A stretch of 64,000 bases of DNA from positions 38,619 to 102,618 of the forward strand of contig DATFXM010000030.1 of assembly GCA_035315885.1 (NCBI GenBank). The letters are read 5' to 3'. The translations under genes and the position numbers were made by a program. Source of the DNA: Blastocatellia bacterium. Its GTDB lineage: Bacteria; Acidobacteriota; Blastocatellia; UBA7656. Positions 1 through 64,000 of the stretch are shown here, one piece after another; the first letter of the stretch is position 1, and the number at the start of each line of letters is the position of its first letter. The notes under the pieces were generated by a model. The model saw only the letters and a list, made by a program, of their open reading frames with translations. It had not been told where the DNA came from and did not search any database.

Positions 1-870
1 AATCGAATGGTTCAATACCGGCAGGGCAATCTGAAGGCTTGAGGGTCGGACAGCACGGCGCGAAGTCAGCGCCTTGATGGTGATCAAGCCGACGGCGATC
101 AGGAAAGCAAGGGAGCCCGGCACCCACATGATTGCTCCTGCTGCGATCTGGTCTGCTAGCGCTGAAGTCCCGGAGAATCGCGGAGCGGCGGCGTAGGTCG
201 GGTAAACCACTCGATCGCAGAAGATGAGGTATGCCGACAGGCCAGTGTTTTGAAAATCGGCGAGAAACAAATAAGGAATCATCGCCCAACGAGGCCATTG
301 GGGGCGGCTCGGCCAGGGTTGGATCACCGGCCACCAGAATAAGAGGCCTGTTCCGAGAAAGAAGACGTGCTCCGCAGCGTGGAGTGGCTGTGAATGCAAA
401 GCCAGCTCATACATCGGTGGCAAATGCCAGACTATGGTTGTCGCCACGAACGCAACCCAGCAGACGATGGGATGCGTCAGTCTGCGGCCAAGGCTCGCAA
501 GCGCCTTCCACGACATGAAAGGACCCAGCCCGTGTTTGGCTACGGCCGCCGGCAGTCCGCGCAACAGTGGCAACAGGGGGTTGGCCAACAGTAGAAGCGG
601 GGGCGCAACCATCATCAGCAGCAAGTGCTGAATCATATGGGCGGTGAGCAAGAGATTCGCGAATGCATCAAGCGGCGAACAGACTGCTAAGAAGATGCTT
701 GCGAGACCCGCGAGGAAAGCCGCCGGTTGCGCGGCGCTGTAGCGTTCGGGCATCTGTCGATGCAGGCTTAGAAAGCCGCGCAGGTAAATCACCGCACTCA
801 GCGCCAGAATGAATAGTAGCGCCGGATCCAGCATCCAGGACTTTATTGCAGCCTCGACAACCGGATTCAT
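1..870 (-). CDS. Polytopic membrane protein, CtaG/CopD-like cytochrome c oxidase assembly factor. 5'-partial: the ORF runs off the window start, with ATG at 870.
   Basis: Manual reverse-strand translation from 870 gives MNPVVEAAIKSWMLDPALLFILALSAVIYLRGFLSLHRQMPERY...HMIQHLLLMMVAPPLL and stays open to position 1. The gene is absent from the ORF track because it has no stop in the window. It shows multiple TM helices and His-rich motifs like the Caa3_CtaG/CopD family. It sits directly downstream of ctaB in the oxidase operon. Confidence 0.45.
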   Translation of the reverse strand, partial: MNPVVEAAIKSWMLDPALLFILALSAVIYLRGFLSLHRQMPERYSAAQPAAFLAGLASIFLAVCSPLDAFANLLLTAHMIQHLLLMMVAPPLLLLANPLLPLLRGLPAAVAKHGLGPFMSWKALASLGRRLTHPIVCWVAFVATTIVWHLPPMYELALHSQPLHAAEHVFFLGTGLLFWWPVIQPWPSRPQWPRWAMIPYLFLADFQNTGLSAYLIFCDRVVYPTYAAAPRFSGTSALADQIAAGAIMWVPGSLAFLIAVGLITIKALTSRRAVRPSSLQIALPVLNHSI

Positions 871-901
871 TGAGTGATCCTTATCGTCTTCACTCCGTCA
901 C

Positions 902-1918
902 CTACACATAGAGCTGGGCTGTCTTATCCAGCACCATCACCAGAAAGAGTAAAGGGAGATAAATTACCGTTGCATGGAGCAGTTCTTTTGCGGAAACCGT
1001 TGTTCGAAGCGATGCGGCACGATGGACCGCTATGAGAAGTCCCACCCCCAGCAGGGAAGCCGCCAACACGTAAACGCTTCCCGCCATTCCCATCACCGCC
1101 GGGAAGAGACTCAATACGATCATCGCGGCTGACATTATCCAGACGCGACGAAAAGCAACGACGCCATCGCTGTCGTCCTGCGGAATCATCAACATTCGCG
1201 CGCGCGCGTAGTCGTCGCGGTACATCCAGCCGATTGCGAGAAAGTGTGGAAACTGCCAGAAGAAAAGGATGGCGTAGAGTATCCAGGCGCCAGGCGTAAG
1301 ATCGCCGCGCACAGCAGTCCATCCCATGAGAATGGGGGCGGCTCCTGGAAAAGCACCGACCAGCGTGCAGAGATCGGTCCGGCGCTTGAGCGGCGTGTAG
1401 ATCAGCAGGTAGGCGAGCAGTGCCGCGAGCCCCACGATGCCGGTCAGCAGGTTGCAGCTCACAGCCAGATAGATTGTTCCGGCGACTGACAGAACGATAC
1501 CAAAACGGAGAACCGCCTGCGGTGTGAGGCGTCCGGCGGGCAACGGCCGATTAGCCGTGCGGCGCATCTTACCGTCATACGCGCGCTCGGCGTAGTGATT
1601 GAGCGCCGCGGTTCCTCCAGCGACAAGGGCAGTCCCTAACAGCGCGTTGAAAAGGATCCTCACATCGATCGATGGAGAAGCCAACAAGCAGCCGGCGCCA
1701 GTCACAATGAGAACCAACAGCAAGACTTCGGGCTTGGTGAGGCTGACGAAATCCATCAGCCGGGCAGGCAGGGGGAGACGTGCAGCGTCAAGCCTGTTGG
1801 TTTGGGTCCCGAGCCTCTGGCCATCAAGCCTCACCAAGCCCGAATGATCATTCCTTTCGTCGGTGACGCTATATCTCTCAATTCTGTTTGTGTCTGGCAT
1901 CATAACCACGCTTTCCAC
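902..1918 (-). CDS. ctaB: Protoheme IX farnesyltransferase (heme O synthase), UbiA prenyltransferase family
   Basis: 338-aa polytopic membrane protein with the UbiA-family Asp-rich region (...YYAERAYDGKMRRTANRPLPAGRL...). Located in the heme-copper oxidase operon. Confidence 0.8.
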   Translation of the reverse strand: MESVVMMPDTNRIERYSVTDERNDHSGLVRLDGQRLGTQTNRLDAARLPLPARLMDFVSLTKPEVLLLVLIVTGAGCLLASPSIDVRILFNALLGTALVAGGTAALNHYAERAYDGKMRRTANRPLPAGRLTPQAVLRFGIVLSVAGTIYLAVSCNLLTGIVGLAALLAYLLIYTPLKRRTDLCTLVGAFPGAAPILMGWTAVRGDLTPGAWILYAILFFWQFPHFLAIGWMYRDDYARARMLMIPQDDSDGVVAFRRVWIMSAAMIVLSLFPAVMGMAGSVYVLAASLLGVGLLIAVHRAASLRTTVSAKELLHATVIYLPLLFLVMVLDKTAQLYV

Positions 1919-1953
1919 CTTCGTTCGCCATACAAGGCGACGTGACTTTGGTC

Positions 1954-3468
1954 TTACGGCTCGGAGGAGCGTGCGGATTGCGAGGACTGCTTCTCGACCC
2001 GCCCAGGCGTCCCCGGTGTAGTCGCATCACGCGCGGGAGCTTCATTCGGTCCGTGGAGGGTTTTCATGAACTCGACCAGAGCGGCCACCTCCGCCGGGCT
2101 CAAGTTCTTGCCGTACGCCGGCATGTTGCCGCCGCCCTGGATCACTTGTCTGATTAGCTGATCGCCGGTCAGCCGGGTCGCGACGCCATCAAGCGCGGGC
2201 CCGCGCAGCCCGCCGCTGCCGTCGAGGCTATGACAGTTACGGCACTGCTTGTTCTGCAGCACGAGCGCGCCTTGCGCTTCGAGCGGTGTGCGCCCCATAA
2301 CATATTTCACAGGCGTCTGGTCAGCGCTCCATGACGCCATGTGTGGCGACCATGGCGAATAGGTGCCCAGGTAATTCAGCGTACCGACACTCAAGAAGAT
2401 GAGCAGTACGGCGAGCACCGCCACGGGTCTGCGGCGGGCGCTCTTTTCTCCGGTTCCGGAGATGAAGGGGAGCGTAAAGAGCACCCCTAACAGGATCACT
2501 GGCACGGTGAGAATCAGAGTGGTTTCGAGATAGTCGGGCAACAGGGCCAGCACCGCGTATAGCCAGAGAAAGAAGAAATCAGGCTTCGGTATGGTGTTTA
2601 TCTGCGTGGGATCGGGAACGCCGTGCGGTCCTTCGGGTCCGAAGTAGAGCGCGCAGCCAACGATGCCAAGCATGACCACCCCGCTGAAGATGAGGTCTTT
2701 GCTGATCGCCTTCGGAACAAAAGGTACACCGTCTTTGTGCAGTAAATCTTCATACTCCTGTTCATATGTTGCTTTCACTACCGCTTTGCCGGGGACGGGG
2801 TACTCGTTTATTCCTTTTGTGAGAACCAGCCTCAAGTGCAGGCTTACGAGCGCGATGATAGTGCCCGGAATGATAAAGACGTGCAGCGTAAAGAAGCGCG
2901 ACAGAGTTTCGCCTGCAATGATCGGGCCGGCCAGCACAAAATGAACCAGATCCGGCCCGATGACTGGAACTCGTCCCATCATCGCCGCGCCGATGCCAAG
3001 TCCCCAGTAAGCGTCCTGATCAAAGCGCAGGACTTGTCCGGTGAAAGCCATGCCCAATGTACAAAGCAGCAGCACGACGCCGGTGATCCAGGTCATCTCG
3101 CGTGGATACTTGAAGGCGCCAAACAGAAAGACCTGCGCCATGTGCAAGATCATGATCGCGACCATGAAATTCGAACCCCAGTTGTGCATTGCGCGGAGGA
3201 GCCAGCCAAGCTGCTGGTGATAGTTCAGGTATTCGAGACTGGTATAAGCCTCGCTGGCGGAGGGGACGTAAACAAAAGCGAGGCAGGTGCCAGTGACAAT
3301 TTGAATGATGAAACAGAGGAGCGTGCCACTGCCTAAGACATAAAACCAACTTTCGGCATTTCGAGGCACCTGGTGCTTGGCGGTCGAAGCATAAAGCTTG
3401 CTGACATGCACCCGGTCTTCAATCCATAACGCTATCTTTCTCAGCATACAAACTCCATCCAGATTCAA
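1954..3468 (-). CDS. Cytochrome bc complex cytochrome b subunit with a C-terminal mono-haem cytochrome c domain
   Basis: 504 aa. N-terminal cytochrome b/b6 core with His ligands in TM helices (HNWGSNFMVAIMILHMAQ). C-terminal CRNCH haem c motif (...NKQCRNCHSLDGSGG...MPAYG...). Confidence 0.8.
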   Translation of the reverse strand: MNLDGVCMLRKIALWIEDRVHVSKLYASTAKHQVPRNAESWFYVLGSGTLLCFIIQIVTGTCLAFVYVPSASEAYTSLEYLNYHQQLGWLLRAMHNWGSNFMVAIMILHMAQVFLFGAFKYPREMTWITGVVLLLCTLGMAFTGQVLRFDQDAYWGLGIGAAMMGRVPVIGPDLVHFVLAGPIIAGETLSRFFTLHVFIIPGTIIALVSLHLRLVLTKGINEYPVPGKAVVKATYEQEYEDLLHKDGVPFVPKAISKDLIFSGVVMLGIVGCALYFGPEGPHGVPDPTQINTIPKPDFFFLWLYAVLALLPDYLETTLILTVPVILLGVLFTLPFISGTGEKSARRRPVAVLAVLLIFLSVGTLNYLGTYSPWSPHMASWSADQTPVKYVMGRTPLEAQGALVLQNKQCRNCHSLDGSGGLRGPALDGVATRLTGDQLIRQVIQGGGNMPAYGKNLSPAEVAALVEFMKTLHGPNEAPARDATTPGTPGRVEKQSSQSARSSEP

Positions 3469-3488
3469 TCTCGCCTTCGCTACCTCGC

Positions 3489-4022
3489 TTACACCGGCTG
3501 CGAGAGGGTCGGAAGCTGGCCGCCCTTAACGAAAAGCTGGCCGTCCTCGACTTTGAAGTCATACTCAAACAATCCGCGCGGCGGCGGTCCGGACGCATGC
3601 GATCCGTCTTCATAGAAGGCGCCGCCATGACACGGGCACATAAACAGGTGCGACTCTTGAAACCAGCGAACGGGGCAGCCGAGGTGCGTGCAGTTGATTG
3701 CGAAGACTTGAAATCTCTCTCCTTCGATTCGGCGCACCCAGCAAGGGATATCGCCCGTCGGCCCATCCCACGGTCGCGTGAAAGGATTGCGATACGTCGC
3801 CAGCCTCGTTTCACCGGCTGGAAACTTTTCCAACGCGCCGAGCGAGACCCACGAATTGGATGGTCCTTTGCGCCGGAAGCTCGAAAAGACAAAACCGACG
3901 ACCGGAATGCCTATGAACGTCGCTGCCACCACGTTGAGAGCGGCGCCAAGCTTCAACAGAAAACTCCGGCGAGAAGATCCGGCATTTGGTTGCGGACAAC
4001 ATTGCTGCTCATTAACAGGCAT
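3489..4022 (-). CDS. Rieske [2Fe-2S] iron-sulfur subunit of the bc complex
   Basis: Rieske boxes CTHLGC and CPCHGGAF are present. N-terminal TM anchor. Confidence 0.8.
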   Translation of the reverse strand: MPVNEQQCCPQPNAGSSRRSFLLKLGAALNVVAATFIGIPVVGFVFSSFRRKGPSNSWVSLGALEKFPAGETRLATYRNPFTRPWDGPTGDIPCWVRRIEGERFQVFAINCTHLGCPVRWFQESHLFMCPCHGGAFYEDGSHASGPPPRGLFEYDFKVEDGQLFVKGGQLPTLSQPV

Positions 4023-4044
4023 CTTGTGTTTCTCCTATCGTTCG

Positions 4045-4824
4045 TCAATCAACGGGCGATGTCGTCCTGTTTTCAGAGGCCGATCGATTGGCGGCTTGCG
4101 CCCGTTCGCGCGCGAGTGGGTTGGGCCGTTGCGCGGCCAGCCAGGCCACCACATCGGAGACCTCCTGCGCTGACATAGGGTGGCCGGGTGTGTTCTGGCG
4201 GCAGTCGGGTTTGCCCATATCCTGTCTGCCGACTATGACGGTGGTCCGCAACGATTGATCGCTGACCAGGGCCAGATAATTTGGATCGACGATTGACCCA
4301 AGCGCTTTGCCGCCCCGCCCATCCGCGCCATGACACTGACTGCAGTACACGCTGTAGACTGTTGCGCCTCGCTGAGGGTCACCAGCCCCGGTCCCCTTTG
4401 CACTTGCTTCTTGCTCGCTGTACGGCGGCAGCGTCGCGTCTTTGAATTCTTCGGGGTGTCCCCACCGCGATCTCATTTGCTCGGCGAGCAAATCGACCTG
4501 CGCGTCGGTGAGCTGGCCTCCGAACTTCTGCGCGAAGGGAGGCATGCTCGTAGAGGGCACCCCCTGGCGGATGACTTTGCTCAAGTTTTCCTGGCTGATC
4601 AGATTCAAGTAGAGCGGGTCATTCAACGGCCGTGCGGCACCCAACCGTCCGTCAGAACCGTGGCACCCCGCGCAATTCTGAGCGTAAAGCTGATCAAAGC
4701 TGGCGACTTCAGAAGGAGCTACCCACCGATCCGCTTGCGATGGTTTACCGGGCAAACGATTGCAGCCTGAGGCCCAGCAGAAGGCAAGAAGGAAGATAGC
4801 TCCGGTGTAGCGTTTTGCAGTCAT
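4045..4824 (-). CDS. Dihaem cytochrome c, predicted lipoprotein
   Basis: Two CxxCH motifs (CAGCHGSDG, CSQCHGADG). N-terminal signal with lipobox (...FCWASGC). Confidence 0.75.
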   Translation of the reverse strand: MTAKRYTGAIFLLAFCWASGCNRLPGKPSQADRWVAPSEVASFDQLYAQNCAGCHGSDGRLGAARPLNDPLYLNLISQENLSKVIRQGVPSTSMPPFAQKFGGQLTDAQVDLLAEQMRSRWGHPEEFKDATLPPYSEQEASAKGTGAGDPQRGATVYSVYCSQCHGADGRGGKALGSIVDPNYLALVSDQSLRTTVIVGRQDMGKPDCRQNTPGHPMSAQEVSDVVAWLAAQRPNPLARERAQAANRSASENRTTSPVD

Positions 4825-5678
4825 TACTCTTCGTCCTTTTCCTTAAGCAGTCCAGGAGTCTCGAGCCCCGCTCTCGCGGCAAGCGGCCAGGTCTGCATCG
4901 TCTCTACTGTCCTGGTGTGGTGGACCACGTAGCCGGTGGTCATGCCGAAGACGATCTGCGACGCGACGAACCACAGCCAGTCAATGCGGGAGTCCAGCAG
5001 TGGATTGACTACCCTGAGCGTCGCCCACACCAACGCCGTCCACATCAGCGGGGCCAGCAGGCTTCCCCAGAAGGCCGCACGTCTCGACGGCAACATTGGC
5101 AGCAACACCGCAAACAGAAGCCCGACAAGCATTGAGATCACGCCGTGGGAAAACAGTGCGACGATGAAAGCCACTCCGTGGAAGGCTTCCAATTGGGCCA
5201 CATCCGCTCGAGCCAGTGAAGGGATTACAGCAGCCGCAAGCAGATTGATCGGATACCAGATGCTGCCGTGAGAAATGAGGCCATATGTAGAGGCAACGAT
5301 CGCCATCGCAACTCCACCGACGACGGCTCCCTTCAATCCGGACGAATAGGGGTGAATCTCAGCCGGGATGCGCACCCGATGACTGGCCTGGCCCGCGGTG
5401 AGGTGAGAGACCGTGCGAGCAGAAGCTTTGACTGCCTGGGCGCGCTCGATTACCGCCCGCACGGTTGCGACCTCGTGATGCTCGACTGGCAAGTTTTCGC
5501 GGAACCAGCCGACTGCGCCGCGAAGAGCCAGGACAATCCCCACTACGCTTATGACGAGGTGCGTGACCAGGCCCGCCGCAAGTAACGTGATGCCCAAAGC
5601 AGTGATCATCGGCCAGGCCGTGGGCGCCGGTACTTCGATCACCTCGTGAAGCGAACTTCTTTCTTCTTCTGATCGCAT
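4824..5678 (-). CDS. Hypothetical polytopic (~8 TM) membrane protein inside the bc-caa3 operon. Start reassigned to the internal ATG at 5678.
   Basis: ORF 4824..5966 has an N-terminal ~95 aa that overlaps the upstream ORF and looks non-coding. The internal ATG (MRSEEERSS...) is preceded by GAGGA 7 nt upstream. Downstream protein is rich in TM helices. Confidence 0.5.
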   Translation of the reverse strand: MRSEEERSSLHEVIEVPAPTAWPMITALGITLLAAGLVTHLVISVVGIVLALRGAVGWFRENLPVEHHEVATVRAVIERAQAVKASARTVSHLTAGQASHRVRIPAEIHPYSSGLKGAVVGGVAMAIVASTYGLISHGSIWYPINLLAAAVIPSLARADVAQLEAFHGVAFIVALFSHGVISMLVGLLFAVLLPMLPSRRAAFWGSLLAPLMWTALVWATLRVVNPLLDSRIDWLWFVASQIVFGMTTGYVVHHTRTVETMQTWPLAARAGLETPGLLKEKDEE

Positions 5679-6238
5679 AAGAGTCCTCGATTTTTCGCGT
5701 GCCTGCGATCCGCAGTCTCCAGGTGCATGCTCAAGTCTGCTTGTAGAATCGTGTCCTTGGCGTGTATCAGACCGCACTGGTGGTACAGCCAGTCGAAGTC
5801 GGCCCAATACTGTGGCCCGGCATTCTCCGGCTTCTGCATTTCTCGGATGTAAGGTTCCAGTATTTGATAGCAACGCCGAATGCGTGGCTCCCAGCCCACG
5901 ATCAACGGCTCTATCGGAACAAGACCCGATTGCAGGACCGTTCCCGCGGTTGAGAAGCTTGAACACAACTTGGAAACCGCCAGCTGCTCATCCTCGGTCC
6001 ACTCAGTGAAGTGCTTCTTATGCAACGTTGTATACACGAGGTTAAGTGCGGCGCGTATATCATCCGATTCGATGAAGCTAAGGAGCGAGAGAATGTGCTG
6101 CACCACGGTGCTGCGACGCATTTCCTGCATCTGCGCGTTCATTACCAGGAGCTGCCGGTAGTTGATGAAAAGCGTGATCAGCAGACCTGCGGACCCGATC
6201 ATTTGGGTAACGATTTGTATTTTCAGAAGGGCGTTCAT
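5639..6238 (-). CDS. Hypothetical protein with a single N-terminal TM helix and a soluble domain. Inserted between oxidase subunit III and the bc genes.
   Basis: Start taken at internal ATG 6238 (MNALLKIQIVTQMIGSAGLLITLF...) to avoid a 70-nt overlap with coxIII. Local GC is lower than its neighbours. No recognisable motif. Confidence 0.4.
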   Translation of the reverse strand: MNALLKIQIVTQMIGSAGLLITLFINYRQLLVMNAQMQEMRRSTVVQHILSLLSFIESDDIRAALNLVYTTLHKKHFTEWTEDEQLAVSKLCSSFSTAGTVLQSGLVPIEPLIVGWEPRIRRCYQILEPYIREMQKPENAGPQYWADFDWLYHQCGLIHAKDTILQADLSMHLETADRRHAKNRGLLCDQKKKEVRFTR

Positions 6239-6276
6239 CGTTCTATCGCGTTGCTCAAGTCTCGTTTTGCCTCGCT

Positions 6277-6876
6277 TCAGCGGCCAATGACATAGACGAC
6301 GCTGAACACAACCACCCAAACTACGTCCACAAAATGCCAGTACCACGAAATCATCTGGATGCGCTCACCGTCTGCCGGCCTGATGCTTTTCCTGAGACTC
6401 AGGACCAGGACAAGGGTGAGAAGTATGAGTCCGACCACAACGTGGCTGGCGTGTAAGCCCACCAGCGAATAGAAAGTTGTGCCGAACAGGTTGGTGCTGA
6501 TCGTCAGGTGCTGGTTAACGATGAGCCGCTTCCACTCGGCAGCGGTTGACCCTAGAAAAATTGCTCCAAGCAGGACTGTTAATGCCCACCAGGCGCGGAA
6601 GCTCCCAATGCTTTCTCGGTGGAAGGCGCGCTCCGCCAACAGGATGGTCACGCTGCTCGAGAGCAGGCAGATTGTTGAGACAATCGGAGTCTCGAGCACG
6701 TCTGCCGGGTATGGGCCGATCAAGCTTTTGCCGACGTAAAACAGATACGCCACGACGAAGATCGTGAACATCGACGACTCGGTCACAAACAGACAGGTTA
6801 GGGCCACCTTGCGGCGCGACGGCAACGTCCATGCGCCGGATTCGTCAGGTAAGATCAAAGCATCAGCATTGGTCAT
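6277..6876 (-). CDS. ctaE: Cytochrome c oxidase subunit III
   Basis: 199 aa, 5 TM. C-terminal signature WHFVDVVWVVVFSVVYVIGR is typical of heme-copper oxidase subunit III. Confidence 0.8.
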   Translation of the reverse strand: MTNADALILPDESGAWTLPSRRKVALTCLFVTESSMFTIFVVAYLFYVGKSLIGPYPADVLETPIVSTICLLSSSVTILLAERAFHRESIGSFRAWWALTVLLGAIFLGSTAAEWKRLIVNQHLTISTNLFGTTFYSLVGLHASHVVVGLILLTLVLVLSLRKSIRPADGERIQMISWYWHFVDVVWVVVFSVVYVIGR

Positions 6877-6892
6877 TGGCTGGTTCTCCAGT

Positions 6893-8584
6893 TCACTCGT
6901 ACTTCCAGTCCGGGTCTTCAGGGTGTTTCAAGTCCCAGAGCGGCCGAGCACTACGTACTAGCGGCACTGTCTCGAAGTTGTACTCAGGTGGCGGAGAAGT
7001 CGTGGCCCATTCGAGCGTCCACGCATCCCACGGGTCATCCCCCGCCTGTTCTCCTTTGCGCAGAGACCTGAGAATATTCCAGGCCAGGCAAGCGATACCG
7101 GCGATTTGGAAGAGAACCCCGATTGAAGTGATCAGATTCAGTATCTCCCACCCGCGTCCAGGATCGTAGGTGTAGATGCGCCTGGGCATGCCCAGCAGGC
7201 CAGGTATGTGCATCGTGTCAAAAGTGAGATGGAAACCGATGAAGAAGAGGGCAACATGCCAGAGGCCGAGCGTCTTGTTCAACATTCGCCCGGTAGCCTT
7301 CGGGAACCAGTAGTAGATCCCACCAAAGATGCAAAACAACATACCGCCGATCAGCACATAGTGAAAATGCGCTACGACGAAATAGGAGTCGGTCAAATGC
7401 CAATCGAAGGGAACTGCCCCCAGCATGATTCCCGTCAGCCCTGCAATCAGGAATTGAAAGAGGAAGGCGATGCAACAGAGCATCGGCAGCTCAAAGCGGA
7501 TCTTGCCGCCGTACATCGTGCCAAGCCAGTTGAATATCTTGATCCCGGTGGGCACGCTAACGAGCATTGTGGAGACGGCAAAAAACGTATTACCAACAGA
7601 GGTCATGCCGACCGTGAACATGTGATGAGCCCAGACACTCATACTGACGAAGGCGATCATCGTCGTTGCCCCCACCATGGCCGGGTAGCCGAAGATCGGC
7701 TTGCGCGAAAAGACTGGGATGATTTCAGAGACGCAAGCGAATCCGGGAATCATGAGAACGTAGACCTCAGGGTGGCCGAAGATCCAAAAGAAGTGCTGCC
7801 ACAAGACCGCCGATCCTCCCGCCTGGGTATTGAAAAAGGTCGCGCCGAAGAAACGATCGAACAGCAACATGATCTGTGCGGCAGTAAGAGGCGGGATTAC
7901 TATAAACATCATCGCTGAGACGACCACCATCATCCATACGAACAGCGGCATGCGCATTAACGTCATGCCTTTGGTGCGCATGCTGAACGCGGTGGCGACT
8001 ACATTAACCCCAGAGGACAGGCTGCCAACGCCGCTCAGAAGCAGACTGAGCGTCCAGTAATCGGTGCTGTTCCCGCGCGAAAACGCCCGGCCGGTCAGTG
8101 GCGCGTAAGCGAACCAGCCTACGTCGGGAGCCGAACCATGGCCCGACAATCCTGGCGCGCCAAGGTAACTGAAGAACAGCAGTCCAGCGCCGAAGAGAAA
8201 CATCCAGAAGCCAAATGCGTTCAGCCGGGGAAACGCCATGTCGCGCGCACCGATCATCAGCGGCACAAGATAGTTCGCGAGACCCGCAACAATCGGCATC
8301 CCGACAAAGAAGACCATCGTGGTGCCATGCACGGTGAACAGGCGGTTAAACGTGTCGGGCGCGACAATGTTGTTGTTGGGGAACGCCAACTGTAAGCGGA
8401 TCACAGAAGCCATCAACCCGGCGACGACCAGGAAGACCAAGGCGCTGGCGATATACATAAGGCCAAGCTTCTTGTGATCGACGGTGACGACCAACGCATG
8501 CAGCCGTGTAACAATCGACGTCGATGGCAACGGGCCGGTCAGCGGGAATTCACTATTGGTGGCGACCATCAAGTCTTCTCCCAT
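6893..8584 (-). CDS. ctaD: Cytochrome c oxidase subunit I
   Basis: 563 aa, 12 TM. Contains the conserved His ligands and the signatures GHPEVYVLMIPGF and WAHHMF. Confidence 0.9.
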   Translation of the reverse strand: MGEDLMVATNSEFPLTGPLPSTSIVTRLHALVVTVDHKKLGLMYIASALVFLVVAGLMASVIRLQLAFPNNNIVAPDTFNRLFTVHGTTMVFFVGMPIVAGLANYLVPLMIGARDMAFPRLNAFGFWMFLFGAGLLFFSYLGAPGLSGHGSAPDVGWFAYAPLTGRAFSRGNSTDYWTLSLLLSGVGSLSSGVNVVATAFSMRTKGMTLMRMPLFVWMMVVVSAMMFIVIPPLTAAQIMLLFDRFFGATFFNTQAGGSAVLWQHFFWIFGHPEVYVLMIPGFACVSEIIPVFSRKPIFGYPAMVGATTMIAFVSMSVWAHHMFTVGMTSVGNTFFAVSTMLVSVPTGIKIFNWLGTMYGGKIRFELPMLCCIAFLFQFLIAGLTGIMLGAVPFDWHLTDSYFVVAHFHYVLIGGMLFCIFGGIYYWFPKATGRMLNKTLGLWHVALFFIGFHLTFDTMHIPGLLGMPRRIYTYDPGRGWEILNLITSIGVLFQIAGIACLAWNILRSLRKGEQAGDDPWDAWTLEWATTSPPPEYNFETVPLVRSARPLWDLKHPEDPDWKYE

Positions 8585-8586
8585 TT

Positions 8587-9651
8587 CTAAGTAAGGGTGA
8601 GAAGGTAGCGGACGAGTTGGTCTACCTCTTCGTCCGTGAGCTGCATATCAGGCATGTAGCAGCCTTCTTTTAGCCTCTGTGGATTGCGCACCCATGCACG
8701 CAGCTTTTCAGGCGTGTTCAACACCACGCCAGACCCAAGCGTTTCGCGGTTCATTAAATGAGTCAGATCGGGCCCGAACTTGCCGTTGGCTTCCGTGCCA
8801 TTGATCGTGTGACAGTTGACGCAAGAGGTGGAGAAGAAGAGGTCACGCCCGACCTTCACCTGGACGTCGTTGGCCGCTTGGCGTTTTTGCGCGGCCACCC
8901 ACTGTTCGAACTCGCCCGGTGGATGCACGATGACCCGGATCAGCATCCGGGCATGCTGTGTTCCGCAATACTCGGCGCAATTGCCCAGGTAAGTTCCCGG
9001 TGTCACCGGCTCTATCCACATGAGATTGTCACGGTTTGGAATGACGTCGGTTTTGCCGGCTAGCTGAGGAATCCAAAAGCTGTGCGCCACGTCGGCCGAT
9101 TCCAGCTTCATGAATGTCGGACGCGGCTGAGCCGCATCGCTAACCGGGACATGCAGTTCGTTCGCAGTCACTATGCCTAGTTCGGGATACCGGATCTCCC
9201 ACCACCACTGATGACCGACTATGGTGACTTGGACTGCTTTAGGCGGAGGAGGCGCGTCTTGAACTTCAGCTATGGTGCGTGCGGTCACCAGGGTGAGCAC
9301 AAAGACAATGATGAGCGGCAAGACCGTCCAGGCGAGCTCGATTTGGTTACTGCCATAGACCTGAGGTGGTTCGTGCGTGTCGTCGCCCTTGCGATGACGG
9401 AATCGTGCCACCGTATAAATGAGCAGGGCCATAACCGTGACAAAGATCACCCCGCAGATGGCTAGAACGAGCATCGTGTAGTTGAAGATCACTCTGGCCG
9501 GTGGGCCATCCGGTTTGAAGATGTTGGTCACGCTGTTTGCGCCATCGGCAAATGCAGGTACGACCATCAAGAAGGAGATGAAACATAAGATCAACGACCT
9601 GGTACACATCGCTCGCCACGAACGAATGGCAAATTGGATCTGCTGCTTCAC
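8587..9651 (-). CDS. ctaC: Cytochrome c oxidase subunit II, caa3-type (CuA domain fused to a C-terminal cytochrome c)
   Basis: CuA motif H...CAEYCGTQHARM and C-terminal CVNCH haem-binding motif. Signal peptide plus 2 TM. Confidence 0.85.
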   Translation of the reverse strand: MKQQIQFAIRSWRAMCTRSLILCFISFLMVVPAFADGANSVTNIFKPDGPPARVIFNYTMLVLAICGVIFVTVMALLIYTVARFRHRKGDDTHEPPQVYGSNQIELAWTVLPLIIVFVLTLVTARTIAEVQDAPPPPKAVQVTIVGHQWWWEIRYPELGIVTANELHVPVSDAAQPRPTFMKLESADVAHSFWIPQLAGKTDVIPNRDNLMWIEPVTPGTYLGNCAEYCGTQHARMLIRVIVHPPGEFEQWVAAQKRQAANDVQVKVGRDLFFSTSCVNCHTINGTEANGKFGPDLTHLMNRETLGSGVVLNTPEKLRAWVRNPQRLKEGCYMPDMQLTDEEVDQLVRYLLTLT

Positions 9652-9774
9652 TCGGAGCGCTCCTTTCCGGCTTGCTTCCGATTAATCGGACATCGACGAA
9701 CAGGTCGCGTCCTGCGGCCTTCGAACGAAGCTGAGGGCTCGCCGATGCTTCCCCTGGTCACACCACGTGCAAAC

Positions 9775-9807
9775 CTACTGCAAGGCTACTGCAACGCTAC
9801 TGCCACG
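9775..9807. repeat. Three tandem 11-nt direct repeats (CTACTGCAAGG / CTACTGCAACG / CTACTGCCACG) in the cox promoter region
   Basis: Read directly from the sequence. Lies ~125-155 nt upstream of the ctaC start codon on the opposite strand. Confidence 0.35.
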
Positions 9808-9827
9808 TTGACCGTGTGCTGATTGCT

Positions 9828-9846
9828 CAATTCAAATCTTGAATTG
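9828..9846. promoter_or_regulatory. Perfect 8-3-8 palindrome CAATTCAA-ATC-TTGAATTG, a candidate operator upstream of the caa3 oxidase operon
   Basis: Perfect dyad read from the sequence, ~180 nt upstream of ctaC. No regulator assignment is possible from sequence alone. Confidence 0.3.
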
Positions 9847-10039
9847 GCAATCGATTAGGTGACTGTCGAAGGGTTTGGCAGATCGCGAATGCCTCAAGGT
9901 CGATGACAGCATTTGAGCACGTGGTAAACGGTTGTCACTGATCGAGGCCTTCGGGTCTGCACCGAGATATCGCTGCCAATTGGTCGTGGCATTCATCCTG
10001 TTTCTTCCACGGAGAAATCGCATTTGTTTCTCGGTTCTC

Positions 10040-12091
10040 TCACCGCATCGACGCCGAATCCCGAATCACGGCCACAGGCGGATTTCTTGGAAGCTGCTCA
10101 TTCGTCTTTAGAATGACGTCAAGGTGGGTCACCACTCCCAGCAACTTACGACTCGAATCGACGACTGACAGCATTTCGATCTCTTCTCGCAACATTATTA
10201 TCGCGGCGTCTACAATGCTCTGGTCTGGTGAAACAACCGGCGGGTCTTTACGCATGAAATCACTGATCGGTGTCTCGAGCGATGCGAGCTGACGCAAAGC
10301 GCTAAACAGCTCGGCGGCCCCGCAGTAGCCTTTTAATTGTCCTCCCTCATCAACTACTGGTGAGCATGGTTTGCCGTGTTCGAAGCGACTGATTGCATCC
10401 GCCAGGGGACTATCAGGCGATAGAGGCTCAGCGGGGCTCGTCATTACTTCCGAGACTTTGATAGTTGCAATTGTGGGATTGATCCGAACCCTTGCCATCA
10501 AGGCCTCGTAGCCCTTGAGTGATTCCGGAGATTTTTCCAGGCCCCTACGTAGCCTGGCATCGAACTGCGCCAGGCGCCTGAAGTCATCCCGCCGAAGGGT
10601 GATCAACTCGAGCGGCGTCTCTGCTTTTACAGAAATCAGATGCGGCCCTTGCCCCTCCGGGGTCAACGACTCGCCGCCGAAGTGGTCGCCTGCCTTGAGC
10701 ACGGTTATTGGATTCGAGGATTCATCCGTGTATACCCCGGCAGTTCCTGATTGAATGACAAAGAGGCTTCCTGGCCGATCTCCTTTATGAAAAATAAAAT
10801 CTCCGGCTGCATATCGAGCCTGCCCTGTCGCGCCGGTGCGCGATAGCGGCAGCTGAACAATGTTTGGAGGAAACAGCATCTTCCACGTCCAGTCACCCAC
10901 GACTTCAAGCTTGCGAGCAAGGCTGGGGAGCTTGCTCAAGTAGATCCCGCGCCATAACATCCAGGCGATAAATCCAGAGATGCGTACTCCGAGAATCTGT
11001 GCGACCGCTTTGCGGTTGCCCAGCGAAGCGAGCATGCCCAGGACCCGAAAAGAAAACGGTTTCGTCGGCTGACCCTTGAATGTCCGCGCCAGGTTTGCGG
11101 CGAGTTGCTTGGCTTGCCTCATGGCAAACTGCGCTGTCGGTGCGCTCGGCTTCTTATCGAACGCGTTCTGGATAAGTGCGCAATCTCCGACTGCCCACAC
11201 GTTGCTCTTGCCCTTAATACTCATGTCGGGATTGGTAACGAGGCGACCTCGATCGAGCGGAAGGTCCAGTTTCTGAATCAGAGGATTTGGCGACGTCCCG
11301 ACCGTTGAAACGACCGTCGCGGCCTCGAACAATTCACCTGAGGTCAATCGCACGCTCCGGGCGGTAATTTCCTCCGCGCTGGAATTGAGACGAACGTCAA
11401 CTCCGGCTTTGCGCAACTTGTCGGCCGCAAACTTTGAGAGAGACGCTGCATTAAGCTCGGGGATCAGAAGATCCCCTCGCTGCAACAGAATGATGCGCGG
11501 GTGCTCGCCTTTGAGGGTTGGGTAAAAGCGGGCCGTTTGTTCTGCTACTTCGGCGATCTCTCCGGCTACCTCTACGCCGCTGAAGCCGCCGCCAATTATC
11601 ACGATTGTGAGCAGCCGCTTTCGACGCAATGGATCGGTTTCCACCGCAGCCTCTTCAAGTCGCATGATGAGATCGTTGCCAAGGTAGATCGCATCTCCCA
11701 GCGTTTTGATTGGGTAAGCATACGCCGCGAGGCCCGGGATCAGATTCATGTTGACTGTCGCGCCGCAAGCCAGAACCAGATGATCATAAGTCAGCGTTGC
11801 GCGTTCGCCGCCTGCGCCGACATAGCTCACGAAATTCTCTTGCAAGTCGATGCCGGTAACTTGCGCCGTCAACCACGTCGTGCGCCGAACCATCTGGCGG
11901 CCCACTACAACTACGTGCAGCGGAGAGATCGCCCGCCCAACCGCTTCCGCGAGCATCGGGGTAAAGACGAAGTGATTCTCGCTGCTTATGAGCACAATCT
12001 CGATATCGGAAGACAGTTGCCGCTCAAGATGCTGCGCGACTGTCACGCCCCCGAACCCGCCGCCGATGATTACTACTCGTCTGGAACTCAT
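10040..12091 (-). CDS. ndh: Type II NADH:quinone oxidoreductase (NDH-2) fused to a C-terminal cyclic-nucleotide-binding domain and a CBS pair
   Basis: N-terminus has two Rossmann motifs (VVIIGGGFGGV and IVIIGGGFSGVEVAGE) plus WAVGDCA. After ~residue 430 come a CAP_ED-like segment (FIFHKGDRPGSLFVIQSGTAGVY...GGESL) and two CBS motifs. Confidence 0.8.
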   Translation of the reverse strand: MSSRRVVIIGGGFGGVTVAQHLERQLSSDIEIVLISSENHFVFTPMLAEAVGRAISPLHVVVVGRQMVRRTTWLTAQVTGIDLQENFVSYVGAGGERATLTYDHLVLACGATVNMNLIPGLAAYAYPIKTLGDAIYLGNDLIMRLEEAAVETDPLRRKRLLTIVIIGGGFSGVEVAGEIAEVAEQTARFYPTLKGEHPRIILLQRGDLLIPELNAASLSKFAADKLRKAGVDVRLNSSAEEITARSVRLTSGELFEAATVVSTVGTSPNPLIQKLDLPLDRGRLVTNPDMSIKGKSNVWAVGDCALIQNAFDKKPSAPTAQFAMRQAKQLAANLARTFKGQPTKPFSFRVLGMLASLGNRKAVAQILGVRISGFIAWMLWRGIYLSKLPSLARKLEVVGDWTWKMLFPPNIVQLPLSRTGATGQARYAAGDFIFHKGDRPGSLFVIQSGTAGVYTDESSNPITVLKAGDHFGGESLTPEGQGPHLISVKAETPLELITLRRDDFRRLAQFDARLRRGLEKSPESLKGYEALMARVRINPTIATIKVSEVMTSPAEPLSPDSPLADAISRFEHGKPCSPVVDEGGQLKGYCGAAELFSALRQLASLETPISDFMRKDPPVVSPDQSIVDAAIIMLREEIEMLSVVDSSRKLLGVVTHLDVILKTNEQLPRNPPVAVIRDSASMR

Positions 12092-12157
12092 GCTTTGACT
12101 CCTGGTTTGTTAGAACTCCTAATTCAGTGAGGCTAACCTTTCGCGCGCCGAACAATG

Positions 12158-13810
12158 CTACGCACCCGGCGGCTTAGTCGATTGCGAATCGAACAAGATC
12201 TTCGTCCGTTTCATAAACGCGATGAGCACAATAAGCCCCAACGCCACCCACGCCATGAACATGAAGGCGTCCATGTACGCGAGCGTGAATGCCTGCTGTC
12301 TTACCTGTCCGCTGAGCAGTGCGACCGAACGCTTTTGCGCCTCATCCAATCCTGAGGAGTTGGAGCTGACACCGCCGGTGAGCCAACGCAGACGCTCGTC
12401 GGTCAGCCAATCCCCGACCTCAACGTGCAGTCCGATCAAATTCGAGTGAAACTTCTCGCGTACCGCGATGAAATGCCCCATGAGGGAGCTGCCGGCTTCG
12501 CCTCCGAGGATCCTGACGCTGTGAACGAAGCATGAAAAGGTAAGGACATTAAACGGTCGCGAGAGGGCTCCCACCTCCTGCAGGTACTGGACCATCCCCC
12601 CGATTAGGGAGACGAAGGTGAATGAAAGGCCAACCGCGATGACAAGTTGAGAAGTCCAGAAGTTATCCCCCGCCCACGCGCTGGTAAGCTGTGCGTTGAG
12701 CAGGCAAGCCACCGCGACAGTCGCGAATCCAGTGGCCAGCATCAGCCTTTGATCAAGTCGGCGCATCAACCACGCCGCAACGAGACCGATAACAACCTGC
12801 GGGGCGGCTACCCACAGCAACACGCGACCGGTCTCGAGCGGACGATATCCTTGTATCGCACCCAGATATCCCGGAACCAGCAATGCAATGGCGAGTATCA
12901 CGAACCGCAGGCCAAACAACCCGGTATAGAGAATGAGGATGTTTCTCTGTCCGAGGAACGGAATATTCACAAGTGGGTTTGGCGAGATCCACCGCCGAAT
13001 TATCGCGGCGAGGATTAGGAACGCAGCGCTGACCAGCATCGCGACAATTACGCCCGAGCCCAACCAGTCCAATCGTTCTCCCTGATCGAGCACGCCATAC
13101 AACAGGCTCAAGGCGACACTGGCCCACAGGAAGCCTGCCCAGCTTATGTGTGGCTTCGGCCCGGTTCGCGCCGGAGGGTTCGGTATTGCCTTGTATATGC
13201 ACAGGATCATCAACATCGACGCCAGCGGGCCAATCCAGAAGATCCAGCGCCACGATAGATGCTCGTTGAAAAACGCTTGCAGCGGTACGGCGAGCGAAGT
13301 CCCCGCTAGAATGTCCATCGAATAGACACCAATACCGTAAATTGTGAAACGCAGAGGTAGCTGGCGCAGCGCAAAAGTCATCGTCAACGGGTAGAACGTG
13401 CCGGACAATAAACCCGCGATCACCTGCAGAGCCAACAACACTGCGAGGTTCGGTGAGAACGGCGCCAGGAACGAAACCACCGCATAGATGGGCGCACAAA
13501 ACAGCAGCACCCGTCTGACTCCCAACAATCCGCCGAGGTAGACCGAGAACGGTCCCATGAACATCAGCCCCATGCTGTAAGTGGTCGGAATCCAGGACGC
13601 CTCGTCCACGCCGAGCCCTAATGCCCCGCGGAGATCAGGCAGCCCGACCGACAGCAGCCGCCCAAACAGCGTGGTGATTCCTGCGCCGAGGAACACGCCC
13701 AGTGTGCCAAGGTAAGGATTCGGCTTGACCTCAAGCCTCCCCTGGAACGGCCGCCATATCGGGAATGAGAGTCCCCGGGGCGCAACTTGGGTTGTTGCGG
13801 TCGAGCTCAC
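12158..13810 (-). CDS. emrB: MFS transporter, DHA2 (EmrB/QacA) family, 14 TM
   Basis: 550 aa, 14 predicted TM helices, EmrB-like N-terminus. Lies downstream of HlyD and TolC genes. Confidence 0.8.
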   Translation of the reverse strand: MSSTATTQVAPRGLSFPIWRPFQGRLEVKPNPYLGTLGVFLGAGITTLFGRLLSVGLPDLRGALGLGVDEASWIPTTYSMGLMFMGPFSVYLGGLLGVRRVLLFCAPIYAVVSFLAPFSPNLAVLLALQVIAGLLSGTFYPLTMTFALRQLPLRFTIYGIGVYSMDILAGTSLAVPLQAFFNEHLSWRWIFWIGPLASMLMILCIYKAIPNPPARTGPKPHISWAGFLWASVALSLLYGVLDQGERLDWLGSGVIVAMLVSAAFLILAAIIRRWISPNPLVNIPFLGQRNILILYTGLFGLRFVILAIALLVPGYLGAIQGYRPLETGRVLLWVAAPQVVIGLVAAWLMRRLDQRLMLATGFATVAVACLLNAQLTSAWAGDNFWTSQLVIAVGLSFTFVSLIGGMVQYLQEVGALSRPFNVLTFSCFVHSVRILGGEAGSSLMGHFIAVREKFHSNLIGLHVEVGDWLTDERLRWLTGGVSSNSSGLDEAQKRSVALLSGQVRQQAFTLAYMDAFMFMAWVALGLIVLIAFMKRTKILFDSQSTKPPGA

Positions 13811-15225
13811 TGACTGTTCCTCGCGGTTTTGGTGTCGCTATGCTTGCCGGATGCGTTGATCTCGACGATCACCGACATTCCCGATCTCAGTCGCTTTGCC
13901 GATTCCTGGTCGTGGTCAATGAGAATCTTGACTGGTATGCGCTGCACGATCTTGGTGAAGTTGCCGGACGCGTTGTCCGGAGGGAGCAGGGCAAATTGCG
14001 ACCCGCTGGCAGGGGAGATCTGTTCGACATGGCCGTTCAGCCTGAGGCCGGGAAATGTATCAACGGTGATCACCGCCGAATCGCCCTTGGTTATGTTGGT
14101 GAGTTGGGTCTCCTTATAGTTAGCCTGAACCCATACATCGCTCTCCACGAGCGAGATCACCTGTGTGCCCGGGCTGACGAGTTGCCCCACGCGGACTTTG
14201 CGTTCTCCTACGACACCGTCTGTCGGAGCGAGAATTCGCGTGTATTCCAGGTTCGTGTTGGCTACCTTGACCGCCTCTTCCTTCGCCCTCAAGTCAGCCT
14301 TGAGTTGTAGTTCCTGCGCGTCGAGCACTCCTCGCTGTCGTTGCTGAGCCTGAAGTTCCGACTCGCGACTGGCCAGTGAGGCGCGCGCCTGCTGCGCCTG
14401 CGCCTTTCTGAGCGCAAGCAGCGCCTTGCTCTTTGACAGGTCGGCTAGTCGGCTTTCCAACGTCGCGGCGTATCGCTGTTCGTCGGCGGTGACCTGTTCG
14501 AATTTCTGCTTAGTCGCAGAGGCAGAGTCCAACAACGCTTCTTGTCGTTTCTTTTCCAACTGCGTTCGCACGACGTCGGCCCTGGTGCCGTCCACGCTGG
14601 CCTCAGCATTCGATATCTCGGCTTTCGCGGCCTCGACGCTGGCGTCTGTCTGAGCGATGTCGGCTTTGGCAGCCTCAACACCGGCTTCAGCCTGTGCGAT
14701 TTTTGACTCCTGAAGCGCCTTTTGTTTTGCGTTGTTCACCAGGGTGGCATTGGCCGCTTGCACTGCAGCTTCTGACTGCTCGACCTGCGCACGGTAATCC
14801 TCGTCCTTGATCTGTACGAGCAGGTCGCCGGCCTTCACGGTTTGATAATCTTCGACCGCAACTTGCGTCACCGTACCGGAGACTCTCGTGCTCAGAGGGG
14901 TGATGTCAGCTCGCAGGTAGGCGTCATCCGTTTTCTGGCTACCTGTCCTGCCAACCCATGAATTCCAGCTTGAAGTGATGAGAATAAGGAGCGCCACCGC
15001 GATCAATATCACCAGGACTGGAGTGAACCTGCGCAAAGTGCCACGCGGCTTCTTGACCTGTTCGACGTGCGAATCGGAACTCGCCGCGGCCGCTTTCTCA
15101 ACCGGTTGACCAGGGGTAGTAGCTGGTTTGGATTGATCCGGGTGCTGATCGGAGATCGCTCCCGATGGCTTGGCGTCTTGTGTCGTGTTTGGCGTGGGCA
15201 TTCGGTTCACTCCTTCTTGTGTCAC
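13807..15225 (-). CDS. emrA: HlyD/EmrA-family membrane fusion protein with a long coiled coil
   Basis: N-terminal TM (VLVILIAVALLILI), extended Ala/Gln/Glu-rich coiled coil, and a C-terminal beta-barrel/lipoyl-like domain. A 4-nt overlap with emrB indicates an operon. Confidence 0.8.
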   Translation of the reverse strand: MTQEGVNRMPTPNTTQDAKPSGAISDQHPDQSKPATTPGQPVEKAAAASSDSHVEQVKKPRGTLRRFTPVLVILIAVALLILITSSWNSWVGRTGSQKTDDAYLRADITPLSTRVSGTVTQVAVEDYQTVKAGDLLVQIKDEDYRAQVEQSEAAVQAANATLVNNAKQKALQESKIAQAEAGVEAAKADIAQTDASVEAAKAEISNAEASVDGTRADVVRTQLEKKRQEALLDSASATKQKFEQVTADEQRYAATLESRLADLSKSKALLALRKAQAQQARASLASRESELQAQQRQRGVLDAQELQLKADLRAKEEAVKVANTNLEYTRILAPTDGVVGERKVRVGQLVSPGTQVISLVESDVWVQANYKETQLTNITKGDSAVITVDTFPGLRLNGHVEQISPASGSQFALLPPDNASGNFTKIVQRIPVKILIDHDQESAKRLRSGMSVIVEINASGKHSDTKTARNSQ

Positions 15226-16565
15226 TTTTCTTCGCCGATCGACTTTTCAAATTCGGCTTTTGCAGTCCAGTAACCGAGAAGCGCGTCTTGGTATTTGTGA
15301 TTGGCTTCGGCAAGCGAGGCCTGTGACTGCAGGACATCGGACAACAGGGCTGCGGTCACCTTGTACTTGTTGGCGTTGATGCGCAGTACTTCACGAGCAG
15401 TTTCCTGTCCGAGTTGCGCAACGACCAGGGCCTGGCGGGTCTGTTGGAATTTGCGGAACTTATCGCCCACATCGATCAGGACCAGGCTCTCGGCTTCGTG
15501 TAAGCCAGTCTTGGCCTGCTCGATGAGTTTCGATTTTTCCGCCATTTGATCTTTCTTTCTTCCCCAATCGAAGATCTCCCATTTGACGAGCACACCGATG
15601 TTCGCAAAGTTCTGCGGGACGCCGCTGTCGAAATTTCGCAGTGTCACATATCTGAATCCGAGGGTAACATCGGGAATGTATTCGGACTTTATGATCCGGC
15701 GATCTACTTCCGCTTCCTTTATCCTCAGTCGCGCCTCTCTCACTTCGGGACGCTGATCCAGCGCGCGCGCGCGGGCCGAGGCGAGTTCAAGGTTATAGTC
15801 CGTCTGGGTGGGGACGGCGCTTACACTGAAATTCGTTTCCACGTCGCGGCCAAGAAGGTTGTTGAGCTGTTCTTTTTCGGTCGCGAGTTGGTTCGTAAGG
15901 TTGAGGGCATCATACTCGGCCTTCGCCAGGCGTGTTTCCACCTCGAGGCGATCGGATTTCAAGACAACCTGCTGTGCAACGTAGTCTCCGGTCACACGAT
16001 CCAGCTCGCGGTAAAGCCTTATGGCTTCAAGCACGCTTTCGAGTGCGCTCTGAGATTGGAGGATCGAGTAGTAGGTTCGCTTGACGCGATCAACTATGGA
16101 TTGTCTGACGTGGCGAAGTTTTTCATTGGTTACGTCGCGTGCCAGCTTGCCGTGCTTAATGGTCAGTCCGATGCGGTACTGCTGCGACAAGGGCTGAGCT
16201 ATCAGCGAGGTGAAGACGGTTGTCGGTCGCCGCGGAACAGTGAGGGGAGCAAACGAGTCGACGCCGGGGAGAAGGTCGGTTGTGACAGATTTCAGGTTGA
16301 TCTCATGCTGAACCATTTGGATTGAGGTGAGCGAGAACAAATTCATTGACGGCAATCGCATCGTGCGAATTGCTGCTAGATTGTCTTCGGCCTTGCCGAC
16401 TTCGAGTTCGGCGATCTTCACCAAATGGCTGTCGCTGAGGGCCAGCGAGATTGCCTGGTCTAGCGTAAGCACTTCGCCGGGAGCCGATCTGTCCCTTTGG
16501 CCGAAGGCACTAATTGGGGTCAGTAGCAATATGAACACTGCAAAGTTGGTCTTTGTTCGTCGCAT
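15222..16565 (-). CDS. TolC-family outer membrane efflux protein
   Basis: Signal peptide, then two repeats of the OEP/TolC helical-barrel pattern. Overlaps emrA by 4 nt. Confidence 0.75.
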   Translation of the reverse strand: MRRTKTNFAVFILLLTPISAFGQRDRSAPGEVLTLDQAISLALSDSHLVKIAELEVGKAEDNLAAIRTMRLPSMNLFSLTSIQMVQHEINLKSVTTDLLPGVDSFAPLTVPRRPTTVFTSLIAQPLSQQYRIGLTIKHGKLARDVTNEKLRHVRQSIVDRVKRTYYSILQSQSALESVLEAIRLYRELDRVTGDYVAQQVVLKSDRLEVETRLAKAEYDALNLTNQLATEKEQLNNLLGRDVETNFSVSAVPTQTDYNLELASARARALDQRPEVREARLRIKEAEVDRRIIKSEYIPDVTLGFRYVTLRNFDSGVPQNFANIGVLVKWEIFDWGRKKDQMAEKSKLIEQAKTGLHEAESLVLIDVGDKFRKFQQTRQALVVAQLGQETAREVLRINANKYKVTAALLSDVLQSQASLAEANHKYQDALLGYWTAKAEFEKSIGEEK

Positions 16566-16568
16566 GAC

Positions 16569-17663
16569 CTATACCTCTGGTGTTGGACTAAGAGTCGGTC
16601 GAACAATGCCTAACTTTCGCATCCTGAATGTCAGCGTGCTGCGATTGATTCCGAGTCTTTTCGCCGCTCCCTCTGGACCTCCAATCACCCAACTTGTTTC
16701 TTTCAGCACGGTCAGGATGTGGGCCCTCTCCACTTCCTCAAGAGTTCTTGAAGAAGACGAGGACACCCTGATCGAGCGCTGCACTTCAAAGACGGCGGGA
16801 CGCAGCGTTCCGTCAACCGACATAACCACCGCTCGTTCGATCACGTTCTGAAGCTCCCGAACGTTCCCGGGCCAGTCATAGCTCAGTAGCGCCCTTAATA
16901 CTTCGGGGGGAAAATCGTCGATCCGCCTGTTTAGTCTCTCGGAGTATTTCCTGGCGAAGTATCTGGCGAGTAAGATGACGTCTTCACCGCGTTCACGCAG
17001 GGCTGGAGCGAAAAGTGGGATGATGTCCAGCCGGTAATAGAGGTCGCTGCGGAACTTGCCACTTTGTACCAACTGGCCGAGGTCGCGGTTGGTCGCAGCA
17101 ACGACTCGGACATTCGGTGTGATGGTTCGGCTGCTGCCGAGTCGCTCAAACCCTTGATCCTGCAACACACGCAAAAGCTTCGGCTGGAGTTCCAGCGGGA
17201 GCTCGCCAACCTCGTCCAAAAAGAGAGTGCCATTGTGTGCAAGTTCAAGGCGGCCGACGCGCTGATTGACTGCGCCGGTGAATGCCCCACGTTCGTGGCC
17301 GAACAGCTCGCTTTCGAACAGGCTAGGCGGGATGGCGGCGCAATTGATTTTGATGAAGTTGTTGTGTCGCCTGGAGCTGAGATTGTGAATGGCGTCGGCG
17401 ATGAGCTCTTTGCCGGTGCCGGTCTCTCCATTGATCAGCACTGTCGAGTCTGTTGGCGCGACGAGCTCTGCCTGGTTGAGCATGTTTAGAAGCGCAGGGC
17501 TGTTGCCAATAATGTCGTTGAATTGCTGGACCGATCGCACATCCTTGGGCACGTCCGTCTTACTCTTGGCGTCAGAGCCTTGGCCTGCACTTGCGTCGCG
17601 TAAGGAGGGAACGACCCAACTTTGTGGAAGCGAGCCCGTTCGGTTGACTAAGACTGCGCTCAT
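16569..17663 (-). CDS. Sigma-54-dependent transcriptional activator (PspF-like bEBP) lacking an N-terminal sensory/receiver domain
   Basis: Walker A GETGTGKE, GAFTGA loop (ERGAFTGAVNQR), and C-terminal Fis-type HTH (AAKRLGINRSTLTFRMRKLGI). Only ~55 aa precede the AAA+ core. Confidence 0.85.
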   Translation of the reverse strand: MSAVLVNRTGSLPQSWVVPSLRDASAGQGSDAKSKTDVPKDVRSVQQFNDIIGNSPALLNMLNQAELVAPTDSTVLINGETGTGKELIADAIHNLSSRRHNNFIKINCAAIPPSLFESELFGHERGAFTGAVNQRVGRLELAHNGTLFLDEVGELPLELQPKLLRVLQDQGFERLGSSRTITPNVRVVAATNRDLGQLVQSGKFRSDLYYRLDIIPLFAPALRERGEDVILLARYFARKYSERLNRRIDDFPPEVLRALLSYDWPGNVRELQNVIERAVVMSVDGTLRPAVFEVQRSIRVSSSSSRTLEEVERAHILTVLKETSWVIGGPEGAAKRLGINRSTLTFRMRKLGIVRPTLSPTPEV

Positions 17664-17933
17664 AAGGTGCTATCTCCTTTGCCTCATAAAGAACGTTTTC
17701 GTAATGCTTGTTCTGCTTTCCAGAAACCTCGCATCGCTGTCGACTTCGTGTCTGAGGTGGTGAAGCGGTCGGAGCAAGACCTCGTCGAGTGCTTCGAGTA
17801 CGGGGTCCAAGTTCGCTTTGCTTGCTGCGTATTCTCGGAGGATTTCCATCATTTGGTCGCTGCAGCTCGAAGGCCTCCCTGCCGAGTTTGAAAACGCGGG
17901 AAGGGAATTGAGCCGATTCGAAGTCCTCTTCGA

Positions 17934-19115
17934 CTATGCTGCGATGCTGTTTCCCGGGGCTGTCCGGGAGTAAGCCGATTGCAGTGCCGCGGCTGCAAGG
18001 CTTGGTTCGCTGTCGTCACGGAAGCACGCCAGTTTCTTGCCGCTGTGATCGAGGTCTAAAACGACTATGTCTCCCAGGCGTAGTTGCCTCGATGCGGCAA
18101 GGTTGGCCAACGGGTGCACCACAAACCGCTCGATGGCGCGCTTCAAGTGGCGAGCGCCGTACCTGTAGTCGGTTCCTTCTCTGAGAAGAAATTCTTTTGC
18201 TTCTATAGTGGCGGTAACCGTGAACCGCTCGCTCGCGCCTTCGTCGATCCTTTGCTGCACCCCCGCGAGCTCCAGGTCGACGATGTTGCGCAATTGCTCG
18301 GGTCCGAGGCTCCTGAAGACCACCACTTTGTCAATTCGGTTCATGAATTCCGGTGAGAACTTCCGCCTCGCCGCCTCTGCTGCGGTGCGGTAAATCTTCT
18401 GGTCCAATTCTTCCGGAGCCAACTGGTCGCCGCCCGAGGGCGCAAAACCGATTGCGCCATCGACTAACTGGTTCATCTCGCGAGCTCCCAGGTTCGAGGT
18501 CATGAAGATCATGGTCTGCGAGAAGTCCACCTGCCGGTTGTCGCCGAGGGTGAGCGTGGCTTTGTCGAGGATTCCCAACAGGAGCTGCCAAAGCGCGTCG
18601 CTCGCCTTCTCGATCTCATCGAACAGTACCAGGCTGAACGGATTCGTCTCGGTGTGATACTTGTTGAGTCTTTCTTGCGTCAGCAAGGGCTGCGTTTCGC
18701 GATGACCGAGGTAGCCCGGAGGTGAGCCGATGAGCTTGGCGATCTCGTGCGAGTGCTGGAACTCGGCGCAATCAATCTTTATGACGGCGTTGCGGGAACC
18801 GAAGAGCGCTTCTGCCGCTGCCTCGATTACGTGCGTCTTACCCGTTCCGGTCGGACCGAGAAAGAGCATCGTCCCGATGGGCTTGTCCGGACTGGTCATC
18901 CCTGCCTGGAATACCTGGTACAGCGAAGCGATCTTGCGCACGGCCCGCTCTTGTCCGACAACGCGAGCGCGCAGATCTGCTTCAAGTTGAGAGGCATGCA
19001 TGCTCTTGCACTCGGTATCAAGTGCGACCAATCTCTTTGTGTTGACCTTCTTGAACTCTCCGGTCTCGGTGATCGGTTGCGTCATTGGATTTGAGGTTTG
19101 ATAAGACATCGTCAT
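17934..19115 (-). CDS. Stand-alone ClpA/ClpB D2-like AAA+ ATPase (AAA_2 core plus ClpB_D2-small domain)
   Basis: Walker A GPTGTGKT, sensor/arginine region, and D2-small C-terminus (...YGARHLKRAIERFVVHPLANL). No N-domain, D1 or middle domain. Carries a 55-aa unique N-terminal extension. Confidence 0.7.
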   Translation of the reverse strand: MTMSYQTSNPMTQPITETGEFKKVNTKRLVALDTECKSMHASQLEADLRARVVGQERAVRKIASLYQVFQAGMTSPDKPIGTMLFLGPTGTGKTHVIEAAAEALFGSRNAVIKIDCAEFQHSHEIAKLIGSPPGYLGHRETQPLLTQERLNKYHTETNPFSLVLFDEIEKASDALWQLLLGILDKATLTLGDNRQVDFSQTMIFMTSNLGAREMNQLVDGAIGFAPSGGDQLAPEELDQKIYRTAAEAARRKFSPEFMNRIDKVVVFRSLGPEQLRNIVDLELAGVQQRIDEGASERFTVTATIEAKEFLLREGTDYRYGARHLKRAIERFVVHPLANLAASRQLRLGDIVVLDLDHSGKKLACFRDDSEPSLAAAALQSAYSRTAPGNSIAA

Positions 19116-19261
19116 GCCCCTTTCTTTTCATTCGCCCGGCAACTCTCGTCGTCGTTCAACGTGTTCAATCTCAGGTTCTCCGCTTAGCGCGAACGATCGC
19201 GTCGCGTTTCATCAAGCGTTGAATCTTCTTGTCAATCTCACATCGCTCGGTGAATAGAGGA

Positions 19262-19278
19262 GGCAACGTGGGGGCCAG
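19262..19278 (-). promoter_or_regulatory. Candidate sigma-54 (-24/-12) promoter for the AAA+ ATPase gene. Minus-strand sequence is TGGCCC-N5-TTGCC.
   Basis: The minus strand reads CTGGCCCCCACGTTGCC, with GG and GC separated by the canonical 10 nt. It lies ~150 nt upstream of the ATG at 19115. It is one of three conserved cassette copies. Confidence 0.4.
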
Positions 19279-19316
19279 TGCTAACTTGCTGAAAACATTC
19301 GGTGTGGGATCGAGGG

Positions 19317-19355
19317 TTCGCGAATTTCTCGCGAAAGGTCGCAAGAACATCGCCG
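19317..19355 (-). promoter_or_regulatory. Conserved dyad element (TTCGCGA-ATTTC-TCGCGAA followed by CGCAAGAAC), a candidate bEBP upstream activating sequence. Cassette copy 1.
   Basis: Perfect inverted repeat read from the sequence. Its centre lies ~60 nt upstream of the -24 element. Copies at 23571-23611 and 26626-26665 show a compensatory change. Confidence 0.4.
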
Positions 19356-19498
19356 TTAGTCCTGTCGCCTGAATTTAAGATTCAGTGAGCGACCACGCTC
19401 GAACTCGCGCGAGTCGATGCGTCGATACTATGCAGCTAGATTTGTGGTTCCAGTGTCGAGGTGGGATACCCAGACGCGAGCCGCATGCCCGTGCAGAG

Positions 19499-19684
19499 CT
19501 ACCGGCTCGCCCCGAGGTGTCGAAGGATTGTCTCAGCGTGTATGTCTGGTGCCTTGTCGCGTATTTTTTCGATCTCCTTCTTGCTGAGTCCGCCCGCTGC
19601 TTTTATGGATTTCACAGTGCGGATGTATTCGTCCTTTGGTCTCTCGAAGTAAGCTAATAACAATCTGTCAACCTTACTGCTCAT
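19499..19684 (-). CDS. Small hypothetical protein (61 aa), Lys/Glu-rich and helical
   Basis: ORF MSSKVDRLLLAYFERPKDEYIRTVKSIKAAGGLSKKEIEKIRDKAPDIHAETILRHLGASR lies between TonB and the sigma-54 cassette. Its coding-like composition differs from flanking DNA. No identifiable family. Confidence 0.3.
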   Translation of the reverse strand: MSSKVDRLLLAYFERPKDEYIRTVKSIKAAGGLSKKEIEKIRDKAPDIHAETILRHLGASR

Positions 19685-19792
19685 ATATGAACCTTTATGA
19701 ACCTTTTCTCATTCCACCGTTTCACAGTATACGACGCGCTGGGGAGGCGGTTTAGCTCTCCAGCACGTCCTACGTATTCTCTACCTTTGTTG

Positions 19793-20857
19793 TTACAGCA
19801 GAGTGAACTTGAACTCGAGCGAGACGCGCACACTTACCGTATGCCCATCTTTCTGCGCCGGAACGAACCGCAATTCTCGTGCAGCCTCTATAGCCTTCTC
19901 ATCAAGGCCATATCCGAGCCCGCGGGTGACTCTGATGTCCGATATCGTGCCATTGGCGTTCAGTACCGCAGAAAGTTTTACCTGTCCCTCGATCTGGGCG
20001 CGCCGCGCCTCCTCTGTGTACCCAGGAACGGGACGCGATAGCATCTGCGGACGCGTCGTGACGTTACTAATGGTGAAGACGCCGTTGTAGTTTACGTCCG
20101 CATTCGATCCACTGCCGGGTCCTCCAGAAGCCGTGCCGCCACCACTACCGGTAAGGCCGCGGGCTGCACCATCCGATGCTGAAGCCCGGGAGGCGGTCTC
20201 ACTTGTCGGTGAGTTTGAGGTTGGTGTAATTGGTTCCGTAGTTACTGTTTGGTCGGGCGGGCGCGGTGTCGGCTTGGCTTCTGGGAATTCAGCCTTAGGC
20301 TGATCTGTAGATTTGATTGGAGGCGCCAACTGCCCTCTGCCTGTCGTGCCGCCCGCTTCTTTGAGCTGCGGGACGGCTTTTTTGACAGGCACAGGAGGGG
20401 GCGCCAGGAAGGTAATCGCAAGATGCTGCACAGGAGCGGCGTCCGGCGTTACGCGGTGAAAGATACGATACGATACGTAGATCCCGGAAAGTGCTAATGT
20501 GTAGAAAGCAACGGCAACGGTTATGCCGGCACGCAGTTTTTTTCGTTGCGCGTCGAGGCTGGTGCCGCCTTTGGTAGCCGCACTTATGAAAGCAATGGGA
20601 TCTTGGCGCAGGGCCCGCACAGCCTCTGCCAGCTCGCGGGCAAGTCGGACCGCAAAAGGATCGGCGACGTTCGACTTTAGAAACTTTAAATCAGCATAAG
20701 CTCGCTCATTGGCCTCTGCATTCGTTTCAAGGGTCGTTTCAAAGGTCTTGGACGAGGGCGCCGACGGCCGATCTTTGTCCTGCGGGAAAAGGGTGTTAAG
20801 AAAGCCCCCTGCCTTCGGCCGTTTCGGTATTACGTTGATGTTATTCAGGGTTTCCAT
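19793..20857 (-). CDS. tonB: TonB-family energy transducer (N-terminal TM, Pro-rich spacer, TonB C-terminal domain)
   Basis: TM helix (ITVAVAFYTLALSGIYVSY), a Pro/Thr-rich linker (PPPVPVKKAVPQLKEAGGTTGRGQLAPPIKSTDQPKAEFPEAKPTPRPP), and the C-terminal TonB_C signature (VPGYTEEARRAQIEGQVKLSAVLNANGTISDIRVTRGLGYGLDEKAIEAARELRFVPA). Confidence 0.75.
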   Translation of the reverse strand: METLNNINVIPKRPKAGGFLNTLFPQDKDRPSAPSSKTFETTLETNAEANERAYADLKFLKSNVADPFAVRLARELAEAVRALRQDPIAFISAATKGGTSLDAQRKKLRAGITVAVAFYTLALSGIYVSYRIFHRVTPDAAPVQHLAITFLAPPPVPVKKAVPQLKEAGGTTGRGQLAPPIKSTDQPKAEFPEAKPTPRPPDQTVTTEPITPTSNSPTSETASRASASDGAARGLTGSGGGTASGGPGSGSNADVNYNGVFTISNVTTRPQMLSRPVPGYTEEARRAQIEGQVKLSAVLNANGTISDIRVTRGLGYGLDEKAIEAARELRFVPAQKDGHTVSVRVSLEFKFTLL

Positions 20858-20895
20858 GAATCGTAACCTGACCTTTCGAACTCGCGCCGCCTTTC

Positions 20896-21867
20896 TTAGT
20901 TTGACCTCGAGTAGTAGCCGGTCCGAGTAAGAGCCTTCAGGCCGGGCTGCGTCATTTTTATAGTGATCTTATGAAAGCTGCGGCTTGAGGAAGCAGTCTG
21001 AAACTGGTAGCCGATTGAATACTGACTCCTCAATTCATCTTGCAGCTTGTTGAAGAATCCAGCTAGCTGGGTCTCACCGCCATCAAGGTGAAACTGGCGT
21101 CCCCCGGTTGCGTCTGTAATGCGAGTGAGCACCGGCTTGCCCTGATGGTCGCGTCCGTTCAGCGAGTTATCACCCGGCAGCCGAATCGCATAGACGGTGA
21201 CATTGTTCCTGACCGCGATCTCTATCGCCTGCTCGATGGAGGCTCGGCTGGTGGTATCGTCGCCGTCGGTTATCAGAACGATGACGCGGCGGGCGTCTTC
21301 TGTGCCGGCCAACTTGTCTCGTGAAGTTTTGTAGATGGCGTCAAATACTGATGTCCCGCCGGCGGCGGTCAGCTTATTGACCGCGCTTGCCAGGATGTCG
21401 GCGTTGTCGGTGAAGTCCTGGACAAGATATACGCCCGAATCGAACGCCACGAGACACGCGGTATCTTTCCCTGGCCTGAGCACTGAATTGATGAAATTGT
21501 GTACGACGGCTTGAGCGCGACTCATGACTTTTTGGACGCTGCGGCTTCTGTCGACGACAAGCGCCACGCGAAGCGGCTGGTCTGATTCCTGGCTGAAGTA
21601 CGTGATGGGCTGTTCTTTACCGTCGTCGAGCACGGTGAAGTCACCCTTGGTGAGCCCGGAAACGAAATGTCCCTGCTCATCGCGAACCGACACACGGGTG
21701 TTGACCAGCGCGGTGTCAAATGTGATCGTCTCGTCATCCTTCTGCTCGACGCTGGCATTCTGTCGAGCTGGTCTGGGTTGTCGGGTGGCCTGGGCAACAG
21801 CCAGTTGCGTTGCAATCAGGGTTACACCGCAGATCAGGATTGCGCGTTTCATATAGCACCTGTCCAT
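20896..21867 (-). CDS. Secreted von Willebrand factor type A (VWA) domain protein
   Basis: Signal peptide, then a VWA fold with a MIDAS-like DxSxS motif (VVDRSRSV) and later TDGDDT. Confidence 0.75.
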   Translation of the reverse strand: MDRCYMKRAILICGVTLIATQLAVAQATRQPRPARQNASVEQKDDETITFDTALVNTRVSVRDEQGHFVSGLTKGDFTVLDDGKEQPITYFSQESDQPLRVALVVDRSRSVQKVMSRAQAVVHNFINSVLRPGKDTACLVAFDSGVYLVQDFTDNADILASAVNKLTAAGGTSVFDAIYKTSRDKLAGTEDARRVIVLITDGDDTTSRASIEQAIEIAVRNNVTVYAIRLPGDNSLNGRDHQGKPVLTRITDATGGRQFHLDGGETQLAGFFNKLQDELRSQYSIGYQFQTASSSRSFHKITIKMTQPGLKALTRTGYYSRSN

Positions 21868-21868
21868 T

Positions 21869-22735
21869 TCATCTCACCGAAGCCGCGACGCGGCGAGTCA
21901 CCTGGTCGACGAAGCCATCGGCTACGCCGCTCAAAGCGTCGCGCGGTGACAGAGGGCCGAGCAGGCTTGACCCACCCGACTTGCCGGAGACGATCTGTCT
22001 GCCGATTTCTTCGCCGGTGTCCTTGTCGTAGTAGCGTAGCCGAACCGTCAGGATGGACTTACCAAGGTCGAGGGGTAGCGCTTGTTTGATGCGATTCCCC
22101 TTAGCGTAATCCAGCACTTCGATCACTGCTACCAGCGTCAGGTCTGCATCCGGTTCGGCCTTTCGATCCGGAGTGAGTCGTAGCTTGTCTCGAGATTCCA
22201 TGTCTGAAAAGCTGCCGATTGAAGAATCAAGAGTATCGTCCGGTGGGCTGACCGTGCGTTCAGAGTTCGCTTGGACTCGTTTCTCCGCCTGGCCTGCAGC
22301 CCCGGGCTTGTAACTATCAACAACCGTCACCGAATCAAAGATCTTTCGCTCTTCGAACTGAGACTTAAATTTGTCGAGCTGGTGATCTGCGACCTGTGAT
22401 GTTAAGGCGTTTCCAACAAAGCTAACGGGCCCTACAATCTCGAGATGATGATAGTCGGCCAGGTTGCCTTTGAAGGGAATGATTGTCGTGACTCGGAAGT
22501 CCCCTCCCATCACGACTGTCTTAATACTGACGATGCCGTTCTTCCCTTTGTAGTTCACCAGTTTCTCACGATTCTCTGTGGTAAGGCGGAAGCCCTCGGC
22601 GGGCGGCTGGGCAACTTCTGGTTTGGGCTGGTCCGATATGGATTGCGCCAGGCCGGTCACCGAGAAGCCGAGTATGAACAGAATCGCGAAGGGCAAACTG
22701 TTCCGGGTCGTGTAGCGTCTTGCATTACTTGCCAT
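21869..22735 (-). CDS. Hypothetical secreted protein, paralog B of a tandem pair (start reassigned to ATG 22735)
   Basis: GGAGG lies 9 nt upstream of ATG 22735. Signal peptide (MASNARRYTTRNSLPFAILFILGFSVTGLAQ). C-terminal region aligns with its neighbour 22725..23393 (LTVRLRYYDKDTGEEIGRQIV vs LTLRITLRDKQTGRTLGETNI). Confidence 0.55.
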   Translation of the reverse strand: MASNARRYTTRNSLPFAILFILGFSVTGLAQSISDQPKPEVAQPPAEGFRLTTENREKLVNYKGKNGIVSIKTVVMGGDFRVTTIIPFKGNLADYHHLEIVGPVSFVGNALTSQVADHQLDKFKSQFEERKIFDSVTVVDSYKPGAAGQAEKRVQANSERTVSPPDDTLDSSIGSFSDMESRDKLRLTPDRKAEPDADLTLVAVIEVLDYAKGNRIKQALPLDLGKSILTVRLRYYDKDTGEEIGRQIVSGKSGGSSLLGPLSPRDALSGVADGFVDQVTRRVAASVR

Positions 22736-23393
22736 ATGCCAGCGCCTCCTTGGGTCCGTTGTCGTGACTCGTCGTGCTGCCAACGAAGTGAGCTACCTCG
22801 TCCGCCGCTTTGACCACCATTCTTGGGACATTGCTGGTGACGCGCGTGTTCTCGACGGTGATATTCGTCTCCCCGAGCGTCCGCCCCGTCTGCTTGTCCC
22901 TGAGCGTGATGCGAAGAGTTAGCACTGCGTGGTTATTACCCTGCTCGATATATCGAAGCGCCGGTATTCCCGGGGTGTAGTCGTCTATGTATCCCTCTAC
23001 GATGAGCTCTTGCGGGGCTCCAGCAGTGGCGACTTCAGAGGCGGACTGATTAACGGCGCTTTCTGAAGGATTCGGCGCTTCTACGTGCGTGACGCGTTCA
23101 AAGCGATTGAGCGCTCGGGTTCGGTTTAGTATCTCAGTGTTCAATTGGGTGACCACCGTCTCGGGGATCTGATCGAGCATGAGATTCTCTAATGGACGGA
23201 CCTCGACGCGGCGATAAGCGCGCAGATCTTCAGTAACCGGGGATATCTTGTAGGAGCGCGTCCTCAAGCCGTGGACCTCCCGAAAGATGCGCGAAGGTAC
23301 GGAGTTGGCGACGCCGCGGACGGAACAGCCGTAGCTTACCGCTGCTACGCTTACGCCTAATGCACATATGATTGCTTTGCAAGTTAGTCTCAT
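22725..23393 (-). CDS. Hypothetical lipoprotein, paralog A of a tandem pair (start at ATG 23393)
   Basis: GGAG lies 5 nt upstream of ATG 23393. Lipoprotein signal (MRLTCKAIICALGVSVAAVSYGC). C-terminal similarity to 21869..22735. No known motif. Confidence 0.55.
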   Translation of the reverse strand: MRLTCKAIICALGVSVAAVSYGCSVRGVANSVPSRIFREVHGLRTRSYKISPVTEDLRAYRRVEVRPLENLMLDQIPETVVTQLNTEILNRTRALNRFERVTHVEAPNPSESAVNQSASEVATAGAPQELIVEGYIDDYTPGIPALRYIEQGNNHAVLTLRITLRDKQTGRTLGETNITVENTRVTSNVPRMVVKAADEVAHFVGSTTSHDNGPKEALAYGK

Positions 23394-23519
23394 TGGTTCT
23401 CCAGCGCACATCTAATGGTTCTGGTTATTCTCCGGTTGGAGCGAGGAGGCCCACGTACGAGGTCGTCAATAGGTTAGTACGGAGTGTCGCACTGTCCTCT
23501 TCGCTCCGTGGATAACAAA

Positions 23520-23537
23520 GGCAAAGTGGAGGCCAAT
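23520..23537 (-). promoter_or_regulatory. Candidate sigma-54 promoter (minus strand TGGCCT-N5-TTGCC) for the lipoprotein/VWA/TonB transcription unit. Cassette copy 2.
   Basis: The minus strand reads TTGGCCTCCACTTTGCC, GG-N10-GC. It lies ~125 nt upstream of ATG 23393. Confidence 0.4.
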
Positions 23538-23570
23538 CTTAAGTTGCTGATATTAATCAGCCGGTGATCT

Positions 23571-23611
23571 TCGTTCGTGAATTTCTTGCGAAGAGCCGCA
23601 AGAACCTTGCC
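23571..23611 (-). promoter_or_regulatory. Conserved dyad/UAS element, copy 2 (TTCGTGA-ATTTC-TTGCGAA ... GCAAGAAC)
   Basis: Aligns with copies at 19317-19355 and 26626-26665. A second overlapping dyad TTCTTGCG-N6-CGCAAGAA is perfect here. Confidence 0.4.
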
Positions 23612-23716
23612 TCTGGAATTGCGATAAGACGGTGAGTTACTCTCCGGAGTTCAAGCAAAACGCTGCTTCGCTGTGAATTTATTAGGTGGAATGCGCTGTA
23701 GGCAAACAGGTTTGTG

Positions 23717-25408
23717 CTACGAGAGTCCAGCTCGACGCAGGATTTCCTGGAACCGTGGGTCATCGCGCAGCGGGTCGAGAAGCGGTTCAATTCTGAGTAG
23801 AGGCCCGAAGACGCCATAAGACTTGTCCAATTCGGCGAGCGCTTTTTCCTTTTCGCCGAGTGCAGTTAGAAACACGACGGCGTCGTATCGAGAAAGGTTG
23901 CCGAGCTGATCTTTCGCGGTCATCGCTCGCAGACATCCGTGCCAGCCATCCTTCGCAAGGCTATCTCGTATCAATGCTGCACCTGAACGATCGCCCATTA
24001 GCTCTCGGTAGGTGGCGTAGCTATGCGCTGCGTCGACGTAATTCTGATTCGCCTGATAGTACTTCGTGAAACGCTGATAGGTGCCTGCGTATTCAGTATT
24101 CAGTTCGAGCGTCTTCTTAAGTTGAGCGATCGCGTCGCCGTACCGCCGCGCGTAAAAGAGACTTTCGGCATAGTCCAAATTGATGACCAGTGACAGCGGA
24201 TCGATCTCCAGTGCTTGCTGGAATTCAGCAAGCGACTCCTCGTTTCGCCCGAGGTAGAAGAGCAGAATGCCGTACCATTGGTGAGCAGTCGCGTAATTCG
24301 GGTTTAGTTCGATGGCTCGTTTGTATTCGCGCTCCGCTTCCGCGAAGTCACATTCGTGTGAGAAAACGTGTCCGAGAGTTGCGTGCGCCTCGGCTAAGTC
24401 GGGGTCCAGCGACAAGGCCTTCATCGCGGCCTCTCGCGCCGCCGGCATAGCTTCGCGCACCGGCCCGTTTCGATAGAATGGAAGCACCGCATACGTATCC
24501 GCGCGACCTGCGTAGGCCAATGCGTAGCTCGGGTCAAGCTCGATTGCTCGATTGAAATACTCGAGAGCTTTTTCCAGATCCTTCAATGTTCGCTTGTTCC
24601 AATAGAAGCGCCCTTTCAAATAGAGCTGGTAGGCTTCGGGATCTGTCGTGTACTTCTTCGACAACTTCTGCTCCTCGCCGCCCACGAGCTTCATTCGCAA
24701 TTTGGTCAGGACGTCGTGAGCAATCTCGCTCTGCAAAGCCACGAGATCGGACTGCTTTCGAGTGTATTGCTCGCTCCAGATCACGTTTTCTGTTCGTGCA
24801 TCAGCCAGCTCCAGGCTGAGCGTCAACAAATCGCCGCGCACAGCTATGCGGCCGTTTAGGACCGCCTGGACGTTCAAGTCCCTGCCCACCGTACCCGGCG
24901 CCACATCCTGGCCTTTGTAGCGGAAGACCGACGATCGAGCCTTAACATTTGGAATCGGAAGCTGAGACAGGTTGGAGATCAGCATTTCCGTCATTCCGTC
25001 TGAAAGATAGTCGAGCTGCTGGTCAGCATTGACGTTGAGGAAGGGCAAAACGGCGAGCGAAGAGATGCCGGCCCTACCTTTCCCTGACAATAAGTAGTGA
25101 GCTAATCCAGTCAACGCAAGTGCAACGATCGCGGCAAGGACAGCTTTGCCGATCCTCTGCCTTAGCCGTCCGGCAACGAATGTTAAGATTCTGGCTTTAA
25201 ATAGCTGGATCCGGCCCCATCGGCCGGTTTGCGCTCTTTCAGAGTTCTCAAGTACGGTGGTAGACGCCGTTGACCCTGGGCGTGGAAGAACGGCAGTTCT
25301 CATATCAGAGGCCGACTCGTCGACCACCACTAGCCGGGCGCCATCGATGCGACAAAAAGCGAGCGCGTCGTCTGTCTCAACGTGATCACATTGAGGACAG
25401 CTTTTCAT
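23717..25408 (-). CDS. Zinc-ribbon / TM / periplasmic TolB_N-like domain / TPR-repeat protein
   Basis: N-terminal CPQC...C zinc ribbon, a single TM (AVLAAIVALALTGLAHYLL), a periplasmic domain (LAVLPFLNVNADQQLDYLSDGMTEMLISNLSQ...) resembling TolB N-terminal/CsgG-like modules, then about 8 TPR repeats. Confidence 0.7.
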   Translation of the reverse strand: MKSCPQCDHVETDDALAFCRIDGARLVVVDESASDMRTAVLPRPGSTASTTVLENSERAQTGRWGRIQLFKARILTFVAGRLRQRIGKAVLAAIVALALTGLAHYLLSGKGRAGISSLAVLPFLNVNADQQLDYLSDGMTEMLISNLSQLPIPNVKARSSVFRYKGQDVAPGTVGRDLNVQAVLNGRIAVRGDLLTLSLELADARTENVIWSEQYTRKQSDLVALQSEIAHDVLTKLRMKLVGGEEQKLSKKYTTDPEAYQLYLKGRFYWNKRTLKDLEKALEYFNRAIELDPSYALAYAGRADTYAVLPFYRNGPVREAMPAAREAAMKALSLDPDLAEAHATLGHVFSHECDFAEAEREYKRAIELNPNYATAHQWYGILLFYLGRNEESLAEFQQALEIDPLSLVINLDYAESLFYARRYGDAIAQLKKTLELNTEYAGTYQRFTKYYQANQNYVDAAHSYATYRELMGDRSGAALIRDSLAKDGWHGCLRAMTAKDQLGNLSRYDAVVFLTALGEKEKALAELDKSYGVFGPLLRIEPLLDPLRDDPRFQEILRRAGLS

Positions 25409-25505
25409 AACAACTCACGATCGCTTTCAACGTGTGTCGACATTCAACGCATCGGCTTGTTCAAAGCTTCTGTCCAAAGTAAGGGGGCGGAGCCACCGGC
25501 TGACG

Positions 25506-26381
25506 TCAAGAACTAAGACCCGAAGCAACCCGCGGCGCCAGGGCGCCTAAGAGAATGTCATAGAACCGCCCTTTCAAATAACGCCGGTAGACGTCCGCAT
25601 TTGTCGTGTACTCGCTCAACAATCTCTGATCATCGGTGTTCGGCAGTTTCACGCGTAGTTTGGCGGCGACGTCGCCGGCAATTTCGCTCTGCAGGGAAAC
25701 AAGCTCACCTAGTTTGCGTCTGTATTGCTCGCTCCAGATCACGTTTTCCGTTAGCGCATCGGCCAGCTCCACACTGAGCGTCAAAATGTCGCCGCGCTGA
25801 CTGATGTGTCCGTTTAAGATCGTCTGTACGTTTAACTCTGCAGCAACCGTACGTGGAGGAACATCCATGCCTTTGTAGCGAGACACGGAGGAAATTGACT
25901 TTACGCTCAAATTCGGAAGCTGGGATAAACTTGTGATCAGCGTTTGGGTCATCCCGTCTGAGAGGTAGTTAAGCTGTTGGTCGTTATTGATACTAGTGAA
26001 CGGCAAAACAGCCAGCGATTTATTGACCGAATTGCTCTTGAGAGAGAATGAGGAGTAAACCACTAGCAAGGCAATCAACGTGGCGATGGCTATCACGCGC
26101 ACTCCGATCTTGTCCCTCTTCTTTTCCATAAAACTGCCTTCACTTGTTTTGCTGGACAACTTTGCTGAGCTCGTCGATGCGGCAGGTCGATCTAAGACCC
26201 GGTTCGATTCGACAGGCGGATCTAAGACTGTGGTCGATACGATGGCAGCGTGAGGTTGAAGGGCAACCGTTTCATCATCGATAAGCGACTGGCTATCGAA
26301 AACGATTCGACCACCATCGGTGCGACAAAAAGCCAAGGAATCATCTGACGGGACACGTTTGCATTTAAGACAGCGTTTCAT
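25506..26381 (-). CDS. Truncated paralog of 23717..25408 (zinc ribbon + TM + TolB_N-like domain only). Possible pseudogene or decoy.
   Basis: Same architecture up to YLKGRFY, then an unrelated 17-aa tail. Nucleotides 25680-25800 are ~85% identical to 24720-24840. Confidence 0.5.
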   Translation of the reverse strand: MKRCLKCKRVPSDDSLAFCRTDGGRIVFDSQSLIDDETVALQPHAAIVSTTVLDPPVESNRVLDRPAASTSSAKLSSKTSEGSFMEKKRDKIGVRVIAIATLIALLVVYSSFSLKSNSVNKSLAVLPFTSINNDQQLNYLSDGMTQTLITSLSQLPNLSVKSISSVSRYKGMDVPPRTVAAELNVQTILNGHISQRGDILTLSVELADALTENVIWSEQYRRKLGELVSLQSEIAGDVAAKLRVKLPNTDDQRLLSEYTTNADVYRRYLKGRFYDILLGALAPRVASGLSS

Positions 26382-26574
26382 ATCAACTCGTTTCGCTAGA
26401 GCCTCGGGTGACGGAGATTGGCCCTGAAGGGAGGATCAGTTTGCGACCGCCGCAAGTCCCTCGTACTGACAAGAGAGTCATCAACGCTATCGCGAACAGA
26501 CATCCCGGAAAGAAAGTTTTCGATTGGCTGATCATCGCCTCACCTCCTTTTGAGCACGCAGCCGCGAATTGTGA

Positions 26575-26590
26575 GGCAACGCGAGGACCA
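26575..26590 (-). promoter_or_regulatory. Candidate sigma-54 promoter (minus strand TGGTCC-N5-TTGCC). Cassette copy 3.
   Basis: The minus strand reads ATGGTCCTCGCGTTGCC, GG-N10-GC. It lies ~190 nt upstream of ATG 26381. Confidence 0.35.
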
Positions 26591-26625
26591 TCCTAAGTTT
26601 TTGATTCTTAGTTGGGACGCTCTCG

Positions 26626-26665
26626 TGTTCGCAAATTTCTTGCGAATGTCCGCGAGAACGTTGCC
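26626..26665 (-). promoter_or_regulatory. Conserved dyad/UAS element, copy 3 (TTCGCAA-ATTTC-TTGCGAA ... CGCGAGAAC)
   Basis: Perfect inverted repeat. The central G-to-A change relative to copy 1 is matched by a C-to-T change in the partner arm, so the dyad is preserved. Confidence 0.4.
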
Positions 26666-26738
26666 TTTGTATCCAGTTGATCGGTTGCGTCTGAGGGAGG
26701 GGAGACGATCTGCGGGGCAAGGTAAATTACATCAACGT

Positions 26739-27887
26739 CTACGCTGCGCTGAATGATGCGCGAGCGGGCCAGTCGACGACTTGATGCTTGAAGCGTCGCT
26801 TGTCGATTTTCAACATTTTGATTTTTGATTCTAATGTAGAGGAAGGGATGCCAAGCAGCGAGGCTGCACCGAACGGCCCGGATACTCGCCCCTTGCTTTC
26901 GACAAGGGCTGCTTCGATGGCGTCTTTCTGTTGAGTCGCGAACGAGCGTTGCGAACGCATCTCCGCTCCCGCTGCCGCGGCAGCAGCGGCACGCGCCCTC
27001 GACGGTCGTGCGGAGAGCCATTGCTCATCGATGTACAACGACTCCGAGTCGGAGACGATTACCGCTCGTTCCACGAGATTCTGCAGCTCTCGCACGTTGC
27101 CAGGCCAGCCGTACGACTGCAGCAGGCTCAAAGCCTTCTTGCTGATCATGTTGATTCTTTTCCCGGCCCTCGCGGCGATGCGGTGAGTGAAGTACTCGAC
27201 AAGAAGCGGAATGTCCTCCAAACGTTCGCGCAGCGGAGGCATTTCCAGCGGAAACACGTTCAGGCGGTAATACAGATCAGATCGGAACGTCTTCTCCTCG
27301 ATGGCAGCTTCCAGGTCCCGGTTGGTCGCGGCAATCACTCGAACGTTCACGCGTATTGGGCGATTACCGCCAACGCGCTCGAACTCACGCTCTTGAAGGA
27401 CTCGTAACAGCGTCACCTGGATCTCCGCGGGAAGCTCGCCGATCTCATCAAGGAAGATCGTCCCGCCGTCCGCCAATTCGAAGCGGCCTTGTCGGCGCTG
27501 CATCGCACCGGTAAACGCGCCCTTCTCGTGGCCGAAGAGCTCCGAGGCGATGAGCGACGGAGGGATCGCAGCGCAGTTGACGCTTATAAAAGGTCCATTA
27601 CATCGTCGTGATCGCTTGTGGATCGCTCGTGCGACGATCTCCTTGCCGGTCCCGGTCTCACCAGTGATCAACACGGTCGAATCTGTTGGAGCGACTTGGG
27701 ACACTTCCGATAGTACCGATCGTAAGGACGCCGAGATGCCGACGATTCCTTCGAACATTGAAGAACTGTCCGGCTGGTCACCGAAGACGATGTTGTCTTG
27801 AAGTTCGATGTCCCGGTCTATGACATCGTAAGTTGTGCGTTCAATCGGTTCCTGAACCCGGCGATGATCAGCAAAATAATTGCTCAT
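26739..27887 (-). CDS. Sigma-54-dependent transcriptional activator (PspF-like, no sensory domain), paralog of 16569..17663
   Basis: Walker A GETGTGKE, GAFTGA, and a C-terminal HTH (AASLLGIPSSTLESKIKMLKI). Only ~45 aa precede the AAA+ core. Confidence 0.85.
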   Translation of the reverse strand: MSNYFADHRRVQEPIERTTYDVIDRDIELQDNIVFGDQPDSSSMFEGIVGISASLRSVLSEVSQVAPTDSTVLITGETGTGKEIVARAIHKRSRRCNGPFISVNCAAIPPSLIASELFGHEKGAFTGAMQRRQGRFELADGGTIFLDEIGELPAEIQVTLLRVLQEREFERVGGNRPIRVNVRVIAATNRDLEAAIEEKTFRSDLYYRLNVFPLEMPPLRERLEDIPLLVEYFTHRIAARAGKRINMISKKALSLLQSYGWPGNVRELQNLVERAVIVSDSESLYIDEQWLSARPSRARAAAAAAAGAEMRSQRSFATQQKDAIEAALVESKGRVSGPFGAASLLGIPSSTLESKIKMLKIDKRRFKHQVVDWPARASFSAA

Positions 27888-28091
27888 CGAACTCTGCTCC
27901 TTTCTTGTCTTGTGGCCACAGTTTGCTCCAATTCCGTTTTTGACGAAACCCTAGATAGTGCGAATAGAACATCCCTCGAACGTGTTAAGCGCAACCTCCC
28001 CCCTTGCAATCACTAACAGTTTCAAGCCTTTGATGGCTGCGACAAAGTCGCACCGCGAACTATATGCGAACTATATGCGATGGCTTCACTG

Positions 28092-28541
28092 TTAGAGGGA
28101 TGAGAGATTCAGGGGTGGGTTCTTGTCCTTACGTGGAGGGACGACTGTAACGCGCCTTCCAAACAACTTCGCATCTACTGAGTATGCGCCGGGCCCAAGC
28201 AGGGCGAGCGACACCGCTACGAATATTGTGTAGAGGTGGATGAGATTGCCCGAGTTGAAGGCGATCAACAGATTTGCTGCGGCAGCCACGCCCACAATCG
28301 AGGCCAGAAAGGGCGTCAAGAAGCCGACAAATAAGGAAAGGGAGATCAGACAGATTACGAGCGCTAGCACGAGCAGCACTGGGTTTGAAGAGACGCCGTG
28401 CCGGTTTGCCAGGTTCATCAGGAAGGCCGCCGCAACCAGGATACGTAGAAGCAACAGGGCGACCCCTGGTCCCCCGTGAGGAAACATCGAATACAATCGC
28501 TGCACGAGTTGAGCGTAGCTACTTTCTTTTGGGTGGAACAC
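28092..28541 (-). CDS. DoxX-family membrane protein
   Basis: 149 aa, 4 TM, with DoxX-like features (LLLRILVAAAFL...GPGAYSVD). Confidence 0.6.
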   Translation of the reverse strand: MFHPKESSYAQLVQRLYSMFPHGGPGVALLLLRILVAAAFLMNLANRHGVSSNPVLLVLALVICLISLSLFVGFLTPFLASIVGVAAAANLLIAFNSGNLIHLYTIFVAVSLALLGPGAYSVDAKLFGRRVTVVPPRKDKNPPLNLSSL

Positions 28542-28671
28542 CCGAAATCAGGCTATGGTTCAGTACCTCTTTAGAGGGATTTGCGGTTGCGTTTGCGAAG
28601 CATTCGCCCAGGAAAACGAACCGGCGAAGTGGCGTTCTCAACTCCTCAAGCAGCCTTAAACTCAAGCAACC

Positions 28672-31600
28672 CTAAAACTGAAGCTTGAGGGCAAACTGGA
28701 TCGAGCGCGGTCCGCCAATCTGATAGAGGGGATTGAGACCGCCATTGGGCCCACCGGAGCCCAGACTGTTCGCCAACGTTTGGGTGGAACGGCCAAACAG
28801 AGGACTCGTCAGGACGTTGACGGGATTGCCGAAGTTCGGATGGTTGAAGATATTGAAGAACTCGGCTCGGAATCGAAGTCCAACTTTCTCGGTAAAATGA
28901 AACTGGCGCTGCAACGCTACGTCAGCTTGCGAAGCTCGGTAACCCCTCAGCACATTGCGCCCGAGATTACCCTGGTGCCCAGCAGGCACCGCTGTAAACG
29001 CCGCGCGATTGAGTATCTTGCCTCCCGGATACTGCGACCCATGTATCTCCAGAGGCACTCCCGGGTTTACGTTGGGACGAGGTGCAAGGGCGACGCCCGC
29101 CACGAAGAAGGTTCCGCCAACAACGTTAACCGGCGGCGCTGATCTGGCGAAGATAAAAGTGTCCACCGACCAGTCGCGCAAGACTGCGTCGACAACCGTG
29201 TGCCAGTGCGGAGAAGGGATGTCGTAGGTCACGCCCGCCGTAAGAGAGTGCCGGATGTCAAAGTTGGAATCTCCGCGGTCTATGTTCGGACTAGCAATCG
29301 TGGTCGGTGTGTTGATGCTCCCTGCACTCGTATCAGTCGATGCAATATCAATCGAATGGGCGAATGTATACGACGCCACAGCTTGCAACCCGTGCGTCAA
29401 TCGGCGCTCGAATTTGAGTTGCAGGGCGTGATAGTCCGACGTTGCCGAGTTACCGGTCACACCGACGAATTGAAAATTTGGATTCGGGTTGAATAAGCTG
29501 GTTACGCGAAGCAGGTCACGTCCAATCGCACCGAGGTACGTTAGAGATATGCTTTGGCTGCTTCCGATCGACTGTTCCACGGCTATGTTCCATTGATAGC
29601 TTCGTGGCAACTTCAGTTGAGGGTCGGCGACGAAGATGTTACCAACTGGCGTATTCGTTGTAAGGGCCGGAGGCGCTGCGTCCTGAGGGCTTAACGGAAA
29701 AGCGGCCGGCGAAAGATTTCTGCTGGCACTATATGGAAAGGAACTGGAGACTACTCCGAGGGAGCCGGAACCTAGATCATAGAAGATCCCAAAACCGGCC
29801 CGGAGGACCGTGTCCCAATTGCGTCGCTCCGTGAGTTGATACGCAAGACCCACTCTGGGCGCCACGTTTCCATAGGTGGTTTCGTAAAGCGGAGTGCCGC
29901 GAGGAGCCAGGGTCATCGTCGCGGGGTTATCAAGGCCCGCTATTGCGAATGGGTCGTTCGCTGAGTTCTTGCCTTTTAGCGCCGGATTGATGTCCCACCT
30001 CAAGCCATAAGTCAGCGTCAATCGCGGAGAGACCTTCCAGGTGTCCTGGCCGTACAAGGAGAAGTTCTGTGCTAGTAGCGAGTTTGTTTGAAAAGTAGTC
30101 GGTTGGGCGAACAATGCTGTGCCGGAAAGGGCGCCCCCGGGCGTGGCCGTCACTCCCGAGAATTGTACAAACCCACGGTAGGTGAACGGACTGCTGAAAG
30201 GGGCGAGCCATCGATAGTCCACTCCAAACTTCAATTGATGAGCCCCTGTTGTCACCAATAGATTGTCAATCAGATTTATCTGGCGCTGCTCGTCAGTTCC
30301 TGACTTACCCTGACCCCACTCGCCCACGCCATTGATGAGCAATAAGAACGCGCTATTTGCTGACGAGAGCCCCGAGGGAAACAATAGTGAATCGGGAAGC
30401 GGCACAGCGCCGCCGAAAGTATCCACCGCGAATGTAGTCGCAATTCTGTTGTTGCTGTAGTTCGCCCGCACTTCGTTGGTGATTGACGGCGTGATCTGTT
30501 GTACGAGGCCGAGCGTAAAAGTGTGTACGGTGGCGGAAACCGAGTCCACTGTGCTGAGCGCCGCCGTAGTAAAGGGTGCAGCGCGTTGGTCCAGGCTCGA
30601 AGGAGAGTAGTTGTAGCGTCCAAACAAATGGAGTTTCGATGTAATAACTTGATCAACGCGGATGCTGTAGGCGTCAAGCGAAGAGGGATTCGAATAGCTT
30701 GCATTGAATTGCGCCAAGCCCGGTCCGGCTGCAGGGCCGTTTGCGACGGGATACGCGTCCAAAAAGGGACGGATGCCCGCCGGAGCCCGCTGGCGCGATA
30801 GGGCGTCTGGGACTACCGATTGCTGGGTGAATGGCTGTCGCAACCGCAGCCCCTCGTAGGAGAAGAAAAAGAACGTCCTATCTTTAAGAACTGGGCCGCC
30901 GATCACACCGCCGAAATCATTCTGCTGCTCCTCGGGTTTCGCCAGATTATTGAACTTTACAAACCAGTCTCTCGCGTCCAGCACGCCATTGCGGAAATAC
31001 TCGAACAACGTTCCGTGAAAAGCATTCGATCCGGAGCGCGTCACAACGGATATCTGACCTCCGGGAGTGCGACCGAACTCGGGTGCAAACGAAGACGTTT
31101 GGATACGAAACTCCTGCATCGCATCAACGGACACCAGGCTGTTTGTCCCGCCCGAAGCGCTGAGTGCCGGTAAAGCACCGGCTGCGCTTTGTGACAATGC
31201 CAGAAATCCAGTGACACCAAAATTGGCGCTGACCCCGTCCACCGTGAAATAGTTCGCATCCGAGCGTTGTCCGTTCACACTGAATTGACCCTGGTCGATT
31301 AGACTTGCCGCAGTCGGCACAACACCAGGCGCCAGCATGATCAACGTCTGGAAGCTTCGGCCATTCAGAGGAAGTCTCTCGACAAACCTCCGGTCAATCA
31401 CGGTGCTGACCGTTGCCGACTCGGTATTAACCAAAGGCGCGCCCGCTTCGATGGTGATGCTGTCGGACACGGAACCAACTGCCAGTTCGAAATCGATTTC
31501 GAGAGAATCCTGAACGTGAAGGATCACGTCGGGCTTAATCAGCTTTTTGAAGCCGGCCTTCTCGACTTCAATGCGATAAGCGCCTGGAGGGAGATTTGTC

Positions 31601-31800
31601 AGGTAGTATTGCCCCGAGTTGTTGGTGGTGGTTTCGTAACGCACGTTTGTGTCCGCGGTGATCGCGGCGACTTTGCTGTCGGCGATCAAGGCCTTGGCGG
31701 GATCGGTTATGCGGCCTGTGAGCGAAGCATTCGTGGATTGGGCACAGATAGCACACGCAAAAAACGCAACGAGGACGAAGGCGAATACGACTCGATGCAT
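28672..31800 (-). CDS. TonB-dependent outer-membrane receptor with an N-terminal carboxypeptidase-regulatory-like (CarboxypepD_reg) domain
   Basis: 1042 aa. Signal peptide, CarboxypepD_reg-like segment (GRITDPAKALIADSKVAAITADTNVRYETTTNNSGQYYLTNLPPGAYRIEVEKAGF), plug/barrel, and a C-terminal aromatic residue (..ALKLQF). Confidence 0.8.
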   Translation of the reverse strand: MHRVVFAFVLVAFFACAICAQSTNASLTGRITDPAKALIADSKVAAITADTNVRYETTTNNSGQYYLTNLPPGAYRIEVEKAGFKKLIKPDVILHVQDSLEIDFELAVGSVSDSITIEAGAPLVNTESATVSTVIDRRFVERLPLNGRSFQTLIMLAPGVVPTAASLIDQGQFSVNGQRSDANYFTVDGVSANFGVTGFLALSQSAAGALPALSASGGTNSLVSVDAMQEFRIQTSSFAPEFGRTPGGQISVVTRSGSNAFHGTLFEYFRNGVLDARDWFVKFNNLAKPEEQQNDFGGVIGGPVLKDRTFFFFSYEGLRLRQPFTQQSVVPDALSRQRAPAGIRPFLDAYPVANGPAAGPGLAQFNASYSNPSSLDAYSIRVDQVITSKLHLFGRYNYSPSSLDQRAAPFTTAALSTVDSVSATVHTFTLGLVQQITPSITNEVRANYSNNRIATTFAVDTFGGAVPLPDSLLFPSGLSSANSAFLLLINGVGEWGQGKSGTDEQRQINLIDNLLVTTGAHQLKFGVDYRWLAPFSSPFTYRGFVQFSGVTATPGGALSGTALFAQPTTFQTNSLLAQNFSLYGQDTWKVSPRLTLTYGLRWDINPALKGKNSANDPFAIAGLDNPATMTLAPRGTPLYETTYGNVAPRVGLAYQLTERRNWDTVLRAGFGIFYDLGSGSLGVVSSSFPYSASRNLSPAAFPLSPQDAAPPALTTNTPVGNIFVADPQLKLPRSYQWNIAVEQSIGSSQSISLTYLGAIGRDLLRVTSLFNPNPNFQFVGVTGNSATSDYHALQLKFERRLTHGLQAVASYTFAHSIDIASTDTSAGSINTPTTIASPNIDRGDSNFDIRHSLTAGVTYDIPSPHWHTVVDAVLRDWSVDTFIFARSAPPVNVVGGTFFVAGVALAPRPNVNPGVPLEIHGSQYPGGKILNRAAFTAVPAGHQGNLGRNVLRGYRASQADVALQRQFHFTEKVGLRFRAEFFNIFNHPNFGNPVNVLTSPLFGRSTQTLANSLGSGGPNGGLNPLYQIGGPRSIQFALKLQF

Positions 31801-32173
31801 AAGAGTTGACCTGGGGGAAACGATCAGCGTCGAGGCTAGCGCCGGACTCGCTGTTGGTCAATCCCCATATCTCGCTATGGGCCACTCCCCAAATGGAGTT
31901 AGGTATTCTTGCCTTAATAGAGTGATGCTCACAGTTCCAGTCGACCGGTACATTCTACTAAGACCCATTGGATAGCGTGGCTTGGGGTGGAGCTACGGGT
32001 ATCCGGGGCGCGCGACCGATAGAGGAGCATGGAATTGCACGAACGGAATTCCGTTGTCGCCCGTACGGTCTAACAGTCATTGATGCCGGTAAGTTTCCTG
32101 TTGGCTTTAAACGAGGTCTTTCGCGGTCGCAGCTTCGCAGTGTGAGGTCAGAATGCGATAAGATTTCACGGCC

Positions 32174-35100
32174 ATGGAAAGTGCTAGGGGACTAGGACGA
32201 TTCATGCTTGCGCCGGGCCTTGTACTGGCTTGGACGCTGATTGCATCGTGTCCGTCTGCCTTGGCACTGAATCCGGCGTTGGACGTCAGTCAGTACGCGC
32301 ACACGTCGTGGAAGATCGGCGACGGGTTTTTCAAAGGCAGGATCTCGTCCATTGCTCAGACTGCCGACGGCTATCTTTGGCTAAGCACGGACTTCGGCGT
32401 GCTTCGGTTCGACGGCGTTAGATTCGTCCCATGGCAGCCGCCGGGCGATCAGCCCTTGCCGTCGAGCACCGTATTTCACCTGTTAGGCTCGCACGATGGG
32501 ACGCTTTGGATTGGTACCGACAAAGGCCTGGCAAGTTGGAAGGAAGGGAGGCTCACTCGGTACCCCGAGCTGGATGGACAAACTGTGTCTGCGCTCCTGG
32601 AGGATCGCGAAGGCGCGGTTTGGGTCGGCAATTATTCGCTTGAGGTCGCTCCGACTGGAAAACTCTGTGTAATTCAGGATGGTCGCATTCAGTGCTACGG
32701 AGGTGATGGAGCCTTTGGCCGTGGAGTGTTTAATCTCTATGAGGACAAGGGGGGACGTCTCTGGGTTTCCGGGGAGAGCGGAATCTGGCGGTGGAAACCG
32801 GGACCGCCCGAGTTCATTCCAGTGCCCGGTATCAGGCACGGCTCAGGGAATCTCGCTGAAGACCTTGACGGCACCCTGTTGATCACCACGGAGGGCGGAA
32901 TCAAACGACTCGTCGTTGGAAAGGTGGAATCCTATCTTCTTCCAGGTGCAGTGACTCCGTACCAAGTCTTCAGAATATTCCGTGATCGCGATGGGTGCTT
33001 TTGGGTCGGAACCGTGGATCGGGGCATACTGCATGGTCACCAGGGAAGGACAGACGTGTTCTCGAGGTCCGACGGTCTTTCGAGCGAAAGCGCTTCACGC
33101 TTTTTCGAGGATTTTGAAGGCAACATTTGGGTCTGTACGAACACCGGCCTCGATCGATTTCGCGAGTTTGCTGTCCCTAATTTCAGTGTGCGGCAAGGTT
33201 TGTCAGTTGCGACTGTCGCCTCGGTTCTGGCGCTCAGGGATGGGGGCTTGTTGGTCGCCACCTTTGGTGGCTTGAATCGATGGAATAAGGATCAATTCAA
33301 TGTTTACGGCAGCAGCAACGCACGGGGACAGCAAGGCACAAATGTGCCGTACGCTCTCTTTCAAGACGCTCGAGGACGAATCTGGGGCATCGGGCAACAC
33401 GCGTTCGGATATCTGGAGAACGACAGGTTTATTCCTATCAATGGCATTCCGGGCGGAGTTGGTCGTGCCATCGGTGAGGACAATGCTGGCGATCTGTGGA
33501 TTGCTAATCAGAATCTCGGTTTGTTTCATCTGCGCGGGAGCGAGCTGATCGAGAAGCTTCCGTGGGACAAGCTCGGACATCAGGACTTTGCTACGGCCCT
33601 TGCTGCCGATCCTGTGAGAGGGGGGATATGGGTTGGTTTTTTTTACGGTGGCCTGACTTACTTCAAGGACGGTCAGGTCCAGACATCCTATGGAGTCGCG
33701 AATGGATTGGGAGAAGGGCGAGTTAACGACATTCGGCTCGATCGTGACGGTACGCTCTGGGCCACCACCGAAGGTGGACTGAGTCGGTTGAAAGACAACC
33801 GTTTCGCGACTCTTACAAGCAAGAATGGATTGCCGTGCGATACGATTCATTGGCTCATCGAAGACAACGACCATTCGTTATGGCTCGACACGAGGTGCGG
33901 CCTGTTGCGGATCGCGCGAGAGGATTGGGCCGGCTGGGTCGCCGCGGCGGAAACAGGTGACGATACGAAGCTGAAGGTACAGGCGCGGGTTTTCGATAAT
34001 TCGGATGGGGTCAATAGTCTGGCTTATCCGATCGGCCTCAGTCCTCAGGTCGTGAAGACCGCCGATGGCAAACTGTGGTTTCCCGGTTTGGACGGAGTCA
34101 GCGTTGTAGATCCTCGCCACCTTCCATTCAACGATTTGCTGCCGATGGTGCACGTGGAACAGCTAATCGCTAACCACCAGACCTACGATACGACTCTCGA
34201 TGTGGGGCGGGTGCGCCTGCCGTCCTTAATTCGTGATTTGGAGATCGACTATACTGCCCTCAGCCTGGTCGCACCGGAAAAAGTATTCTTCCGCTACAAG
34301 CTGGAAGGCTTTGATCAAGATTGGCAAGACGCGGGCAATCGGCGCCAGGCGTTCTATACGAATCTCCCACCGCGCAGCTACCGCTTCCGAGTGATGGCTT
34401 GCAATAACTGCGGCGTATGGAACGAGGTCGGGACATTTCTGGATTTCTCCATCGCCCCGGCGTACTACCAGACGATCTGGTTTCGTCTGGGGTGTGTGGC
34501 AGCGTTTGTTGTATTGGTCGTAGCGGTTTATAGACTGCGAGTGCGCCAGGTGGCGCAGCGCGTTCAAGGACGTATGGAGGAACGACTCGACGAGCGCGAA
34601 AGGATCGCCCGAGACTTGCACGATACATTGCTTCAGAGCGTGCAGGGATTGATCCTGAAGATTCACGCGGTCGCACAACGAATCCCCGATAAAGCGGCTC
34701 GTGACGGCTTAGAGAAAGCCCTGGATCGAGCAGACGAGGTCCTTGCGGAGGGAAGAGATCGCGTTCGAAACCTTCGGGGCAACACCATACCGTTCGGCGG
34801 CTTGCCTGCGGCATTCCAGCGCGTCGCCGAAGAAACACCGCAGGGCCGCGAAACAACTTTTAAAACGGTGGTTGAAGGGCGGGTGCGGTTGCTGCACCCG
34901 TTGATTCGCGAGGAGACCTTTTCAATTGGGCGAGAGGCGCTGATCAATGCGCTAACGCATTCCAAAGGGCATCACGTTGAAGTGGAGATCATCTACGACG
35001 CGCGACAGTTCCGGGTAAGGATCCGAGACGATGGACGTGGGTTCGATCCGAAGATTCTTGAGGACGGTGGCCGACCTGGTCACTGGGGGCTGCAAGGAAT

Positions 35101-35272
35101 GCAAGAGCGCTCCGACAGGATTGGAGCACAACTGAAGATATGGAGCCGTCCTGAAACCGGAACCGAAATCGAGTTGATAATTCCCGGGAGCACGGCCTAT
35201 CAAACGTCTAGTGCCAACGCTAAGAGTTCCTGGTTTGGTCGTTCTTCCGGCGACGACGGCAAGCAAGAGTGA
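32174..35272 (+). CDS. Sensor histidine kinase with a large periplasmic two-component-regulator beta-propeller/Y_Y_Y domain, HisKA_3 and HATPase_c
   Basis: 1032 aa. Signal peptide, ~700-aa propeller region, TM (IWFRLGCVAAFVVLVVAVY), HisKA_3 H-box (ERERIARDLHDTLLQ), and an ATPase domain (RDDGRGFDP...GHWGLQGMQERS). Confidence 0.8.
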   Translation: MESARGLGRFMLAPGLVLAWTLIASCPSALALNPALDVSQYAHTSWKIGDGFFKGRISSIAQTADGYLWLSTDFGVLRFDGVRFVPWQPPGDQPLPSSTVFHLLGSHDGTLWIGTDKGLASWKEGRLTRYPELDGQTVSALLEDREGAVWVGNYSLEVAPTGKLCVIQDGRIQCYGGDGAFGRGVFNLYEDKGGRLWVSGESGIWRWKPGPPEFIPVPGIRHGSGNLAEDLDGTLLITTEGGIKRLVVGKVESYLLPGAVTPYQVFRIFRDRDGCFWVGTVDRGILHGHQGRTDVFSRSDGLSSESASRFFEDFEGNIWVCTNTGLDRFREFAVPNFSVRQGLSVATVASVLALRDGGLLVATFGGLNRWNKDQFNVYGSSNARGQQGTNVPYALFQDARGRIWGIGQHAFGYLENDRFIPINGIPGGVGRAIGEDNAGDLWIANQNLGLFHLRGSELIEKLPWDKLGHQDFATALAADPVRGGIWVGFFYGGLTYFKDGQVQTSYGVANGLGEGRVNDIRLDRDGTLWATTEGGLSRLKDNRFATLTSKNGLPCDTIHWLIEDNDHSLWLDTRCGLLRIAREDWAGWVAAAETGDDTKLKVQARVFDNSDGVNSLAYPIGLSPQVVKTADGKLWFPGLDGVSVVDPRHLPFNDLLPMVHVEQLIANHQTYDTTLDVGRVRLPSLIRDLEIDYTALSLVAPEKVFFRYKLEGFDQDWQDAGNRRQAFYTNLPPRSYRFRVMACNNCGVWNEVGTFLDFSIAPAYYQTIWFRLGCVAAFVVLVVAVYRLRVRQVAQRVQGRMEERLDERERIARDLHDTLLQSVQGLILKIHAVAQRIPDKAARDGLEKALDRADEVLAEGRDRVRNLRGNTIPFGGLPAAFQRVAEETPQGRETTFKTVVEGRVRLLHPLIREETFSIGREALINALTHSKGHHVEVEIIYDARQFRVRIRDDGRGFDPKILEDGGRPGHWGLQGMQERSDRIGAQLKIWSRPETGTEIELIIPGSTAYQTSSANAKSSWFGRSSGDDGKQE

Positions 35273-35293
35273 ATCAAGTAGTGACATGAGAAT

Positions 35294-38200
35294 GTGAGCC
35301 GCATGGCGAACGTAGAGAGACGAGGAAGATTTCTTTTCGGGCCGAGCATTCTGGGCTGGATGCTCCTTGGCTGGATGCTGCTTGCGTCGTCTCCTCCCGC
35401 ATTCGCCTTGAATCCGGCGTTGGACGTCAGTCAATACGCTCACACCTCGTGGAAGAACCGCGAAGGTTTTTCCAAAGGACGGATTGACGCCATTGCTCAA
35501 ACGCGCGATGGCTATCTCTGGCTGGGTACGGAGTTCGGGCTGCTTCGCTTCGACGGCGTCAGGGTCGTCCGATGGGAACCGCCAGCCGATCAGCACCTGC
35601 CGTCGAGCGTGATTATCAACCTGCTCGCCGGCAGCGATGGGAGCCTTTGGATTGGCACCGATAAAGGTTTGGCAAGTTTGAAGGACGGGAGGGTGACACT
35701 GTACTCCCAGGTTGGCGAGGAATTTGTGTTTGCGCTCCTTGAGGATCGTGACGGCGCGGTCTGGGTTGGTAGTTATTCGTTCGATGCCGTTCTGAAGAAA
35801 AATCTCTTTGTAATTCACAATGGCAGCATCGAGAGCCTGGGAGAGGGCCGATCTGTTGGCGCTGGAGTGTTGAATTTGTATGAGGACAAGAGGGGATTTA
35901 TCTGGGCCTCTGGCTCGGGTGGAATTTGGCGATTGAAGCCGGGTCCACCTGAATTCTTTCAAGTGCCCGGTTTTGTGCCCGGCAAACAGATTCTTGCTGA
36001 AGACTTTGACGGCGCTCTCCTGATTGGCACAGAGGTCGGAATCAAACGGCTCATCGATGGGAAAATACAGGCTTATGTTCTCCCAGATTTTGCGCAGCCG
36101 TTGCGAGCCCTAACAGTGTTTCGAGATCGGGATGGCGGTCTGTGGATTGGAACCCCTAACCGAGGGATCACACATGTACACCAGGGGAGAACAGATGTAT
36201 TTGCCGCATCCGACGGGCTTTCGAGCGACTTTGTCTCATCCTTTTTCGAGGATTCTGAAGGCAACATCTGGGTGGCCACCTTAAACGGTCTCGACCGCTT
36301 TCGCGAGTTTGCCGTCCCCGCGTTTACCCGAAAGCAGGGTCTATCATCATATGAAGACCTCTCATCCGTCCTGGTGGTCAGGGATGGAAGCCTGTTGGTC
36401 GCGGCAGGCGATGGCTTGAATCGATGGAACAACGGGCAATTTACTGCCGTTGGGGCTGGCACCAGACGCCTGGATGTGCCGAGGTCGCTTTTTCAAGATT
36501 CTCACGGGCGAATCTGGGCGGTCAGCATAGACCAGTTCGGCTACCTTGAGAATGATCGGTTTATTGCCATCACCGGCATTCCGGCTGGAGTTGTGCGTGG
36601 CATTGTTGAGGACGCTGCCGGCGATCTGTGGATTGCTAACCAGAATCTCGGATTGTTTCATCTGCGTGGGAGCCAGATCATCGAACAGATTCCGTGGATT
36701 AAGTTTGGACATAGAGACTTTGCCGCGTCGCTTGCCTTTGATCCGGTGCGAGGCGGAGTATGGATTGGATTCTTCAAAGGTGGCCTCACTTATTTCAAGG
36801 ACGGCAGCGTTCAGTCGTCGTATAGCACCGATAATGGGCTCGGTAAAGGACTGGTTAACGATCTACGGGTCGATTCTGATGGTGCGCTATTTGTCGCCAC
36901 CGAGGGCGGACTGAGCCGGCTGAAAAACAACCACTTCGCCACACTCACAAACAGTAATGGATTACCCTGCGATACGATTCATTGGCTCATCGAAGACGAC
37001 GACCATTCCTTATGGCTTAACACAACGTGCGGTTTGGTGCGCATCACGCGCGTCGAGTGGGATCGTTGGGCCGCCGCGGCGGACACCGGCGAGGATACGA
37101 AGGTCAAGGTACAGGCCACCGTTTTCGACATGTCCGACGGGGTTAGCAGTCGCTCCTATCCTATCGGATTTGTCCCTCAGGTCGCCAAGTCCAAGGATGG
37201 CAAACTGTGGTTTCCTAGTTACGACGGAGTCAGCGTCGTAGATCCGCGCCATCTTCCATTCAACAACCTCCTGCCGCTAGTGCATGTGGAACAGCTAATC
37301 GCCAACCACCAGACCTACGATACGACTCTCGATGTCGGACGAGTGCGACTGCCGTCCCTAATTCGCGATTTGGAGATCGACTATACTGCCCTCAGCCTGG
37401 TCGCACCGGAAAAAGTATTCTTCCGTTATAAGCTGGAAGGCTTCGATCAAGATTGGCAAGACGCGGGCAGTCGGCGCCAGGCGTTCTATACGAATCTCCC
37501 ACCGCGCAGCTACCGCTTCCGAGTGATGGCCTGCAATAATTGCGGCGTATGGAACGAGGTCGGGACATTTCTGGATTTTTCCATCGCCCCGGCGTACTAC
37601 CAGACCATCTGGTTTCGTTTGGCGTGTGTGGCTGCGTTCCTTGTCATGCTCGCAGCAGTTTATAAGCTCCGCGTGCGTCAGGTCGCGCGGACCGTTCAAG
37701 GACGCATGGAGGGGCGGCTCGACGAACGGGAGAGGATCGCCCGAGACTTGCACGACACGTTGCTTCAGAGTGTGCAGGGATTGATCCTGAAGATTCATGC
37801 GATCGCGAAACGAACTCGCGATGAAGGGTCTCGTGACGACTTAGAGAAAGCCCTCGATCGAGCAGACGAGGTTCTTGCGGAGGGAAGAGATCGCGTCCGG
37901 AGTCTGCGCGGCGCTATGGATTCGCTCTGCGACTTACCGGCAGCATTCAAGCGGGTCGCGGAGGACAACCAACCGTCACGCAGAGTGACCTTTAAGACCG
38001 TCGTAGAAGGCAGCTCGCGAGAGCTGCACCCTCTCGTTCTTGAAGAATCTTTTTGCATCGGACGTGAAGCAGTAATTAATGCTCTTACACATTCAAAGGG
38101 GCATCACGTCGAAGTAGAGATCACGTACGAACCCAAACAGTTTCGCTTGCGGGTGCGCGACGATGGCCATGGCTTCGACCCAAAGATTCTCGAAGATGGC

Positions 38201-38404
38201 GGCCGCCCTGGTCACTGGGGGTTGCAAGGTATGCGAGAACGCTCCGACAGGATAGGTGCACAATTGAAGATATGGAGCGGCTATGAAACCGGAACCGAGA
38301 TTGAGCTGATAGTCCCGGGAGCCGCGGCTTATAGCGCGGTGAGTGCCGGGCCGAGGAATTCCTTGTTCCGCAGATCTTCCGGCAGCAATGGTGATCCACG
38401 ATGA
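35294..38404 (+). CDS. Sensor histidine kinase, tandem paralog of 32174..35272 (beta-propeller/Y_Y_Y + HisKA_3 + HATPase_c)
   Basis: 1036 aa, same architecture. The C-terminal ~330 nt (37260-37620) is ~95% identical at nucleotide level to 34140-34500. The 4-nt overlap with the downstream response-regulator gene indicates an operon. Confidence 0.8.
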   Translation: MSRMANVERRGRFLFGPSILGWMLLGWMLLASSPPAFALNPALDVSQYAHTSWKNREGFSKGRIDAIAQTRDGYLWLGTEFGLLRFDGVRVVRWEPPADQHLPSSVIINLLAGSDGSLWIGTDKGLASLKDGRVTLYSQVGEEFVFALLEDRDGAVWVGSYSFDAVLKKNLFVIHNGSIESLGEGRSVGAGVLNLYEDKRGFIWASGSGGIWRLKPGPPEFFQVPGFVPGKQILAEDFDGALLIGTEVGIKRLIDGKIQAYVLPDFAQPLRALTVFRDRDGGLWIGTPNRGITHVHQGRTDVFAASDGLSSDFVSSFFEDSEGNIWVATLNGLDRFREFAVPAFTRKQGLSSYEDLSSVLVVRDGSLLVAAGDGLNRWNNGQFTAVGAGTRRLDVPRSLFQDSHGRIWAVSIDQFGYLENDRFIAITGIPAGVVRGIVEDAAGDLWIANQNLGLFHLRGSQIIEQIPWIKFGHRDFAASLAFDPVRGGVWIGFFKGGLTYFKDGSVQSSYSTDNGLGKGLVNDLRVDSDGALFVATEGGLSRLKNNHFATLTNSNGLPCDTIHWLIEDDDHSLWLNTTCGLVRITRVEWDRWAAAADTGEDTKVKVQATVFDMSDGVSSRSYPIGFVPQVAKSKDGKLWFPSYDGVSVVDPRHLPFNNLLPLVHVEQLIANHQTYDTTLDVGRVRLPSLIRDLEIDYTALSLVAPEKVFFRYKLEGFDQDWQDAGSRRQAFYTNLPPRSYRFRVMACNNCGVWNEVGTFLDFSIAPAYYQTIWFRLACVAAFLVMLAAVYKLRVRQVARTVQGRMEGRLDERERIARDLHDTLLQSVQGLILKIHAIAKRTRDEGSRDDLEKALDRADEVLAEGRDRVRSLRGAMDSLCDLPAAFKRVAEDNQPSRRVTFKTVVEGSSRELHPLVLEESFCIGREAVINALTHSKGHHVEVEITYEPKQFRLRVRDDGHGFDPKILEDGGRPGHWGLQGMRERSDRIGAQLKIWSGYETGTEIELIVPGAAAYSAVSAGPRNSLFRRSSGSNGDPR

Positions 38405-39030
38405 CCGACAAAAATACCATTAGAATTCTCACCGTAGATGACCACCCCTTGTTGCGAGAAGGAATCGCCGCCGTCCTCTCGAGCGAGGTGGATATGGCAC
38501 TGATCGCCGAAGCCAGCACTGGAATGGAGGCCATCGAGCAATTCCGTACTCATCGGCCAGATATAACTCTGATGGACTTGCAGTTGCCACTATTGAACGG
38601 CATCGAGGCAATTGTGGCCATTCGGAAGGAGTTTCCGGACGCGCGCATCATCGTCCTGACCACCTACGCCGGTGACGCACAGGCGGTCCGCGCATTCAAC
38701 GCCGGGGCTTCTGGATACCTGCTGAAGAACATGCTCCGCAAGGAACTGGTGGAGACCATTCGAAGCGTGCATTGCGGCAAGAAACGCATTCCTCCCGAAA
38801 TCGCGGTTGAAATGGCCGAACACCACGCCGACGATTCATTGACCGAACGCGAAATCGACGTCCTGCGAGAAGTGGCCGCCGGCAACGCAAACAAGATAGC
38901 CGCCGACCACCTCGGCATTTCAGAAGAGACCGTAAAAGCTCACATGAAGAGCATTCTCTCAAAACTCGGCGCCAACGATCGTACTCACGCGGTCACCATA
39001 GCGTTGAAGCGGGGAATAATTGAGATCTAG
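38401..39030 (+). CDS. NarL/FixJ (LuxR-type) response regulator
   Basis: REC domain (LTVDDHPLLREG...DITLMDLQLP) plus LuxR HTH (SLTEREIDVLREVAAGNANKIAADHLGISEETVKAHMKSIL). Confidence 0.85.
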   Translation: MTDKNTIRILTVDDHPLLREGIAAVLSSEVDMALIAEASTGMEAIEQFRTHRPDITLMDLQLPLLNGIEAIVAIRKEFPDARIIVLTTYAGDAQAVRAFNAGASGYLLKNMLRKELVETIRSVHCGKKRIPPEIAVEMAEHHADDSLTEREIDVLREVAAGNANKIAADHLGISEETVKAHMKSILSKLGANDRTHAVTIALKRGIIEI

Positions 39031-39039
39031 TGCTGTCGG

Positions 39040-39666
39040 TTGAACAAGCCGGTTATAGATGATATAGATCATCCCTTAGTTCCCATGCGATACAGTAGCG
39101 AACACAAGCGACAGACTCGCGAGCGAATCGTGCGCGCCGCCTCCCGACAGTTTCGCGCCAAGGGGGGGAAAGGACTCGCGATCGGCGATCTGATGGAAAA
39201 GCTGGATCTGACTCACGGAGGGTTTTATCGGCATTTCGGCAGTAAAGACCAGTTGTTCGCGGAGGCGTTGGAAAGAGGCTTTGAAGAAGCCGCGGCGCGG
39301 CTCGGAAAGGGTATCGAGGCGGCGCCACCCGGGTCAGAGCTCAAGAGGATAATCGAGCGCTATCTGAGCGCGGAGCACTGCGCGAACGCAGCCGATGGCT
39401 GTCCGTTTGCAGCAATGATGTCGGAGATGAGTCGTTATCCACGAGGCCTGCGAGTAAGAATCGAACGCGCGATGCGCGCGCATTTCAAAAAGATTGCGAA
39501 ATTCTTGCCGGGAGCAACTGGGCGGGAACGTGGGCAAAACTGCCTGATACTGTTTTCGGGGATGGCCGGTGCGTTGAACGTGGCACGAGCCGCTGCGAAC
39601 CCGGAACATCGCGACGCAATCCTCCGGTCAGCACGGGCGTTCTACATTAAAGCGTTCTGCGAGTGA
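39040..39666 (+). CDS. TetR/AcrR-family transcriptional regulator (start uncertain; may begin at internal ATG 39085)
   Basis: TetR_N HTH (RERIVRAASRQFRAKGGKGLAIGDLMEKLDLTHGGFYRHFGSKDQL). Confidence 0.7.
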   Translation: MNKPVIDDIDHPLVPMRYSSEHKRQTRERIVRAASRQFRAKGGKGLAIGDLMEKLDLTHGGFYRHFGSKDQLFAEALERGFEEAAARLGKGIEAAPPGSELKRIIERYLSAEHCANAADGCPFAAMMSEMSRYPRGLRVRIERAMRAHFKKIAKFLPGATGRERGQNCLILFSGMAGALNVARAAANPEHRDAILRSARAFYIKAFCE

Positions 39667-39795
39667 AACATTCTCCCTTTTTTTGCCGTTATGGGATGAT
39701 GAGCATCATCTCATGCCGCCAATTGTGCATTGGGTCGATACGGAACCCCTGCTGTTCCTGATCGTGGGGTTTGATTAATCCAAAGGGAGGCCGCA

Positions 39796-40887
39796 GTGAA
39801 CTTCCTTGCAGCCGGGACGCAAGCCGAGAACTGGCCTTGGACATTAGGTCTCATTATCACCGGTAGCACACCTTCTTGTCGCCCCTCCTTCCGTGAGGTG
39901 CGGGTTTTGGCTTTTCTTGCAGTGTCGGCTCTCGGCTTGCTAGTCGTGCCCGCTGCTGCACAAACGAATAGTTCCGCGGACTCACACCTGAAGCGCGGCA
40001 TTCAGCGATATAACGCACGTGACTTTAAGTCAGCCATCGAGGACTTTAGTGAAGCGATCGCGATCAACTCGGGATTTTCAAAGCGGCGCACGGCGGGACG
40101 CAGCGGCTTAAACTACAGCGAAGATCGCGAGCTCGACGGCTCGAGTGACCGTATTGTCGTTACAGATGCATTCAACGCAGTGGCTTACTACAATCGCGGG
40201 ATAGCATGGAGTGCCGTAAGCGACTTTGATCACGCCATTGCAGATTTCGATAATGCCATTCGCATCAACCCTCGTTATACGGATGCTTTTCTGAGGCGGG
40301 GGAATGCGTGGCATTCGAAGGGAAGCATCGACCGGGCGATCGCGGACTACAATCGAGCAATCGAGCTGGACCCGCGCTCTGCATATGCCTACAACAATCG
40401 CGGCATCGCACGGAAAGACCTGCAGGATATGGCCGGCGCGATCAGCGATTTCAATGAGACTCTCACCCTCAACCCTGACCTCACTCAGGCTTACATCAAT
40501 CGCGGGGCCACCCTCTGCGCAGTCGGCGACCTGAAGAGAGCAATGGACGATGTCAATCACGCGATTGCCAACGAACCACAAAATTCCATGGCGTACAACA
40601 ACCGTGGTGCGATTCGGCAAGCCGGAGGGGAATACACGGGTGCGCTGGCCGACTACGACAAAGCAATCCTGCTCGATCCGGAGAATGTCCTGGCTTATGC
40701 TAATCGAGGTCTCTTGCGCATTCGGCAGGGAAACGTCGCGGAAGGTGAACGCGACCTCAATCGCGCGTTGAAGCTTTGCCCTGGTTTGAAATCGACTATT
40801 GAACATCTCCTCCGACGCGATAACGATAAAGAACCGCAGCCAACCATTCCATCTCCGGATGAGGTGGAACTTCTTCTTCAGTCTTGA
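39796..40887 (+). CDS. Secreted tetratricopeptide-repeat protein
   Basis: About 8 TPR units (AYYNRGIAW, AFLRRGNAW, AYNNRGIAR, AYINRGATL, AYNNRGAIR, AYANRGLLR). A signal-like segment (VLAFLAVSALGLLVVPAAAQ) suggests the true start is a GTG near residue 35. Confidence 0.65.
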   Translation: MNFLAAGTQAENWPWTLGLIITGSTPSCRPSFREVRVLAFLAVSALGLLVVPAAAQTNSSADSHLKRGIQRYNARDFKSAIEDFSEAIAINSGFSKRRTAGRSGLNYSEDRELDGSSDRIVVTDAFNAVAYYNRGIAWSAVSDFDHAIADFDNAIRINPRYTDAFLRRGNAWHSKGSIDRAIADYNRAIELDPRSAYAYNNRGIARKDLQDMAGAISDFNETLTLNPDLTQAYINRGATLCAVGDLKRAMDDVNHAIANEPQNSMAYNNRGAIRQAGGEYTGALADYDKAILLDPENVLAYANRGLLRIRQGNVAEGERDLNRALKLCPGLKSTIEHLLRRDNDKEPQPTIPSPDEVELLLQS

Positions 40888-40971
40888 GGCTTGTCCAGAC
40901 ACACCCTTATCGGTGACGGAGCTGGTTCAAGCGAATTAATAACTGCTACTAAGGATATTGAAGGGAGAATC

Positions 40972-41436
40972 ATGGAACAAAAACCAACGAACGAACAAGC
41001 ACAACTACATCTGCAAGTCTATGATTTGCGCCGCGAGGAACGCCTCCGCCAGGCGCGCGATTGGTTCCAACGGAACTACGTCGTCGAGACAATCGACGAC
41101 TCTAACCGTATTGCGCCGCCCGGAACCGAAACCGGAAACTTCGTTGGAATGGTGATCGGCTACTGGGAACAAGCGTGCGCGCTGCTCAACTACGGCCTGC
41201 TCCACGAGGACCTCTTTTTCTCGACCAGCGGCGAGTTCTTTGGTGTCTGGGAAGCGCTAAAGCCGGTGGTCCCTCAGTTTCGCGAGCAGTTTGCGAATCC
41301 GAACCTGCTCTCTAATTTAGAACGAGCTGCCCAGCGCTTCGAAGCCTGGTCAGCGCAACGGTCTCCTGGTCATATTGCTGCAATGCGGCAAATCCTGCAC
41401 CAGCGGCGGTCTCAACTTAAAGCGGCAGGCGCCTGA
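40972..41436 (+). CDS. Hypothetical protein (154 aa)
   Basis: Internal ATG 40972 has GGGAGAA 4 nt upstream. No recognisable motif. Confidence 0.4.
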   Translation: MEQKPTNEQAQLHLQVYDLRREERLRQARDWFQRNYVVETIDDSNRIAPPGTETGNFVGMVIGYWEQACALLNYGLLHEDLFFSTSGEFFGVWEALKPVVPQFREQFANPNLLSNLERAAQRFEAWSAQRSPGHIAAMRQILHQRRSQLKAAGA

Positions 41437-41441
41437 TTCAA

Positions 41442-41640
41442 AGGAGCGAAGGGGCGACTCCGAGGACGCGGGGAGGAGAGACACGGGGACACGGGGACGC
41501 CCGTAAGCAAGGTCATCGAATGGCGAAAGGTTAGGTTCGTAGAGAGGGTTGTCCCCGCATCTGCGCATTTTCCGCATACACGCATCCGTCCCCGCGTCTC
41601 TCCGCTCCGCCTCGCCCCTTTGCCCCTTCGCCCCTTGGCG
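41442..41640. repeat. Long imperfect inverted repeat with ~55-nt arms (41446-41500 vs 41582-41640), rich in GGGGA/CCCCG tracts, between convergent genes
   Basis: The left arm ...GCGAAGGGGCGA...GAGAGACACGGGGACACGGGGACGC pairs with the right arm GCATCCGTCCCCGCGTCTCTC...TCGCCCCTTTGCCCCTTCGCC. The loop contains three CCGCAT repeats. Confidence 0.4.
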
Positions 41641-42894
41641 TCATCCCCTCATACAGGCGGCGATGCGACCTTCAAGGAAAGTACGCTCCATAGGATTGCG
41701 GGCGTGTGAAAGGGCTGCCTGAAAGTGTTCGCGAGCGGTTTGGTGGTTGCCCCGACGAAGCTCGAGTTCGCCGAGCGCCGCCGAATAGAACGGATATGAG
41801 GCGAGGCGCTCGCTGTCGGTTACAGCGTAGATCTCTTCTAACCCTCGCTCAGGACCCTCATTCTGTGCCACCGCGATGGCGCGGTTTAGTGCGACGATGG
41901 GAGAAGGATGTATGGCCATCAAGGTGTCGTAGAGTGAAACGATTAATTTCCAATCCGTATCCTCGACTCGTTGGGCACGTGAGTGAACGTCGGCGATCGC
42001 CGCTTCGACGTGATATGACGTGAGCTGTGAACCGGTTGCCGAGAGGTCCAGGAGCCGGTGTCCTTCAATCACCAGCCCTCGATTCCATTGTGATCGATCT
42101 TGATCGAATAGCGTCGCAAGGTTGCCGGACGCATCGATTCGAGCCGGCAGTCGCGCCGCGTTGAGACACATAAGCGCGGCTAGCGCATAAGTAGCCGGCG
42201 TCCGGCCGAGCGGCGCATCCAGGAGGATCGCGGTAAGCCTCATTGCTTCCTGACAGAGTTCCGCGCGTACCGCGGTCTCCGCGGAGGCGCCGTGATATCC
42301 CTCGTTGAATAGCAAGTACAGAGCGCGCTGTACGCTGGGCAGTCGCGAGGAGAACTCCGCGTCATTCCCAACGTCAAAGAGTCTGTTTGATTGGGCGAGT
42401 ACCTTCTTGGCGCGCGTTATTCGCTTTTCGATCGCCGCGTGACTGCTGACAAACGCGCCCGCGATTTCGTCGACCGTAAAGCCGCACAGGATGTGTAGCA
42501 TCAGCGCAACGTGTGACTCTTCGCGCAGCCGTGAATGGCAACACGAGAACATCATGCGAAGCTGGTCGTCTTTGATCGCGTGTTCCTCAAATTGTTCCTC
42601 AATTGTCGGAGCCAGGGTCCATTCGCTTTCCAGTAGCCGCCCCAGCTCGGGTGCAAAGGTGCGCGCGGTTCGCTCGCGCCGCAGAACGTCGAGCGCGCGG
42701 TTCTTGGCAGTAGCCATTAACCAGGCAGACGGATTCTCGGGCACCCCACGGAATTTCCACACTTCCAACGCGCGGCAGAAGGCGTCTTGTACGACGTCTT
42801 CTGCCAACGCGAGATTGTGGACTCCAAAGATGCGAGTCAGCGTCGCGATCATGCGGCCGGCTTCACGCCGAAACAGATGATCACTTGGCTCCAT
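41641..42894 (-). CDS. ECF-type RNA polymerase sigma factor with a ~230-aa C-terminal extension
   Basis: Sigma-70 region 2 (LAEDVVQDAFCRALEVW) and region 4 (LCGFTVDEIAGAFVSSHAAIEKRITRAKKVL), followed by a helical extension. Immediately adjacent to a YciI-like/DGPF gene, a known conserved pairing. Confidence 0.75.
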   Translation of the reverse strand: MEPSDHLFRREAGRMIATLTRIFGVHNLALAEDVVQDAFCRALEVWKFRGVPENPSAWLMATAKNRALDVLRRERTARTFAPELGRLLESEWTLAPTIEEQFEEHAIKDDQLRMMFSCCHSRLREESHVALMLHILCGFTVDEIAGAFVSSHAAIEKRITRAKKVLAQSNRLFDVGNDAEFSSRLPSVQRALYLLFNEGYHGASAETAVRAELCQEAMRLTAILLDAPLGRTPATYALAALMCLNAARLPARIDASGNLATLFDQDRSQWNRGLVIEGHRLLDLSATGSQLTSYHVEAAIADVHSRAQRVEDTDWKLIVSLYDTLMAIHPSPIVALNRAIAVAQNEGPERGLEEIYAVTDSERLASYPFYSAALGELELRRGNHQTAREHFQAALSHARNPMERTFLEGRIAACMRG

Positions 42895-43235
42895 CAGAGG
42901 TTCAGCTTCATCACTGGACGTACTTCTACCGCACCTTCGTTTTCGAAAATTGGGCAGCCTTTCGAAATCTCGATCGCTTGATCCAGATCGCGGGCCTCGA
43001 TGAGACTGTACCCGCCCACGACGTCTTTGGCCTCCGCGAAAGGTCCGTCGATTATTATCTTCTGATTGCCCTTAACAAGCTTGCCCGCGCGTTCCAGAGG
43101 ATGTCCCTGGTCCTTCACGTGACCTTTCTCATTCAGGTCCCGGAACCAGGCCATCCATTTCTGCATCATCTGCTGAGCTTTCTCAGGTGATCTACCGGCT
43201 TCGCCACCGCGATAAAGAAACACGAATTCACTCAT
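42894..43235 (-). CDS. YciI-like / DGPF-domain protein (start at ATG 43235, MSEFVFLY...)
   Basis: AGGAAAGGAA lies upstream of ATG 43235. Motifs FVFLYRGGE and IIIDGPFAEAKD are present. The stop abuts the sigma factor stop. Confidence 0.7.
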   Translation of the reverse strand: MSEFVFLYRGGEAGRSPEKAQQMMQKWMAWFRDLNEKGHVKDQGHPLERAGKLVKGNQKIIIDGPFAEAKDVVGGYSLIEARDLDQAIEISKGCPIFENEGAVEVRPVMKLNL

Positions 43236-43431
43236 GACAATTTCCTTTCCTCTCATACTAGTTTTAACACGCAACCCTAATACGTTTGACCAAAGCGGCA
43301 CCGGACAAAATTATTTGGACCAACCGTGAAAGCGTGGAACGATGAACGAATCATTGGTCTGGGTTGGACTCCCGGTGCACAAATCGACAAAATTATACCT
43401 AACCGGAATGGCAAAGGATGGGCTTGTGGCT

Positions 43432-43800
43432 ATGAAACCGATGCAGGCACTTTCAAGTGACGAGACGCGAGTGCGACGCCGCAACAAGATCATTGATTGT
43501 CCGCTCACCGCTGCGTTGGCCGCGTTCGGCGGCAAGTGGAAAATGATAATTATCTACTGGCTGGCCGAATCGCCGAAGCACTTTGCGGCAATCCAACGAG
43601 CGATGCCTGGCATCTCGCACAAGGTCCTGACTCAGCAACTGCGCCAACTGATGAGCGACGAAATCGTGCAGCGACAACCCAACGGAGCGACGCCCGCGCC
43701 GGTCATCTATTCATTGACTGATTACGGCCAATTGCTGGTGCCACTGGTCGAGAACGTGCGAGTCTGGGGCAGCGGTCACATCCAGCGATTCAGTGACTAG
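43432..43800 (+). CDS. HxlR-family winged-helix transcriptional regulator (start position uncertain)
   Basis: CPLTAALAAFGGKWKMIIIYWL...ISHKVLTQQLRQLMSDEIVQR is typical of HxlR/DUF24. Confidence 0.65.
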   Translation: MKPMQALSSDETRVRRRNKIIDCPLTAALAAFGGKWKMIIIYWLAESPKHFAAIQRAMPGISHKVLTQQLRQLMSDEIVQRQPNGATPAPVIYSLTDYGQLLVPLVENVRVWGSGHIQRFSD

Positions 43801-43873
43801 GCTGTCTGGCTTCGTTGCAAATTTCACTCGTTCGCACGCATCGGCTCGTCGGACAAAATGAGGCTTAATCGCG

Positions 43874-45220
43874 TTACGCGGGAAAACACTTTCCAAAGGC
43901 CAGTAACAATCGCGGCGATCCCTTGATGCGGATCTTTCTGCTCAGCAAAGCCCAAACAAGATTCTTTTCCTTTGCCAGGAAACCCAGCCATGTCTTGCTG
44001 TCCGCGGTGATCACAATATCGGCCTTGCCGTTATGGCCCTCGGTGACTTCCAGTTTTTGATCCTGAATCGTCACGGTTGCCTTGCGCTCCTCTGCTCCAG
44101 TAAAGGTGAAATGATAATTGGCTTTGAGACCCTTCGATTGCCCTCGTTGAAATGACAGTGGCAAGCCAAACAGAAAGGACGAAATCGAGCGCAAGCGATT
44201 CAGACTGTTACCCACACGTTTGATGTGCTTGTTTGGGAAATGATGTGGAACGTATTCTTCCGCGTCGGACTTTGGAATTACGTAGACGGTCTCCTCGAGT
44301 TCCTGTAGTGGCTTCACGACCTCTTTCAAATACTGTGCACGGTTGGTGAGAAATGGCGCCAGAACTTCATCGCCCGCCGGACAAACCCCCATGCAGTAAG
44401 CTGACTTGTAATTAGCGCCGAATGATAGGCTCTGCCACATCGAAGCTGATTCGGGATCGCTTACGCGCCGTCTATAGTCAGCCGCACTCTTACTATCGGC
44501 GATCTGTTCCACCCAATTCGTAAAGCCACCTATGAACTCTCGGTAGTTGTGCGTGTAGCAAGCGGAGAAGTTGAACGACCTGTCTGCACCAATGGCTCCG
44601 ACGGGACACGCCGCTACGCACAGCTTGCATTCAACACACGGGTTGTAATCGAGCGGCTGGTGATACTGGGATATCTCGGCATCGACAAGCACCGTGCCAA
44701 GCAAGATGAAGTTGCCGAACCTCGGATGGATGACATTGCGATGAATGCCCATCTGGCCAAGCCCCGCAGCGACCGCCACCGTTTTATGTGAAACCAGCCA
44801 GAGCTTCCCGGCACCGGCCTGAACCATCTCCATCGGGAAACCCATCGACGGGTTAATGGCTCGAATGCCTCTGGCTTCGAGGGTGGCTACGATTGTGCGC
44901 GCCGTCTCGTTTACTCTGTCGCCGGTGTGATGGAATTCAAGGTTCGCGACCGAACGCGCGGGGTTGTGGATCGGTTCGCGATTGAGTCGCACGACAAAGC
45001 TGATGAGCGACTTCGTATGCGGAAAGAAGCGCAGGATGTCGTCTCGCTCGCGCCCAAGTTCCGCTCGCCCGCAGTCAACAAATCCAACGTCATCAGCGCC
45101 GGCTGCAAGACACATTTCGCGAAGCTCTTGTGCAGCCAGTACCGGCGGCGGTCCCGGTGGGGATGCGGCAGCTCGCTCTCGGAATCTTTTCACGCTGGGA
45201 TGTTCAGCCAGTTGGGACAT
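43874..45220 (-). CDS. 4Fe-4S cluster protein (QueG/RDH-like ferredoxin domain) fused to a C-terminal SCP2 sterol-carrier-like domain
   Basis: Ferredoxin motif CVECKLCVAACPVGAI and a second Cys cluster (AYCMGVCPAGDEV). C-terminus ...KATVTIQDQKLEVTEGHNGKADIVITADSKTWLGFLAKEKNLVWALLSRKIRIKGSPRLLLAFGKCF resembles SCP2. Confidence 0.55.
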   Translation of the reverse strand: MSQLAEHPSVKRFRERAAASPPGPPPVLAAQELREMCLAAGADDVGFVDCGRAELGRERDDILRFFPHTKSLISFVVRLNREPIHNPARSVANLEFHHTGDRVNETARTIVATLEARGIRAINPSMGFPMEMVQAGAGKLWLVSHKTVAVAAGLGQMGIHRNVIHPRFGNFILLGTVLVDAEISQYHQPLDYNPCVECKLCVAACPVGAIGADRSFNFSACYTHNYREFIGGFTNWVEQIADSKSAADYRRRVSDPESASMWQSLSFGANYKSAYCMGVCPAGDEVLAPFLTNRAQYLKEVVKPLQELEETVYVIPKSDAEEYVPHHFPNKHIKRVGNSLNRLRSISSFLFGLPLSFQRGQSKGLKANYHFTFTGAEERKATVTIQDQKLEVTEGHNGKADIVITADSKTWLGFLAKEKNLVWALLSRKIRIKGSPRLLLAFGKCFPA

Positions 45221-45364
45221 TACTCATACCACCTTTCATGACCCAATTCGATCGCCAAGAAGAAACGTTACGGGGCTTTATTCGCGCCCGCAGAACCGAT
45301 CAGCTTCGGTATAGGATAAGGCCCGAATCTCCAAAATGGTAGTACGCACCTTGTGGTTACTATC

Positions 45365-45490
45365 GGTTTAGGGTTTAGGGTTTCGGGTTTAGGGTTCGTC
45401 GGATCTAGACGCGTTTGGCGAGCGATGCTTGAGTATCGATGAGACTGATTGAACGAGCCCTAAACTCTAAACCCGAAACCCTAAACCCGC
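45365..45490. repeat. G-rich heptamer repeat element, copy 1. GGGTTTA/GGGTTTC array plus conserved core GGGTTCGTCGGAT..AGAC, arranged as inverted arms.
   Basis: Left arm GGTTTAGGGTTTAGGGTTTCGGGTTTAGGGTTCGTC. The right arm is its reverse complement (GAACGAGCCCTAAACTCTAAACCCGAAACCCTAAACCCGC). Same family as 60322-60491. Confidence 0.5.
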
Positions 45491-45583
45491 TGTGCGCACT
45501 GCCACAATTATGGATGGCTTGATGACCCTCGGCTTCGGTAGTTATATTGGCTTGTCGTACTGCACTCAAGGCTGAGGCTTCAG

Positions 45584-46816
45584 GTGGCGCAGAGAGAGGA
45601 CACACTGGGAGTCTTTCGCGTTTCTCAGTCCAATGATTGGCGCGAACTGAGCTCGGTTCATCGACGATGCTTGTTGGAACCGGGATCGAGTGCACCACGA
45701 GTGCCGAGCCCGGTACCACGAGTTGAGCTGAATCTTCAGAAGTCCGTTCCGAACAAGCTCATCTGCATATTTATTGTTATCGCGGCTGGCTTTTGCGTCC
45801 TGATCAACGGCTGCAGCGCGACGCACGTCGGTGTCGTGCCCTCGATCGAATTCACCAGGATCCCTCCCGCAGAGATCAATCGTGCGGAAAAGTTCGACAT
45901 TATCCAGGGCCGGGTAACTGGGGCGCGCCCCGGCCAGCAAGTGGTCTTGTACGTAAAGACCGGAGACTGGTGGGTACAGCCGTCTTTCCATCAACCCTTC
46001 ACAAAGATTCTGGCTGACTCTACCTGGCTGAATTCAACTCACCTCGGGTCGCACTATGCTGCCGTCCTCGTAGATCCCGAATATCATCCCCAATCAACCA
46101 TGGATACTCTGCCGGATATTGGTGGTGGCGTCGCGGCAGTAGCGGTTGCGGAGGGCGCAACATCCGGCCCAACCACCGCTGCAAACCTGCAGTTCGGCGG
46201 ATATGATTGGAGGGTGAGGAATGCTCCGAGCAGCCGCGGAGATACTCCAAACATTTATGATCCCTCAAACGCCTGGATCGATGCGGAAGGAGCGCTCCAT
46301 CTTCGGATAGCAAAGCAAGGCGATCAGTGGACGTGTGCAGAAGTGACCCTCACCCGCAGTCTTGGATATGGCACTTATTCATTCGTAGTGCGCGATACGT
46401 CGCAGTTGGAGCCCGCTTCAGTTTTTTCGATGTATACCTGGGACTACTCCGGCGGCGATCAGAATAATCGTGAGATGGATATCGAGATAAGCCGTTGGGG
46501 TGATCCGGCAGCGGTGAACGCCCAATGTGAGGTTCAGCCCTTTTATGTTCCGGCGAATGTCGCTCGATTCGACGCACCGGCCGGCGTGCTGACACACAGT
46601 TTTCGTTGGGAGCCCGGGAAGGTTGTCTTCAGAACCCTGCGAGGATCGGTCAACGATTCTCACGCTGAAGTAGTAAATGAGCACGCCTTTACGTCCGGAG
46701 TGCCGCTTCCCGCCTCCGAAACGGTTCGCATAGCGTTCTACGTCTACGGAAAGATATATAATCCGGCGCAAAATGATATTGAAGTTGTTGTTGAGAAGTT
46801 TGAATACCTTCCTTGA
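45584..46816 (+). CDS. Predicted lipoprotein with a novel ~105-aa N-terminal domain and a C-terminal GH16-like (concanavalin-type glucanase) domain. Start uncertain.
   Basis: Lipobox-like (...AAGFCVLINGC). C-terminal region has the ExDxE motif NREMDIEISRWG, typical of GH16 catalytic strands. The N-domain is homologous to the N-terminus of 50124..51425. Confidence 0.5.
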   Translation: MAQREDTLGVFRVSQSNDWRELSSVHRRCLLEPGSSAPRVPSPVPRVELNLQKSVPNKLICIFIVIAAGFCVLINGCSATHVGVVPSIEFTRIPPAEINRAEKFDIIQGRVTGARPGQQVVLYVKTGDWWVQPSFHQPFTKILADSTWLNSTHLGSHYAAVLVDPEYHPQSTMDTLPDIGGGVAAVAVAEGATSGPTTAANLQFGGYDWRVRNAPSSRGDTPNIYDPSNAWIDAEGALHLRIAKQGDQWTCAEVTLTRSLGYGTYSFVVRDTSQLEPASVFSMYTWDYSGGDQNNREMDIEISRWGDPAAVNAQCEVQPFYVPANVARFDAPAGVLTHSFRWEPGKVVFRTLRGSVNDSHAEVVNEHAFTSGVPLPASETVRIAFYVYGKIYNPAQNDIEVVVEKFEYLP

Positions 46817-49800
46817 TGGTGGTCGAAGACATCGCCGGTCATTCGGATGGTTTTGGCTGGTGTTGATGTCGGCGTGTCTGGCACCCAACGCTCACGCGTT
46901 GGATCCATCACGGCCAATCTCTGAGTATGCGCGCGAAAGCTGGGATATTGAGACGCGATTTCCCGGCGGACCAGTGCATGGCATCGCCCAGACTCCGGAT
47001 GGATACCTATGGATCGCCGCGGAAAAGGGGTTGGTCCGCTTCGATGGATTGAACTTCCGCCTGTTTAACCAGGCAAACTCACCTGGTTTTCCTGACGGGC
47101 CGGTCTTGGATGTGATGGCCGACTGGGAAGGAAACCTGTGGATCCGGCCGCAGAGCCGGAACATGCTGCGTTATCGCGATGGAGTATTTCACGATGTCAT
47201 GCCTGACCTGGACAGGACGCGTCTTGGGATATCGGCGATGTGTATGGGACCAAAGGGCGAGGTTCTTTTAGCCGTGCGCAGTACCGGCATATTCACCTGG
47301 AAGGATCAACGATTCGAGAAGGTGTTATCTACGGAAGACCGCTCTAATTTCCTGGTCATCTCGATGGCGAAAGCCCGCGACAACAAGGTCTGGATTGGCA
47401 CTCGAGACAACGGTCTTTTTACCGCCAGCGGAGGACAGATTTCCGCGGTTAGAAATGGATTACCTGACAGAAAGGTCAACAGCCTCCTGTCGGTGAATGA
47501 GCGTGAGTTGTGGGTCGGGACCGACAATGGAATCGTCCGGTGGAATGGTGAAGAGTTGACCGCGGTAGCCGATCAGGCGCTGGACCGCGTGCAGGTGTTA
47601 GCAATGACCAGGGATCGCGATTCGAATCTCTGGATTGGGACGTCGAAGGGGCTGTTGCGCCTGAATGCGAGTGGAGCGACTTCCGACGAGGAGGAGGCGA
47701 ACGAGTCTTCGGCAGCCGGAGTGAACGGAGGAGTGAACGCCGTCTTTGAAGATCGCGAAGGAAATCTTTGGGTCGGAAGCAATCGAGGCCTCGAGCGACT
47801 TCGCGACATCGCCTTCACCACACACTATGTTTCCAGGGACCTTCCCCAGCGCGCCTACGGCGCCTTCTACCTCGATGCAGGCGGTTTGACCTGGTTCGCT
47901 CCCTCGGATGGCGGGTTGTACTGGCGGCGAGGCACGCAAAGCGGACAAGTGAAAGAGGCGGGACTTGACCGCGACGTAATCTATTCAATGGCAGGCGGCA
48001 AGGGCGAGCTGTGGGTAGGCCGCCAGCGCGGTGGACTCACGCACTTAAGGTACGACGGCAGTTCATTCAAGGCGGAAACTTACACGGAAGCGCAAGGGCT
48101 TGCACGGGGCGCCATCTATGCGGTTCTTGAAACGCGCGATCGAACTGTGTGGGCTGGAAGTTGGATGGGAGGTGTCACCAGGATAAGGGACGGAAAACTC
48201 ACGACCTACACCGCAGCGAACGGCCTTGCGTCTGACACCGTCACATCCATTCTTGAAAGTGCGGCTGGAACGATGTGGTTTGGCACGTCTAACGGGTTGA
48301 GCTCGCTCTCGCAGGATGGCTGGCGGACCTACCGAGGCGTCGATGGCTTACCACCCGGCGTTGTGTACTGCTTACTCGAAGACTCCGGGCACGCGATATG
48401 GATTGGTACCGCCAACGGGATTGCGGTTCTTCTTTCCGGTCAGATCCGGGCTGTTCGCGAGGCTCCCAGCTCGTTGAACCAACCGATAAGGGGAATTGCT
48501 GAGGACCGGGCGGGAATGCTGTGGATCTCGACTGCGAATCGAGTTGTACGCGTCGACGGCGACAAATTGCTGCGCGGACCGGCTGGTGAACCGGTGGTTC
48601 GAGAGTTCGGACTCGCCGACGGACTCCGCAGCGTGGAGGGGATGAAGCGAAGCAAGTCGATAGTCATGGATTCGCTCGGGCGAATCTGGGTTTCCACATA
48701 TGCCGGGCTTTCGGTCGTCGACCCTCTTAGAGTTTCGGATGAGACAATTCCCGTGATAGTCCGGGTGGAGGGGCTCGCAGCCGATGGTAGACCCGTTGCT
48801 CTCAAGGATACCGTTCGCATTCCGGGTGGTCGTCAAAGGATCACACTCAGCTTCGCTGGTCTGAGTCTCTCGGTACCGGAGCGCATCAGGTTCAGATACC
48901 GATTGGATGACTTCGATCAGGATTGGAGCGACGTGGTCTCGGCACGAGAGGCTGTCTATACAAATCTAGGACCCGGAACTTACCGTTTCCGCGTCTTGGG
49001 GAGCAACAGCGACGGGGTCTGGAACAGATTCGAATCGACGATCCTGTTCGAGATTGAACCGGTATTCTGGCAGACCTGGTGGTTTCGTTCGCTCACGCTG
49101 ATTGCGGGTGGGCTGATGGCCCTGGTGATTTACCGAGCGAGGCTGCGTCGTGTGACCGGACAACTGAATGTGCGATTCGAAGAGCGGCTGGCCGAGCGCA
49201 CGCGCATCGCTCAGGACCTGCACGACACGCTGTTACAAGGATTTCTCAGCGCATCAATGCAGCTCGACGTGGCCGCGGACCAGCTACCCTCGGATTCTCC
49301 TGCCAAGCCTCTCGTCGCCCGCGTGCTTCAACTGATGAGACATGTTATCGACGAGGGACGCACCGCGCTCAAAGGCCTGCGCTCTTCTGACTATGGTCCT
49401 AAAGATCTGGCGCAATCATTCTCTGACGTTCAATATGAGCTCGCCGTTCCCGATAACGTAGATTATCGCGTCACTGTGCGAGGGACCTCCCGCCCATTGC
49501 ACCCGATCATCCGCGATGAGGTATATCGTATCGGCAGGGAAGCGCTGGTGAATGCGTTCCGTCACTCGCGGGCGAACACCATAGAGATGGAAATCGAATT
49601 TGGAGCGCAATTCCTGCGACTGCATGTTCGCGACAACGGCACGGGCATCGATACTCATGTACTTCGCGACGGGCGCGACGGACACTGGGGTCTCAAGGGA
49701 ATGCGAGAGCGAGCAGTGGTAATCGGTGCCACACTCAAGCTGCGGAGCCGCGCGGGCACGGGCACGGAAGTTGAGGTTGTCATTCCGAACCAGATTGCCT

Positions 49801-49892
49801 TTGAATCGTTGACCCAGCTTCCCTGGTGGGGCCGGCTCCCTAAGGTGCCCTGGGGAAAACCCCGACAGAAGTTGAAGGGCCGAAAGAACTAG
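46773..49892 (+). CDS. Sensor histidine kinase with a periplasmic beta-propeller/Y_Y_Y domain (third paralog), HisKA_3 + HATPase_c
   Basis: 1039 aa. Signal (FGWFWLVLMSACLAPNAHA), propeller repeats, TM (WWFRSLTLIAGGLMALVIY), H-box ERTRIAQDLHDTLLQ, and ATPase region (RDNGTGID...GHWGLKGMRERA). Confidence 0.8.
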   Translation: MILKLLLRSLNTFLDGGRRHRRSFGWFWLVLMSACLAPNAHALDPSRPISEYARESWDIETRFPGGPVHGIAQTPDGYLWIAAEKGLVRFDGLNFRLFNQANSPGFPDGPVLDVMADWEGNLWIRPQSRNMLRYRDGVFHDVMPDLDRTRLGISAMCMGPKGEVLLAVRSTGIFTWKDQRFEKVLSTEDRSNFLVISMAKARDNKVWIGTRDNGLFTASGGQISAVRNGLPDRKVNSLLSVNERELWVGTDNGIVRWNGEELTAVADQALDRVQVLAMTRDRDSNLWIGTSKGLLRLNASGATSDEEEANESSAAGVNGGVNAVFEDREGNLWVGSNRGLERLRDIAFTTHYVSRDLPQRAYGAFYLDAGGLTWFAPSDGGLYWRRGTQSGQVKEAGLDRDVIYSMAGGKGELWVGRQRGGLTHLRYDGSSFKAETYTEAQGLARGAIYAVLETRDRTVWAGSWMGGVTRIRDGKLTTYTAANGLASDTVTSILESAAGTMWFGTSNGLSSLSQDGWRTYRGVDGLPPGVVYCLLEDSGHAIWIGTANGIAVLLSGQIRAVREAPSSLNQPIRGIAEDRAGMLWISTANRVVRVDGDKLLRGPAGEPVVREFGLADGLRSVEGMKRSKSIVMDSLGRIWVSTYAGLSVVDPLRVSDETIPVIVRVEGLAADGRPVALKDTVRIPGGRQRITLSFAGLSLSVPERIRFRYRLDDFDQDWSDVVSAREAVYTNLGPGTYRFRVLGSNSDGVWNRFESTILFEIEPVFWQTWWFRSLTLIAGGLMALVIYRARLRRVTGQLNVRFEERLAERTRIAQDLHDTLLQGFLSASMQLDVAADQLPSDSPAKPLVARVLQLMRHVIDEGRTALKGLRSSDYGPKDLAQSFSDVQYELAVPDNVDYRVTVRGTSRPLHPIIRDEVYRIGREALVNAFRHSRANTIEMEIEFGAQFLRLHVRDNGTGIDTHVLRDGRDGHWGLKGMRERAVVIGATLKLRSRAGTGTEVEVVIPNQIAFESLTQLPWWGRLPKVPWGKPRQKLKGRKN

Positions 49893-50123
49893 AGTCAGCC
49901 CGTTGCTGGACAGCGGCTGCTAACACTTTCGTGGTATTCAAAAAACCCTATCTCCGGTGATTCATTTTTGTATCCCTGCGGTTAACCTTCAAATGCCGAC
50001 GCGAGCTGAACGGTTAGGACGCTGAGGTTCCAATGCGTGCGAAGTAGGCACGCCAGTCATCGACGGCCCCCAAAGTCGCAAGATTGGCGGACAAGACGCT
50101 GAAGCTGAAGCTCACAGCAGTTC

Positions 50124-51425
50124 TTGCCTGGCAGCCAGAACGAGGAGCGCGAGGAATCGGGCTTCCTCCGCGAAGACAAGAGATTGAAACCACGATTTGA
50201 AAACCCTGTCGCAATCCCAACACTGGCATTCGCCTTTTTACTTCTCACTCTTTGTTTTGTAGTTGGCGGTTGTCGCGCCCGGAAAGTGGACGGCGGACCC
50301 GTTGTCGAGTTCACAAAAGTGCCTCTAGCTGAAGAAGGCGGGCCAGACAAACTTGATGTGATCGAAGGCCGCGTTAGAGAAGCTCGCCCGGACCAGAAGA
50401 TCGTCTTGTTTGCTAAAAGCGGGACATGGTACGTCCAACCGTTCGCGGACCAACAATTCACAGCTATTCAAGCCGATTCAAAGTGGAAGAGCGTTACGCA
50501 CCTAGGCACTGAGTATGCCGCACTGCTCGTCGAGCCGGGCTATCAACCTCCAAATGTAACCGATACCCTGCCGACTGCAGGTGGAGCAGTGGTAGCCGTA
50601 GCCATCAGGAAAGGTGAGCCGGTGTACTGGCTGAGATGGTGGTTCCTGGTCTTATGCGCTCTGGCCCTCCTGTCCACGTTTCTTGCGTTCAACAACTACA
50701 AGCTGCACTTAGTGACCCGACAACTGAATCTGCGCTTCGAAGAACGCCTGGCCGAGCGGACCCAAATCGCGCAGCAACTCCACGACACGCTGTTGCAGGG
50801 TGTTATCAGCGCCTCAATGCAGCTACACATGGCAGTTGATCAACTGCCGACCGACTTGCCGGCGAAGCCTTCTCTAACTCGAGTTCTTCATGTAATGGAG
50901 CAGGTCCTTGAGGAAGGACGGTATGCGCTTCAGAGCCTCCGCCCGGGTCCCAACAGCGTCTGTCTCGATGTCGAGCAGACGTTCCGCACGATCCAACAAG
51001 AGTTCAACGACGATGCGATTGACTTTCGCGTCATTGTTGAAGGCCGACCCCGCCCCGTACACCCGATCATACGCGATGAGGTGTACCGTATCGGACGCGA
51101 ACTGCTTGTCAGCGCATTTCGCGCCGAGCGCGTGAGGAGCATAATAGTCGACGTGAAATACAGGGCCAGGTACTTGTGTATTGCCTTCCTCATCGATGGC
51201 GGACGTGATAACAATCAAACGCGAGCGCCGGAAGGCGACGGTCAATGGCCGGTTTCAGAGATGCGCGAGGGCGCCGACAGAATCGGCGGGCGTTTGAGAG
51301 TCAAACATGGCGCACGAACTGAGGTCGAATTGTTGGTTCCGGGCTATATCGCTTTCCAAAGTCAATCTGCAAGGAACGCCTTGAGCTGGCTCGCTCGTTT
51401 TCGTCCGCAAGGGTGGGACCGGTGA
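50124..51425 (+). CDS. Short sensor histidine kinase: lipoprotein-type signal, novel ~105-aa periplasmic domain, TM, HisKA_3, and a divergent/degenerate HATPase_c
   Basis: The periplasmic domain is ~55% identical to the N-domain of 45584..46816. The H-box ERTQIAQQLHDTLLQ region is nucleotide-similar to 49140-49260. In the ATPase G-boxes, IDGGRD replaces DNGTGI and the GxGL box is absent. Confidence 0.6.
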   Translation: MPGSQNEEREESGFLREDKRLKPRFENPVAIPTLAFAFLLLTLCFVVGGCRARKVDGGPVVEFTKVPLAEEGGPDKLDVIEGRVREARPDQKIVLFAKSGTWYVQPFADQQFTAIQADSKWKSVTHLGTEYAALLVEPGYQPPNVTDTLPTAGGAVVAVAIRKGEPVYWLRWWFLVLCALALLSTFLAFNNYKLHLVTRQLNLRFEERLAERTQIAQQLHDTLLQGVISASMQLHMAVDQLPTDLPAKPSLTRVLHVMEQVLEEGRYALQSLRPGPNSVCLDVEQTFRTIQQEFNDDAIDFRVIVEGRPRPVHPIIRDEVYRIGRELLVSAFRAERVRSIIVDVKYRARYLCIAFLIDGGRDNNQTRAPEGDGQWPVSEMREGADRIGGRLRVKHGARTEVELLVPGYIAFQSQSARNALSWLARFRPQGWDR

Positions 51426-51454
51426 AGGAAGAAACCGACAAAGGAGGTGGACAA

Positions 51455-52084
51455 ATGAGCAATCAAGCTTCAATCCGCGTCTTCAGCGTTGATGATCATC
51501 CTCTCCTGCGCGAAGGACTCGCTGCAATTGTCAACAATCAGCCCGATATGGAGCTAGTCGCTCACGCGTCCACCGGTCGCGAGGCCATTCAAGCCTTCAA
51601 GCAACACCAACCCGATATCACGCTGCTTGACCTCCGGCTGCCCGATATGAGCGGCATCGATGCTTTGATCGCGATTCGAGCCGAATTCCCTGAGGCCCGT
51701 ATCATTATGCTTACGACGTTCGAGGGCGATGTCGATATCAGCCGTGCTCTGGCGGCAGGAGCCCGCGGATATATGCTGAAAAACATGCCGCCCAAGGAGC
51801 TCGTAGAGGCGATACGCCAGGTTCATTCGGGGAAGAGGCGCATCCCTCCGCAGGTCGCATCGCACCTCGCCGAGTTTTTCGGAGGCGATTCCCTCACCGA
51901 GCGTGAGATAGAGGTCCTGCGGCACATCGCCGAGGGAAACCGCAATCGAGACATTGCCGAACGCCTCTTTATCTCGGAGGAGACCGTCAAGGTGCACATC
52001 AAACACATCATGGAAAAGCTAGGCGCCACCGATCGCACGCAGGCGGTCGCGATCGGCCTGCGGCGCGGAATTATTAAATTGTGA
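51455..52084 (+). CDS. NarL/FixJ (LuxR-type) response regulator, paralog of 38401..39030
   Basis: AAAGGAGGTG lies upstream of ATG 51455. REC domain (VFSVDDHPLLREG...DITLLDLRLPDMSG) plus LuxR HTH. Confidence 0.85.
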   Translation: MSNQASIRVFSVDDHPLLREGLAAIVNNQPDMELVAHASTGREAIQAFKQHQPDITLLDLRLPDMSGIDALIAIRAEFPEARIIMLTTFEGDVDISRALAAGARGYMLKNMPPKELVEAIRQVHSGKRRIPPQVASHLAEFFGGDSLTEREIEVLRHIAEGNRNRDIAERLFISEETVKVHIKHIMEKLGATDRTQAVAIGLRRGIIKL

Positions 52085-52367
52085 GCTCCGCAAACAATCG
52101 GCGTACGTCGTCGCCGTCCCTCACAAGTCGCGTGCCGCAATAAGCCTCACGTCTGCCCGACTAATTTCGATTCCTCCTGCACGACAATCCTTCACCAAGG
52201 TGAGGGTCGCTACTACTATCGTGTTATGCCCGGATTGCTCTGACGAGGTAGGAAAAAACCATTCGATCCCGGGATGCGCGATTAGATCCATTTCCGCAAT
52301 AGTGTTGCCGTGTCGTGACATCAAACGAGCGAACTTGAAACGACGATCAACGCTGGAGGGCACGAGG

Positions 52368-52868
52368 ATGAATTCCCACATGATGCTAATCACGTACATT
52401 TCGACGTTAACCTTCGTGCATGTCCTGTTGAGCTTAATAGGAATCGGCTCGGGATTCGTCGTTCTGTTTGGGCTGCTTACCCGGAGAAGGCTTGACCGTT
52501 GGACGGCGATCTTTCTATCGACCACGGTTGCGACGAGCGCTACCGGATTCTTTTTTCCGATCCACAAGCTTACGCCGGGTCTGGTAATCGGCATCATATC
52601 GCTGGTCGTGCTGGCACTGGCAATTACGGCGCTATACGTATCGCACCTTGCGGGAGCATGGCGGTGGATCTACGTGTTCGGATCCGTGTTTGCCCTCTAC
52701 CTGAATGTGTTCGTAGCAATCGCACAGGCTTTCCGGAATATACCGGCACTGAGAGAAATGGCGACTCAGTCGGAATCGCCGTTTCGGTTTACCCAGCTTA
52801 CCGTAGTCACGCTGTTCATCGTGCTGGCAATTGTCGCTGCCAAACGGTTCCGAGTTGCCCATGCCTGA
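52368..52868 (+). CDS. Hypothetical 4-TM membrane protein
   Basis: Start at internal ATG 52368 with GAGG upstream. Four hydrophobic helices. Confidence 0.4.
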   Translation: MNSHMMLITYISTLTFVHVLLSLIGIGSGFVVLFGLLTRRRLDRWTAIFLSTTVATSATGFFFPIHKLTPGLVIGIISLVVLALAITALYVSHLAGAWRWIYVFGSVFALYLNVFVAIAQAFRNIPALREMATQSESPFRFTQLTVVTLFIVLAIVAAKRFRVAHA

Positions 52869-52994
52869 CGTCCGCAAAATGACTAATACCCTCGAGAGTT
52901 GTCGGTCGTGAGAACTGCAAGCGTTGAGCACAAGCGAATGGGATATGGATGCATTAGCGTTCGTCGAAGCTTCAACCAATGAAAGGAATCCGCT

Positions 52995-53264
52995 ATGACG
53001 GACGTCATTTGTACTGATCTTGAATCCATTGAAACCGTGAGACAGTCAGAAGTACGAGAGTGTGAAGAATGTGTGAAGATTGGCTCACAATGGGTCCAGC
53101 TACGGACGTGCCAGGAGTGCGGGGTGATGCTGTGCTGTGACAGTTCCCCGCATCAGCATGCGACTAAGCATGCACAATCGAGTGGACATCCTGTAATCGC
53201 CTCGGCGGAGCCCGGAGAGCGGTGGCTTTATTGCTATTCTCACGACGCCTTCGCGGAGTACTGA
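52995..53264 (+). CDS. UBP-type zinc-finger (zf-UBP) domain protein
   Basis: CEECVKIGSQWVQLRTCQECGVMLCCDSSPHQHATKHAQSSGHPV matches the C2-C2-H-H-H spacing of the zf-UBP fold. Confidence 0.65.
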   Translation: MTDVICTDLESIETVRQSEVRECEECVKIGSQWVQLRTCQECGVMLCCDSSPHQHATKHAQSSGHPVIASAEPGERWLYCYSHDAFAEY

Positions 53265-53383
53265 TTTCAAGAATCGTTAGTTTGCGACCCAATCAACTGA
53301 CAAAGCAGTCTTCGAAGCTTGCAGTGGCTAAAACGAGCCATTCGACCGAGTCGGATGAACTAATACCTTGAAGGAGAACTCTA

Positions 53384-54010
53384 ATGGCAAAAAGGCAGAT
53401 CGAGACGAACAAACCAAGGAGCATTAACGCCCAACCGCGCCTTCACCAACGAGCTCGTGAAATTCAATCATATGGAACTGTGACCCACGCGTTGCCGCTC
53501 GAGCTGGAAGAACCGGTTCGACTGGAAATGACCGAGCAGTTGAATCAAATGCTCGCGGATACCATGACACTCCGCGACTTGTACAAGAAGTGCCATTGGC
53601 AGGTGGCGGGTCCAACCTTTTATCAACTGCACCTGCTTTACGACAAACATTATGGCGAACAAGTTGACCTGGTTGACGCGATTGCCGAGCGGATTCAACT
53701 CCTCGGCGGCATAAGCCTGGCCATGGCTGCCGACGTGGCTGAGACTACACAAATCGAACGGCCGCCGCGTGGCCGCGAGGAGGTCCCCGTTCAGTTGTCG
53801 CGATTGATTGATGCCCACCAGATTATTGTTCGCGATGCCAGGACACTGGGTCGGCGTGCTGCTGACCTCGGCGACGATGGCACCAACGATCTGGTTGTGA
53901 GTCAGGTGCTCCGCACCAATGAGCTTCAGATCTGGTTCCTGAGTGAGCATCTTGTGAATATGCCGCTCGTAGAAGCAAAAGAGCCATCGTTGACCGCCGC
54001 CGCGTCATAG
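53384..54010 (+). CDS. dps: Dps-family ferritin-like DNA-protection protein
   Basis: LYKKCHWQVAGPTFYQLHLLYDKHYGEQVDLVDAIAERI carries the Dps ferroxidase-site residues in a four-helix pattern. Confidence 0.8.
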   Translation: MAKRQIETNKPRSINAQPRLHQRAREIQSYGTVTHALPLELEEPVRLEMTEQLNQMLADTMTLRDLYKKCHWQVAGPTFYQLHLLYDKHYGEQVDLVDAIAERIQLLGGISLAMAADVAETTQIERPPRGREEVPVQLSRLIDAHQIIVRDARTLGRRAADLGDDGTNDLVVSQVLRTNELQIWFLSEHLVNMPLVEAKEPSLTAAAS

Positions 54011-54108
54011 CGGCGCAATGCCGGCGAAGGTTACTTGTCTGCGTAGCGTGGGCCGTCGAGATCCGAACGCGTGACTATTGTCTATTGGAGTTGATTGAGG
54101 AAATGCCA

Positions 54109-54858
54109 ATGAATGGGCTTCAAGGAAAGATTGCGTTGATTACCGGTGGCACGACCGGCATCGGCCTTGCGACTGCCAAGAGGTTCGTAAGCGAAGGTGC
54201 CCATGTTTTTATAACCGGGCGCCGCGAGGCGGAGTTGGCCGCGGCGGTTAAGGAGATTGGCAAGGATGTGACCCGCGTTCAAGGCGATGTATCGAACCTT
54301 GCGGATCTCGATCGCCTGTTTGCGCAAATCCATCGGGAGAAGGATAGGCTCGATATCGTCTTCGCGAACGCGGGCTTAGCAACGTCCGCTCCGTTGGGTA
54401 GCATTACCGAAGAGCACTACGACTCGATCTTCAACATCAACGTGAAGGGCATGCTCTTCACAATTCAGAAGGCGCTTCCGCTGATGCCGGATGGTTCGTC
54501 AATCATCCTGAATGCGTCCATCGTGGCCAGCAAGGGATCGCCGGCGATCAGTGTCTACAGCGCCACAAAAGCTGCCGTGCGCTCGTTCGCACGAACGTGG
54601 ACAACCGACTTGAAGGACCGGCGCATTCGTGTAAACGCAGTGAGCCCCGGCCCTATCGATACACCCGGGCTCAAAGATCTGACAGCTTCCAGAGGATCCG
54701 GCGAGCAATACCTGAAGATGCTTTCCAACAACATTCCGCTTGGCAGGCTCGGCACTCCCGATGACATCGCGAATGCCGTAGTGTTTCTAGCCTCCGACGA
54801 CAGCACCTTCATCACTGGCACGGAGCTGTTTGTAGACGGCGGATTCGCGCAAGTGTAG
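54109..54858 (+). CDS. SDR-family short-chain dehydrogenase/reductase
   Basis: TGGTTGIG cofactor motif, NAG (FANAG), and catalytic YSATK. SD GAGGAA lies upstream of ATG 54109. Confidence 0.8.
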   Translation: MNGLQGKIALITGGTTGIGLATAKRFVSEGAHVFITGRREAELAAAVKEIGKDVTRVQGDVSNLADLDRLFAQIHREKDRLDIVFANAGLATSAPLGSITEEHYDSIFNINVKGMLFTIQKALPLMPDGSSIILNASIVASKGSPAISVYSATKAAVRSFARTWTTDLKDRRIRVNAVSPGPIDTPGLKDLTASRGSGEQYLKMLSNNIPLGRLGTPDDIANAVVFLASDDSTFITGTELFVDGGFAQV

Positions 54859-54976
54859 TCCGTCGAGGTAGCATGTAGGCCATCATCATTTGATCTCGAC
54901 GGGGATTCGCCACGCACACGGTGCCCTTGGGAGTTTTGGATTCCCAACGAGATCATTGAACCCAAAGGAGAATTTT

Positions 54977-55999
54977 ATGAGCGGCAAAATGAAGGTGGCG
55001 CAGATAGGCAAGGCTGGTGGCGCCTTTGAATTGGTAGAACGCAATATCCCAGAGCCTAATCACGGTCAGGTGCGAGTGAAAGTAGAGGCGTGCGGCATTT
55101 GCCATAGTGATGCCGTCGTCAAAGAAGGTGTTTTTCCAGGGATTCAGTATCCACGTGTGCCAGGCCATGAGGTCGCCGGACGCATCGATGCGATCTCCGG
55201 CAATGTCACCTCGTGGAAGGAAGGACAACGAGTGGGTGTGGGCTGGCATGGTGGACACTGTTTCGTGTGCGAACTGTGCAGGCGCGGCGACTTTGCCATG
55301 TGCGTCAATCGTAAGGTCACCGGCATCGATTTCGATGGAGGTTACGGCGAGTACATGATTGCGCCCGCTGCGGCTCTCGCAGCAATTCCAGACGATTTGC
55401 CGGCAGAGGAGGCTGGGCCTTTCATGTGTGCGGGCGTTACGGTCTACAACGCGCTGCGCAATTCCGGCGCCCGGTCCGGAGACGTCGTTGCAGTGCACGG
55501 CATCGGCGGATTGGGACACCTCGGCGTTCAGTACGCCCGGCGCATGGGCTTTCAGACCGTAGCCATCAACCGCGGTAACGACAAAGAGGCGCTCGCTCAG
55601 GAACTCGGCGCACATCATTACATCGATTCAGAGGCAACCGATCCGGCGGCGGAGTTACAAAAGCTTGGCGGCGCCCGCGTGATTCTCGCTACCGCGCCTA
55701 GCGCGCAGGCGATTTCCGCGCTGGTCGATGGATTAGCGGTCGACGGAAAGCTCTTGGTCCCGGCGGCACCGGCAGAGCCACTAATGATCAGCGCGATGCC
55801 CTTAATTTTTGGGAGGCGATCGGTCGCAGGTTGGTACTCCGGAACAGCCCGGGATTCCCAAGACACAATGGAATTCAGCAAAGCGAGCGGCGTACACCCG
55901 ATGATCGAAAAGTATCCTCTCGATCGCGTGTCAGACGCCTACGAACAAATGAACAGCGGCAAAGCGCGGTTTCGAGCCGTCCTCACTATCGGTAAGTGA
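54977..55999 (+). CDS. Zinc-dependent alcohol dehydrogenase (MDR family)
   Basis: GHEVAGRI zinc-site motif, structural-zinc Cys cluster (CFVCELCRRGDFAMC), and GIGGLGH Rossmann motif. SD AAAGGAGAA lies upstream. Confidence 0.8.
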   Translation: MSGKMKVAQIGKAGGAFELVERNIPEPNHGQVRVKVEACGICHSDAVVKEGVFPGIQYPRVPGHEVAGRIDAISGNVTSWKEGQRVGVGWHGGHCFVCELCRRGDFAMCVNRKVTGIDFDGGYGEYMIAPAAALAAIPDDLPAEEAGPFMCAGVTVYNALRNSGARSGDVVAVHGIGGLGHLGVQYARRMGFQTVAINRGNDKEALAQELGAHHYIDSEATDPAAELQKLGGARVILATAPSAQAISALVDGLAVDGKLLVPAAPAEPLMISAMPLIFGRRSVAGWYSGTARDSQDTMEFSKASGVHPMIEKYPLDRVSDAYEQMNSGKARFRAVLTIGK

Positions 56000-56062
56000 T
56001 CCGAGTGTCACACGGTCTGCATACCGGGGAGGTGCTTAGAGTTTGAACAATTTCTGGTTGGA

Positions 56063-56098
56063 CCTCTGCGGTGAATAAGCGTCCGTTCACCGCAGAGG
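56063..56098. terminator. Bidirectional stem-loop terminator between the convergent ADH and TetR genes
   Basis: Perfect 13-bp stem CCTCTGCGGTGAA / TTCACCGCAGAGG with a 10-nt loop. Confidence 0.45.
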
Positions 56099-56107
56099 AG
56101 CGTCAGT

Positions 56108-56692
56108 CTAACCTTGTTCGTTACCTAGCGCCTCCTCGCTCAGTTTTCTTCCGGCCGACAGAAACTCATCGCTGAGCCCCGTGCCTGCTAACGCCCGCGA
56201 CAACGACAGCGCGCCGTACATCAACGCGATCAGGCCTAGCGCTTTTTCCCGATTCCGACCCCTGGCATCGATCACATCCGCAAACGCCTCGACAAAAACG
56301 GATAACTCCTGTTCGAGCGCGCTGCGATATGGTTCGCCTTGTCGAGCAATTTCCGGAACGGTGCTGGGCAGCAGGCAGCCGGCTTCTTTATTGTCGCGAT
56401 GCTTGCGAGACAGGTATTGCTTTATGACGCTCAACGCACGAGATCGGGGCGAATCACCTTTTGCTGCGCTCAGGAGGTGCTTCCAGTTAGAGGCTGATGC
56501 GTTCTTAAGCGTCTCAACAAACAGTTCGTCTTTTGAGCCGTAGTGACTGTAGAAACCACCGACGGTGAGACCCGCACCCTTCATCACGTCCATTACCGAG
56601 CTCGCCTTGATCCCTCTTTCGCGAAGCAATGCGGTTGCGGACGCCGATATGGCTTCACGAGACTTCTGCTTTTGTCTAGTCTTCCGATTCAT
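56108..56692 (-). CDS. TetR/AcrR-family transcriptional regulator
   Basis: TetR_N HTH (REAISASATALLRERGIKASSVMDVMKGAGLTVGGFYSHYGSKDELF). Downstream of an emrAB-like pair on the same strand. Confidence 0.8.
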   Translation of the reverse strand: MNRKTRQKQKSREAISASATALLRERGIKASSVMDVMKGAGLTVGGFYSHYGSKDELFVETLKNASASNWKHLLSAAKGDSPRSRALSVIKQYLSRKHRDNKEAGCLLPSTVPEIARQGEPYRSALEQELSVFVEAFADVIDARGRNREKALGLIALMYGALSLSRALAGTGLSDEFLSAGRKLSEEALGNEQG

Positions 56693-56738
56693 GTCAGTGC
56701 CTCACGTTGAGTAATCACAAACCTTAGCTGCATCGTCC

Positions 56739-58349
56739 TTAGTGTCCCGCACTCGCTGACTCATCGCGCCGGATATTCTTTATGAACAGCACCAGCGGAA
56801 CTGAGACCAGCGCCATCAGGCATAACAGCCAGAACACGTCGAGGAAGGAGAGAAGCGCTGACTGTTTCTGCACCGTTTCATATATTAACGCCTGCGCGCG
56901 CTGTAGCGCTTCGCCAGCGGGCAGACCGGCATCGATGAGCTTGCGCGTCAGGCTTTGAAGAGCCGCACCCGCCGACTTACTGTACGGCGAGATGTTCCCC
57001 CCAAGCACACTTTGATGAAACTGACTTCGGCGAGCGAGCATAGTCGCCACAAAAGCTACTCCGAAGCTCCCTCCGAGATTCCTGAACAGGTTGACCAGAC
57101 TCGACGCTCGATTGTTCTTCTCAGGTGGAAGATAAGAATAGGCGGTCAGGTTCAGCGGAATGAAAATAAACGCAAGTCCAAGCCCCAACACCATGCGGGG
57201 CACTACGAAGTTGTTGTAGTCCCCGCTCAGATTCAGTTGCGACATACTGAAAGAGGCCAGGGCGATCACTAAGAGTCCGAAGCCAATCATCCAGCGGAGC
57301 TGGACCTTTTTTGAGACGAGTACGACCAGTGGTACCAGCACTACAATTACCAGTGCTCCAGGAGAAAGAACTATGCCCGCATCAGTTGCGGTGTACCCAA
57401 ACAGACTCTGCAGCATCAGCGGCACAAGAAGCGTGCTGGCAAATAGAATAAAGAAGACGATGAAGTAAAGGACGCTCGCCAATGCGAAGTTCCGTTCCTT
57501 GAGTAAGGTCAAATCCACTACCGGATCCTTTCGTCTCAATTCCCAGAACACTCCCACAACAAGCGCGACGATTGAGGCCACGAGGAACGCGACGATGAAG
57601 TTCGACTCGAGCCAGTCCTCCCTTTGACCTTTGTCCAACACCACCTCGAGGCAGCCGAAGCCGACCGCGACGAGCAGGATACCCATGTAATCGATCCTCA
57701 GCTTGGCCTTATTCGCCAGCCGCGCTGCCCTGAATTGAGGCGGATCCGAAAGCAACGTGCTCGAGAGCAACAACGAGACCAGTCCTATTGGTATGTTTAT
57801 GAAGAACACCCAGCGCCACGAGTAGTTGTCTGTTATCCAGCCCCCGAGTGTAGGTCCGATAGCCGGCGCGGTGACGATGGCAATGGTATACACGGCGAAC
57901 GCCGAAGCACGCTTCTCCTGCGGAAACGTGTCGACCAGAATCGCCTGCTCGACCGGTGCGAGTCCGCCTCCACCCGTTCCTTGCAGCACTCGGAAGAAGA
58001 TCAGCCACCCGAGGCTGGGCGCGAGGCCACAAAGCAAAGAACTCACGGTGAACAGCGCCACCGAGAGCAGATAATAGTTCTTGCGACCCATCAGTTGAGA
58101 GAACCAGGCGCTCAAGGGGAGCACAACGGCATTCGCGACAAGATAGCTACTCAAGACCCACGTCGACTCGTCCTGTCCTGTGCTCAGGCCGCCGGCAATG
58201 TTCGGCAGTGAGACGTTGGCGATGGAGGTGTCGAGCAGCTCCATGAACGTCGCCAGCGTGACCGTCACCGCGATGACCCACGGGTTGACGGAAGTCCGCC
58301 TCGCCGCAAGCATCGACCCGGGTCTGAGTGTGTCCGCGGTCGCGCTCAT
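56739..58349 (-). CDS. MFS transporter, DHA2 (EmrB/QacA) family, 14 TM. Paralog of 12158..13810.
   Basis: 536 aa, 14 TM, with typical DHA2 motifs (LDTSIANVSLPNIAGGL). Confidence 0.8.
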   Translation of the reverse strand: MSATADTLRPGSMLAARRTSVNPWVIAVTVTLATFMELLDTSIANVSLPNIAGGLSTGQDESTWVLSSYLVANAVVLPLSAWFSQLMGRKNYYLLSVALFTVSSLLCGLAPSLGWLIFFRVLQGTGGGGLAPVEQAILVDTFPQEKRASAFAVYTIAIVTAPAIGPTLGGWITDNYSWRWVFFINIPIGLVSLLLSSTLLSDPPQFRAARLANKAKLRIDYMGILLVAVGFGCLEVVLDKGQREDWLESNFIVAFLVASIVALVVGVFWELRRKDPVVDLTLLKERNFALASVLYFIVFFILFASTLLVPLMLQSLFGYTATDAGIVLSPGALVIVVLVPLVVLVSKKVQLRWMIGFGLLVIALASFSMSQLNLSGDYNNFVVPRMVLGLGLAFIFIPLNLTAYSYLPPEKNNRASSLVNLFRNLGGSFGVAFVATMLARRSQFHQSVLGGNISPYSKSAGAALQSLTRKLIDAGLPAGEALQRAQALIYETVQKQSALLSFLDVFWLLCLMALVSVPLVLFIKNIRRDESASAGH

Positions 58350-59845
58350 CGAACTTTGACCTCCGGCTCCACCGACATGCCGGGCGCGAGCAGGTGCTCG
58401 GAGTCGAAGTGCTCGTCGAAAACGATCTTTACTGGCACGCGTTGCACAACCTTAACGTAGTTGCCGGTTGCGTTCTCAGCCGGCAACAGAGAGAAGCGCG
58501 AGCCGGTGCCACTTTGAAGACTGTCAACCTGCCCACGGAAAGTTTTGTCGGGGAAAGCGTCCACCGTTATCTCGACTTGCTGGCCGGGCCGCATCCGCTT
58601 GAGCTGGGTCTCCTTGAAATTGGCGATCACCCACATCTCCGACGGGACGAGGACCAACAACGCCTGGCCAGGCTGCAAGAACGCTCCCAACTCGACTGAC
58701 TTCCTGGTTATTCGTCCATCTTCCGGCGCATAGATTTTTGTATAGGAGAGTTCAAGCTCCGCCTGTCGCAGCGCGGCTTCGGCCTGCTCGATCTCGGCGC
58801 CGGCCGTCTCAACTTCGGACTGCTTGACGGCGACTTGCTGCGGGGCCGAATTGGCTTCGCTCAATTTGCCGGTCGCCTGACCGACCTGAGCTTCGGTCCC
58901 CGAAATGGTTGAGAGGGCTTGCCGGTATTGATCTTCTGCCGCTCGTTGCGCGGCCCGTGCCTCATCGACCTGAGTCTGTGCGGCGGCGGCCTTCTTTCGC
59001 GCCGCCTCTAACTGCGCTTCTGCACTCGTCGCGGCTGCCGCAGCCCAATCAAGTTGCTGGCGCGAGACTACATCCTTTTCGAATAAGGTCTTATAACGAA
59101 CGGCGTCGGTCCGGGTGCGTACGGCTTCAGCCTCGGCTGCATCGACCTGAGATCGAGCCTGAGCAGCGCCGGCTTCAGCGGTACCCACCCCAGCCGACAA
59201 TTGGTTGATGCGGCTCTGGGCGACCGCCGAGGCCGCGCGCGCCTGGTCCACACTGCTACGCGCCGCATCGACTCCGGCAGTCGCTTGCTCAACTCCCGCA
59301 CCCGTCGTTACGCGAGTCAGCGTCACACCCGCTCGGGCAGCCAGGTTTCGCGCCGTTGCCGCGCGTAGTTGTGCTCGAGCCTGGGCGAGTCTCGCCTCGT
59401 AATCACGAGGATCGATTTCAACGAGCAGATCGCCAGCCTTAACTCTCTGGTTGTCGTCGATGTAGACCTTCTGAACATAGCCTGAGACTTTTGGGCTGAT
59501 CTGAGTTGCGTGTCCTTCGATGAACGCGTCATCGGTAGACTCGTATTGTCGTGCGTGAAGCCAGTAGCGCGCTCCAATCACCGCTCCTGCCAGCAAGAGC
59601 GCCACAAGAGAGAAAATGATAATTTTCGATTTGACTCTCGTTTGACTGGAAGAGCCCTGATCCTCCTTCTCCTCATGTTCCTTCGCTGAGTGAAGGTCCC
59701 TGGTCGAGACAAGCGCGGTTTCCTGTTCAACTACAGCCTGCACTTGGCTTGTGCCCGCGCCATTTCCATTTCTCTGTGCGAGGCCCGTAACTGGCGTCGC
59801 AAGTTCGTGGTCTTGAATGCTTATGTCGGTTCCTTTCCTGCTCAT
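58346..59845 (-). CDS. HlyD/EmrA-family membrane fusion protein. Paralog of 13807..15225.
   Basis: TM (IIIFSLVALLLAGAVIGA), long Ala-rich coiled coil, and a C-terminal barrel domain. A 4-nt overlap with the MFS gene indicates an operon. Confidence 0.8.
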   Translation of the reverse strand: MSRKGTDISIQDHELATPVTGLAQRNGNGAGTSQVQAVVEQETALVSTRDLHSAKEHEEKEDQGSSSQTRVKSKIIIFSLVALLLAGAVIGARYWLHARQYESTDDAFIEGHATQISPKVSGYVQKVYIDDNQRVKAGDLLVEIDPRDYEARLAQARAQLRAATARNLAARAGVTLTRVTTGAGVEQATAGVDAARSSVDQARAASAVAQSRINQLSAGVGTAEAGAAQARSQVDAAEAEAVRTRTDAVRYKTLFEKDVVSRQQLDWAAAAATSAEAQLEAARKKAAAAQTQVDEARAAQRAAEDQYRQALSTISGTEAQVGQATGKLSEANSAPQQVAVKQSEVETAGAEIEQAEAALRQAELELSYTKIYAPEDGRITRKSVELGAFLQPGQALLVLVPSEMWVIANFKETQLKRMRPGQQVEITVDAFPDKTFRGQVDSLQSGTGSRFSLLPAENATGNYVKVVQRVPVKIVFDEHFDSEHLLAPGMSVEPEVKVR

Positions 59846-59910
59846 GTCTTTCTCCGTACAAAGCCCGTCTGATGCTTCTCAAATCAAACCCCGCGGGCGC
59901 GCCTTCACGG

Positions 59911-60249
59911 TCATTCCGGAACGTGCTTATCGAGGATTTTCGATATGGACTCTTGTGCGCTCAGCGGGAGACCAATGATGCGCTCGACTTCCGCGCCGTC
60001 GCGGAAAAGGATCAGCGTCGGAATGCCCCTCACGCCGTAGTTGGAAGGGCTTGAGTTGTTCTCATCTACGTTTAGTTTGACCACTTTGGCTTTGCCCTGA
60101 TACTTCTGGGCAATTGCTTCGACGGCCGGCGCAATCGCTCGACAAGGCGCGCACCAGGCTGCCCAAAAATCCACCAGCACCGGCTGGGATGACTTCAACA
60201 CCTCAAGCTCGAACTCCTCATCCTTAACTTCCCTTACCAGTTGGCTCAT
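59911..60249 (-). CDS. trxA: Thioredoxin
   Basis: WCAPC active site within a thioredoxin fold (VLVDFWAAWCAPCRAIAP...GIPTLILF). Confidence 0.8.
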   Translation of the reverse strand: MSQLVREVKDEEFELEVLKSSQPVLVDFWAAWCAPCRAIAPAVEAIAQKYQGKAKVVKLNVDENNSSPSNYGVRGIPTLILFRDGAEVERIIGLPLSAQESISKILDKHVPE

Positions 60250-60321
60250 CGATCCCTCCTTTTCATATTACGCTCGTAATATGATGATCATACGATAACC
60301 TGTCAAGATCAGTTCCGTGTG

Positions 60322-60491
60322 GCGGTTTGGGGTTTAGGGTTTAGGGTTCGTCAGATAGAGACTCGAATGGCAGGATCGGGTTTCGGGTTTAGGGTTTCGG
60401 GTCTCGGGTTCGTCAGATTAAGACTCGAATGGCGGGTAGTGCTCGACGAAAGATTACTGAATCAAAACGAACCCGAAACCCGAAACCGAGC
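60322..60491. repeat. G-rich heptamer repeat element, copy 2: two tandem units of GGGTTTAGGG/GGGTTTCGGG arrays plus core GGGTTCGTCAGATNNAGACTCGAATGGC, with an inverted C-rich arm
   Basis: Unit A is 60330-60375 and unit B is 60378-60437. The right arm AACGAACCCGAAACCCGAAACCGAGC (60467-60491) is the reverse complement of the GGGTTTCGGG motif. Confidence 0.5.
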
Positions 60492-60516
60492 AAGGGCGAC
60501 CACGAGAGTCGCCCTT
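60492..60516 (-). terminator. Stem-loop immediately 3' of the 60529..63477 gene (AAGGGCGAC-N7-GTCGCCCTT)
   Basis: Perfect 9-bp GC-rich stem. On the minus strand it is followed by a T-containing tract (CTCGGTTTCGGGTTTCGGGTTCGTTTTG). Confidence 0.4.
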
Positions 60517-60528
60517 GTTGAATCTACG

Positions 60529-63477
60529 TCATTGAAGCGACTTCAGGTACATGATCAATGCGTTCAGATCTTCCTCAGTCAACTGCGAAGTCTTGCCGTG
60601 CGAATCTTTGATTACCAGGACGTTGTTTGCCGCAAGCGCCGGATTCAGTTGCCTGTTGACCACCAGGGCCGCAAGGTTGCTCGTTCCCAACTGATCGATC
60701 AACGGCTTCCCGCCCGGACCCGGCGACGTAGGACTGTCAAGGCTCACGAGCACTTGTCCCCTCCCGTCTCCCGCAAGGTGCCCATCACTGTCGGCCACCG
60801 TGATTGGAACCTGAGTCGGCAAGACGATCCTCGGGCCGCCAAGAAAACTATTCGCGGTAGCTCGACTATTGTCCGAACGAACCGTCCTAAAGTTGAACCC
60901 TCGTTCCCCCGGCTTGAGCAAAGGCGAGTCCGGCGTGAGCAGAATCTCGCGGACCGTATGGGCAAATCCATAATGCAGCCATCGCGGCACGCTATCCCAG
61001 AATGCACGCAAGTGTTTTGTATTCCGGCTGCTGAAGTTTTGTGGTGTCCCGACGTCCTGGGGCGGCAGAAAACGTGTGAAGAAGTAGTCGTTGTTCGGAC
61101 GGAAGAACGGACCGTTTCCGTCAACCGTTGACTCGCTGATCACCCCTGGCTCGTGAATGTTGTAGTCCTGAAATGTATTGTCCACTGAGCCGTTGATGAT
61201 CTTGTTTCCGTTATGGTGGCAATCGGCACAGCCCGCGCCTCCCTGTGACACTTTGGCCGAGAAAATTTGTTTGCCCCGCGCGATCGCAGCCGCTTCAGTC
61301 GAATCGGGAAACTGAGCGAGCGGGTTCGGAAGGCGTCGCACTTCATTTTGCGACCACAGTATTTGCAGGAAGGCCATATCATAATAGCCCACCTTGAATG
61401 CATTGCCTGATAGCTCCGGCCGGCCGATGGCCCGCGAGTCTTCTTCGGTTTTTCTCAACACGAAGTCTTCGCGAGCGTGAAAGCGGTCAGCCTGATTTGC
61501 CTGAGGAAACAGCGGAGTCGGCGTGCGCTCGCCCAGAAGCACTTCTCCGTTGCAAGCCGAAGCGTATGCCATGAAATCATTGTTAAGCCCCTCGTACCAC
61601 TCAGGCCAATTGTCCGAGATATCCTTGTTCTGCGGACAAACCTTTACACCTCCTACTGCGTTGGCAGCTACGTTCCATTGGCATCCGTCGTGCTGGCCGT
61701 CCCAGTGACAAAAGCCGCACGATTTTTGACCGTCATCTGAATACGACGATGAGAAGAACCATCGCAGTCCCACTTCTTCATCGGTCGCAAACAGATTCTG
61801 TCCATGTCCGCCGGTTGTCGGATCCGGCGTATCGTTGGTCACGCCCACTGCCACAAACCCTGCTCGAACCAGCCCGCCTCCAGGATCCACCTGAAGGAAA
61901 GACACATCCTCCGTTTGGAAATTCGCAACGTAAATCATATCGCCGCCAGGTGAGACTTCTATCCCGCGAGGAGTTATGCCGCCGGTCAGCTCTACGCCAA
62001 GAGGCGAAAGAATCTGAGACGGGTCCGCGGGGTGCTGGTTGATGCGGAAGGCCTGGACCCTTTCGTTGTGGACAAAGGTCACAAAGAGCAAATCACCTCT
62101 TACCACCATCTGCTCCGGCCCGCTGCCTTTGATTATCTTCTGCGCGTCGTCGTGATCATGCAGATCGAAGAACTGACCGGGCACCACTGATTGCGAGATG
62201 TCGCGTCCTTCGTCGACGTAGCGATATACGAACAGGTTTGTAGCGGTGTCGAAGACATTCAGCTCACTTCCGAGATCGTCAAAGGTGGTTGCTTTCGTAG
62301 CGTCGGTCATCACCGGCGTGTAACCAAGCGGGCTGCCGTCGTTTCTGATTGGGACGCCGTTGGCGTCTTTGGTTGGGAGTCCGTGCCCGCTCTCCGGCTC
62401 ATTCAAACCCGAGTTCGTTTCTTGTCCGCTCGTGATTCCCCAATGACCCGCCACTTTCACGTCCGTTGCTAGACCCCCGAGCGGCAGAACCTTTGACAGC
62501 TTGTTGGCGTCATTCGCAACATCGATCGCCGCAATCGTGTGTCCGAGCGTGTTGGCAACGTAGAGGGTCCGGCCGTCCGCGCTCAAATCGAGGTCGCGGG
62601 GGTTAGCTCGCTCGAGATCCGTCGTGCCCGTTGGTATCTCGGCGATCTGCGTAAAGAATGGTCCCGGATCGACTCGGAAAGCGCGAACCTGATCCTTGAA
62701 CCGATCCGTCACATAGAGGCGAGTGCCGTCGCGATTGAAAATAAGTTTCTCGCCGTAGAATCCAGTTTCGAATTCTCCAATGATTGCGTCGGTACTCGAA
62801 TCGATGACGCTTGCGAAGTTGCCGTACATGTTTAGTACGACTACATAAGCGTGAGGAAAGATGCTCGTGTTTACCGGGGAAACCTTGACTCCCATGGGCC
62901 GAGTACCCAGGACTTGCCCATCAGGACGCAAGTCTATCCACCTGATCACCCGTTGTGCTCGTGCGTCCACGACTGCGACGCGCCAATCCGGGTAACCTTC
63001 GCGGCCGGGCAGTGTGACGAAGAGTTTCGATCCATCGGGAGTCAACGCCAGCGCCCTGGGTTCGCTGCGAAACGGTTGCTTGCGGTTGGGCCAAAAGGAG
63101 CCGCCGCTGTTTACGATTGGGTTGTTCGGATCAACGCGCGTTCCGGGATCCGGACGACCGTCGAGGTAGCTTGCTCCGAACATGATCTTAGTGAAACGCT
63201 GAAGGCCGCCGCGCTCACCCGCCGCTTCTTGTCCAACGATTTGCTTAACCGGATCGCTGTTTGGACCAGTGATTATGCGGCCTCGAGAATCGGTCTTCAC
63301 ACCGGTTGTAAAGAAGCGGAGGTTGAATGCCGCTTCAGGCAAGGGCGTGAGAATCTTGCGCTCAAACGGAGCTGAGAGGGTACCGCTTGCGGGACTGGCG
63401 CTCGTGTGAAGAACCGCGACACTTAGCATGATCGACAGCGCGATCCCGGCAACTGCATACTTAACTTTGCTGACCAT
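60529..63477 (-). CDS. Secreted YVTN-type beta-propeller protein fused to a C-terminal dihaem cytochrome c peroxidase (CCP/MauG-like) domain
   Basis: Start at ATG 63477 with GAGGTG upstream. Signal peptide (MVSKVKYAVAGIALSIMLSVAVLHTSA). Repeated LYVT/IYVAN propeller motifs. Two CxxCH motifs (CGFCHW, CADCHH) in a CCP-like context (GKQIF...GCADCHHNG). Confidence 0.65.
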   Translation of the reverse strand: MVSKVKYAVAGIALSIMLSVAVLHTSASPASGTLSAPFERKILTPLPEAAFNLRFFTTGVKTDSRGRIITGPNSDPVKQIVGQEAAGERGGLQRFTKIMFGASYLDGRPDPGTRVDPNNPIVNSGGSFWPNRKQPFRSEPRALALTPDGSKLFVTLPGREGYPDWRVAVVDARAQRVIRWIDLRPDGQVLGTRPMGVKVSPVNTSIFPHAYVVVLNMYGNFASVIDSSTDAIIGEFETGFYGEKLIFNRDGTRLYVTDRFKDQVRAFRVDPGPFFTQIAEIPTGTTDLERANPRDLDLSADGRTLYVANTLGHTIAAIDVANDANKLSKVLPLGGLATDVKVAGHWGITSGQETNSGLNEPESGHGLPTKDANGVPIRNDGSPLGYTPVMTDATKATTFDDLGSELNVFDTATNLFVYRYVDEGRDISQSVVPGQFFDLHDHDDAQKIIKGSGPEQMVVRGDLLFVTFVHNERVQAFRINQHPADPSQILSPLGVELTGGITPRGIEVSPGGDMIYVANFQTEDVSFLQVDPGGGLVRAGFVAVGVTNDTPDPTTGGHGQNLFATDEEVGLRWFFSSSYSDDGQKSCGFCHWDGQHDGCQWNVAANAVGGVKVCPQNKDISDNWPEWYEGLNNDFMAYASACNGEVLLGERTPTPLFPQANQADRFHAREDFVLRKTEEDSRAIGRPELSGNAFKVGYYDMAFLQILWSQNEVRRLPNPLAQFPDSTEAAAIARGKQIFSAKVSQGGAGCADCHHNGNKIINGSVDNTFQDYNIHEPGVISESTVDGNGPFFRPNNDYFFTRFLPPQDVGTPQNFSSRNTKHLRAFWDSVPRWLHYGFAHTVREILLTPDSPLLKPGERGFNFRTVRSDNSRATANSFLGGPRIVLPTQVPITVADSDGHLAGDGRGQVLVSLDSPTSPGPGGKPLIDQLGTSNLAALVVNRQLNPALAANNVLVIKDSHGKTSQLTEEDLNALIMYLKSLQ

Positions 63478-63910
63478 AGTTTTCACCTCGCTCGTGGAAT
63501 TGATCGATTTCACTCGGTCGGGACTAGAGAAGCCTCGCATCGACGCCGGGTAAGGACGCTTGAGACACAGCTCACGCAGAACACCAACGGTGAATTGATA
63601 CGAGCTTAGTGAGGAATATTTTGATTACTGAGTTTTACTTTACAGAAAGACTTAGTTTCGAAATCACCTTACCCATGTTCGAAATGTACGTAATATGGGC
63701 AGGCTGGGCCGCCTCAGGAATCCCCAATGATTGAGAGGGACTGAAGATGAAAAAAATACAAGCGCTCGCAACCGCGTCACCCGAGTAACGTCAACGAGCG
63801 TCCTGGACAGTCTGTTGGGGCGAGCGACACCTGGGAGGCATCGGTAGCGAAACTGGCTCATGCAATCAGGAACGTCTATGAATACACGCTGCGGCGGCGG
63901 GTTCTACCGG

Positions 63911-64000
63911 TCAGGCGCTGATTACTTCGCAGAATTTGTTCAGGTCGATATTGCCACCGGAGACTATTGCGACGATTGGCCCCTGTCCAATTTTGCCGGT
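63911..64000 (-). CDS. 3' end (last 29 codons) of a PLP-dependent enzyme, probably threonine/serine dehydratase-like. The gene continues beyond the window end.
   Basis: Reverse translation from the window end gives ...TGKIGQGPIVAIVSGGNIDLNKFCEVISA*. The SGGNID motif is characteristic of the PALP-fold C-terminus. Confidence 0.35.
   Translation of the reverse strand, partial: TGKIGQGPIVAIVSGGNIDLNKFCEVISA

Follow-up and report, generated by a model that had tools for sequence, protein, structure and literature searches.

In a 64,000-nt stretch of a Blastocatellia bacterium contig (the window in what follows), one reading frame was described in a first-pass annotation as a type II NADH dehydrogenase (NDH-2) continuing past its membrane anchor into a CAP-type cyclic nucleotide-binding (CNB) domain and a Bateman module (CBS pair), and the fusion was taken to imply direct allosteric control of respiratory electron input by cAMP/cGMP and/or adenine nucleotides. 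This raises two questions: whether the fusion is real, and whether its sensor domains have kept the pockets that such control would need. Coordinates of the features discussed are collected in Table 1.

Table 1. The fusion gene, its parts and its flanking genes, in window positions.
Feature	Position	Strand	Evidence
caa3-type oxidase and bc-type complex cluster with haem O synthase, downstream	902..9651	-	Pfam
Haem O synthase	902-1918	-	Pfam
Cytochrome b-cytochrome c	1954-3468	-	Pfam
Rieske protein	3489-4022	-	Pfam
Di-haem cytochrome c	4045-4824	-	Pfam
COX3	6277-6876	-	Pfam
COX1	6893-8584	-	Pfam
COX2-cytochrome c	8587-9651	-	Pfam
NDH-2-CNB-CBS fusion gene, 683 aa	10040..12091	-	ORF list, Pfam, homologues of same architecture
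CBS motif 2, residues 609-665	10097..10267	-	Pfam, PDB matches, translation check
CBS motif 1, residues 545-603	10283..10459	-	Pfam, invariant columns, pLDDT 80-90, translation check
alphaB/alphaC helices, residues 501-543	10463..10591	-	Model helices 501-510, 512-518, 520-537, 539-543
CAP-type CNB fold, Pfam residues 426-509, eight-strand beta-barrel	10565..10816	-	PF00027, model strands 422-499, PDB matches
Degenerate phosphate-binding cassette, residues 468-490, GDHFGGESLTPEGQGPHLISVKA	10622..10690	-	Family and PDB alignments
Anchor-to-sensor linker, residues 408-421, PPNIVQLPLSRTGA	10829..10870	-	72% in-clade identity, pLDDT <50
NDH2_C domain, residues 351-407	10871..11041	-	PF22366, model helices, conservation, translation check
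Two-Rossmann flavoprotein catalytic core, residues 5-327	11111..12079	-	PF07992 E 5e-45, PDB alignments 9mqy/4nwz, residue survey
Tripartite efflux pump (OEP, HlyD-type adaptor, MFS), upstream	12158..16565	-	Pfam

Reading frame, domain order and catalytic core

The fusion gene is a single ORF running from an ATG, in agreement with the N-termini of its homologues, which open MSKRRVIIIGGGFGG, to a stop codon at 10040-10042, with no internal stops. All four Pfam domains lie above their curated cut-offs: Pyr_redox_2 (PF07992, residues 5-327; E 5e-45, 154 bits against a cut-off of 26), NDH2_C (PF22366, residues 351-407; 40.2 bits against 27.7), cNMP_binding (PF00027, residues 426-509; E 3e-16, 59.5 bits against 27.5), and CBS (PF00571, in two stretches over ~545-665; 73.8 bits against 24, the best stretch being 609-660). 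An NDH-2 extended beyond its membrane anchor by a CAP-type cNMP-binding fold and a Bateman module is thus borne out, and the three families that the first-pass annotation had proposed as a check (PF07992, PF00027, PF00571) are all present. Since the plain NDH-2s of the comparison set have 416-460 aa, the ~275 additional C-terminal residues are real.

A frameshift, from sequencing or assembly, that merged two adjacent genes would have refuted the fusion. This is hardly conceivable, and was rejected: the ORF is continuous, an identical 683-aa protein is found on an independent contig, more than 100 homologous clusters have the same single-ORF architecture, as do at least seven phyla, and the inter-domain linker is conserved. 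A 470-aa homologue, 78% identical (P0117), shows only that a short form exists elsewhere. An NDH-2 permanently joined to two small-molecule sensor domains is therefore confirmed.

By sequence and by predicted fold, residues 1-405 are supported as an NDH-2, that is, a membrane NAD(P)H:quinone oxidoreductase. Residues 4-404 align with solved NDH-2 enzymes (9mqy, E 7e-48; 4nwz, 1e-40; Ndi1, 1e-32); NDH-2s fill the top of the PDB sequence search (E 7e-48 to 9e-23), and FSP1/AIF and CoA-disulfide reductases follow only at 1e-13 or weaker. Foldseek, run on the structure model of the fusion protein, also ranks NDH-2 structures first, with TM scores of ~0.8 relative to the target and no more than 0.54 relative to the query; no PDB structure found in this search spans both the core and the C-terminal half. 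The solved enzymes (E-values 7e-48 to 6e-28, TM ~0.8 relative to the target) share with residues 1-405 the two Rossmann folds, both GxGxxG motifs, the NDH2_C amphipathic anchor, and the quinone-site helix, but none of them has the C-terminal CNB domain and CBS pair. The FAD motif (G10-GGFGG-15) and the NAD(P)H motif (G167-GGFSG-172) are both invariant in the fusion family, and NDH2_C is predicted to anchor the protein in the membrane by two amphipathic helices (374-387 and 391-406 in the model).

Two local differences from the solved enzymes are of note. In NDH-2s, the helix that follows the second Rossmann fold carries a quinone-site motif, AQxAxQ; PDB alignment gives AQIAIQ for the C. thermarum enzyme, but the fusion has A320-QFAMRQ-326, beginning at the end of the catalytic core, where an Arg pushes the second Gln one residue on. 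Both R325 and Q326 are nearly invariant within the clade of the window protein. The second difference lies where beta-2 of the NAD(P)H fold ends: the fusion has Q204-R205 in place of the NADPH-disfavouring Glu or Asp of most NDH-2s, and the residues opposite Q204 in the PDB alignments are E198 of 4nwz and an Asp of 9mqy. In the residue survey the clade has Q or H at this position and other phyla have H-S-[RG], so that the acidic residue typical of a preference for NADH over NADPH is absent, a feature which concerns substrate preference and not membership of the NDH-2 family. The acidic position at the end of beta-2 has been tied to NADPH exclusion, and a Glu-to-Gln change moved the Agrobacterium tumefaciens NDH-2 toward NADPH (PMC5220320). 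From this residue, the fusion sub-clade may pass NADPH into respiration.

The linker and the two sensor domains

Within the clade, sequence identity is 75% in the core, 79% in NDH2_C, 72% in the linker, 61% in the CNB domain, 54% in CBS1, 48% in CBS2, and 12% in the C-terminal tail. No segment is more conserved than NDH2_C, which keeps 53% identity even across phyla. The sensor module evolves faster than the core; judged by identities far above that of the tail, its domains are under purifying selection. The 14-residue linker is disordered in the model yet conserved like the catalytic core, and this marks it out as a possible transduction element. The conservation of NDH2_C and of the linker suggests that the sensor joins the enzyme at a point from which regulation is possible.

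The CNB domain is modeled, at moderate pLDDT, as eight strands between residues 422 and 499 followed by helices over 501-543, and it matches the CNB domains of PKG, PKA-R, and HCN channels in the PDB. The alphaB/alphaC helices, hinge and lid of this fold, lead straight into the CBS pair. In functional cNMP binders, ribose and cyclic phosphate are held by two conserved residues of the phosphate-binding cassette, a Glu (in FGE) and an Arg (in R-[ST]-A), and these define the group. The cassette of the window protein has lost both: FGE has become FGG, with Gly473 replacing the Glu; there is no Arg or Lys at all, His484 standing at the Arg position and H-L-I replacing R-[ST]-A; and there is an insertion relative to canonical cassettes, seen as three aligned columns in the family alignment and as a 2-residue gap in the PDB alignment, the departure from the canonical form being seen in the PDB-derived alignments as well. 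Nor is this peculiar to one sequence. Among the 107 clade members that could be parsed, the Arg position is occupied by His in 77, Gln in 11, Tyr in 10, and Ser in three (101 in all), with Arg itself in only six. Homologues in other phyla mostly retain FGE...R[STA]A, and those from Verrucomicrobiota, Nitrospira, Deltaproteobacteria, Obscuribacterales, and Planctomycetota score 75-85 bits against PF00027, vs. 59.5 for the window protein. Orthologues with a canonical pocket include one from Nitrospira (L004) and two from Opitutaceae (L001 and L003).

Other CNB proteins have lost the cassette Arg while keeping the CAP barrel and the alphaB/alphaC helices, among them kinetoplastid PKA-R, the CNB-homology domains of KCNH channels, and those members of the CRP/FNR group whose ligands are different ones; their output is a kinase subunit, a channel, or a DNA-binding domain, however, and not a respiratory flavoenzyme. 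In kinetoplastid PKA, replacement of the Arg by a polar residue goes with a lost cAMP response, and the ligands are now purine nucleosides (PMC10959531). The signature Glu found there in place of RI-alpha Ala202 is not reproduced in the window protein, which has Ser475 at that position and a Glu (Glu474) one residue earlier. On these residues, homology to non-canonical CNB proteins is not a guide to the ligand of the window CNB domain. Because the residues that hold the cyclic phosphate are lost, that ligand, if one exists, is probably something other than cAMP or cGMP. For the homologues in other phyla, where FGE...R[STA]A is mostly kept, cNMP control is plausible as it is not for the window copy, and these canonical-pocket relatives probably do respond to a cyclic nucleotide.

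The CBS pair is modeled with confidence (pLDDT 80-91 over ~545-665), and its PDB matches are to Bateman modules that bind adenosyl ligands; they include MJ1225, MJ0922, CBSX1/2, MJ0100, IMPDH, and OpuCA. The ribose-phosphate motif of CBS domains is G-h-h-[ST]-x-x-[DN]. CBS2 carries a canonical copy (G652-V-V-T-H-L-D658); CBS1 has a non-canonical variant (G588-Y-C-G591-A-A-E594), in which G588 and G591 are invariant and lie inside a nearly invariant GYCG. Which of the two motifs is canonical differs by clade: it is CBS2 in the clade of the window protein and CBS1 in most other phyla. Because CBS2 keeps the G-h-h-T-x-x-D motif, sensing of an adenosyl ligand by the pair, and with it the adenine-nucleotide control of the original proposal, is plausible. 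The tandem arrangement on a catalytic or transport domain and the ribose motif are shared with Bateman-regulated proteins such as IMPDH, AMPK gamma, CBS, MgtE/CorC, OpuCA, CBSX1/2, MJ1225, and MJ0100, and modules of this kind are the best PDB sequence matches; but among the matches retrieved, no module is joined to a respiratory dehydrogenase or comes directly after a CNB domain.

Distribution and gene neighborhood

Of the best 120 homologous clusters, nearly all have the four-domain architecture. It is found in more than 100 protein clusters at the 90% identity level, at 53-79% identity to the window protein and from Acidobacteriota, mostly Blastocatellia, and ~20 clusters at the 50% identity level carry it; the nearest named relatives among the matches listed are Blastocatellia MAGs. 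Further carriers belong to Verrucomicrobiota, Nitrospira, Deltaproteobacteria, Obscuribacterales, Planctomycetota, and Gammaproteobacteria, so that a survey across phyla, as the first-pass annotation had suggested, places the fusion in at least seven bacterial phyla with Acidobacteriota included; contigs were scanned with a generic GGGFSGV pattern, the count of phyla is a lower bound, and close acidobacterial genomes fall outside the matches listed. In a neighbor-joining tree (drawn without support values), a single NDH-2 sub-clade contains every carrier. The cluster counts, the number of phyla, and this single sub-clade together indicate that the fusion is ancient and has been maintained. It has also been lost in part: the short form P0117 and a second homologue (L008) are without all or part of the sensor module, which is therefore dispensable for catalysis. 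Matches of ~450 aa to the sensor module were considered as alternative fusion partners and rejected, being N-terminally truncated NDH-2 fusions; a few cNMP-CBS proteins of ~300 aa (P0123 and P0182) may be stand-alone proteins or fragments. No description of this architecture was found in open-access papers and bioRxiv, including a 2025 preprint on NDH-2 evolution, and it may be described outside these.

In the window, the fusion gene lies upstream of the oxidase cluster, on the same strand and separated from it by a 388-bp gap, as the first-pass annotation had noted of its position next to bc-caa3 genes. A sigma-54-like element lies at 9768-9805, within this gap. On its other side, the end of the pump genes is 66 bp away, with no terminator predicted between. 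Linkage to bc-caa3 genes occurs in three of the seven fusion loci sampled in the clade of the window protein, in three different arrangements: that of the window; a fusion gene near a divergently oriented bc-caa3 cluster (P0083); and a fusion gene inside a bc-caa3 operon, 3 bp after the end of cytochrome b-c and followed by CtaG (P0116). The repetition of this linkage supports a respiratory role. The other four acidobacterial loci lack it, as do all 15 cross-phylum loci. The same tripartite pump is directly upstream of two homologues (P0004, with a 39-bp gap, and P0083), and an RND-type pump is near two more (P0027 and the short form P0117); counting P0117, five of eight acidobacterial loci examined have an adjacent pump, and none was seen in other phyla. 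Neighbors at other loci include catalase, DoxX, aldo-keto reductase, and SDR genes.

When 12 neighbors of the window gene were compared by tblastn with 19 loci (18 bearing the fusion, plus the P0117 short form), only a close relative (L084) was matched, and there only by pump genes. Family-wide synteny with oxidase or pump genes was accordingly rejected; synteny is confined to the clade of the window protein. No cyclase or other signaling partner gene was found within the 64-kb window; at six cross-phylum loci, a scan of ten flanking ORFs found none either. An Rfam scan of the whole window returned no families at threshold.

Proposed mechanism, alternatives and significance

The domain identities and their order, the conservation pattern, and the phylogenetic spread are those observed above; from them we infer ligand identities, a direction of regulation, and a route of transduction. 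In the reading we prefer, to which we give a probability of roughly 0.55, this is a monotopic membrane NDH-2 whose anchor and quinone-site helices continue, via a conserved linker, into a CNB and Bateman sensor that regulates electron input. The CBS pair would bind an adenosyl ligand (AMP, ADP, or ATP) and so report energy state, while the CNB fold would bind a second small molecule or act mainly as a mechanical relay. A ligand-driven shift of the CNB hinge and lid helices and of the linker could reposition the adjacent anchor helices, and this could alter quinone access, membrane docking, or dimer geometry, so that non-proton-pumping electron input to the quinone pool would be tuned up or down after translation. 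The AlphaFold model (pTM 0.44, mean pLDDT 69.6) has disordered linkers and unreliable inter-domain geometry, which makes the relay route speculative and the docking of the domains not inferable from it.

For the original proposal, that cAMP or cGMP binds the window CNB domain and directly switches NADH:quinone activity, speak the CNB fold above the Pfam cut-off and the canonical cassettes and higher PF00027 scores of five other groups; the polar His, Gln, or Tyr at the Arg position could also still offer an anionic group a hydrogen bond. For the window protein this control is nevertheless unsupported as stated, and quite improbable: both canonical pocket contacts are missing from a cassette with Gly473, His484, H-L-I, and an insertion, all but six of the 107 clade members have lost the Arg, the PF00027 score is just 59.5 bits, the comparable loss in kinetoplastid PKA goes with a lost cAMP response (PMC10959531), and the 64-kb window holds no cyclase gene.

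The neighboring pump points another way, to an NAD(P)H:quinone reductase serving mainly in stress or detoxification as a partner of the efflux pump, its sensor tying activity to redox or energy stress. Pump adjacency at five of the eight acidobacterial loci (P0117 counted), the catalase, DoxX, aldo-keto reductase, and SDR neighbors elsewhere, and the replacement of the NADPH-excluding acidic residue (Q204-R205, or H-S-[RG] in other phyla), given the effect of Glu-to-Gln in A. tumefaciens NDH-2 (PMC5220320), are all consistent with it; but conservation is highest in the NDH2_C anchor and the quinone-site motif, as expected of an enzyme of the membrane quinone pool, the P0116 gene is embedded in a bc-caa3 operon, and pump adjacency is missing in other phyla and is by itself no proof of co-function. 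We consider it unlikely. There is a smaller chance still that the C-terminal domains no longer sense anything and form a dimerization or scaffolding appendage, for example one placing the enzyme near bc-caa3 complexes. CNB and CBS domains both commonly dimerize, the cassette is degenerate, and the module evolves faster than the core and is lost in P0117; against this, the CBS2 ribose-binding motif and the invariant CBS1 residues are kept, every one of the 107 parsed members has H, Q, Y, R, or S, all polar hydrogen-bond donors, at the Arg position, and the architecture is maintained across at least seven phyla. The retention of the CBS motifs and of this donor suggests that the pockets are still under selection.

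Sensor-regulated electron input, the preferred reading, has partial precedents. The external NDB/NDE enzymes of plant and fungal mitochondria are NDH-2s regulated at the protein level by Ca2+ through a ligand-binding element of their own, and some of them, without the acidic specificity residue, also use NADPH; but that element is an internal EF-hand insertion in enzymes of eukaryotic organelles, non-homologous to the C-terminal CNB and Bateman domains of the bacterial fusion. A CNB domain is also fused to a flavoprotein with two dinucleotide-binding domains in the class annotated as [quoted passage not shown] which is described as soluble and as having a redox-active Cys pair, and is without NDH2_C anchor, quinone site, or CBS pair. 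A broader version of the preferred reading is tentative, and would sooner fail than hold: that these are ancient, multi-phylum NAD(P)H:quinone oxidoreductases gated by a second messenger at the CNB domain and by adenylates, or energy state, at the Bateman module, with the Blastocatellia-type pocket retuned to another ligand.

NDH-2 sets the share of NADH burned without proton pumping, and thereby the efficiency of the respiratory chain, its redox balance, and its ROS output; it is a drug target in pathogens, and its control in bacteria is known so far mainly at the transcriptional level. Sensors joined to the anchor and quinone-site helices would mean direct gating of electron input at the metabolite level, and if so this would be the first post-translational, ligand-level control of bacterial respiratory electron entry by a fused sensor. 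If the Blastocatellia-type CNB domain has indeed been retuned, its change (Arg to His, Gln, or Tyr, plus an insertion) would resemble the switch of trypanosome PKA from cAMP to nucleosides, and the canonical and degenerate cNMP pockets among orthologues offer a ready comparison for the evolution of CNB ligand specificity. The fusion is likewise a natural system for CNB and Bateman regulation of a monotopic membrane enzyme, and its architecture suggests that respiratory electron entry can be switched directly by a metabolite.

Domain architecture and distribution of the fusion

The first-pass annotation had described an NDH-2 extended at its C-terminus by cyclic-nucleotide-binding and CBS domains. 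The gene is indeed a single uninterrupted ORF where that annotation had placed it, with all four domain families above their curated Pfam cut-offs, in the order Pyr_redox_2, NDH2_C, cNMP_binding (CNB), CBS. Its argument from size also holds: plain NDH-2s in the comparison set have 416–460 aa, vs. 683 here. NCBIfam has no whole-protein equivalog; the top matches are generic flavoprotein models, far under their cut-offs. In sequence comparison to the PDB, residues 4–404 align over their whole length with NDH-2 enzymes of solved structure. Foldseek with an AlphaFold model (30-sequence alignment; mean pLDDT 69.6, pTM 0.44) ranked the same enzymes first, with TM-scores of ~0.8 when normalized to the target and ≤0.54 when normalized to the query; the core and the C-terminal 275 residues are therefore covered jointly by no solved structure.

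Coordinates of the features discussed (window nucleotides unless marked as residues)
Feature	Position	Strand	Details
Fusion gene	10040–12091	-	ATG start, 683 codons, no internal stops
Pyr_redox_2	residues 5–327		Pfam E 5e-45
NDH2_C	residues 351–407		Pfam 40 bits (cut-off 27.7)
cNMP_binding	residues 426–509		Pfam 59.5 bits (cut-off 27.5)
CBS, two stretches	residues 609–660 (best)		Pfam 73.8 bits (cut-off 24)
Match to 9mqy, mycobacterial NDH-2	residues 4–404		E 7e-48
Match to 4nwz, Caldalkalibacillus NDH-2	residues 4–404		E 1e-40
Match to Ndi1, yeast NDH-2	residues 4–404		E 1e-32
Q204 codon	11480–11482		next residue R205
CNB phosphate-binding cassette	residues 468–490		GDHFGGESLTPEGQGPHLISVKA
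CBS1	10283–10459		G588-Y-C-G-A-A-E594
CBS2	10097–10267		G652-V-V-T-H-L-D658, canonical ribose-phosphate motif
Tripartite efflux pump	12158–16565	-	OEP, HlyD-type adaptor, MFS
Cytochrome b-cytochrome c fusion	1954–3468	-	
COX2 with cytochrome c domain	8587–9651	-	
Unassigned ORFs	4824–5966; 5639–6346	-	328-bp overlap
Segment containing a sigma-54-like -24/-12 element	9768–9805	-	TGGCAGTAGCGTTGCAGTAGCCTTGCAGTAGGTTTGCA
Sigma-54 activator genes	16569–17663; 26739–27887		
Sensor kinases (three)	32174–38404; 46773–49892	+	~1035 aa each, two in tandem
Second MFS + HlyD-type adaptor pair	56739–59845	-	

A sequencing or assembly artifact, such as two genes merged by a frameshift, is ruled out for practical purposes: an identical protein is encoded by an independent short contig, and the best 120 homologous clusters (53–79% identity) are nearly all 670–700 aa long with PF07992, PF22366, PF00027, and PF00571. 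Their named members are Blastocatellia, Acidobacteriota, and Candidatus Angelobacter MAGs, labeled just “FAD-dependent oxidoreductase” or “NADH dehydrogenase.” In a scan with a generic search pattern across genomes sampled at one per species, the matches listed include four-domain proteins (33–38% identity) in Verrucomicrobiota (Oleiharenicola, Opitutaceae), Nitrospira, one deltaproteobacterium, Candidatus Obscuribacterales, Planctomycetota, and Lysobacterales, and, in Lacunisphaera, Thalassococcus, and Amaricoccus macauensis DSM 101730, three-domain forms that lack CBS. When the sensor module alone (residues 406–683) was searched exhaustively with HMMER against 1.84 billion representatives, contiguous CNB-CBS turned up at ~405–680 of ~670–706-aa proteins that make up about ten clusters at 50% identity. 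Some ten further matches, considered as other fusions, turned out to be this same fusion with a truncated N-terminus; CNB-CBS may stand alone in a few proteins of ~300 aa.

In a neighbor-joining tree built without support values from 401 columns of the catalytic core in 104 sequences, every CNB- or CNB+CBS-bearing protein falls in one NDH-2 sub-clade, together with plain enzymes of a gamma/beta-proteobacterial group and partial forms; outside it are ~45 plain NDH-2s from Bacteroidota, Actinomycetota, Thaumarchaeota, and other groups. The protein at locus L008 lacks CBS, and its sisters at L001 and L003 have it. One homolog, P0117 (locus L085 6001–7413, GCA_038040455.1; also L086), has 470 aa, ends inside the CNB region, and is 78% identical to the window core; a convergent gene lies 29 bp downstream, and the short form is present on four contigs. 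P0117 is thus a natural short form of the enzyme and evidence that loss of the sensor module can occur. The tree, given its lack of support values, would most simply be read as an old fusion lost repeatedly.

Cofactor and ligand sites

In the PDB alignments, core residue Q204 lies opposite E198 in C. thermarum NDH-2 and opposite an Asp in 9mqy. The position is Gln or His in every CBS-bearing fusion and in the nearest plain relatives, followed by Arg/His in Acidobacteriota and Ser-[Arg/Gly] elsewhere. Glu predominates in outgroup NDH-2s and in the alphaproteobacterial forms with CNB only. An acidic residue here is held responsible for NADPH exclusion (PMC5220320), and in work cited there, a Glu-to-Gln change moved the A. 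tumefaciens NDH-2 toward NADPH. With Gln or His replacing it, the sub-clade may therefore accept NADPH, or both cofactors. At one locus, that of homolog P0116 (JGI 3300047160), the divergent neighbors are a Glucosamine_iso-family gene together with G6PD and 6-phosphogluconate dehydrogenase, both of which produce NADPH in the oxidative pentose-phosphate pathway; these two agree with the NADPH hint.

The canonical CNB cassette reads F-G-E-x-A-L-x(5)-R-[ST]-A-x-V-x-A, and its Arg neutralizes the cyclic phosphate. In the window protein, Glu is replaced by Gly473, Arg by His484, and [ST]-A by Leu-Ile, and there is an insertion (three aligned columns in the family alignment, a 2-residue gap in HMMER alignments to PDB domains). 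In the HMMER alignments to cGMP-binding PKG and cAMP-binding PKA-RI domains, FGG stands opposite FGE and the window cassette has no basic residue ahead of the VKA strand. Of the 107 members of the protein's own acidobacterial clade with a parsable cassette, 6 keep the Arg, and these (P0100, P0101, P0114, P0115, P0119, P0120) form an Angelobacter-like branch; the remainder carry His (77), Gln (11), Tyr (10), or Ser (3) instead. The Glu is kept in 50 and replaced by Ala in 34 and by another residue in 23. Homologs from other phyla mostly lack the insertion and have FGE...R[STA]A; their PF00027 scores are 75–85 bits, vs. 59.5. Kinetoplastid PKA is similar to the window protein in having a polar residue for the cassette Arg; there the replacement goes with a change of ligand, purine nucleosides taking the place of cAMP, and a cyclic-nucleotide response returns once Arg is put back (PMC10959531). 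The control by cAMP or cGMP proposed in the first-pass annotation is accordingly plausible for many family members, but the degenerate cassette and the role of Arg in kinetoplastid PKA make it distinctly unlikely for the window copy. No cyclase is encoded elsewhere in the 64-kb window. All 107 parsed cassettes keep a hydrogen-bond donor at the Arg position, which suggests that the pocket is still in use.

The CBS pair is the most confidently modeled part of the protein (pLDDT 80–91). In the window's clade the canonical ribose motif G-h-h-[ST]-x-x-D lies in CBS2. In the clade's CBS1, G588 and G591 do not vary and Y589, C590, and E594 hardly do, giving a G-Y-C-G-x-x-E motif that includes a conserved cysteine. 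Most other phyla (loci L001–L016) have the reverse placement, with a canonical G-h-h-T-x-[ST]-D in CBS1 and none in CBS2. The nearest solved relatives (MJ1225, MJ0922, CBSX1/2, MJ0100, IMPDH, OpuCA) are generic adenosyl-ligand modules.

Genomic neighborhood

From 17663 down to 902 every gene is on the minus strand, in transcription order sigma-54 activator, OEP, HlyD-type adaptor, MFS, a 66-bp gap, the fusion gene, a 388-bp gap, COX2-cytochrome c, COX1, COX3, two unassigned ORFs, di-heme cytochrome c, Rieske, cytochrome b-cytochrome c, and heme O synthase. The bc-caa3 adjacency noted in the first pass is thus confirmed, and neither gap has a terminator-like site on this strand. Eight acidobacterial contexts were examined: seven full-fusion loci, the window included, and the P0117 short form. 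A bc-caa3 cluster adjoins three of the seven fusion genes in three different arrangements: downstream (window), divergent (P0083), and enclosing the fusion gene in the bc-caa3 operon (P0116, where the fusion gene starts 3 bp past the cytochrome b-c end and Caa3_CtaG is next). Neither this cluster nor an efflux pump adjoins P0017 or P0115. The flanks of the 15 cross-phylum loci are varied, with no homologs of the window neighbors within 8 kb; in six cross-phylum loci, the ten flanking ORFs scanned included no cyclase.

Both cytochrome fusions, the di-heme cytochrome c, and Rieske lie in one cluster, an arrangement conserved in P0083 and P0116; it looks like a self-contained quinol-to-oxygen module. 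The overlapping ORFs between COX3 and the di-heme cytochrome c gene have no significant Pfam match (5639–6346 has just a sub-threshold DUF4760). P0083 and P0116 have a single 266–277-aa gene there, also without a Pfam match, so at least one of the two starts is probably over-extended; the region is a conserved unknown subunit of the cluster.

The 388-bp gap contains a sigma-54-like element (TGGCAC-N5-TTGCW, one mismatch), ~115–150 bp upstream of the COX2 start, which opens a tandem array of three 11-bp repeats. The pattern occurs 32 times in the window vs. 31.3 expected, no higher than chance, and the element is therefore just a lead. The three sensor kinases are paralogs with Reg_prop beta-propellers, Y_Y_Y, HisKA_3, and HATPase domains, and a LuxR-type response regulator follows each of them. 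Upstream of the fusion gene at P0017 lies a comparable pair of kinases.

Possible regulation of quinone reduction

Efflux pumps are directly upstream at five of the eight acidobacterial loci (MFS at the window, P0004, and P0083; RND near P0027 and P0117; outside the window, at loci L084, L083, L085, and in the P0083 context), more frequently than the oxidase genes adjoin. The protein could conceivably be a stress or detoxification quinone reductase coupled to the pump, which we consider rather unlikely. That the C-terminal domains are a purely structural appendage seems more doubtful still. Mean in-clade identity to the window protein is 75% in the core and 79% in NDH2_C, then 61% in the CNB barrel, 43% in alphaB/alphaC, 54% in CBS1, and 48% in CBS2, vs. 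12% in the C-terminal tail; the sensor domains are therefore under selection, less strongly than the core. The 14-residue linker from anchor to CNB is disordered in the AlphaFold model, yet unexpectedly conserved (72%).

We favor ligand-dependent regulation of some kind, at a probability of about 0.55, and are much less confident of any one ligand. NDH-2 is monotopic, with C-terminal helices that serve as membrane anchor and also give the quinone site its shape. In the fusion these helices run directly into the CNB fold, a fold that responds to ligand through its N-terminal helix and the alphaB/alphaC hinge and lid, with alphaC leading directly into the Bateman module (the CBS pair). Most economically, a ligand in the CBS pair, and possibly in the CNB pocket too, would shift the linker and anchor helices and so alter quinone access, membrane docking, or dimer geometry, tuning non-pumping electron input to energy or redox state.

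Each domain is well known alone, and hundreds of fusion sequences are already in databases with automatic domain calls. In the open-access and bioRxiv literature, a 2025 survey of NDH-2 evolution in bacteria included, we found no description of an NDH-2 with CNB or CBS domains. Because the fusion is widespread, conserved, and cheap to test, it deserves follow-up.

Follow-up and report, generated by a model that had tools for sequence, protein, structure and literature searches.

A candidate sigma-54 regulon around an undescribed, lineage-restricted envelope gene module in Blastocatellia

The DNA analysed was a 64-kb window (the whole stretch, 64,000 nucleotides) from a soil acidobacterium (Blastocatellia), and all genomes compared with it were MAGs. 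The gene block described here, its three regulatory cassettes, the pump genes and a small upstream membrane protein gene all lie on the minus strand. ORF boundaries in the block matched those of the first-pass annotation exactly, and all genes and all three cassettes were located where it had placed them. That annotation had also proposed a module bracketed by two activators and named loss of synteny in related genomes as its refutation. Examination of synteny retained part of this proposal, as lipoA-lipoB-VWA-TonB_C was present in every locus and contiguous in all complete loci, but the block is not a fixed set of 12 genes: the ATPase (adjacent in just 3 of ~12 module loci, ~10 kb away in a fourth) and EBP-A were not fixed members. 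The module is undescribed, lineage-restricted and made of known domain types. Its gene combination had been thought to lack a described counterpart, and we agree: LipoA and LipoB had no match in Pfam, NCBIfam or PDB sequences, and no literature was found.

LipoA (22725..23411) is a clear lipoprotein with a lipobox (...SYGC|S) whose Cys is conserved in 9 orthologues. In the source genome its periplasmic paralogue LipoB (21869..22735) has a signal peptide yet lacks the lipobox Cys, which leaves LipoA as the one clear lipoprotein of the annotated pair. The two aligned with an hhalign probability of 90% (E 1.4e-6), a natural LipoA-LipoB fusion was observed (P0245), and they likely form a hetero-oligomer. 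A structural model of LipoB, of moderate confidence (pLDDT 64), has a PelC/LptE/CsgG-type fold and matched PelC of the PelBC exporter best, followed by CsgG, LptE and PqiC. Sequence-level membership in this fold group (PelC, LptE, CsgG, LpoB, PqiC, TolB-N) was not observed for either protein, and they differ from it in that the two are paralogues carrying a long disordered insert and that Pel, Lpt and curli partners are absent here.

The adjoining VWA protein (20896..21867) is a secreted member of an acidobacterial VWFA family (TIGR03436, 222 bits against a cut-off of 81; also VWA and VWA_2) with an intact MIDAS motif (DxSxS, here DRSRS). Its gene was found next to lipoAB even at the distant loci L021 and L022, and VWA-lipoA-lipoB was kept even in distant loci without sigma-54. 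Always behind the VWA gene is that for an inner-membrane protein with a TonB_C domain (19793..20857; 63 bits). Like TonB of TonB-ExbB-ExbD systems, this protein has a C-terminal TonB_C domain, a Pro-rich periplasmic linker and a single N-terminal TM anchor, but it differs in an unusual ~110-aa conserved cytoplasmic N-terminus and in lacking a conserved receptor partner and nearby ExbB/ExbD. The pre-TM helix and the Pro-rich linker were conserved across 9 orthologues. As the first reading had noted for ExbB and ExbD, neither gene was found in the 64-kb window, nor were genes for ClpP, RpoN or PspA.

Three copies of a ~95-nt cassette, each a complete sigma-54 enhancer-promoter, were observed in the window. 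Every copy has TTCTTGCG-N5-TTCGCNAGAAATTCNCGAAC as its dyad UAS, ATCANCAANTTAA as its IHF-like site and TGGYC-N7-TTGCC as its -24/-12 promoter. Cassette 3 (26575..26669; promoter TGGTCCTCGCGTTGCC) lies upstream of the zinc-ribbon genes, cassette 2 (23520..23615; TGGCCTCCACTTTGCC) upstream of the lipoA operon and cassette 1 (19262..19358; TGGCCCCCACGTTGCC) upstream of the ATPase. The 19-mer TTCGCRAGAAATTYRCGAA occurred three times without mismatch (19317-19335, 23574-23592, 26628-26646), while its expected count was 0.17 even with 3 mismatches permitted. TGGYCN7TTGCC followed each copy by 37-39 nt with exact GG-N10-GC spacing. The IHF-like site is unusually near the -24 element. A total of 13 cassette copies were found in 7 Blastocatellia genomes. 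Every copy has module genes downstream in the same orientation, whether ZnR-TPR genes, the ATPase, the efflux pump or the operon of lipoA or Omp85-lipoA. The shared sigma-54 logic proposed earlier is supported by the same enhancer-promoter unit three times in the block and at orthologous positions in six Blastocatellia genomes besides the source. In one further genome (L001/L011) the module, ZnR-TPR and the ATPase are kept, but the repeated cassette is another one, which lacks GG-N10-GC, and no EBP was found nearby.

Both activators, EBP-B (26739..27887) and EBP-A (16569..17663), contain Sigma54_activat (253 bits in EBP-B), AAA_lid_14 and HTH_8 domains with GAFTGA intact, and neither has an N-terminal sensory domain, as had been recognised. 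Only EBP-B is the conserved partner of the cassette, and EBP-A is not conserved with the module. Its orthologues (64-79% identity) adjoin the cassette-bearing loci L007, L018 and L019, share the identical HTH GIPSSTLESKIKMLKI and retain a C-terminal tail past the HTH (...FSxA-COOH); within the sequence examined at L013, L017 and L023 no EBP was observed. From this adjacency and conservation we infer that EBP-B, the candidate cognate regulator of the cassette, binds the UAS. Some sister loci carry a GAF-containing activator, and one genome a non-sigma-54 cassette. The HTH of EBP-A resembles that of these GAF-type activators and not that of EBP-B, and over their AAA+HTH part the L008 GAF-EBPs shared 52-53% identity with EBP-A. 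By sequence it resembles a GAF-type activator after loss of the GAF domain; no GAF remnant was found upstream of EBP-A and no TGTCAG-type UAS in the window.

Two zinc-ribbon (ZnR) membrane proteins are encoded between cassettes 2 and 3. The full-length protein (23717..25408) combines a CxxC...C N-terminus, a TM segment, a FlgO/CadC-periplasmic-like domain (FlgO 19 bits, below threshold; CadC/HilA matches regional) and TPR families. The truncated paralogue (25506..26381) retains the N-terminus, TM and FlgO/CadC-like domain, its TPR part being deleted in alignment to the full-length protein. The zinc ribbon itself is present as three Cys and a conserved Asp, but its Pfam score fell below threshold. 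Orthologues of ZnR-TPR (60-71% identity) were found in L001, L007, L013, L018 (two), L019 (two) and L023, with the two copies in L018 being full-length, in tandem and at the position of the full-length/truncated pair in the window. All 6 assessable cassette-type loci had ZnR-TPR and none of the 4 GAF-EBP-type loci did, in counts uncorrected for phylogeny. We propose that it is a periplasmic sensor; the joining of its periplasmic domain to a Ser/Thr kinase in related loci is consistent with a sensor module. By analogy with the TPR scaffolds of Pel export, it could alternatively be structural.

The ATPase (17934..19115) is a single-ring (class II) Clp protein of the NBD2 type (AAA_2, 131 bits; ClpB_D2-small, 61 bits) with a GYLG pore loop. 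It had been called ClpB-D2-like, but its loop is of the ClpC/ClpA IGF type. Aligned to ClpB-D2 and S. aureus ClpC, the IGF is positioned like the AGF P-loop of S. aureus ClpC (PMC12521514; PMC9495089), and IGF, VGF or MGF was present in 119 of 120 homologues. Because this loop is conserved, a ClpP partner is predicted and not a ClpB-like disaggregase. The protein shares AAA_2 plus D2-small, the GYxG pore loop and the ΦGF tripeptide of the ClpP-docking loop with ClpC/ClpA NBD2, and a single NBD with ClpX and Skd3/CLPB. The N-domain, NBD1 and M-domain of ClpC/ClpA/ClpB are missing, as is the zinc-binding domain of ClpX, and the protein differs from all of these in having a conserved N-terminal peptide (~40 aa) of its own and in being under sigma-54 control. 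Its linkage to the module is loose: it was solitary in unrelated contexts in four further genomes, and sigma-54-type promoters were found upstream of it at L004, L008 and L016, and probably at L002 and L006. Between the TonB_C gene and cassette 1 lies orf61 (19499..19684), which encodes a small cytoplasmic helical protein of 61 aa without a family match in Pfam/profile searches. It is a real conserved gene, with 56-68% amino acid identity in L001, L010, L013, L017 and L023.

Downstream of EBP-A and tightly coupled to it are the genes of a tripartite efflux pump (12158..16565), identified by Pfam as an OEP (15222-16565), a HlyD-type adaptor (13807-15225) and an MFS transporter (12158-13810). 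No terminator-like site was found in the gap between the ATPase and EBP-A (17664-17933), and transcription from cassette 1 probably reads through into EBP-A and the pump. In L007 and L017 a copy of the cassette stands directly before a pump orthologue (67-77% identity), and the pump is probably under cassette control in the source organism.

We interpret the block as a sigma-54 regulon for an envelope response and not as a single machine, a reading we hold with about even confidence. The regulon would most likely answer envelope or outer-membrane damage or toxic compounds. EBP-B would act from the UAS, with IHF bending the short spacer to the promoter, and would remodel the sigma-54 holoenzyme via its GAFTGA loops. 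Since it has no regulatory domain, EBP-B is probably gated in trans. We infer PspF-like gating by a partner from the co-occurrence of ZnR-TPR with a sensor-less activator; this ZnR-TM-CadC-like-TPR protein, itself cassette-controlled, would probably be the gate, reading a periplasmic cue and producing an autoregulatory loop. Three outputs may follow: an outer-membrane-associated set of LipoA, LipoB, the MIDAS VWA protein and the TonB_C protein, which would span the periplasm from the inner membrane (with an Omp85 barrel in some genomes); the Clp unfoldase, predicted to dock on ClpP; and the MFS/HlyD/OEP pump. The closest parallel in design is Psp (PspF and the sigma-54 pspA promoter), which shares a sensor-less activator consisting just of AAA+ and HTH domains, a compact UAS-IHF-promoter layout, envelope-related outputs and, presumably, control in trans by membrane-associated partners. 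It differs in that PspA/IM30, PspB and PspC were not found here, one enhancer is common to three promoters, the proposed gate is the ZnR-TM-TPR protein, and the effectors are PelC-fold (lipo)proteins, VWA, TonB_C, a Clp ATPase and an efflux pump. VWA and TPR proteins also occur together with an AAA+ ATPase in the envelope setting of Bat (Bacteroides aerotolerance)/MoxR-VWA clusters, but here the ATPase is Clp-type and not MoxR (AAA_3), DUF58 is absent, the VWA protein is secreted and not TM-anchored, and BatA and BatC profile matches in the block were far under cut-off.

A less probable reading, though one of some weight, is that the genes encode an export or assembly apparatus, in which case sigma-54 would govern biofilm formation or surface adhesion. 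A ring of LipoA/LipoB resembling PelC or CsgG would sit beneath an outer-membrane barrel, the Omp85 protein of sister loci, with ZnR-TM-TPR as a PelB-like TPR scaffold, TonB_C as the inner-membrane tether and the VWA protein, or else a polymer, as exported cargo or adhesin. The structural matches of LipoB and the constant adjacency of the VWA gene fit this arrangement, as do an Omp85 gene placed first behind the cassette in L007, L013, L018 and L023 and an AsmA/DUF748 protein adjoining the distant L022. However, Omp85 was absent from the window and L019, and no polysaccharide synthase or glycosyltransferase was found in the block. The GAF-EBP-type loci keep lipoAB-VWA-TonB_C without the TPR protein, which is therefore not an obligatory structural part, and the co-regulated unfoldase and pump suit a stress response better.

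It is rather unlikely that the ATPase belongs to the switch itself through a feedback of the Psp kind. In that case EBP-B, or the cytoplasmic part of the ZnR or TonB-like proteins, would be the target of the ATPase (with ClpP) or of orf61, and the activator might for instance be degraded via its C-terminal tail. That tail is conserved among EBP-B orthologues, a 40-aa N-terminal peptide is conserved in the ATPase along with the IGF loop, and the TonB-like protein has a conserved cytoplasmic helix; although its product is cytoplasmic, orf61 is transcribed together with genes for periplasmic proteins, and it adjoins the ATPase in the window and L001. Against this, the ATPase family is far broader than the module, occurring alone with its own sigma-54-type promoters and no lipoAB nearby, and most cassette loci (L007, L013, L019, L023) had no ATPase within 10 kb.

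A TonB-dependent nutrient uptake locus is very improbable: although the TonB_C domain and a CarboxypepD_reg/OMP_b-brl_4 receptor-like protein 0.8 kb upstream of EBP-B (28672-31800) would allow the TonB paralogue to energise this receptor with the rest as accessory genes, the receptor had no homologue in any related locus and no upstream cassette, ExbB/ExbD were missing from the window, and the TonB-like protein, with its long cytoplasmic N-terminus, has no canonical TonB SxxxH spacing. Also upstream of EBP-B is the gene for a 149-aa multi-pass membrane protein (28092..28541) with no Pfam match. In L019 a homologue (64% identical) is the immediate upstream neighbour of the EBP-B orthologue, and the gene is possibly an accessory one.

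The same enhancer-promoter is repeated before three operons of the window and is conserved across genomes. A 19-mer (TTCGCRAGAAATTYRCGAA) was observed in three window copies with zero mismatches, against an expected 0.17 copies even with three mismatches allowed, and all three were intergenic and on the coding strand. Ahead of each copy stands the second arm of a dyad (TTCTTGCG-N5-), and approximately 20 nt beyond the copy comes ATCANCAANTTAA. The IHF consensus is WATCAANNNNTTR, which we take the ATCANCAANTTAA of the cassettes to match. The element TGGYC-N7-TTGCC lies 37-39 nt past the 19-mer in the window copies, with the exact GG-N10-GC sigma-54 spacing; across genomes, TGGYCN7TTGCC was found 37-40 nt downstream of the UAS with correct spacing (13 copies from 7 Blastocatellia genomes), bearing out the conservation in related genomes that the first-pass annotation had raised. 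By their motif content, the cassettes are predicted to be complete sigma-54 enhancer-promoters. Cassette 3 (26575-26669) lies upstream of two zinc-ribbon genes, cassette 2 (23520-23615) upstream of lipoA-lipoB-VWA-TonB_C-orf61, and cassette 1 (19262-19358) upstream of the Clp-type ATPase gene. Scans for sigma-70 promoters and terminators gave results at chance level. Two UAS near-matches, at 41279 and 645, were rejected, one being intragenic and both being without a promoter. Most cassette copies also share a conserved GAGCGA(G/T)G(A/T)G some 15-30 nt past the -12 element (window 19225-19245 and 23485-23505, and the cassettes of the related loci L017, L018, L019 and L023), which may be a leader or 5'-UTR element.

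The module ORFs occupy the minus strand between 12.1 and 28.5 kb, and the ORFs and coordinates of the first-pass annotation held, its domain calls being confirmed by profile searches. The source is a Blastocatellia MAG, with LipoB (21869-22735) 100% identical to the NCBI protein VKM94_03260, and the rest of the window codes for respiratory complexes, Reg_prop histidine kinases and unrelated genes. Rfam and tRNA scans of the window returned no matches. A 59-aa ORF at 19171-19350 was disregarded, as it overlaps cassette 1 and is without a conserved counterpart.

Synteny was compared by tblastn of all window proteins against 19 fetched loci, and lipoA-lipoB-VWA-TonB_C was contiguous in every locus not cut by a contig end. 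Conservation of gene order in relatives was thus found for these four genes but not for the linkage of the ATPase, for EBP-A, or for the TonB-dependent receptor upstream of EBP-B, which was not conserved among the loci compared by tblastn. The cassette, with the same UAS/promoter spacing, was also present in L007, L013, L017, L018, L019 and L023/L024, where it precedes the lipoA operon or an Omp85-lipoA operon, ZnR-TPR genes (L018, L019) or an orthologous efflux pump (L007, L017). The single sigma-54 logic that had been suggested for the block is supported by this recurrence before three window operons and at orthologous positions elsewhere. We rejected the cassette as a mobile repeat because in every case the copies lie upstream of orthologous genes in the same orientation, and their functional motifs are kept across genomes. 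Two metagenome scans for the cassette yielded 0 matches and 3 chance matches without module genes. In L013 (2374-2522), two cassettes stand back to back, one on each strand, and the copy on the minus strand faces a Rossmann-like ORF and panB, with no module gene. The 61-aa orf61 (19499-19684) was conserved in five genomes at 56-68% amino acid identity and is therefore a real gene.

A second type of locus (L008, L009/L014, L012, L015, L016) carries lipoAB-VWA-TonB_C with a sigma-54 promoter (cGGCACGCCTGTTGCC) and a different UAS of TGTCAG repeats. A divergent GAF-domain activator was also observed in L008, L009, L015 and L016; the ZnR-TPR gene was absent from these second-type loci, and a trypsin-like protease often lies downstream. 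The cassette-type L013 and the GAF-type L016 belong to one and the same MAG, so paralogous modules can coexist. In the third arrangement, from a single genome (L001/L011), the module is retained together with ZnR-TPR, the ATPase and orf61, and a different 109-nt repeat occurs in three copies (L001 3093-3201, L001 9765-9873 and L011 1295-1395); this repeat contains the palindrome GGTAATTGCCGATTACC and is without GG-N10-GC. These repeats precede the lipo operon, the ATPase, and a small ORF with a Reg_prop histidine kinase, and no activator was found near the L001/L011 module; the multi-copy logic is the same and the regulator is different. In L007, the EBP gene has an element related to the 109-nt repeat upstream of it. 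L001 (7733-7975) and L007 (13228-13383) have, between TonB_C and ZnR-TPR, a small conserved ORF with one TM (approximately 80 aa, MRIFQA...), which is absent from the window. A LipoA-like gene again adjoins the distant relatives of LipoB, in most cases together with a VWA gene (L021, L022), which argues for an ancient core of (VWA)-LipoA-LipoB. An AsmA/DUF748 protein is also encoded in L022, and in L020 the neighbours are a TPR protein and a PMT-type glycosyltransferase; TonB_C and sigma-54 promoters were absent from the distant loci L020-L022.

Both activators, EBP-A (16569-17663) and EBP-B (26739-27887), consist of an AAA+ core with GAFTGA, a lid and a Fis-type HTH, with only approximately 47-50 aa before Sigma54_activat. 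No other domain was found N-terminal to Sigma54_activat in either protein, in agreement with their earlier description as activators lacking a sensory domain. The PspF model scored 288-302 bits against a cut-off of 443. EBP-B orthologues (64-79% identity) flank cassette loci; their recognition helix is identical and their C-terminal tail conserved. This tail, past the HTH (window 26739-26800), reads KIDKRRFKxQVxDWxAxxxFSxA-COOH in EBP-B and its orthologues and may serve in partner binding or as a degron. No EBP-A orthologue was found in the other cassette loci. EBP-A was 52-53% identical to the AAA+ and HTH part of the GAF activators, with a recognition helix common to both; no GAF remnant was found upstream of EBP-A, and a search of the window for a TGTCAG-type UAS as its target gave nothing above chance. 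We propose that EBP-B would bind the dyad, and that IHF would bend the short spacer to allow sigma-54 transcription.

Lacking a regulatory domain, EBP-B would need control in trans, and the best candidate may be the membrane protein ZnR-TPR (23717-25408). In this 563-aa protein, the CxxC...C N-terminus is followed by a single TM, a weak FlgO/CadC-periplasmic-like domain and TPR repeats; the TPR part is missing from its 291-aa paralogue. Its N-terminus, MKRCPQC-x12-FCRxDGxRL, was invariant among nine homologues and sub-threshold for zinc-ribbon models. In the zinc-ribbon-TM-TolB_N-like-TPR architecture assigned earlier, the TM, TPR and cysteine-containing N-terminus stand; zinc-ribbon models remain sub-threshold and the match to the periplasmic domain is weak. 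A PDB profile search matched only generic TPR proteins, and hhalign found no relationship to LipoB. ZnR-TPR was present in six of six assessable cassette-type loci compared with none of four GAF-type loci, counts that ignore phylogeny. The position of cassette 3 predicts that ZnR-TPR is itself under cassette control, and this, together with its co-occurrence with cassette-type loci, makes it the best gate candidate. A Ser/Thr kinase-TM-FlgO/TolB_N-like protein was observed after the ATPase in L016 (276-1640, minus strand), a GAF-EBP-type locus. This kinase fusion combines the periplasmic domain of ZnR-TPR with a different cytoplasmic output, consistent with a sensor module that may drive different cytoplasmic outputs.

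LipoA (22725-23411) and LipoB had no Pfam/NCBIfam match even at E=5 and no meaningful match in PDB profile searches. The two are paralogous (hhalign probability 90%, E 1.4e-6, 138 columns), and the homologous protein P0245 is a 490-aa natural fusion of a LipoA-like half and a LipoB-like half. This Rosetta-stone case argues that LipoA and LipoB work together and supports a putative physical cooperation. The lipobox Cys is conserved in LipoA; LipoB of the window genome has a signal peptide without a lipobox Cys, so that the description as paired lipoproteins holds for the paralogous pairing and for LipoA but not for LipoB. AlphaFold modelling of LipoB with 25 close homologues gave a pLDDT of 47.6 and was discarded, and the addition of divergent relatives raised this to 64; in the latter model LipoB is predicted to have the alpha/beta fold of PelC/LptE/CsgG-type outer-membrane lipoproteins. 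The VWA protein is secreted, retains an intact DxSxS motif and belongs to the acidobacterial VWFA family (TIGR03436, 222 bits, cut-off 81.25, model positions 2-323 of 324). An export apparatus with the TPR repeats as scaffold is a less probable rival reading of this set, for which the predicted PelC-type fold speaks. The cognate partners PelB, LptD and CsgE/F are absent from the loci. LipoB homologues were rare: a search of 5.8 billion proteins gave 146 of them, and 56 cluster representatives were found among 1.84 billion. The 185,579 species-representative genomes contained 10 loci with a homologue, nine labelled as Blastocatellia MAGs and one as Clostridia, the latter probably a binning error.

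The ATPase (393 aa, 17934-19115) contains AAA_2 and ClpB_D2-small domains, with Walker A/B motifs, a GYLG pore loop and sensor motifs. It covers only residues matching ClpB 550-850 (TIGR03346, 251 bits, cut-off 1232), and an IGF tripeptide between sensor-1 and the FxPEFxNR helix aligns with the AGF loop of S. aureus ClpC; the tripeptide was IGF, VGF or MGF in 119 of 120 homologues. Such a tripeptide docks Clp ATPases on ClpP and sets the ClpA subfamily apart from the ClpB subfamily (PMC12521514, PMC9495089). Because this docking tripeptide is conserved, the ATPase is predicted to be a single-ring ClpP partner and not a ClpB-like disaggregase. ClpB/Hsp104 disaggregases have two NBDs, a coiled-coil M-domain and no ClpP loop; the window ATPase differs in each of these, and only the domain content of its earlier "ClpB-D2-like" label was retained. 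Only in the window, L001 and L016 does the ATPase adjoin the module; it lies approximately 10 kb off in L008 and stands alone in unrelated contexts in L002-L006, often behind a sigma-54-type promoter (TGGCACCGGGCTTGCA in L004, with probable sites in L002 and L006). The best 120 homologues were all at least 69% identical, and with the varied contexts this indicates a broad, highly conserved Blastocatellia family repeatedly recruited by the module. P0001, a 547-aa homologue (L003 24-1667), has a partly duplicated AAA module (query residues 24-249 and 97-386), which could be real or an assembly artefact. The ATPase or orf61 as the regulatory switch is a further, unlikely rival reading, against which the scattered linkage of the ATPase counts; ZnR-TPR is the gate that we prefer. 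OEP, HlyD-type and MFS genes were found downstream of EBP-A (12158-16565), where TolC-EmrA-EmrB had been annotated. No terminator-like site was found in the 270-nt gap between the ATPase and EBP-A, and only 3 nt separate the EBP-A stop codon from the OEP start, so the pump would plausibly be transcribed from cassette 1.

The 354-aa TonB-like protein has a C-terminal TonB_C domain (PF03544, 63 bits; TIGR01352, 55 bits, above cut-off), a conserved cytoplasmic N-terminus of approximately 110 aa and an amphipathic helix ahead of the TM, which ends in ...SYRIFH and not in S-x3-H. This long N-terminus and the missing S-x3-H argue against a standard ExbBD-coupled TonB. No genes for ExbB/ExbD, ClpP, RpoN or PspA were found within the 64-kb window by profile searches. 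The earlier reading of a TonB without ExbB/ExbD was upheld for the domain and, within the window, for the missing partners. Of the canonical TonB features the domain is shared, and the short cytoplasmic N-terminus, SxxxH and, within the 64 kb, ExbB/ExbD are not. A TonB uptake locus, a rival reading that has the TonB_C domain in common with the block, sits poorly with these absences and with the unconserved receptor.

In its regulatory design (sensor-less activator, UAS-IHF-sigma-54 promoter, envelope outputs) the locus resembles Psp, but no protein of the block or window matched PspA_IM30, PspB or PspC, and the locus therefore falls outside Psp. The block differs from Bat/MoxR-VWA systems in being without AAA_3 (MoxR) and DUF58 (BatA 29 bits against 380, BatC 22 against 175). 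Membership of the Bat/MoxR system, the canonical TonB system and ClpB was rejected on these domain and score tests. An anti-phage defence reading was also rejected, because the only PADLOC matches, to PDC-M37B and DolB, were partial and reflected generic AAA similarity of the ATPase, with nothing for the other seven proteins. The failure of Psp, Bat and canonical TonB membership agrees with the first-pass statement that the gene combination could not be matched to a described system, and literature searches on TIGR03436, DUF4410, Acidobacteria/sigma-54/VWA and the gene set found nothing relevant.

The locus is a real, conserved and undescribed regulon of known domain types in a narrow, uncultured lineage. 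Its outputs would be the outer-membrane-associated LipoA/LipoB-VWA-TonB_C set, the ClpP-type unfoldase and the efflux pump, a profile that fits an envelope or toxic-compound stress response. We consider it unlikely that three undescribed things hold jointly: a trans-envelope assembly of a heteromeric PelC-like LipoA/LipoB ring, a MIDAS VWA and a TonB_C tether, to which an Omp85 barrel may or may not belong, as a new device for outer-membrane maintenance or for export; a ClpP-docking unfoldase of a new single-ring, NBD2-type class, under sigma-54 control across Blastocatellia; and a new gating of a sensor-less sigma-54 activator, in which the zinc-ribbon of a periplasmic CadC-like/TPR sensor acts from the cytoplasm. 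Acidobacteriota rank with the most abundant bacteria in soil, and to our knowledge almost nothing is known of their envelope sensing and repair. The narrow family and its restriction to metagenome-assembled genomes limit reach and experimental tractability; the regulon is testable, with a single enhancer sequence, a single candidate each for the activator and the membrane sensor, and three output operons. LipoA and LipoB, a previously unannotated pair, are now tied by modelling to the PelC/LptE fold group, the compact Clp ATPase may be a new ClpP partner, and ZnR-TPR, if it gates the activator, would be a new input mechanism for sigma-54 signalling.

Two further features were observed in the window. 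A sigma-54-like element (TGGCAGTAGCGTTGCA) at 9760-9810 on the minus strand lies within a triple repeat (GCAGTAG-NN-TTGCAGTAG...), approximately 140 nt upstream of a cytochrome c oxidase operon (COX2 8587-9651, COX1 6893-8584, COX3 6277-6876). Reg_prop/Y_Y_Y/HisKA_3 histidine kinases and LuxR-type response regulators recur beside the module (window 32174-39030 and 45584-49892; L001, L008, L023), and the pair at 45584-49892, a 410-aa hypothetical protein and a kinase, has a counterpart directly after orf61 in L023 (66% and 62% identity).

Follow-up and report, generated by a model that had tools for sequence, protein, structure and literature searches.

A stand-alone D2-type Clp ATPase with a conserved IGF loop, a candidate single-ring partner of ClpP under sigma-54-type promoter control in Blastocatellia

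Accepted bacterial partners of the ClpP peptidase are few: ClpX, ClpA, ClpC, ClpE and, recently, ClpI. ClpA and ClpC are class I enzymes whose D2 ring combines an AAA_2 domain with a D2-small domain and, between sensor-1 and the arginine finger, has a flexible loop bearing the tripeptide hydrophobic-Gly-Phe/Leu. ClpX, of class II, has one AAA+ module per subunit, an IGF loop, and a zinc-binding N-domain. Natural ClpB has an N-domain, a D1 ring, and a coiled-coil M-domain and no IGF loop, and an engineered variant, BAP, is ClpB given the ClpP-binding loop of ClpA. Single D2-type modules that act on their own are represented by human Skd3/CLPB, which has an ankyrin-repeat N-domain and works without ClpP, and by ClpM of the apicoplast. 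ClpM and ClpN are classified as class II Clp ATPases with one nucleotide-binding domain (PMC9495089). The ClpP-binding loop serves to tell ClpP partners from ClpB (PMC10149685, PMC9495089), in which it is absent (PMC10149685). Here, we describe a protein from a Blastocatellia bacterium that combines a lone D2 module of ClpB/ClpC descent with such a loop. The window is the whole 64-kb stretch of DNA that was analyzed, and the gene and the catalytic motifs of its product lie within it as follows.

17934..19115, minus strand: Clp/Hsp100 single-module ATPase gene (the Clp gene), 393 amino acids from the first ATG, from the ORF list and its translation
17934-17936, minus strand: stop codon of the Clp gene
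18834..18857, minus strand: Walker A, GPTGTGKT (residues 87-94), columns invariant or nearly so in alignments A1 and A2
18705..18716, minus strand: pore-1 loop, GYLG (residues 134-137), with substrate-gripping Y135, aligned with GYVG of ClpA, ClpB, and ClpC
18609..18629, minus strand: Walker B, VLFDEIE (residues 163-169), aligned with Walker B of ClpB and ClpC
18330..18359, minus strand: FSPEFMNRID (residues 253-262) with arginine finger R260, invariant columns, aligned with FRPEFLNR of ClpB and ClpC
18138..18158, minus strand: sensor-2, GARHLKR (residues 320-326), in the D2-small domain, aligned with GARPL(K/R)R of ClpB and ClpC

The Clp protein is built from a D2 module and little else. Pfam finds AAA_2 at residues 78 to 263 (4e-38; 131.4 bits against a cutoff of 27) and ClpB_D2-small at residues 270 to 351 (1e-16; 60.7 bits against a cutoff of 21.9), both above their gathering scores, and no other Pfam domain. 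Walker A and B, GYLG, sensor-1, the arginine finger, and sensor-2 are all present and are invariant or nearly so in 60 homologues; G134, Y135, L136, and G137 are invariant across these sequences, as are L164 through K170, and in sensor-2 G320 and A321 do not vary and R322 hardly does. The best-scoring NCBIfam model is ClpB, but the match covers model positions 556 to 847 of 853, the D2 part only, at 251 bits against a cutoff of 1232. The ClpA model gives 208 bits (cutoff, 993), and the 27.6 bits obtained with the ClpX model (cutoff, 359) place the protein outside the ClpX family, whose zinc-binding N-domain was also not found in it by Pfam. In a PDB sequence search, the D2 domain of ClpB (1.9e-60) and ClpC (2.9e-60) were matched at 207 and 208 bits, respectively, and overall similarity is no closer to ClpC; by sequence the D2 of ClpB/Hsp104 scores highest. 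An AlphaFold2 model (pLDDT, 77) was matched by Foldseek to ClpB NBD2 and to ClpC within ClpC-ClpP complexes, although a monomer model cannot reveal ring formation or docking. The module descends from the ClpB/ClpC D2 lineage and not from ClpX, and unlike ClpA and ClpC it comes without Clp_N, a D1 ring, or an M-domain. A family-specific insertion of about seven residues follows the pore loop in the alignment and is a further difference from ClpA and ClpC.

Whether so short a Clp protein is merely the remains of a larger one is answered by its relatives. The first-pass annotation had described a stand-alone D2-type Hsp100 module lacking the N-domain, D1, and the coiled-coil middle domain, and had argued against a clpB fragment created by a frameshift. 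Both points hold: sequences resembling D1 or the N-domain were not found anywhere in the 64-kb window by tblastn with E. coli ClpB residues 1 to 545 and ClpA residues 1 to 440, and homologues of the same length, 60 to 83% identical and with intact catalytic motifs, occur at more than 590 species-level genome loci of Blastocatellia/Pyrinomonadaceae. Among the best 150 of the representatives of 50%-identity clusters, identity ranges from 31 to 76%, and most are also single-module proteins. Distant matches of 670 to 820 amino acids had been candidates for two-ring Clp proteins, but those scanned are single-module proteins interrupted by inteins. By its sequence, the ORF is a genuine, intact gene and not a broken clpB. 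A fragment or pseudogene of clpB or clpC, or a mobile or antiphage ATPase of the DolB or PDC-M37B type, is a very improbable and largely refuted explanation. PADLOC does return PDC-M37B (3e-23) and DolB (4e-16), a relative with 58% identity sits on a phage-like contig, and phrog_4871 is matched among PHROGs. The PADLOC matches, however, are partial, being confined to the generic AAA+ core (residues 22 to 219), and have much lower scores than the ClpB D2 match. Moreover, no defense model was matched among the neighbors except through a generic bEBP core, and we rejected a defense system for want of partner genes nearby. Hundreds of strongly conserved homologues of equal length, family members in stable housekeeping contexts, and the lack of a D1 remnant in the window speak against this explanation as a whole.

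The two ends of the Clp protein differ in their conservation.

19035..19115, minus strand: N-terminal leader (residues 1-27), variable and predicted to be disordered (alignment A1)
17937..18020, minus strand: family-specific C-terminal extension (residues 366-393), made up of an RDD motif, a helix rich in Ala, and, at the end, a disordered -IAA tail

A unique N-terminal extension of 55 amino acids had been proposed, and this does not survive alignment. Family-wide conservation begins near R28 (RLVALD), homology to the D2 of ClpB and ClpC begins at residue 35 to 43 (NCBIfam and PDB search), and the roughly 27 extra residues are recognizable in the nearest subclade and missing from most of the family (alignment A1); residues 1 to 23 have a pLDDT below 50. 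Translation probably starts at the second ATG, at 19109, to give 391 amino acids, as relatives begin with the corresponding MSYQ and a purine-rich AAAGGGG lies about 7 nt 5' of that codon. The C-terminal extension is instead a shared feature, with conserved positions R366, D367, A374, A376, A377, A392, and A393, a helix modeled at residues 370 to 385, and a disordered tail at 384 to 393. Like the Ala-rich helix, the -IAA tail is not a feature of ClpA or ClpC, and among 120 family members 114 end in AA, 94 of these in IAA. By analogy with the ssrA degron, the tail may make the Clp protein a substrate of ClpXP or of itself, which would limit the lifetime of the enzyme. A tmRNA gene, sought for comparison of its tag with the tail, was not found in the window or in 10 loci. 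A 60-aa ORF 3' of the Clp gene was considered as a conserved small partner and dropped, as it resembles none of the small ORFs behind homologues and has no Pfam match.

The feature that decides how the Clp protein is best read is a loop.

18429..18467, minus strand: flexible loop (residues 217-229) with I222-G223-F224 (nucleotides 18444-18452), the predicted ClpP-docking loop

Calling the protein ClpB-type, as had been done from the sequence at first, misses this loop, which lies between sensor-1 and the D2 arginine finger and has the (I/L/V)G(F/L) form that marks ClpA and ClpC. G223 and F224 are invariant in the family and I222 is at least 90% conserved; IGF is found in 116 of 119 readable family loops, and [ILMFV]G[FY] stands at the same place in 84 of 100 readable loops of more distant single-module relatives. 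In the alignment, the tripeptide falls at the position of IGL-617 of E. coli ClpA and of the GF motif of S. aureus ClpC, offset by one to two columns, whereas in ClpB the loop there is some 17 residues shorter and has no IGF-type motif. The modeled loop has a pLDDT below 50, consistent with flexibility. The stretch around the tripeptide reads DGAIGFAP in the Clp protein and GSGIGFGA in E. coli ClpX. The family-wide presence of an IGF loop at the docking position points away from a ClpB-like chaperone and toward a partner of a protease. These sequences are best read as a single-ring ClpP partner that resembles ClpX but is made from a D2 module.

Whether the Clp protein needs ClpP at all is the main point at issue. 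It could be a stand-alone unfoldase or remodeler that, like the D2 of ClpB or like mitochondrial Skd3/CLPB, refolds or extracts pump or envelope components, or a bEBP, and degrades nothing, an explanation close to that of the first-pass annotation. ClpB D2 is among the best matches in both sequence and fold, and human Skd3/CLPB, a disaggregase with a single D2-type module, is a detectable relative (about 1e-32), albeit at a far lower similarity (about 115 bits) and with an ankyrin-repeat domain that the Clp protein does not have. Moreover, the gene is not linked to clpP: a tblastn search with E. coli ClpP as the query gave no hit in the 64-kb window or, in 88 related loci, up to 10 kb from the gene, and so it is the loop motif by itself that points to ClpP. 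The missing linkage is weak counterevidence, however, because in bacteria clpA and clpC are normally unlinked to clpP. Without ClpP, it is difficult to account for a long flexible loop that carries IGF family-wide at the position used for ClpP docking, and in the alignment, as in the literature (PMC10149685), ClpB does without that loop. We consider action independent of ClpP unlikely, if well short of negligible.

How the Clp protein would work as a ClpP partner can be drawn from its relatives. A D2 module isolated from a two-ring Clp protein does not always assemble into hexamers. We nevertheless lean, by a modest degree, toward an active hexameric D2-only unfoldase that belongs to a sigma-54 regulon and partners with ClpP through its IGF loop. 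The D2-type AAA+ module would assemble as a single-ring hexamer, thread substrates through the GYLG pore loops, and pass the unfolded chains to the ClpP peptidase, to which it would dock by the IGF tripeptide on the flexible loop, as ClpX, ClpA, and ClpC do. The architecture and predicted mode of action, one ring and an IGF loop, would be those of ClpX, and the ring itself would be of the ClpB/ClpC D2 type by descent. BAP offers an engineered parallel, in that it too joins a ClpB-type D2 to a ClpP loop, and its structures (5ofo, 5og1, and 4d2q) are among the PDB and Foldseek matches. Compared with natural ClpB, the Clp protein lacks the N-domain, D1, and the M-domain and carries the loop by nature.

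Expression of the Clp gene appears to depend on sigma-54. The first-pass annotation had placed the gene directly behind a sigma-54 promoter, in a unit adjoining a bEBP gene, and the elements concerned are as follows.

19263-19277, minus strand: sigma-54-type -24/-12 element TGGCCCCCACGTTGC, 148 nt upstream of the Clp ATG
19317..19335, no strand: perfect palindrome TTCGCGA-N5-TCGCGAA, lying 40 nt 5' of the -24 element, candidate enhancer (bEBP-binding site)
23521..23592, minus strand: second promoter of this design, composed of a palindrome (23574-23592) and TGGCCTCCACTTTGC (23521-23535)
26576..26646, minus strand: third promoter of this design, composed of a palindrome (26628-26646) and TGGTCCTCGCGTTGC (26576-26590)
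19141..19235, minus strand: 5' remnant of a STAS-domain gene, deleted or degraded here and intact in the closest relatives
19422..19479, minus strand: 3'-terminal remnant of a second bEBP gene copy, matching the 3' end of the bEBP gene of relative L083 at 81% DNA identity, weak tblastn match
16569..17663, minus strand: downstream bEBP gene, 364 amino acids, Sigma54_activat, AAA_lid_14, and HTH_8, no N-terminal sensor domain
15222-16565, minus strand: OEP of a tripartite efflux pump, the pump genes together spanning 12158..16565
13807-15225, minus strand: HlyD-type adaptor of the pump
12158-13810, minus strand: MFS transporter of the pump

The element TGGCCCCCACGTTGC has one mismatch to TGGCAC-N5-TTGC, its GG and GC are 10 nt apart, and it is oriented toward the Clp gene. 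A scan allowing up to two mismatches gave 73 matches against 66 expected, and because a match by itself is not above chance, conservation was required as evidence. The element is conserved as TGGCCCTCACGTTGC in close relatives (L081, L083, and L084), and analogous sites precede Clp orthologues or paralogues in other genomic contexts (L093, L094, L095, and L097); one subclade context, L096, showed no site. The palindrome is conserved in L083 and L081 and recurs, with two mismatches, 38 to 39 nt upstream of two further GG-N10-GC sites in the window, one upstream of a cassette encoding a 228-aa protein, a 304-aa protein, VWA, and TonB and the other downstream of the second of the two bEBP genes in the locus (26739-27887). 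A sigma-54 promoter for the Clp gene, retained in relatives and one of three in the window that share a palindrome, is thus supported, and sigma-54 control is conserved in most subclade contexts. "Directly" is less apt, as the 148-nt gap holds the 5' remnant of the deleted STAS gene; the segment from 19141 to 19359 is 71% identical by blastn to 9579-9800 of L083. A GATCGTTC stretch upstream of the Clp gene, considered as a promoter element of the core family, was rejected as part of that remnant. The association with the downstream bEBP gene stands, with no terminator predicted between the two, and pump gene order is identical in L081 and in L083-L084.

What the Clp gene does for its neighbors varies with the lineage. 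A role for the adjacent VWA/TPR/TonB envelope cassette, proposed from the sequence at first, is not borne out in the family at large: tblastn with 15 neighbor proteins found no neighbor of the window gene beside a homologue in any of 80 related genome loci, and we dropped this cassette as the object of the family's activity. Modulation of the bEBP, also proposed, is possible, and a bEBP adjoins the gene in only two sub-lineages. More specifically, the ATPase and a STAS-domain partner might form a dedicated regulator of the sigma-54 circuit, setting the level or activity of sensorless bEBPs by degradation or ring disassembly and with it the on/off kinetics of the efflux regulon. A bEBP, a small STAS-like gene, the Clp gene, and a tripartite efflux pump are grouped in both of these sub-lineages, which differ in the bEBP (sensorless or GAF), the pump (MFS or RND), the STAS sequence, and gene order, and neither window bEBP has a sensory domain, such that both need control in trans. 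In this they resemble PspF, which likewise has only the AAA+ sigma-54 domain and an HTH, but unlike in PspF systems there is no PspA-like gene, the window bEBP scores below the PspF equivalog cutoff (288 versus 443), and the cotranscribed partner is a Clp-type ATPase. Most family members, however, lack a bEBP at distances of up to 10 kb, as seen at 80 genome loci and in several subclade contexts, and the STAS assignments are weak, one being just above the Pfam cutoff and the other below it. A tblastn search with the STAS protein gave no match in the window, and because the gene has been lost here, part of the original Clp-STAS module may be nonfunctional. We regard a dedicated sigma-54 regulator as distinctly unlikely. 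In the ClpP-partner reading that we prefer, the -24/-12 promoter and palindromic enhancer would drive the Clp gene, the sensorless bEBP, and the tripartite MFS pump, and membership of a three-promoter regulon would have the Clp protein produced on demand alongside functions in efflux and respiration. Most probably, it would be induced by stress to degrade damaged proteins or the regulators of the regulon itself.

No account of a lone bacterial D2 module bearing an IGF loop came up in the literature search, whose coverage was incomplete; novelty is unproven, and the earlier remark that such proteins are poorly characterized agrees with this result. We speculate, with more doubt than confidence, that the Clp family and its wider single-module relatives, phage-borne and intein-containing ones included, are an unrecognized class of ClpP-partner unfoldases that combine a single D2-type ring with an IGF loop for docking and a self-limiting, ssrA-like -AA tail, with sigma-54 control and small STAS-domain proteins as adaptors in the Acidobacteriota, and that in loci like the window they act as a proteolytic switch of a bEBP-driven stress regulon for efflux and respiration. 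If true, a natural one-ring ClpP partner made from a ClpB/ClpC-type D2 would be a new class, would offer a compact model of substrate unfolding and delivery by a lone D2 ring, and would mean that the idea behind BAP has a natural precedent. The family, a large one, resides in soil Acidobacteriota and is apparently unstudied. Its size, and the mostly single-module makeup of its relatives, suggest that it may be a major component of proteostasis in these abundant soil bacteria. Finally, the link to sigma-54 and the bEBP, STAS, and efflux pump associations that recur in a subset of contexts would provide a handle on inducible stress and efflux regulation in the Acidobacteriota, where it is almost unstudied.

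The Clp gene (17934-19115, minus strand) encodes 393 aa with a single D2-type AAA+ module. Pfam placed AAA_2 at residues 78 to 263 (4e-38) and ClpB_D2-small at residues 270 to 351 (1e-16) and found no other specific domain. Only positions 556 to 847 of 853 in the NCBIfam ClpB model were covered, at 251 bits and far under the equivalog cutoff of 1232 bits, and the ClpA, ClpV, ClpK, and ClpG models gave the same pattern. Moreover, queries with E. coli ClpB residues 1 to 545 and ClpA residues 1 to 440 found no D1 or N-domain sequence in the whole window. Because the window lacks such sequence and the profiles match over D2 only, the stand-alone D2 architecture proposed by the first-pass annotation is real. 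Its claim that the gene is not a broken clpB also stands, given the D1-free window and hundreds of conserved homologs of the same size in the protein database (370 to 400 aa, 70 to 83% identity). A species-level genome collection held at least 590 loci with a homolog, nearly all labeled Blastocatellia, Pyrinomonadaceae, or Acidobacteriota and a few of them MAGs labeled otherwise. An alignment of 60 members shows little or no variation in Walker A, Walker B, the GYLG pore loop, sensor-1, the Arg finger, or sensor-2. The Clp gene, judged by its sequence, is thus an intact gene and no fragment; the reading as a gene fragment or a defense ATPase deserves almost no credence and is essentially refuted. 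Databases annotate the family generically as "AAA family ATPase" or as ClpA/ClpB subunits. We note that in the top-scoring database match (P0001, 547 aa, Pyrinomonadaceae), about 150 residues of the AAA+ core are duplicated internally, through either a genuine tandem duplication or an artifact of assembly.

The N terminus is less unusual than the unique 55-aa extension first described. Homology to the ClpB/ClpC D2 begins at residue 35 to 43, and conservation across the whole family begins at about R28 (RLVALD), a segment that in a MAFFT alignment faces the stretch just ahead of the first ClpB D2 helix. Thus, only about 27 residues are extra, and this leader (MSYQTSN...) is recognizable in the closest subclade and missing from most other family members. 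Residues 1 to 23 are predicted to be disordered (pLDDT below 50). The second ATG, at 19109, is the likely start codon, as it agrees with relatives and is better spaced from a purine-rich AAAGGGG.

By overall sequence similarity, the Clp protein is equally close to the ClpB D2 (T. thermophilus, 1.9e-60) and to ClpC (S. aureus, 2.9e-60); ClpA (1e-39) and human CLPB/Skd3 (1e-32) are more remote. A structure search with the AlphaFold model (mean pLDDT 77, pTM 0.71) likewise retrieved ClpB NBD2 and ClpC from ClpC-ClpP complexes. What separates these proteins is the loop between sensor-1 (TSNLG) and the Arg-finger helix (FSPEFMNRID), which here reads VDGA-IGF-APSGGDQLAPEE. When the protein was aligned with E. 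coli ClpA and ClpB (from NC_000913.3) and the S. aureus ClpC D2, the IGF coincided, to within one or two columns, with IGL-617 of ClpA and the GF motif of ClpC, whereas ClpB has a loop shorter by about 17 residues and without the tripeptide. E. coli ClpX has a comparable GSGIGFGA. Within the family, G223 and F224 never vary and conservation of I222 is at least 90%; 116 of 119 readable loops have IGF and the others have VGF or MGF. Residues 217 to 229 are the sole internal segment with pLDDT below 50, which fits the expectation for a flexible docking loop, and the literature takes the tripeptide loop as the marker that tells ClpP partners from ClpB (PMC10149685, PMC9495089). Because the conserved IGF loop sits at the ClpA/ClpC position, we read the Clp protein as a probable single-ring ClpP partner, one that would work like ClpX but is built from a ClpB/ClpC-type D2. 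No clpP gene was found in the window or, in 88 related loci, at a distance of up to 10 kb from the homolog. The same motor might act as a ClpP-independent remodeler, but the conserved IGF loop opposes that reading and we consider it unlikely.

Other features are specific to the family. About 7 residues (QERLNKYH) are inserted after the pore loop, and a conserved C-terminal extension comprises an RDD motif, an Ala-rich helix (residues 370 to 385 in the model), and a disordered tail. Of 120 family members, 114 end in AA, 94 of them in IAA (17937-17945 in the Clp gene); an -AA ending also occurs in 11 of 150 remoter single-module relatives. The ssrA degron ends in LAA and is recognized by ClpX. 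Since the -IAA tail resembles that end, we speculate that it may limit the lifetime of the enzyme itself. In 25 core-family loci, the tmRNA partner SmpB is encoded about 4.4 kb from the Clp homolog, perhaps by coincidence.

Single-module proteins extend beyond the family. A full HMMER search against 1.84 billion cluster representatives returned 33,494 matches; the best 150 are 31 to 76% identical, and 130 of them are at most 520 aa and therefore single-module proteins. Among the wider relatives, 84 of 100 readable loops have [ILMFV]G[FY] at the IGF position. Five matches of 670 to 820 aa were scanned, and each is a single module split by an intein; in P0127, P0159, P0176, P0218, and P0239, an intein (Hint plus LAGLIDADG homing endonuclease) lies near the P-loop of the D2 module. 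Long proteins of 1018 to about 4900 aa (P0132, P0172, P0185, P0254, P0255, and P0270) have three matched D2 stretches each, and Pfam on one, P0132, found three AAA_2 plus D2-small modules. A 58% identical relative outside the Acidobacteriota family (P0122, loci L086/L087) is encoded on a 115-kb phage-like contig with many small ORFs, HNH endonucleases, ParB, a SNF2 helicase, and a DNA polymerase III beta-like sliding clamp. The Clp protein matches phrog_4871, "ATP-dependent protease," and cultured phages hold only relatives of at most 40% identity.

Expression of the Clp gene is probably governed by sigma-54. The sequence TGGCCCCCACGTTGC at 19263-19277 (minus strand) fits the consensus with one mismatch. 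The pattern is no commoner in the window than in shuffles, and the promoter call rests on comparative evidence. The following features of the window are referred to here and below.

16569-17663, bEBP (sigma-54 activator) gene without a sensor domain
19141-19235, 5' remnant of a STAS-domain gene, upstream of the Clp gene
19317-19335, perfect palindrome TTCGCGA-N5-TCGCGAA, 40 nt upstream of the Clp -24/-12 element
19422-19479, 3' remnant of a bEBP gene, upstream of the Clp gene
23521-23592, minus strand, second promoter: GG-N10-GC at 23521-23535, palindrome (two mismatches) 38 to 39 nt upstream
26576-26646, minus strand, third promoter: GG-N10-GC at 26576-26590, palindrome (two mismatches) 38 to 39 nt upstream
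26739-27887, bEBP gene without a sensor domain

The shared palindrome, spacing, and GG-N10-GC indicate three promoters of one design, and the palindrome flanks are conserved too (GTTCTyGCG...AGAAATTyrCGAAC). In the closest relatives, TGGCCCTCACGTTGC is conserved at the equivalent place. The promoter first proposed ahead of the Clp gene thus gains support from conserved sites and shared palindromes. Strong sites also occur in subclade members with quite different neighborhoods (TGGCACCGGGCTTGCA in L093, TGGCCCTCGGCTTGCC in L094, TGGCACCCACGTTGCC in L095, and TGGCACTCGCATTGCC in L097); one context, L096, has none. The three promoters and two sensor-less bEBP genes define a small predicted sigma-54 regulon, which would cover the VWA/TPR/TonB cassette, the Clp gene, an MFS efflux pump, and an NDH-2-like gene. 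No terminator was predicted between the Clp and bEBP genes.

Several other sites were noted. At 9769-9805 (minus strand), just upstream of cytochrome oxidase genes, three tandem 11-nt units (TTGCAGTAGNN) overlap a sigma-54-like match (TGGCAGTAGCGTTGC), and two of the closest loci (L081 and L083) have a similar single site, TGGCAGTACCTTTGC, at the same place. Among loci L011 to L080, 49 from Pyrinomonadaceae share a block 60 to 240 nt upstream of the Clp homolog, GCAAAC-N17-GCATCAAtt-N7-CGG(A/T)TCG(T/C)TC(C/T)TTGCA; nine Blastocatellia loci have GCAAC-N16-GGCATCAAAGTTGC upstream. The block may be either a sigma-54-like site, given the GG-N10-GC spacing of its last part, or an ECF-sigma -35/-10 pair, which its first part resembles. 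The third promoter is directly followed by a short ORF that runs downward from 26534 (minus strand), has a good Shine-Dalgarno (AAAGGAGG), and precedes a 291-aa gene. The ORF product of about 50 aa has a signal-peptide or lipoprotein-like N terminus and no Pfam match.

None of the window neighbors of the Clp gene was found in any of 80 related genome loci, and a role for the neighboring envelope cassette, as first suggested, is not borne out, the VWA/TPR/TonB link being absent from all 80. Most family members lie in a stable housekeeping setting, with neighbors that, by reading cluster sequences without a Pfam scan, look like inositol-phosphate synthase, a HEAT-repeat protein, a DnaJ-domain membrane protein, leucyl aminopeptidase, and SmpB. 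The order bEBP-STAS-Clp-bEBP-OEP-HlyD-MFS-NDH-2-like occurs only in the nearest relatives (82 to 83% identity), and the two gene remnants upstream of the Clp gene point to a deletion or rearrangement relative to them. In place of the remnants, the closest relatives have a 1087-aa Ser/Thr kinase-type gene, a bEBP gene, and the STAS gene. About 235 nt between the Clp stop and the bEBP start (17697-17931) are missing there, leaving a gap of about 43 nt, and a 60-aa ORF between the two genes (17670-17852) has no Pfam match and no likeness to small ORFs after homologs. A second sublineage has the order GAF-bEBP-Clp-STAS-like-OEP-MFP-RND, which departs from the nearest relatives in bEBP type, STAS sequence, gene order, and pump type alike. 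Recurrence despite these differences argues for a functional module in these lineages and would suit a proteolytic regulator dedicated to the bEBP/STAS circuit. However, a bEBP is lacking near most family members, and we doubt that reading strongly. Other subclade contexts include oxidative-stress genes with an RND pump, NDH-2 with cytochrome oxidase, and urease.

The fold and chemistry of the Clp protein are already known. In the literature, as far as our incomplete coverage extends, we found no description of a D2-only protein that combines a natural IGF loop and a conserved -IAA tail with control by sigma-54 and, occasionally, a STAS partner. We favor, with modest confidence, a sigma-54-induced, single-ring, ClpP-coupled unfoldase for stress proteolysis: sigma-54 would induce the Clp gene alongside efflux and respiratory functions, and the single D2-type ring would couple to ClpP, with stress proteolysis as the result.
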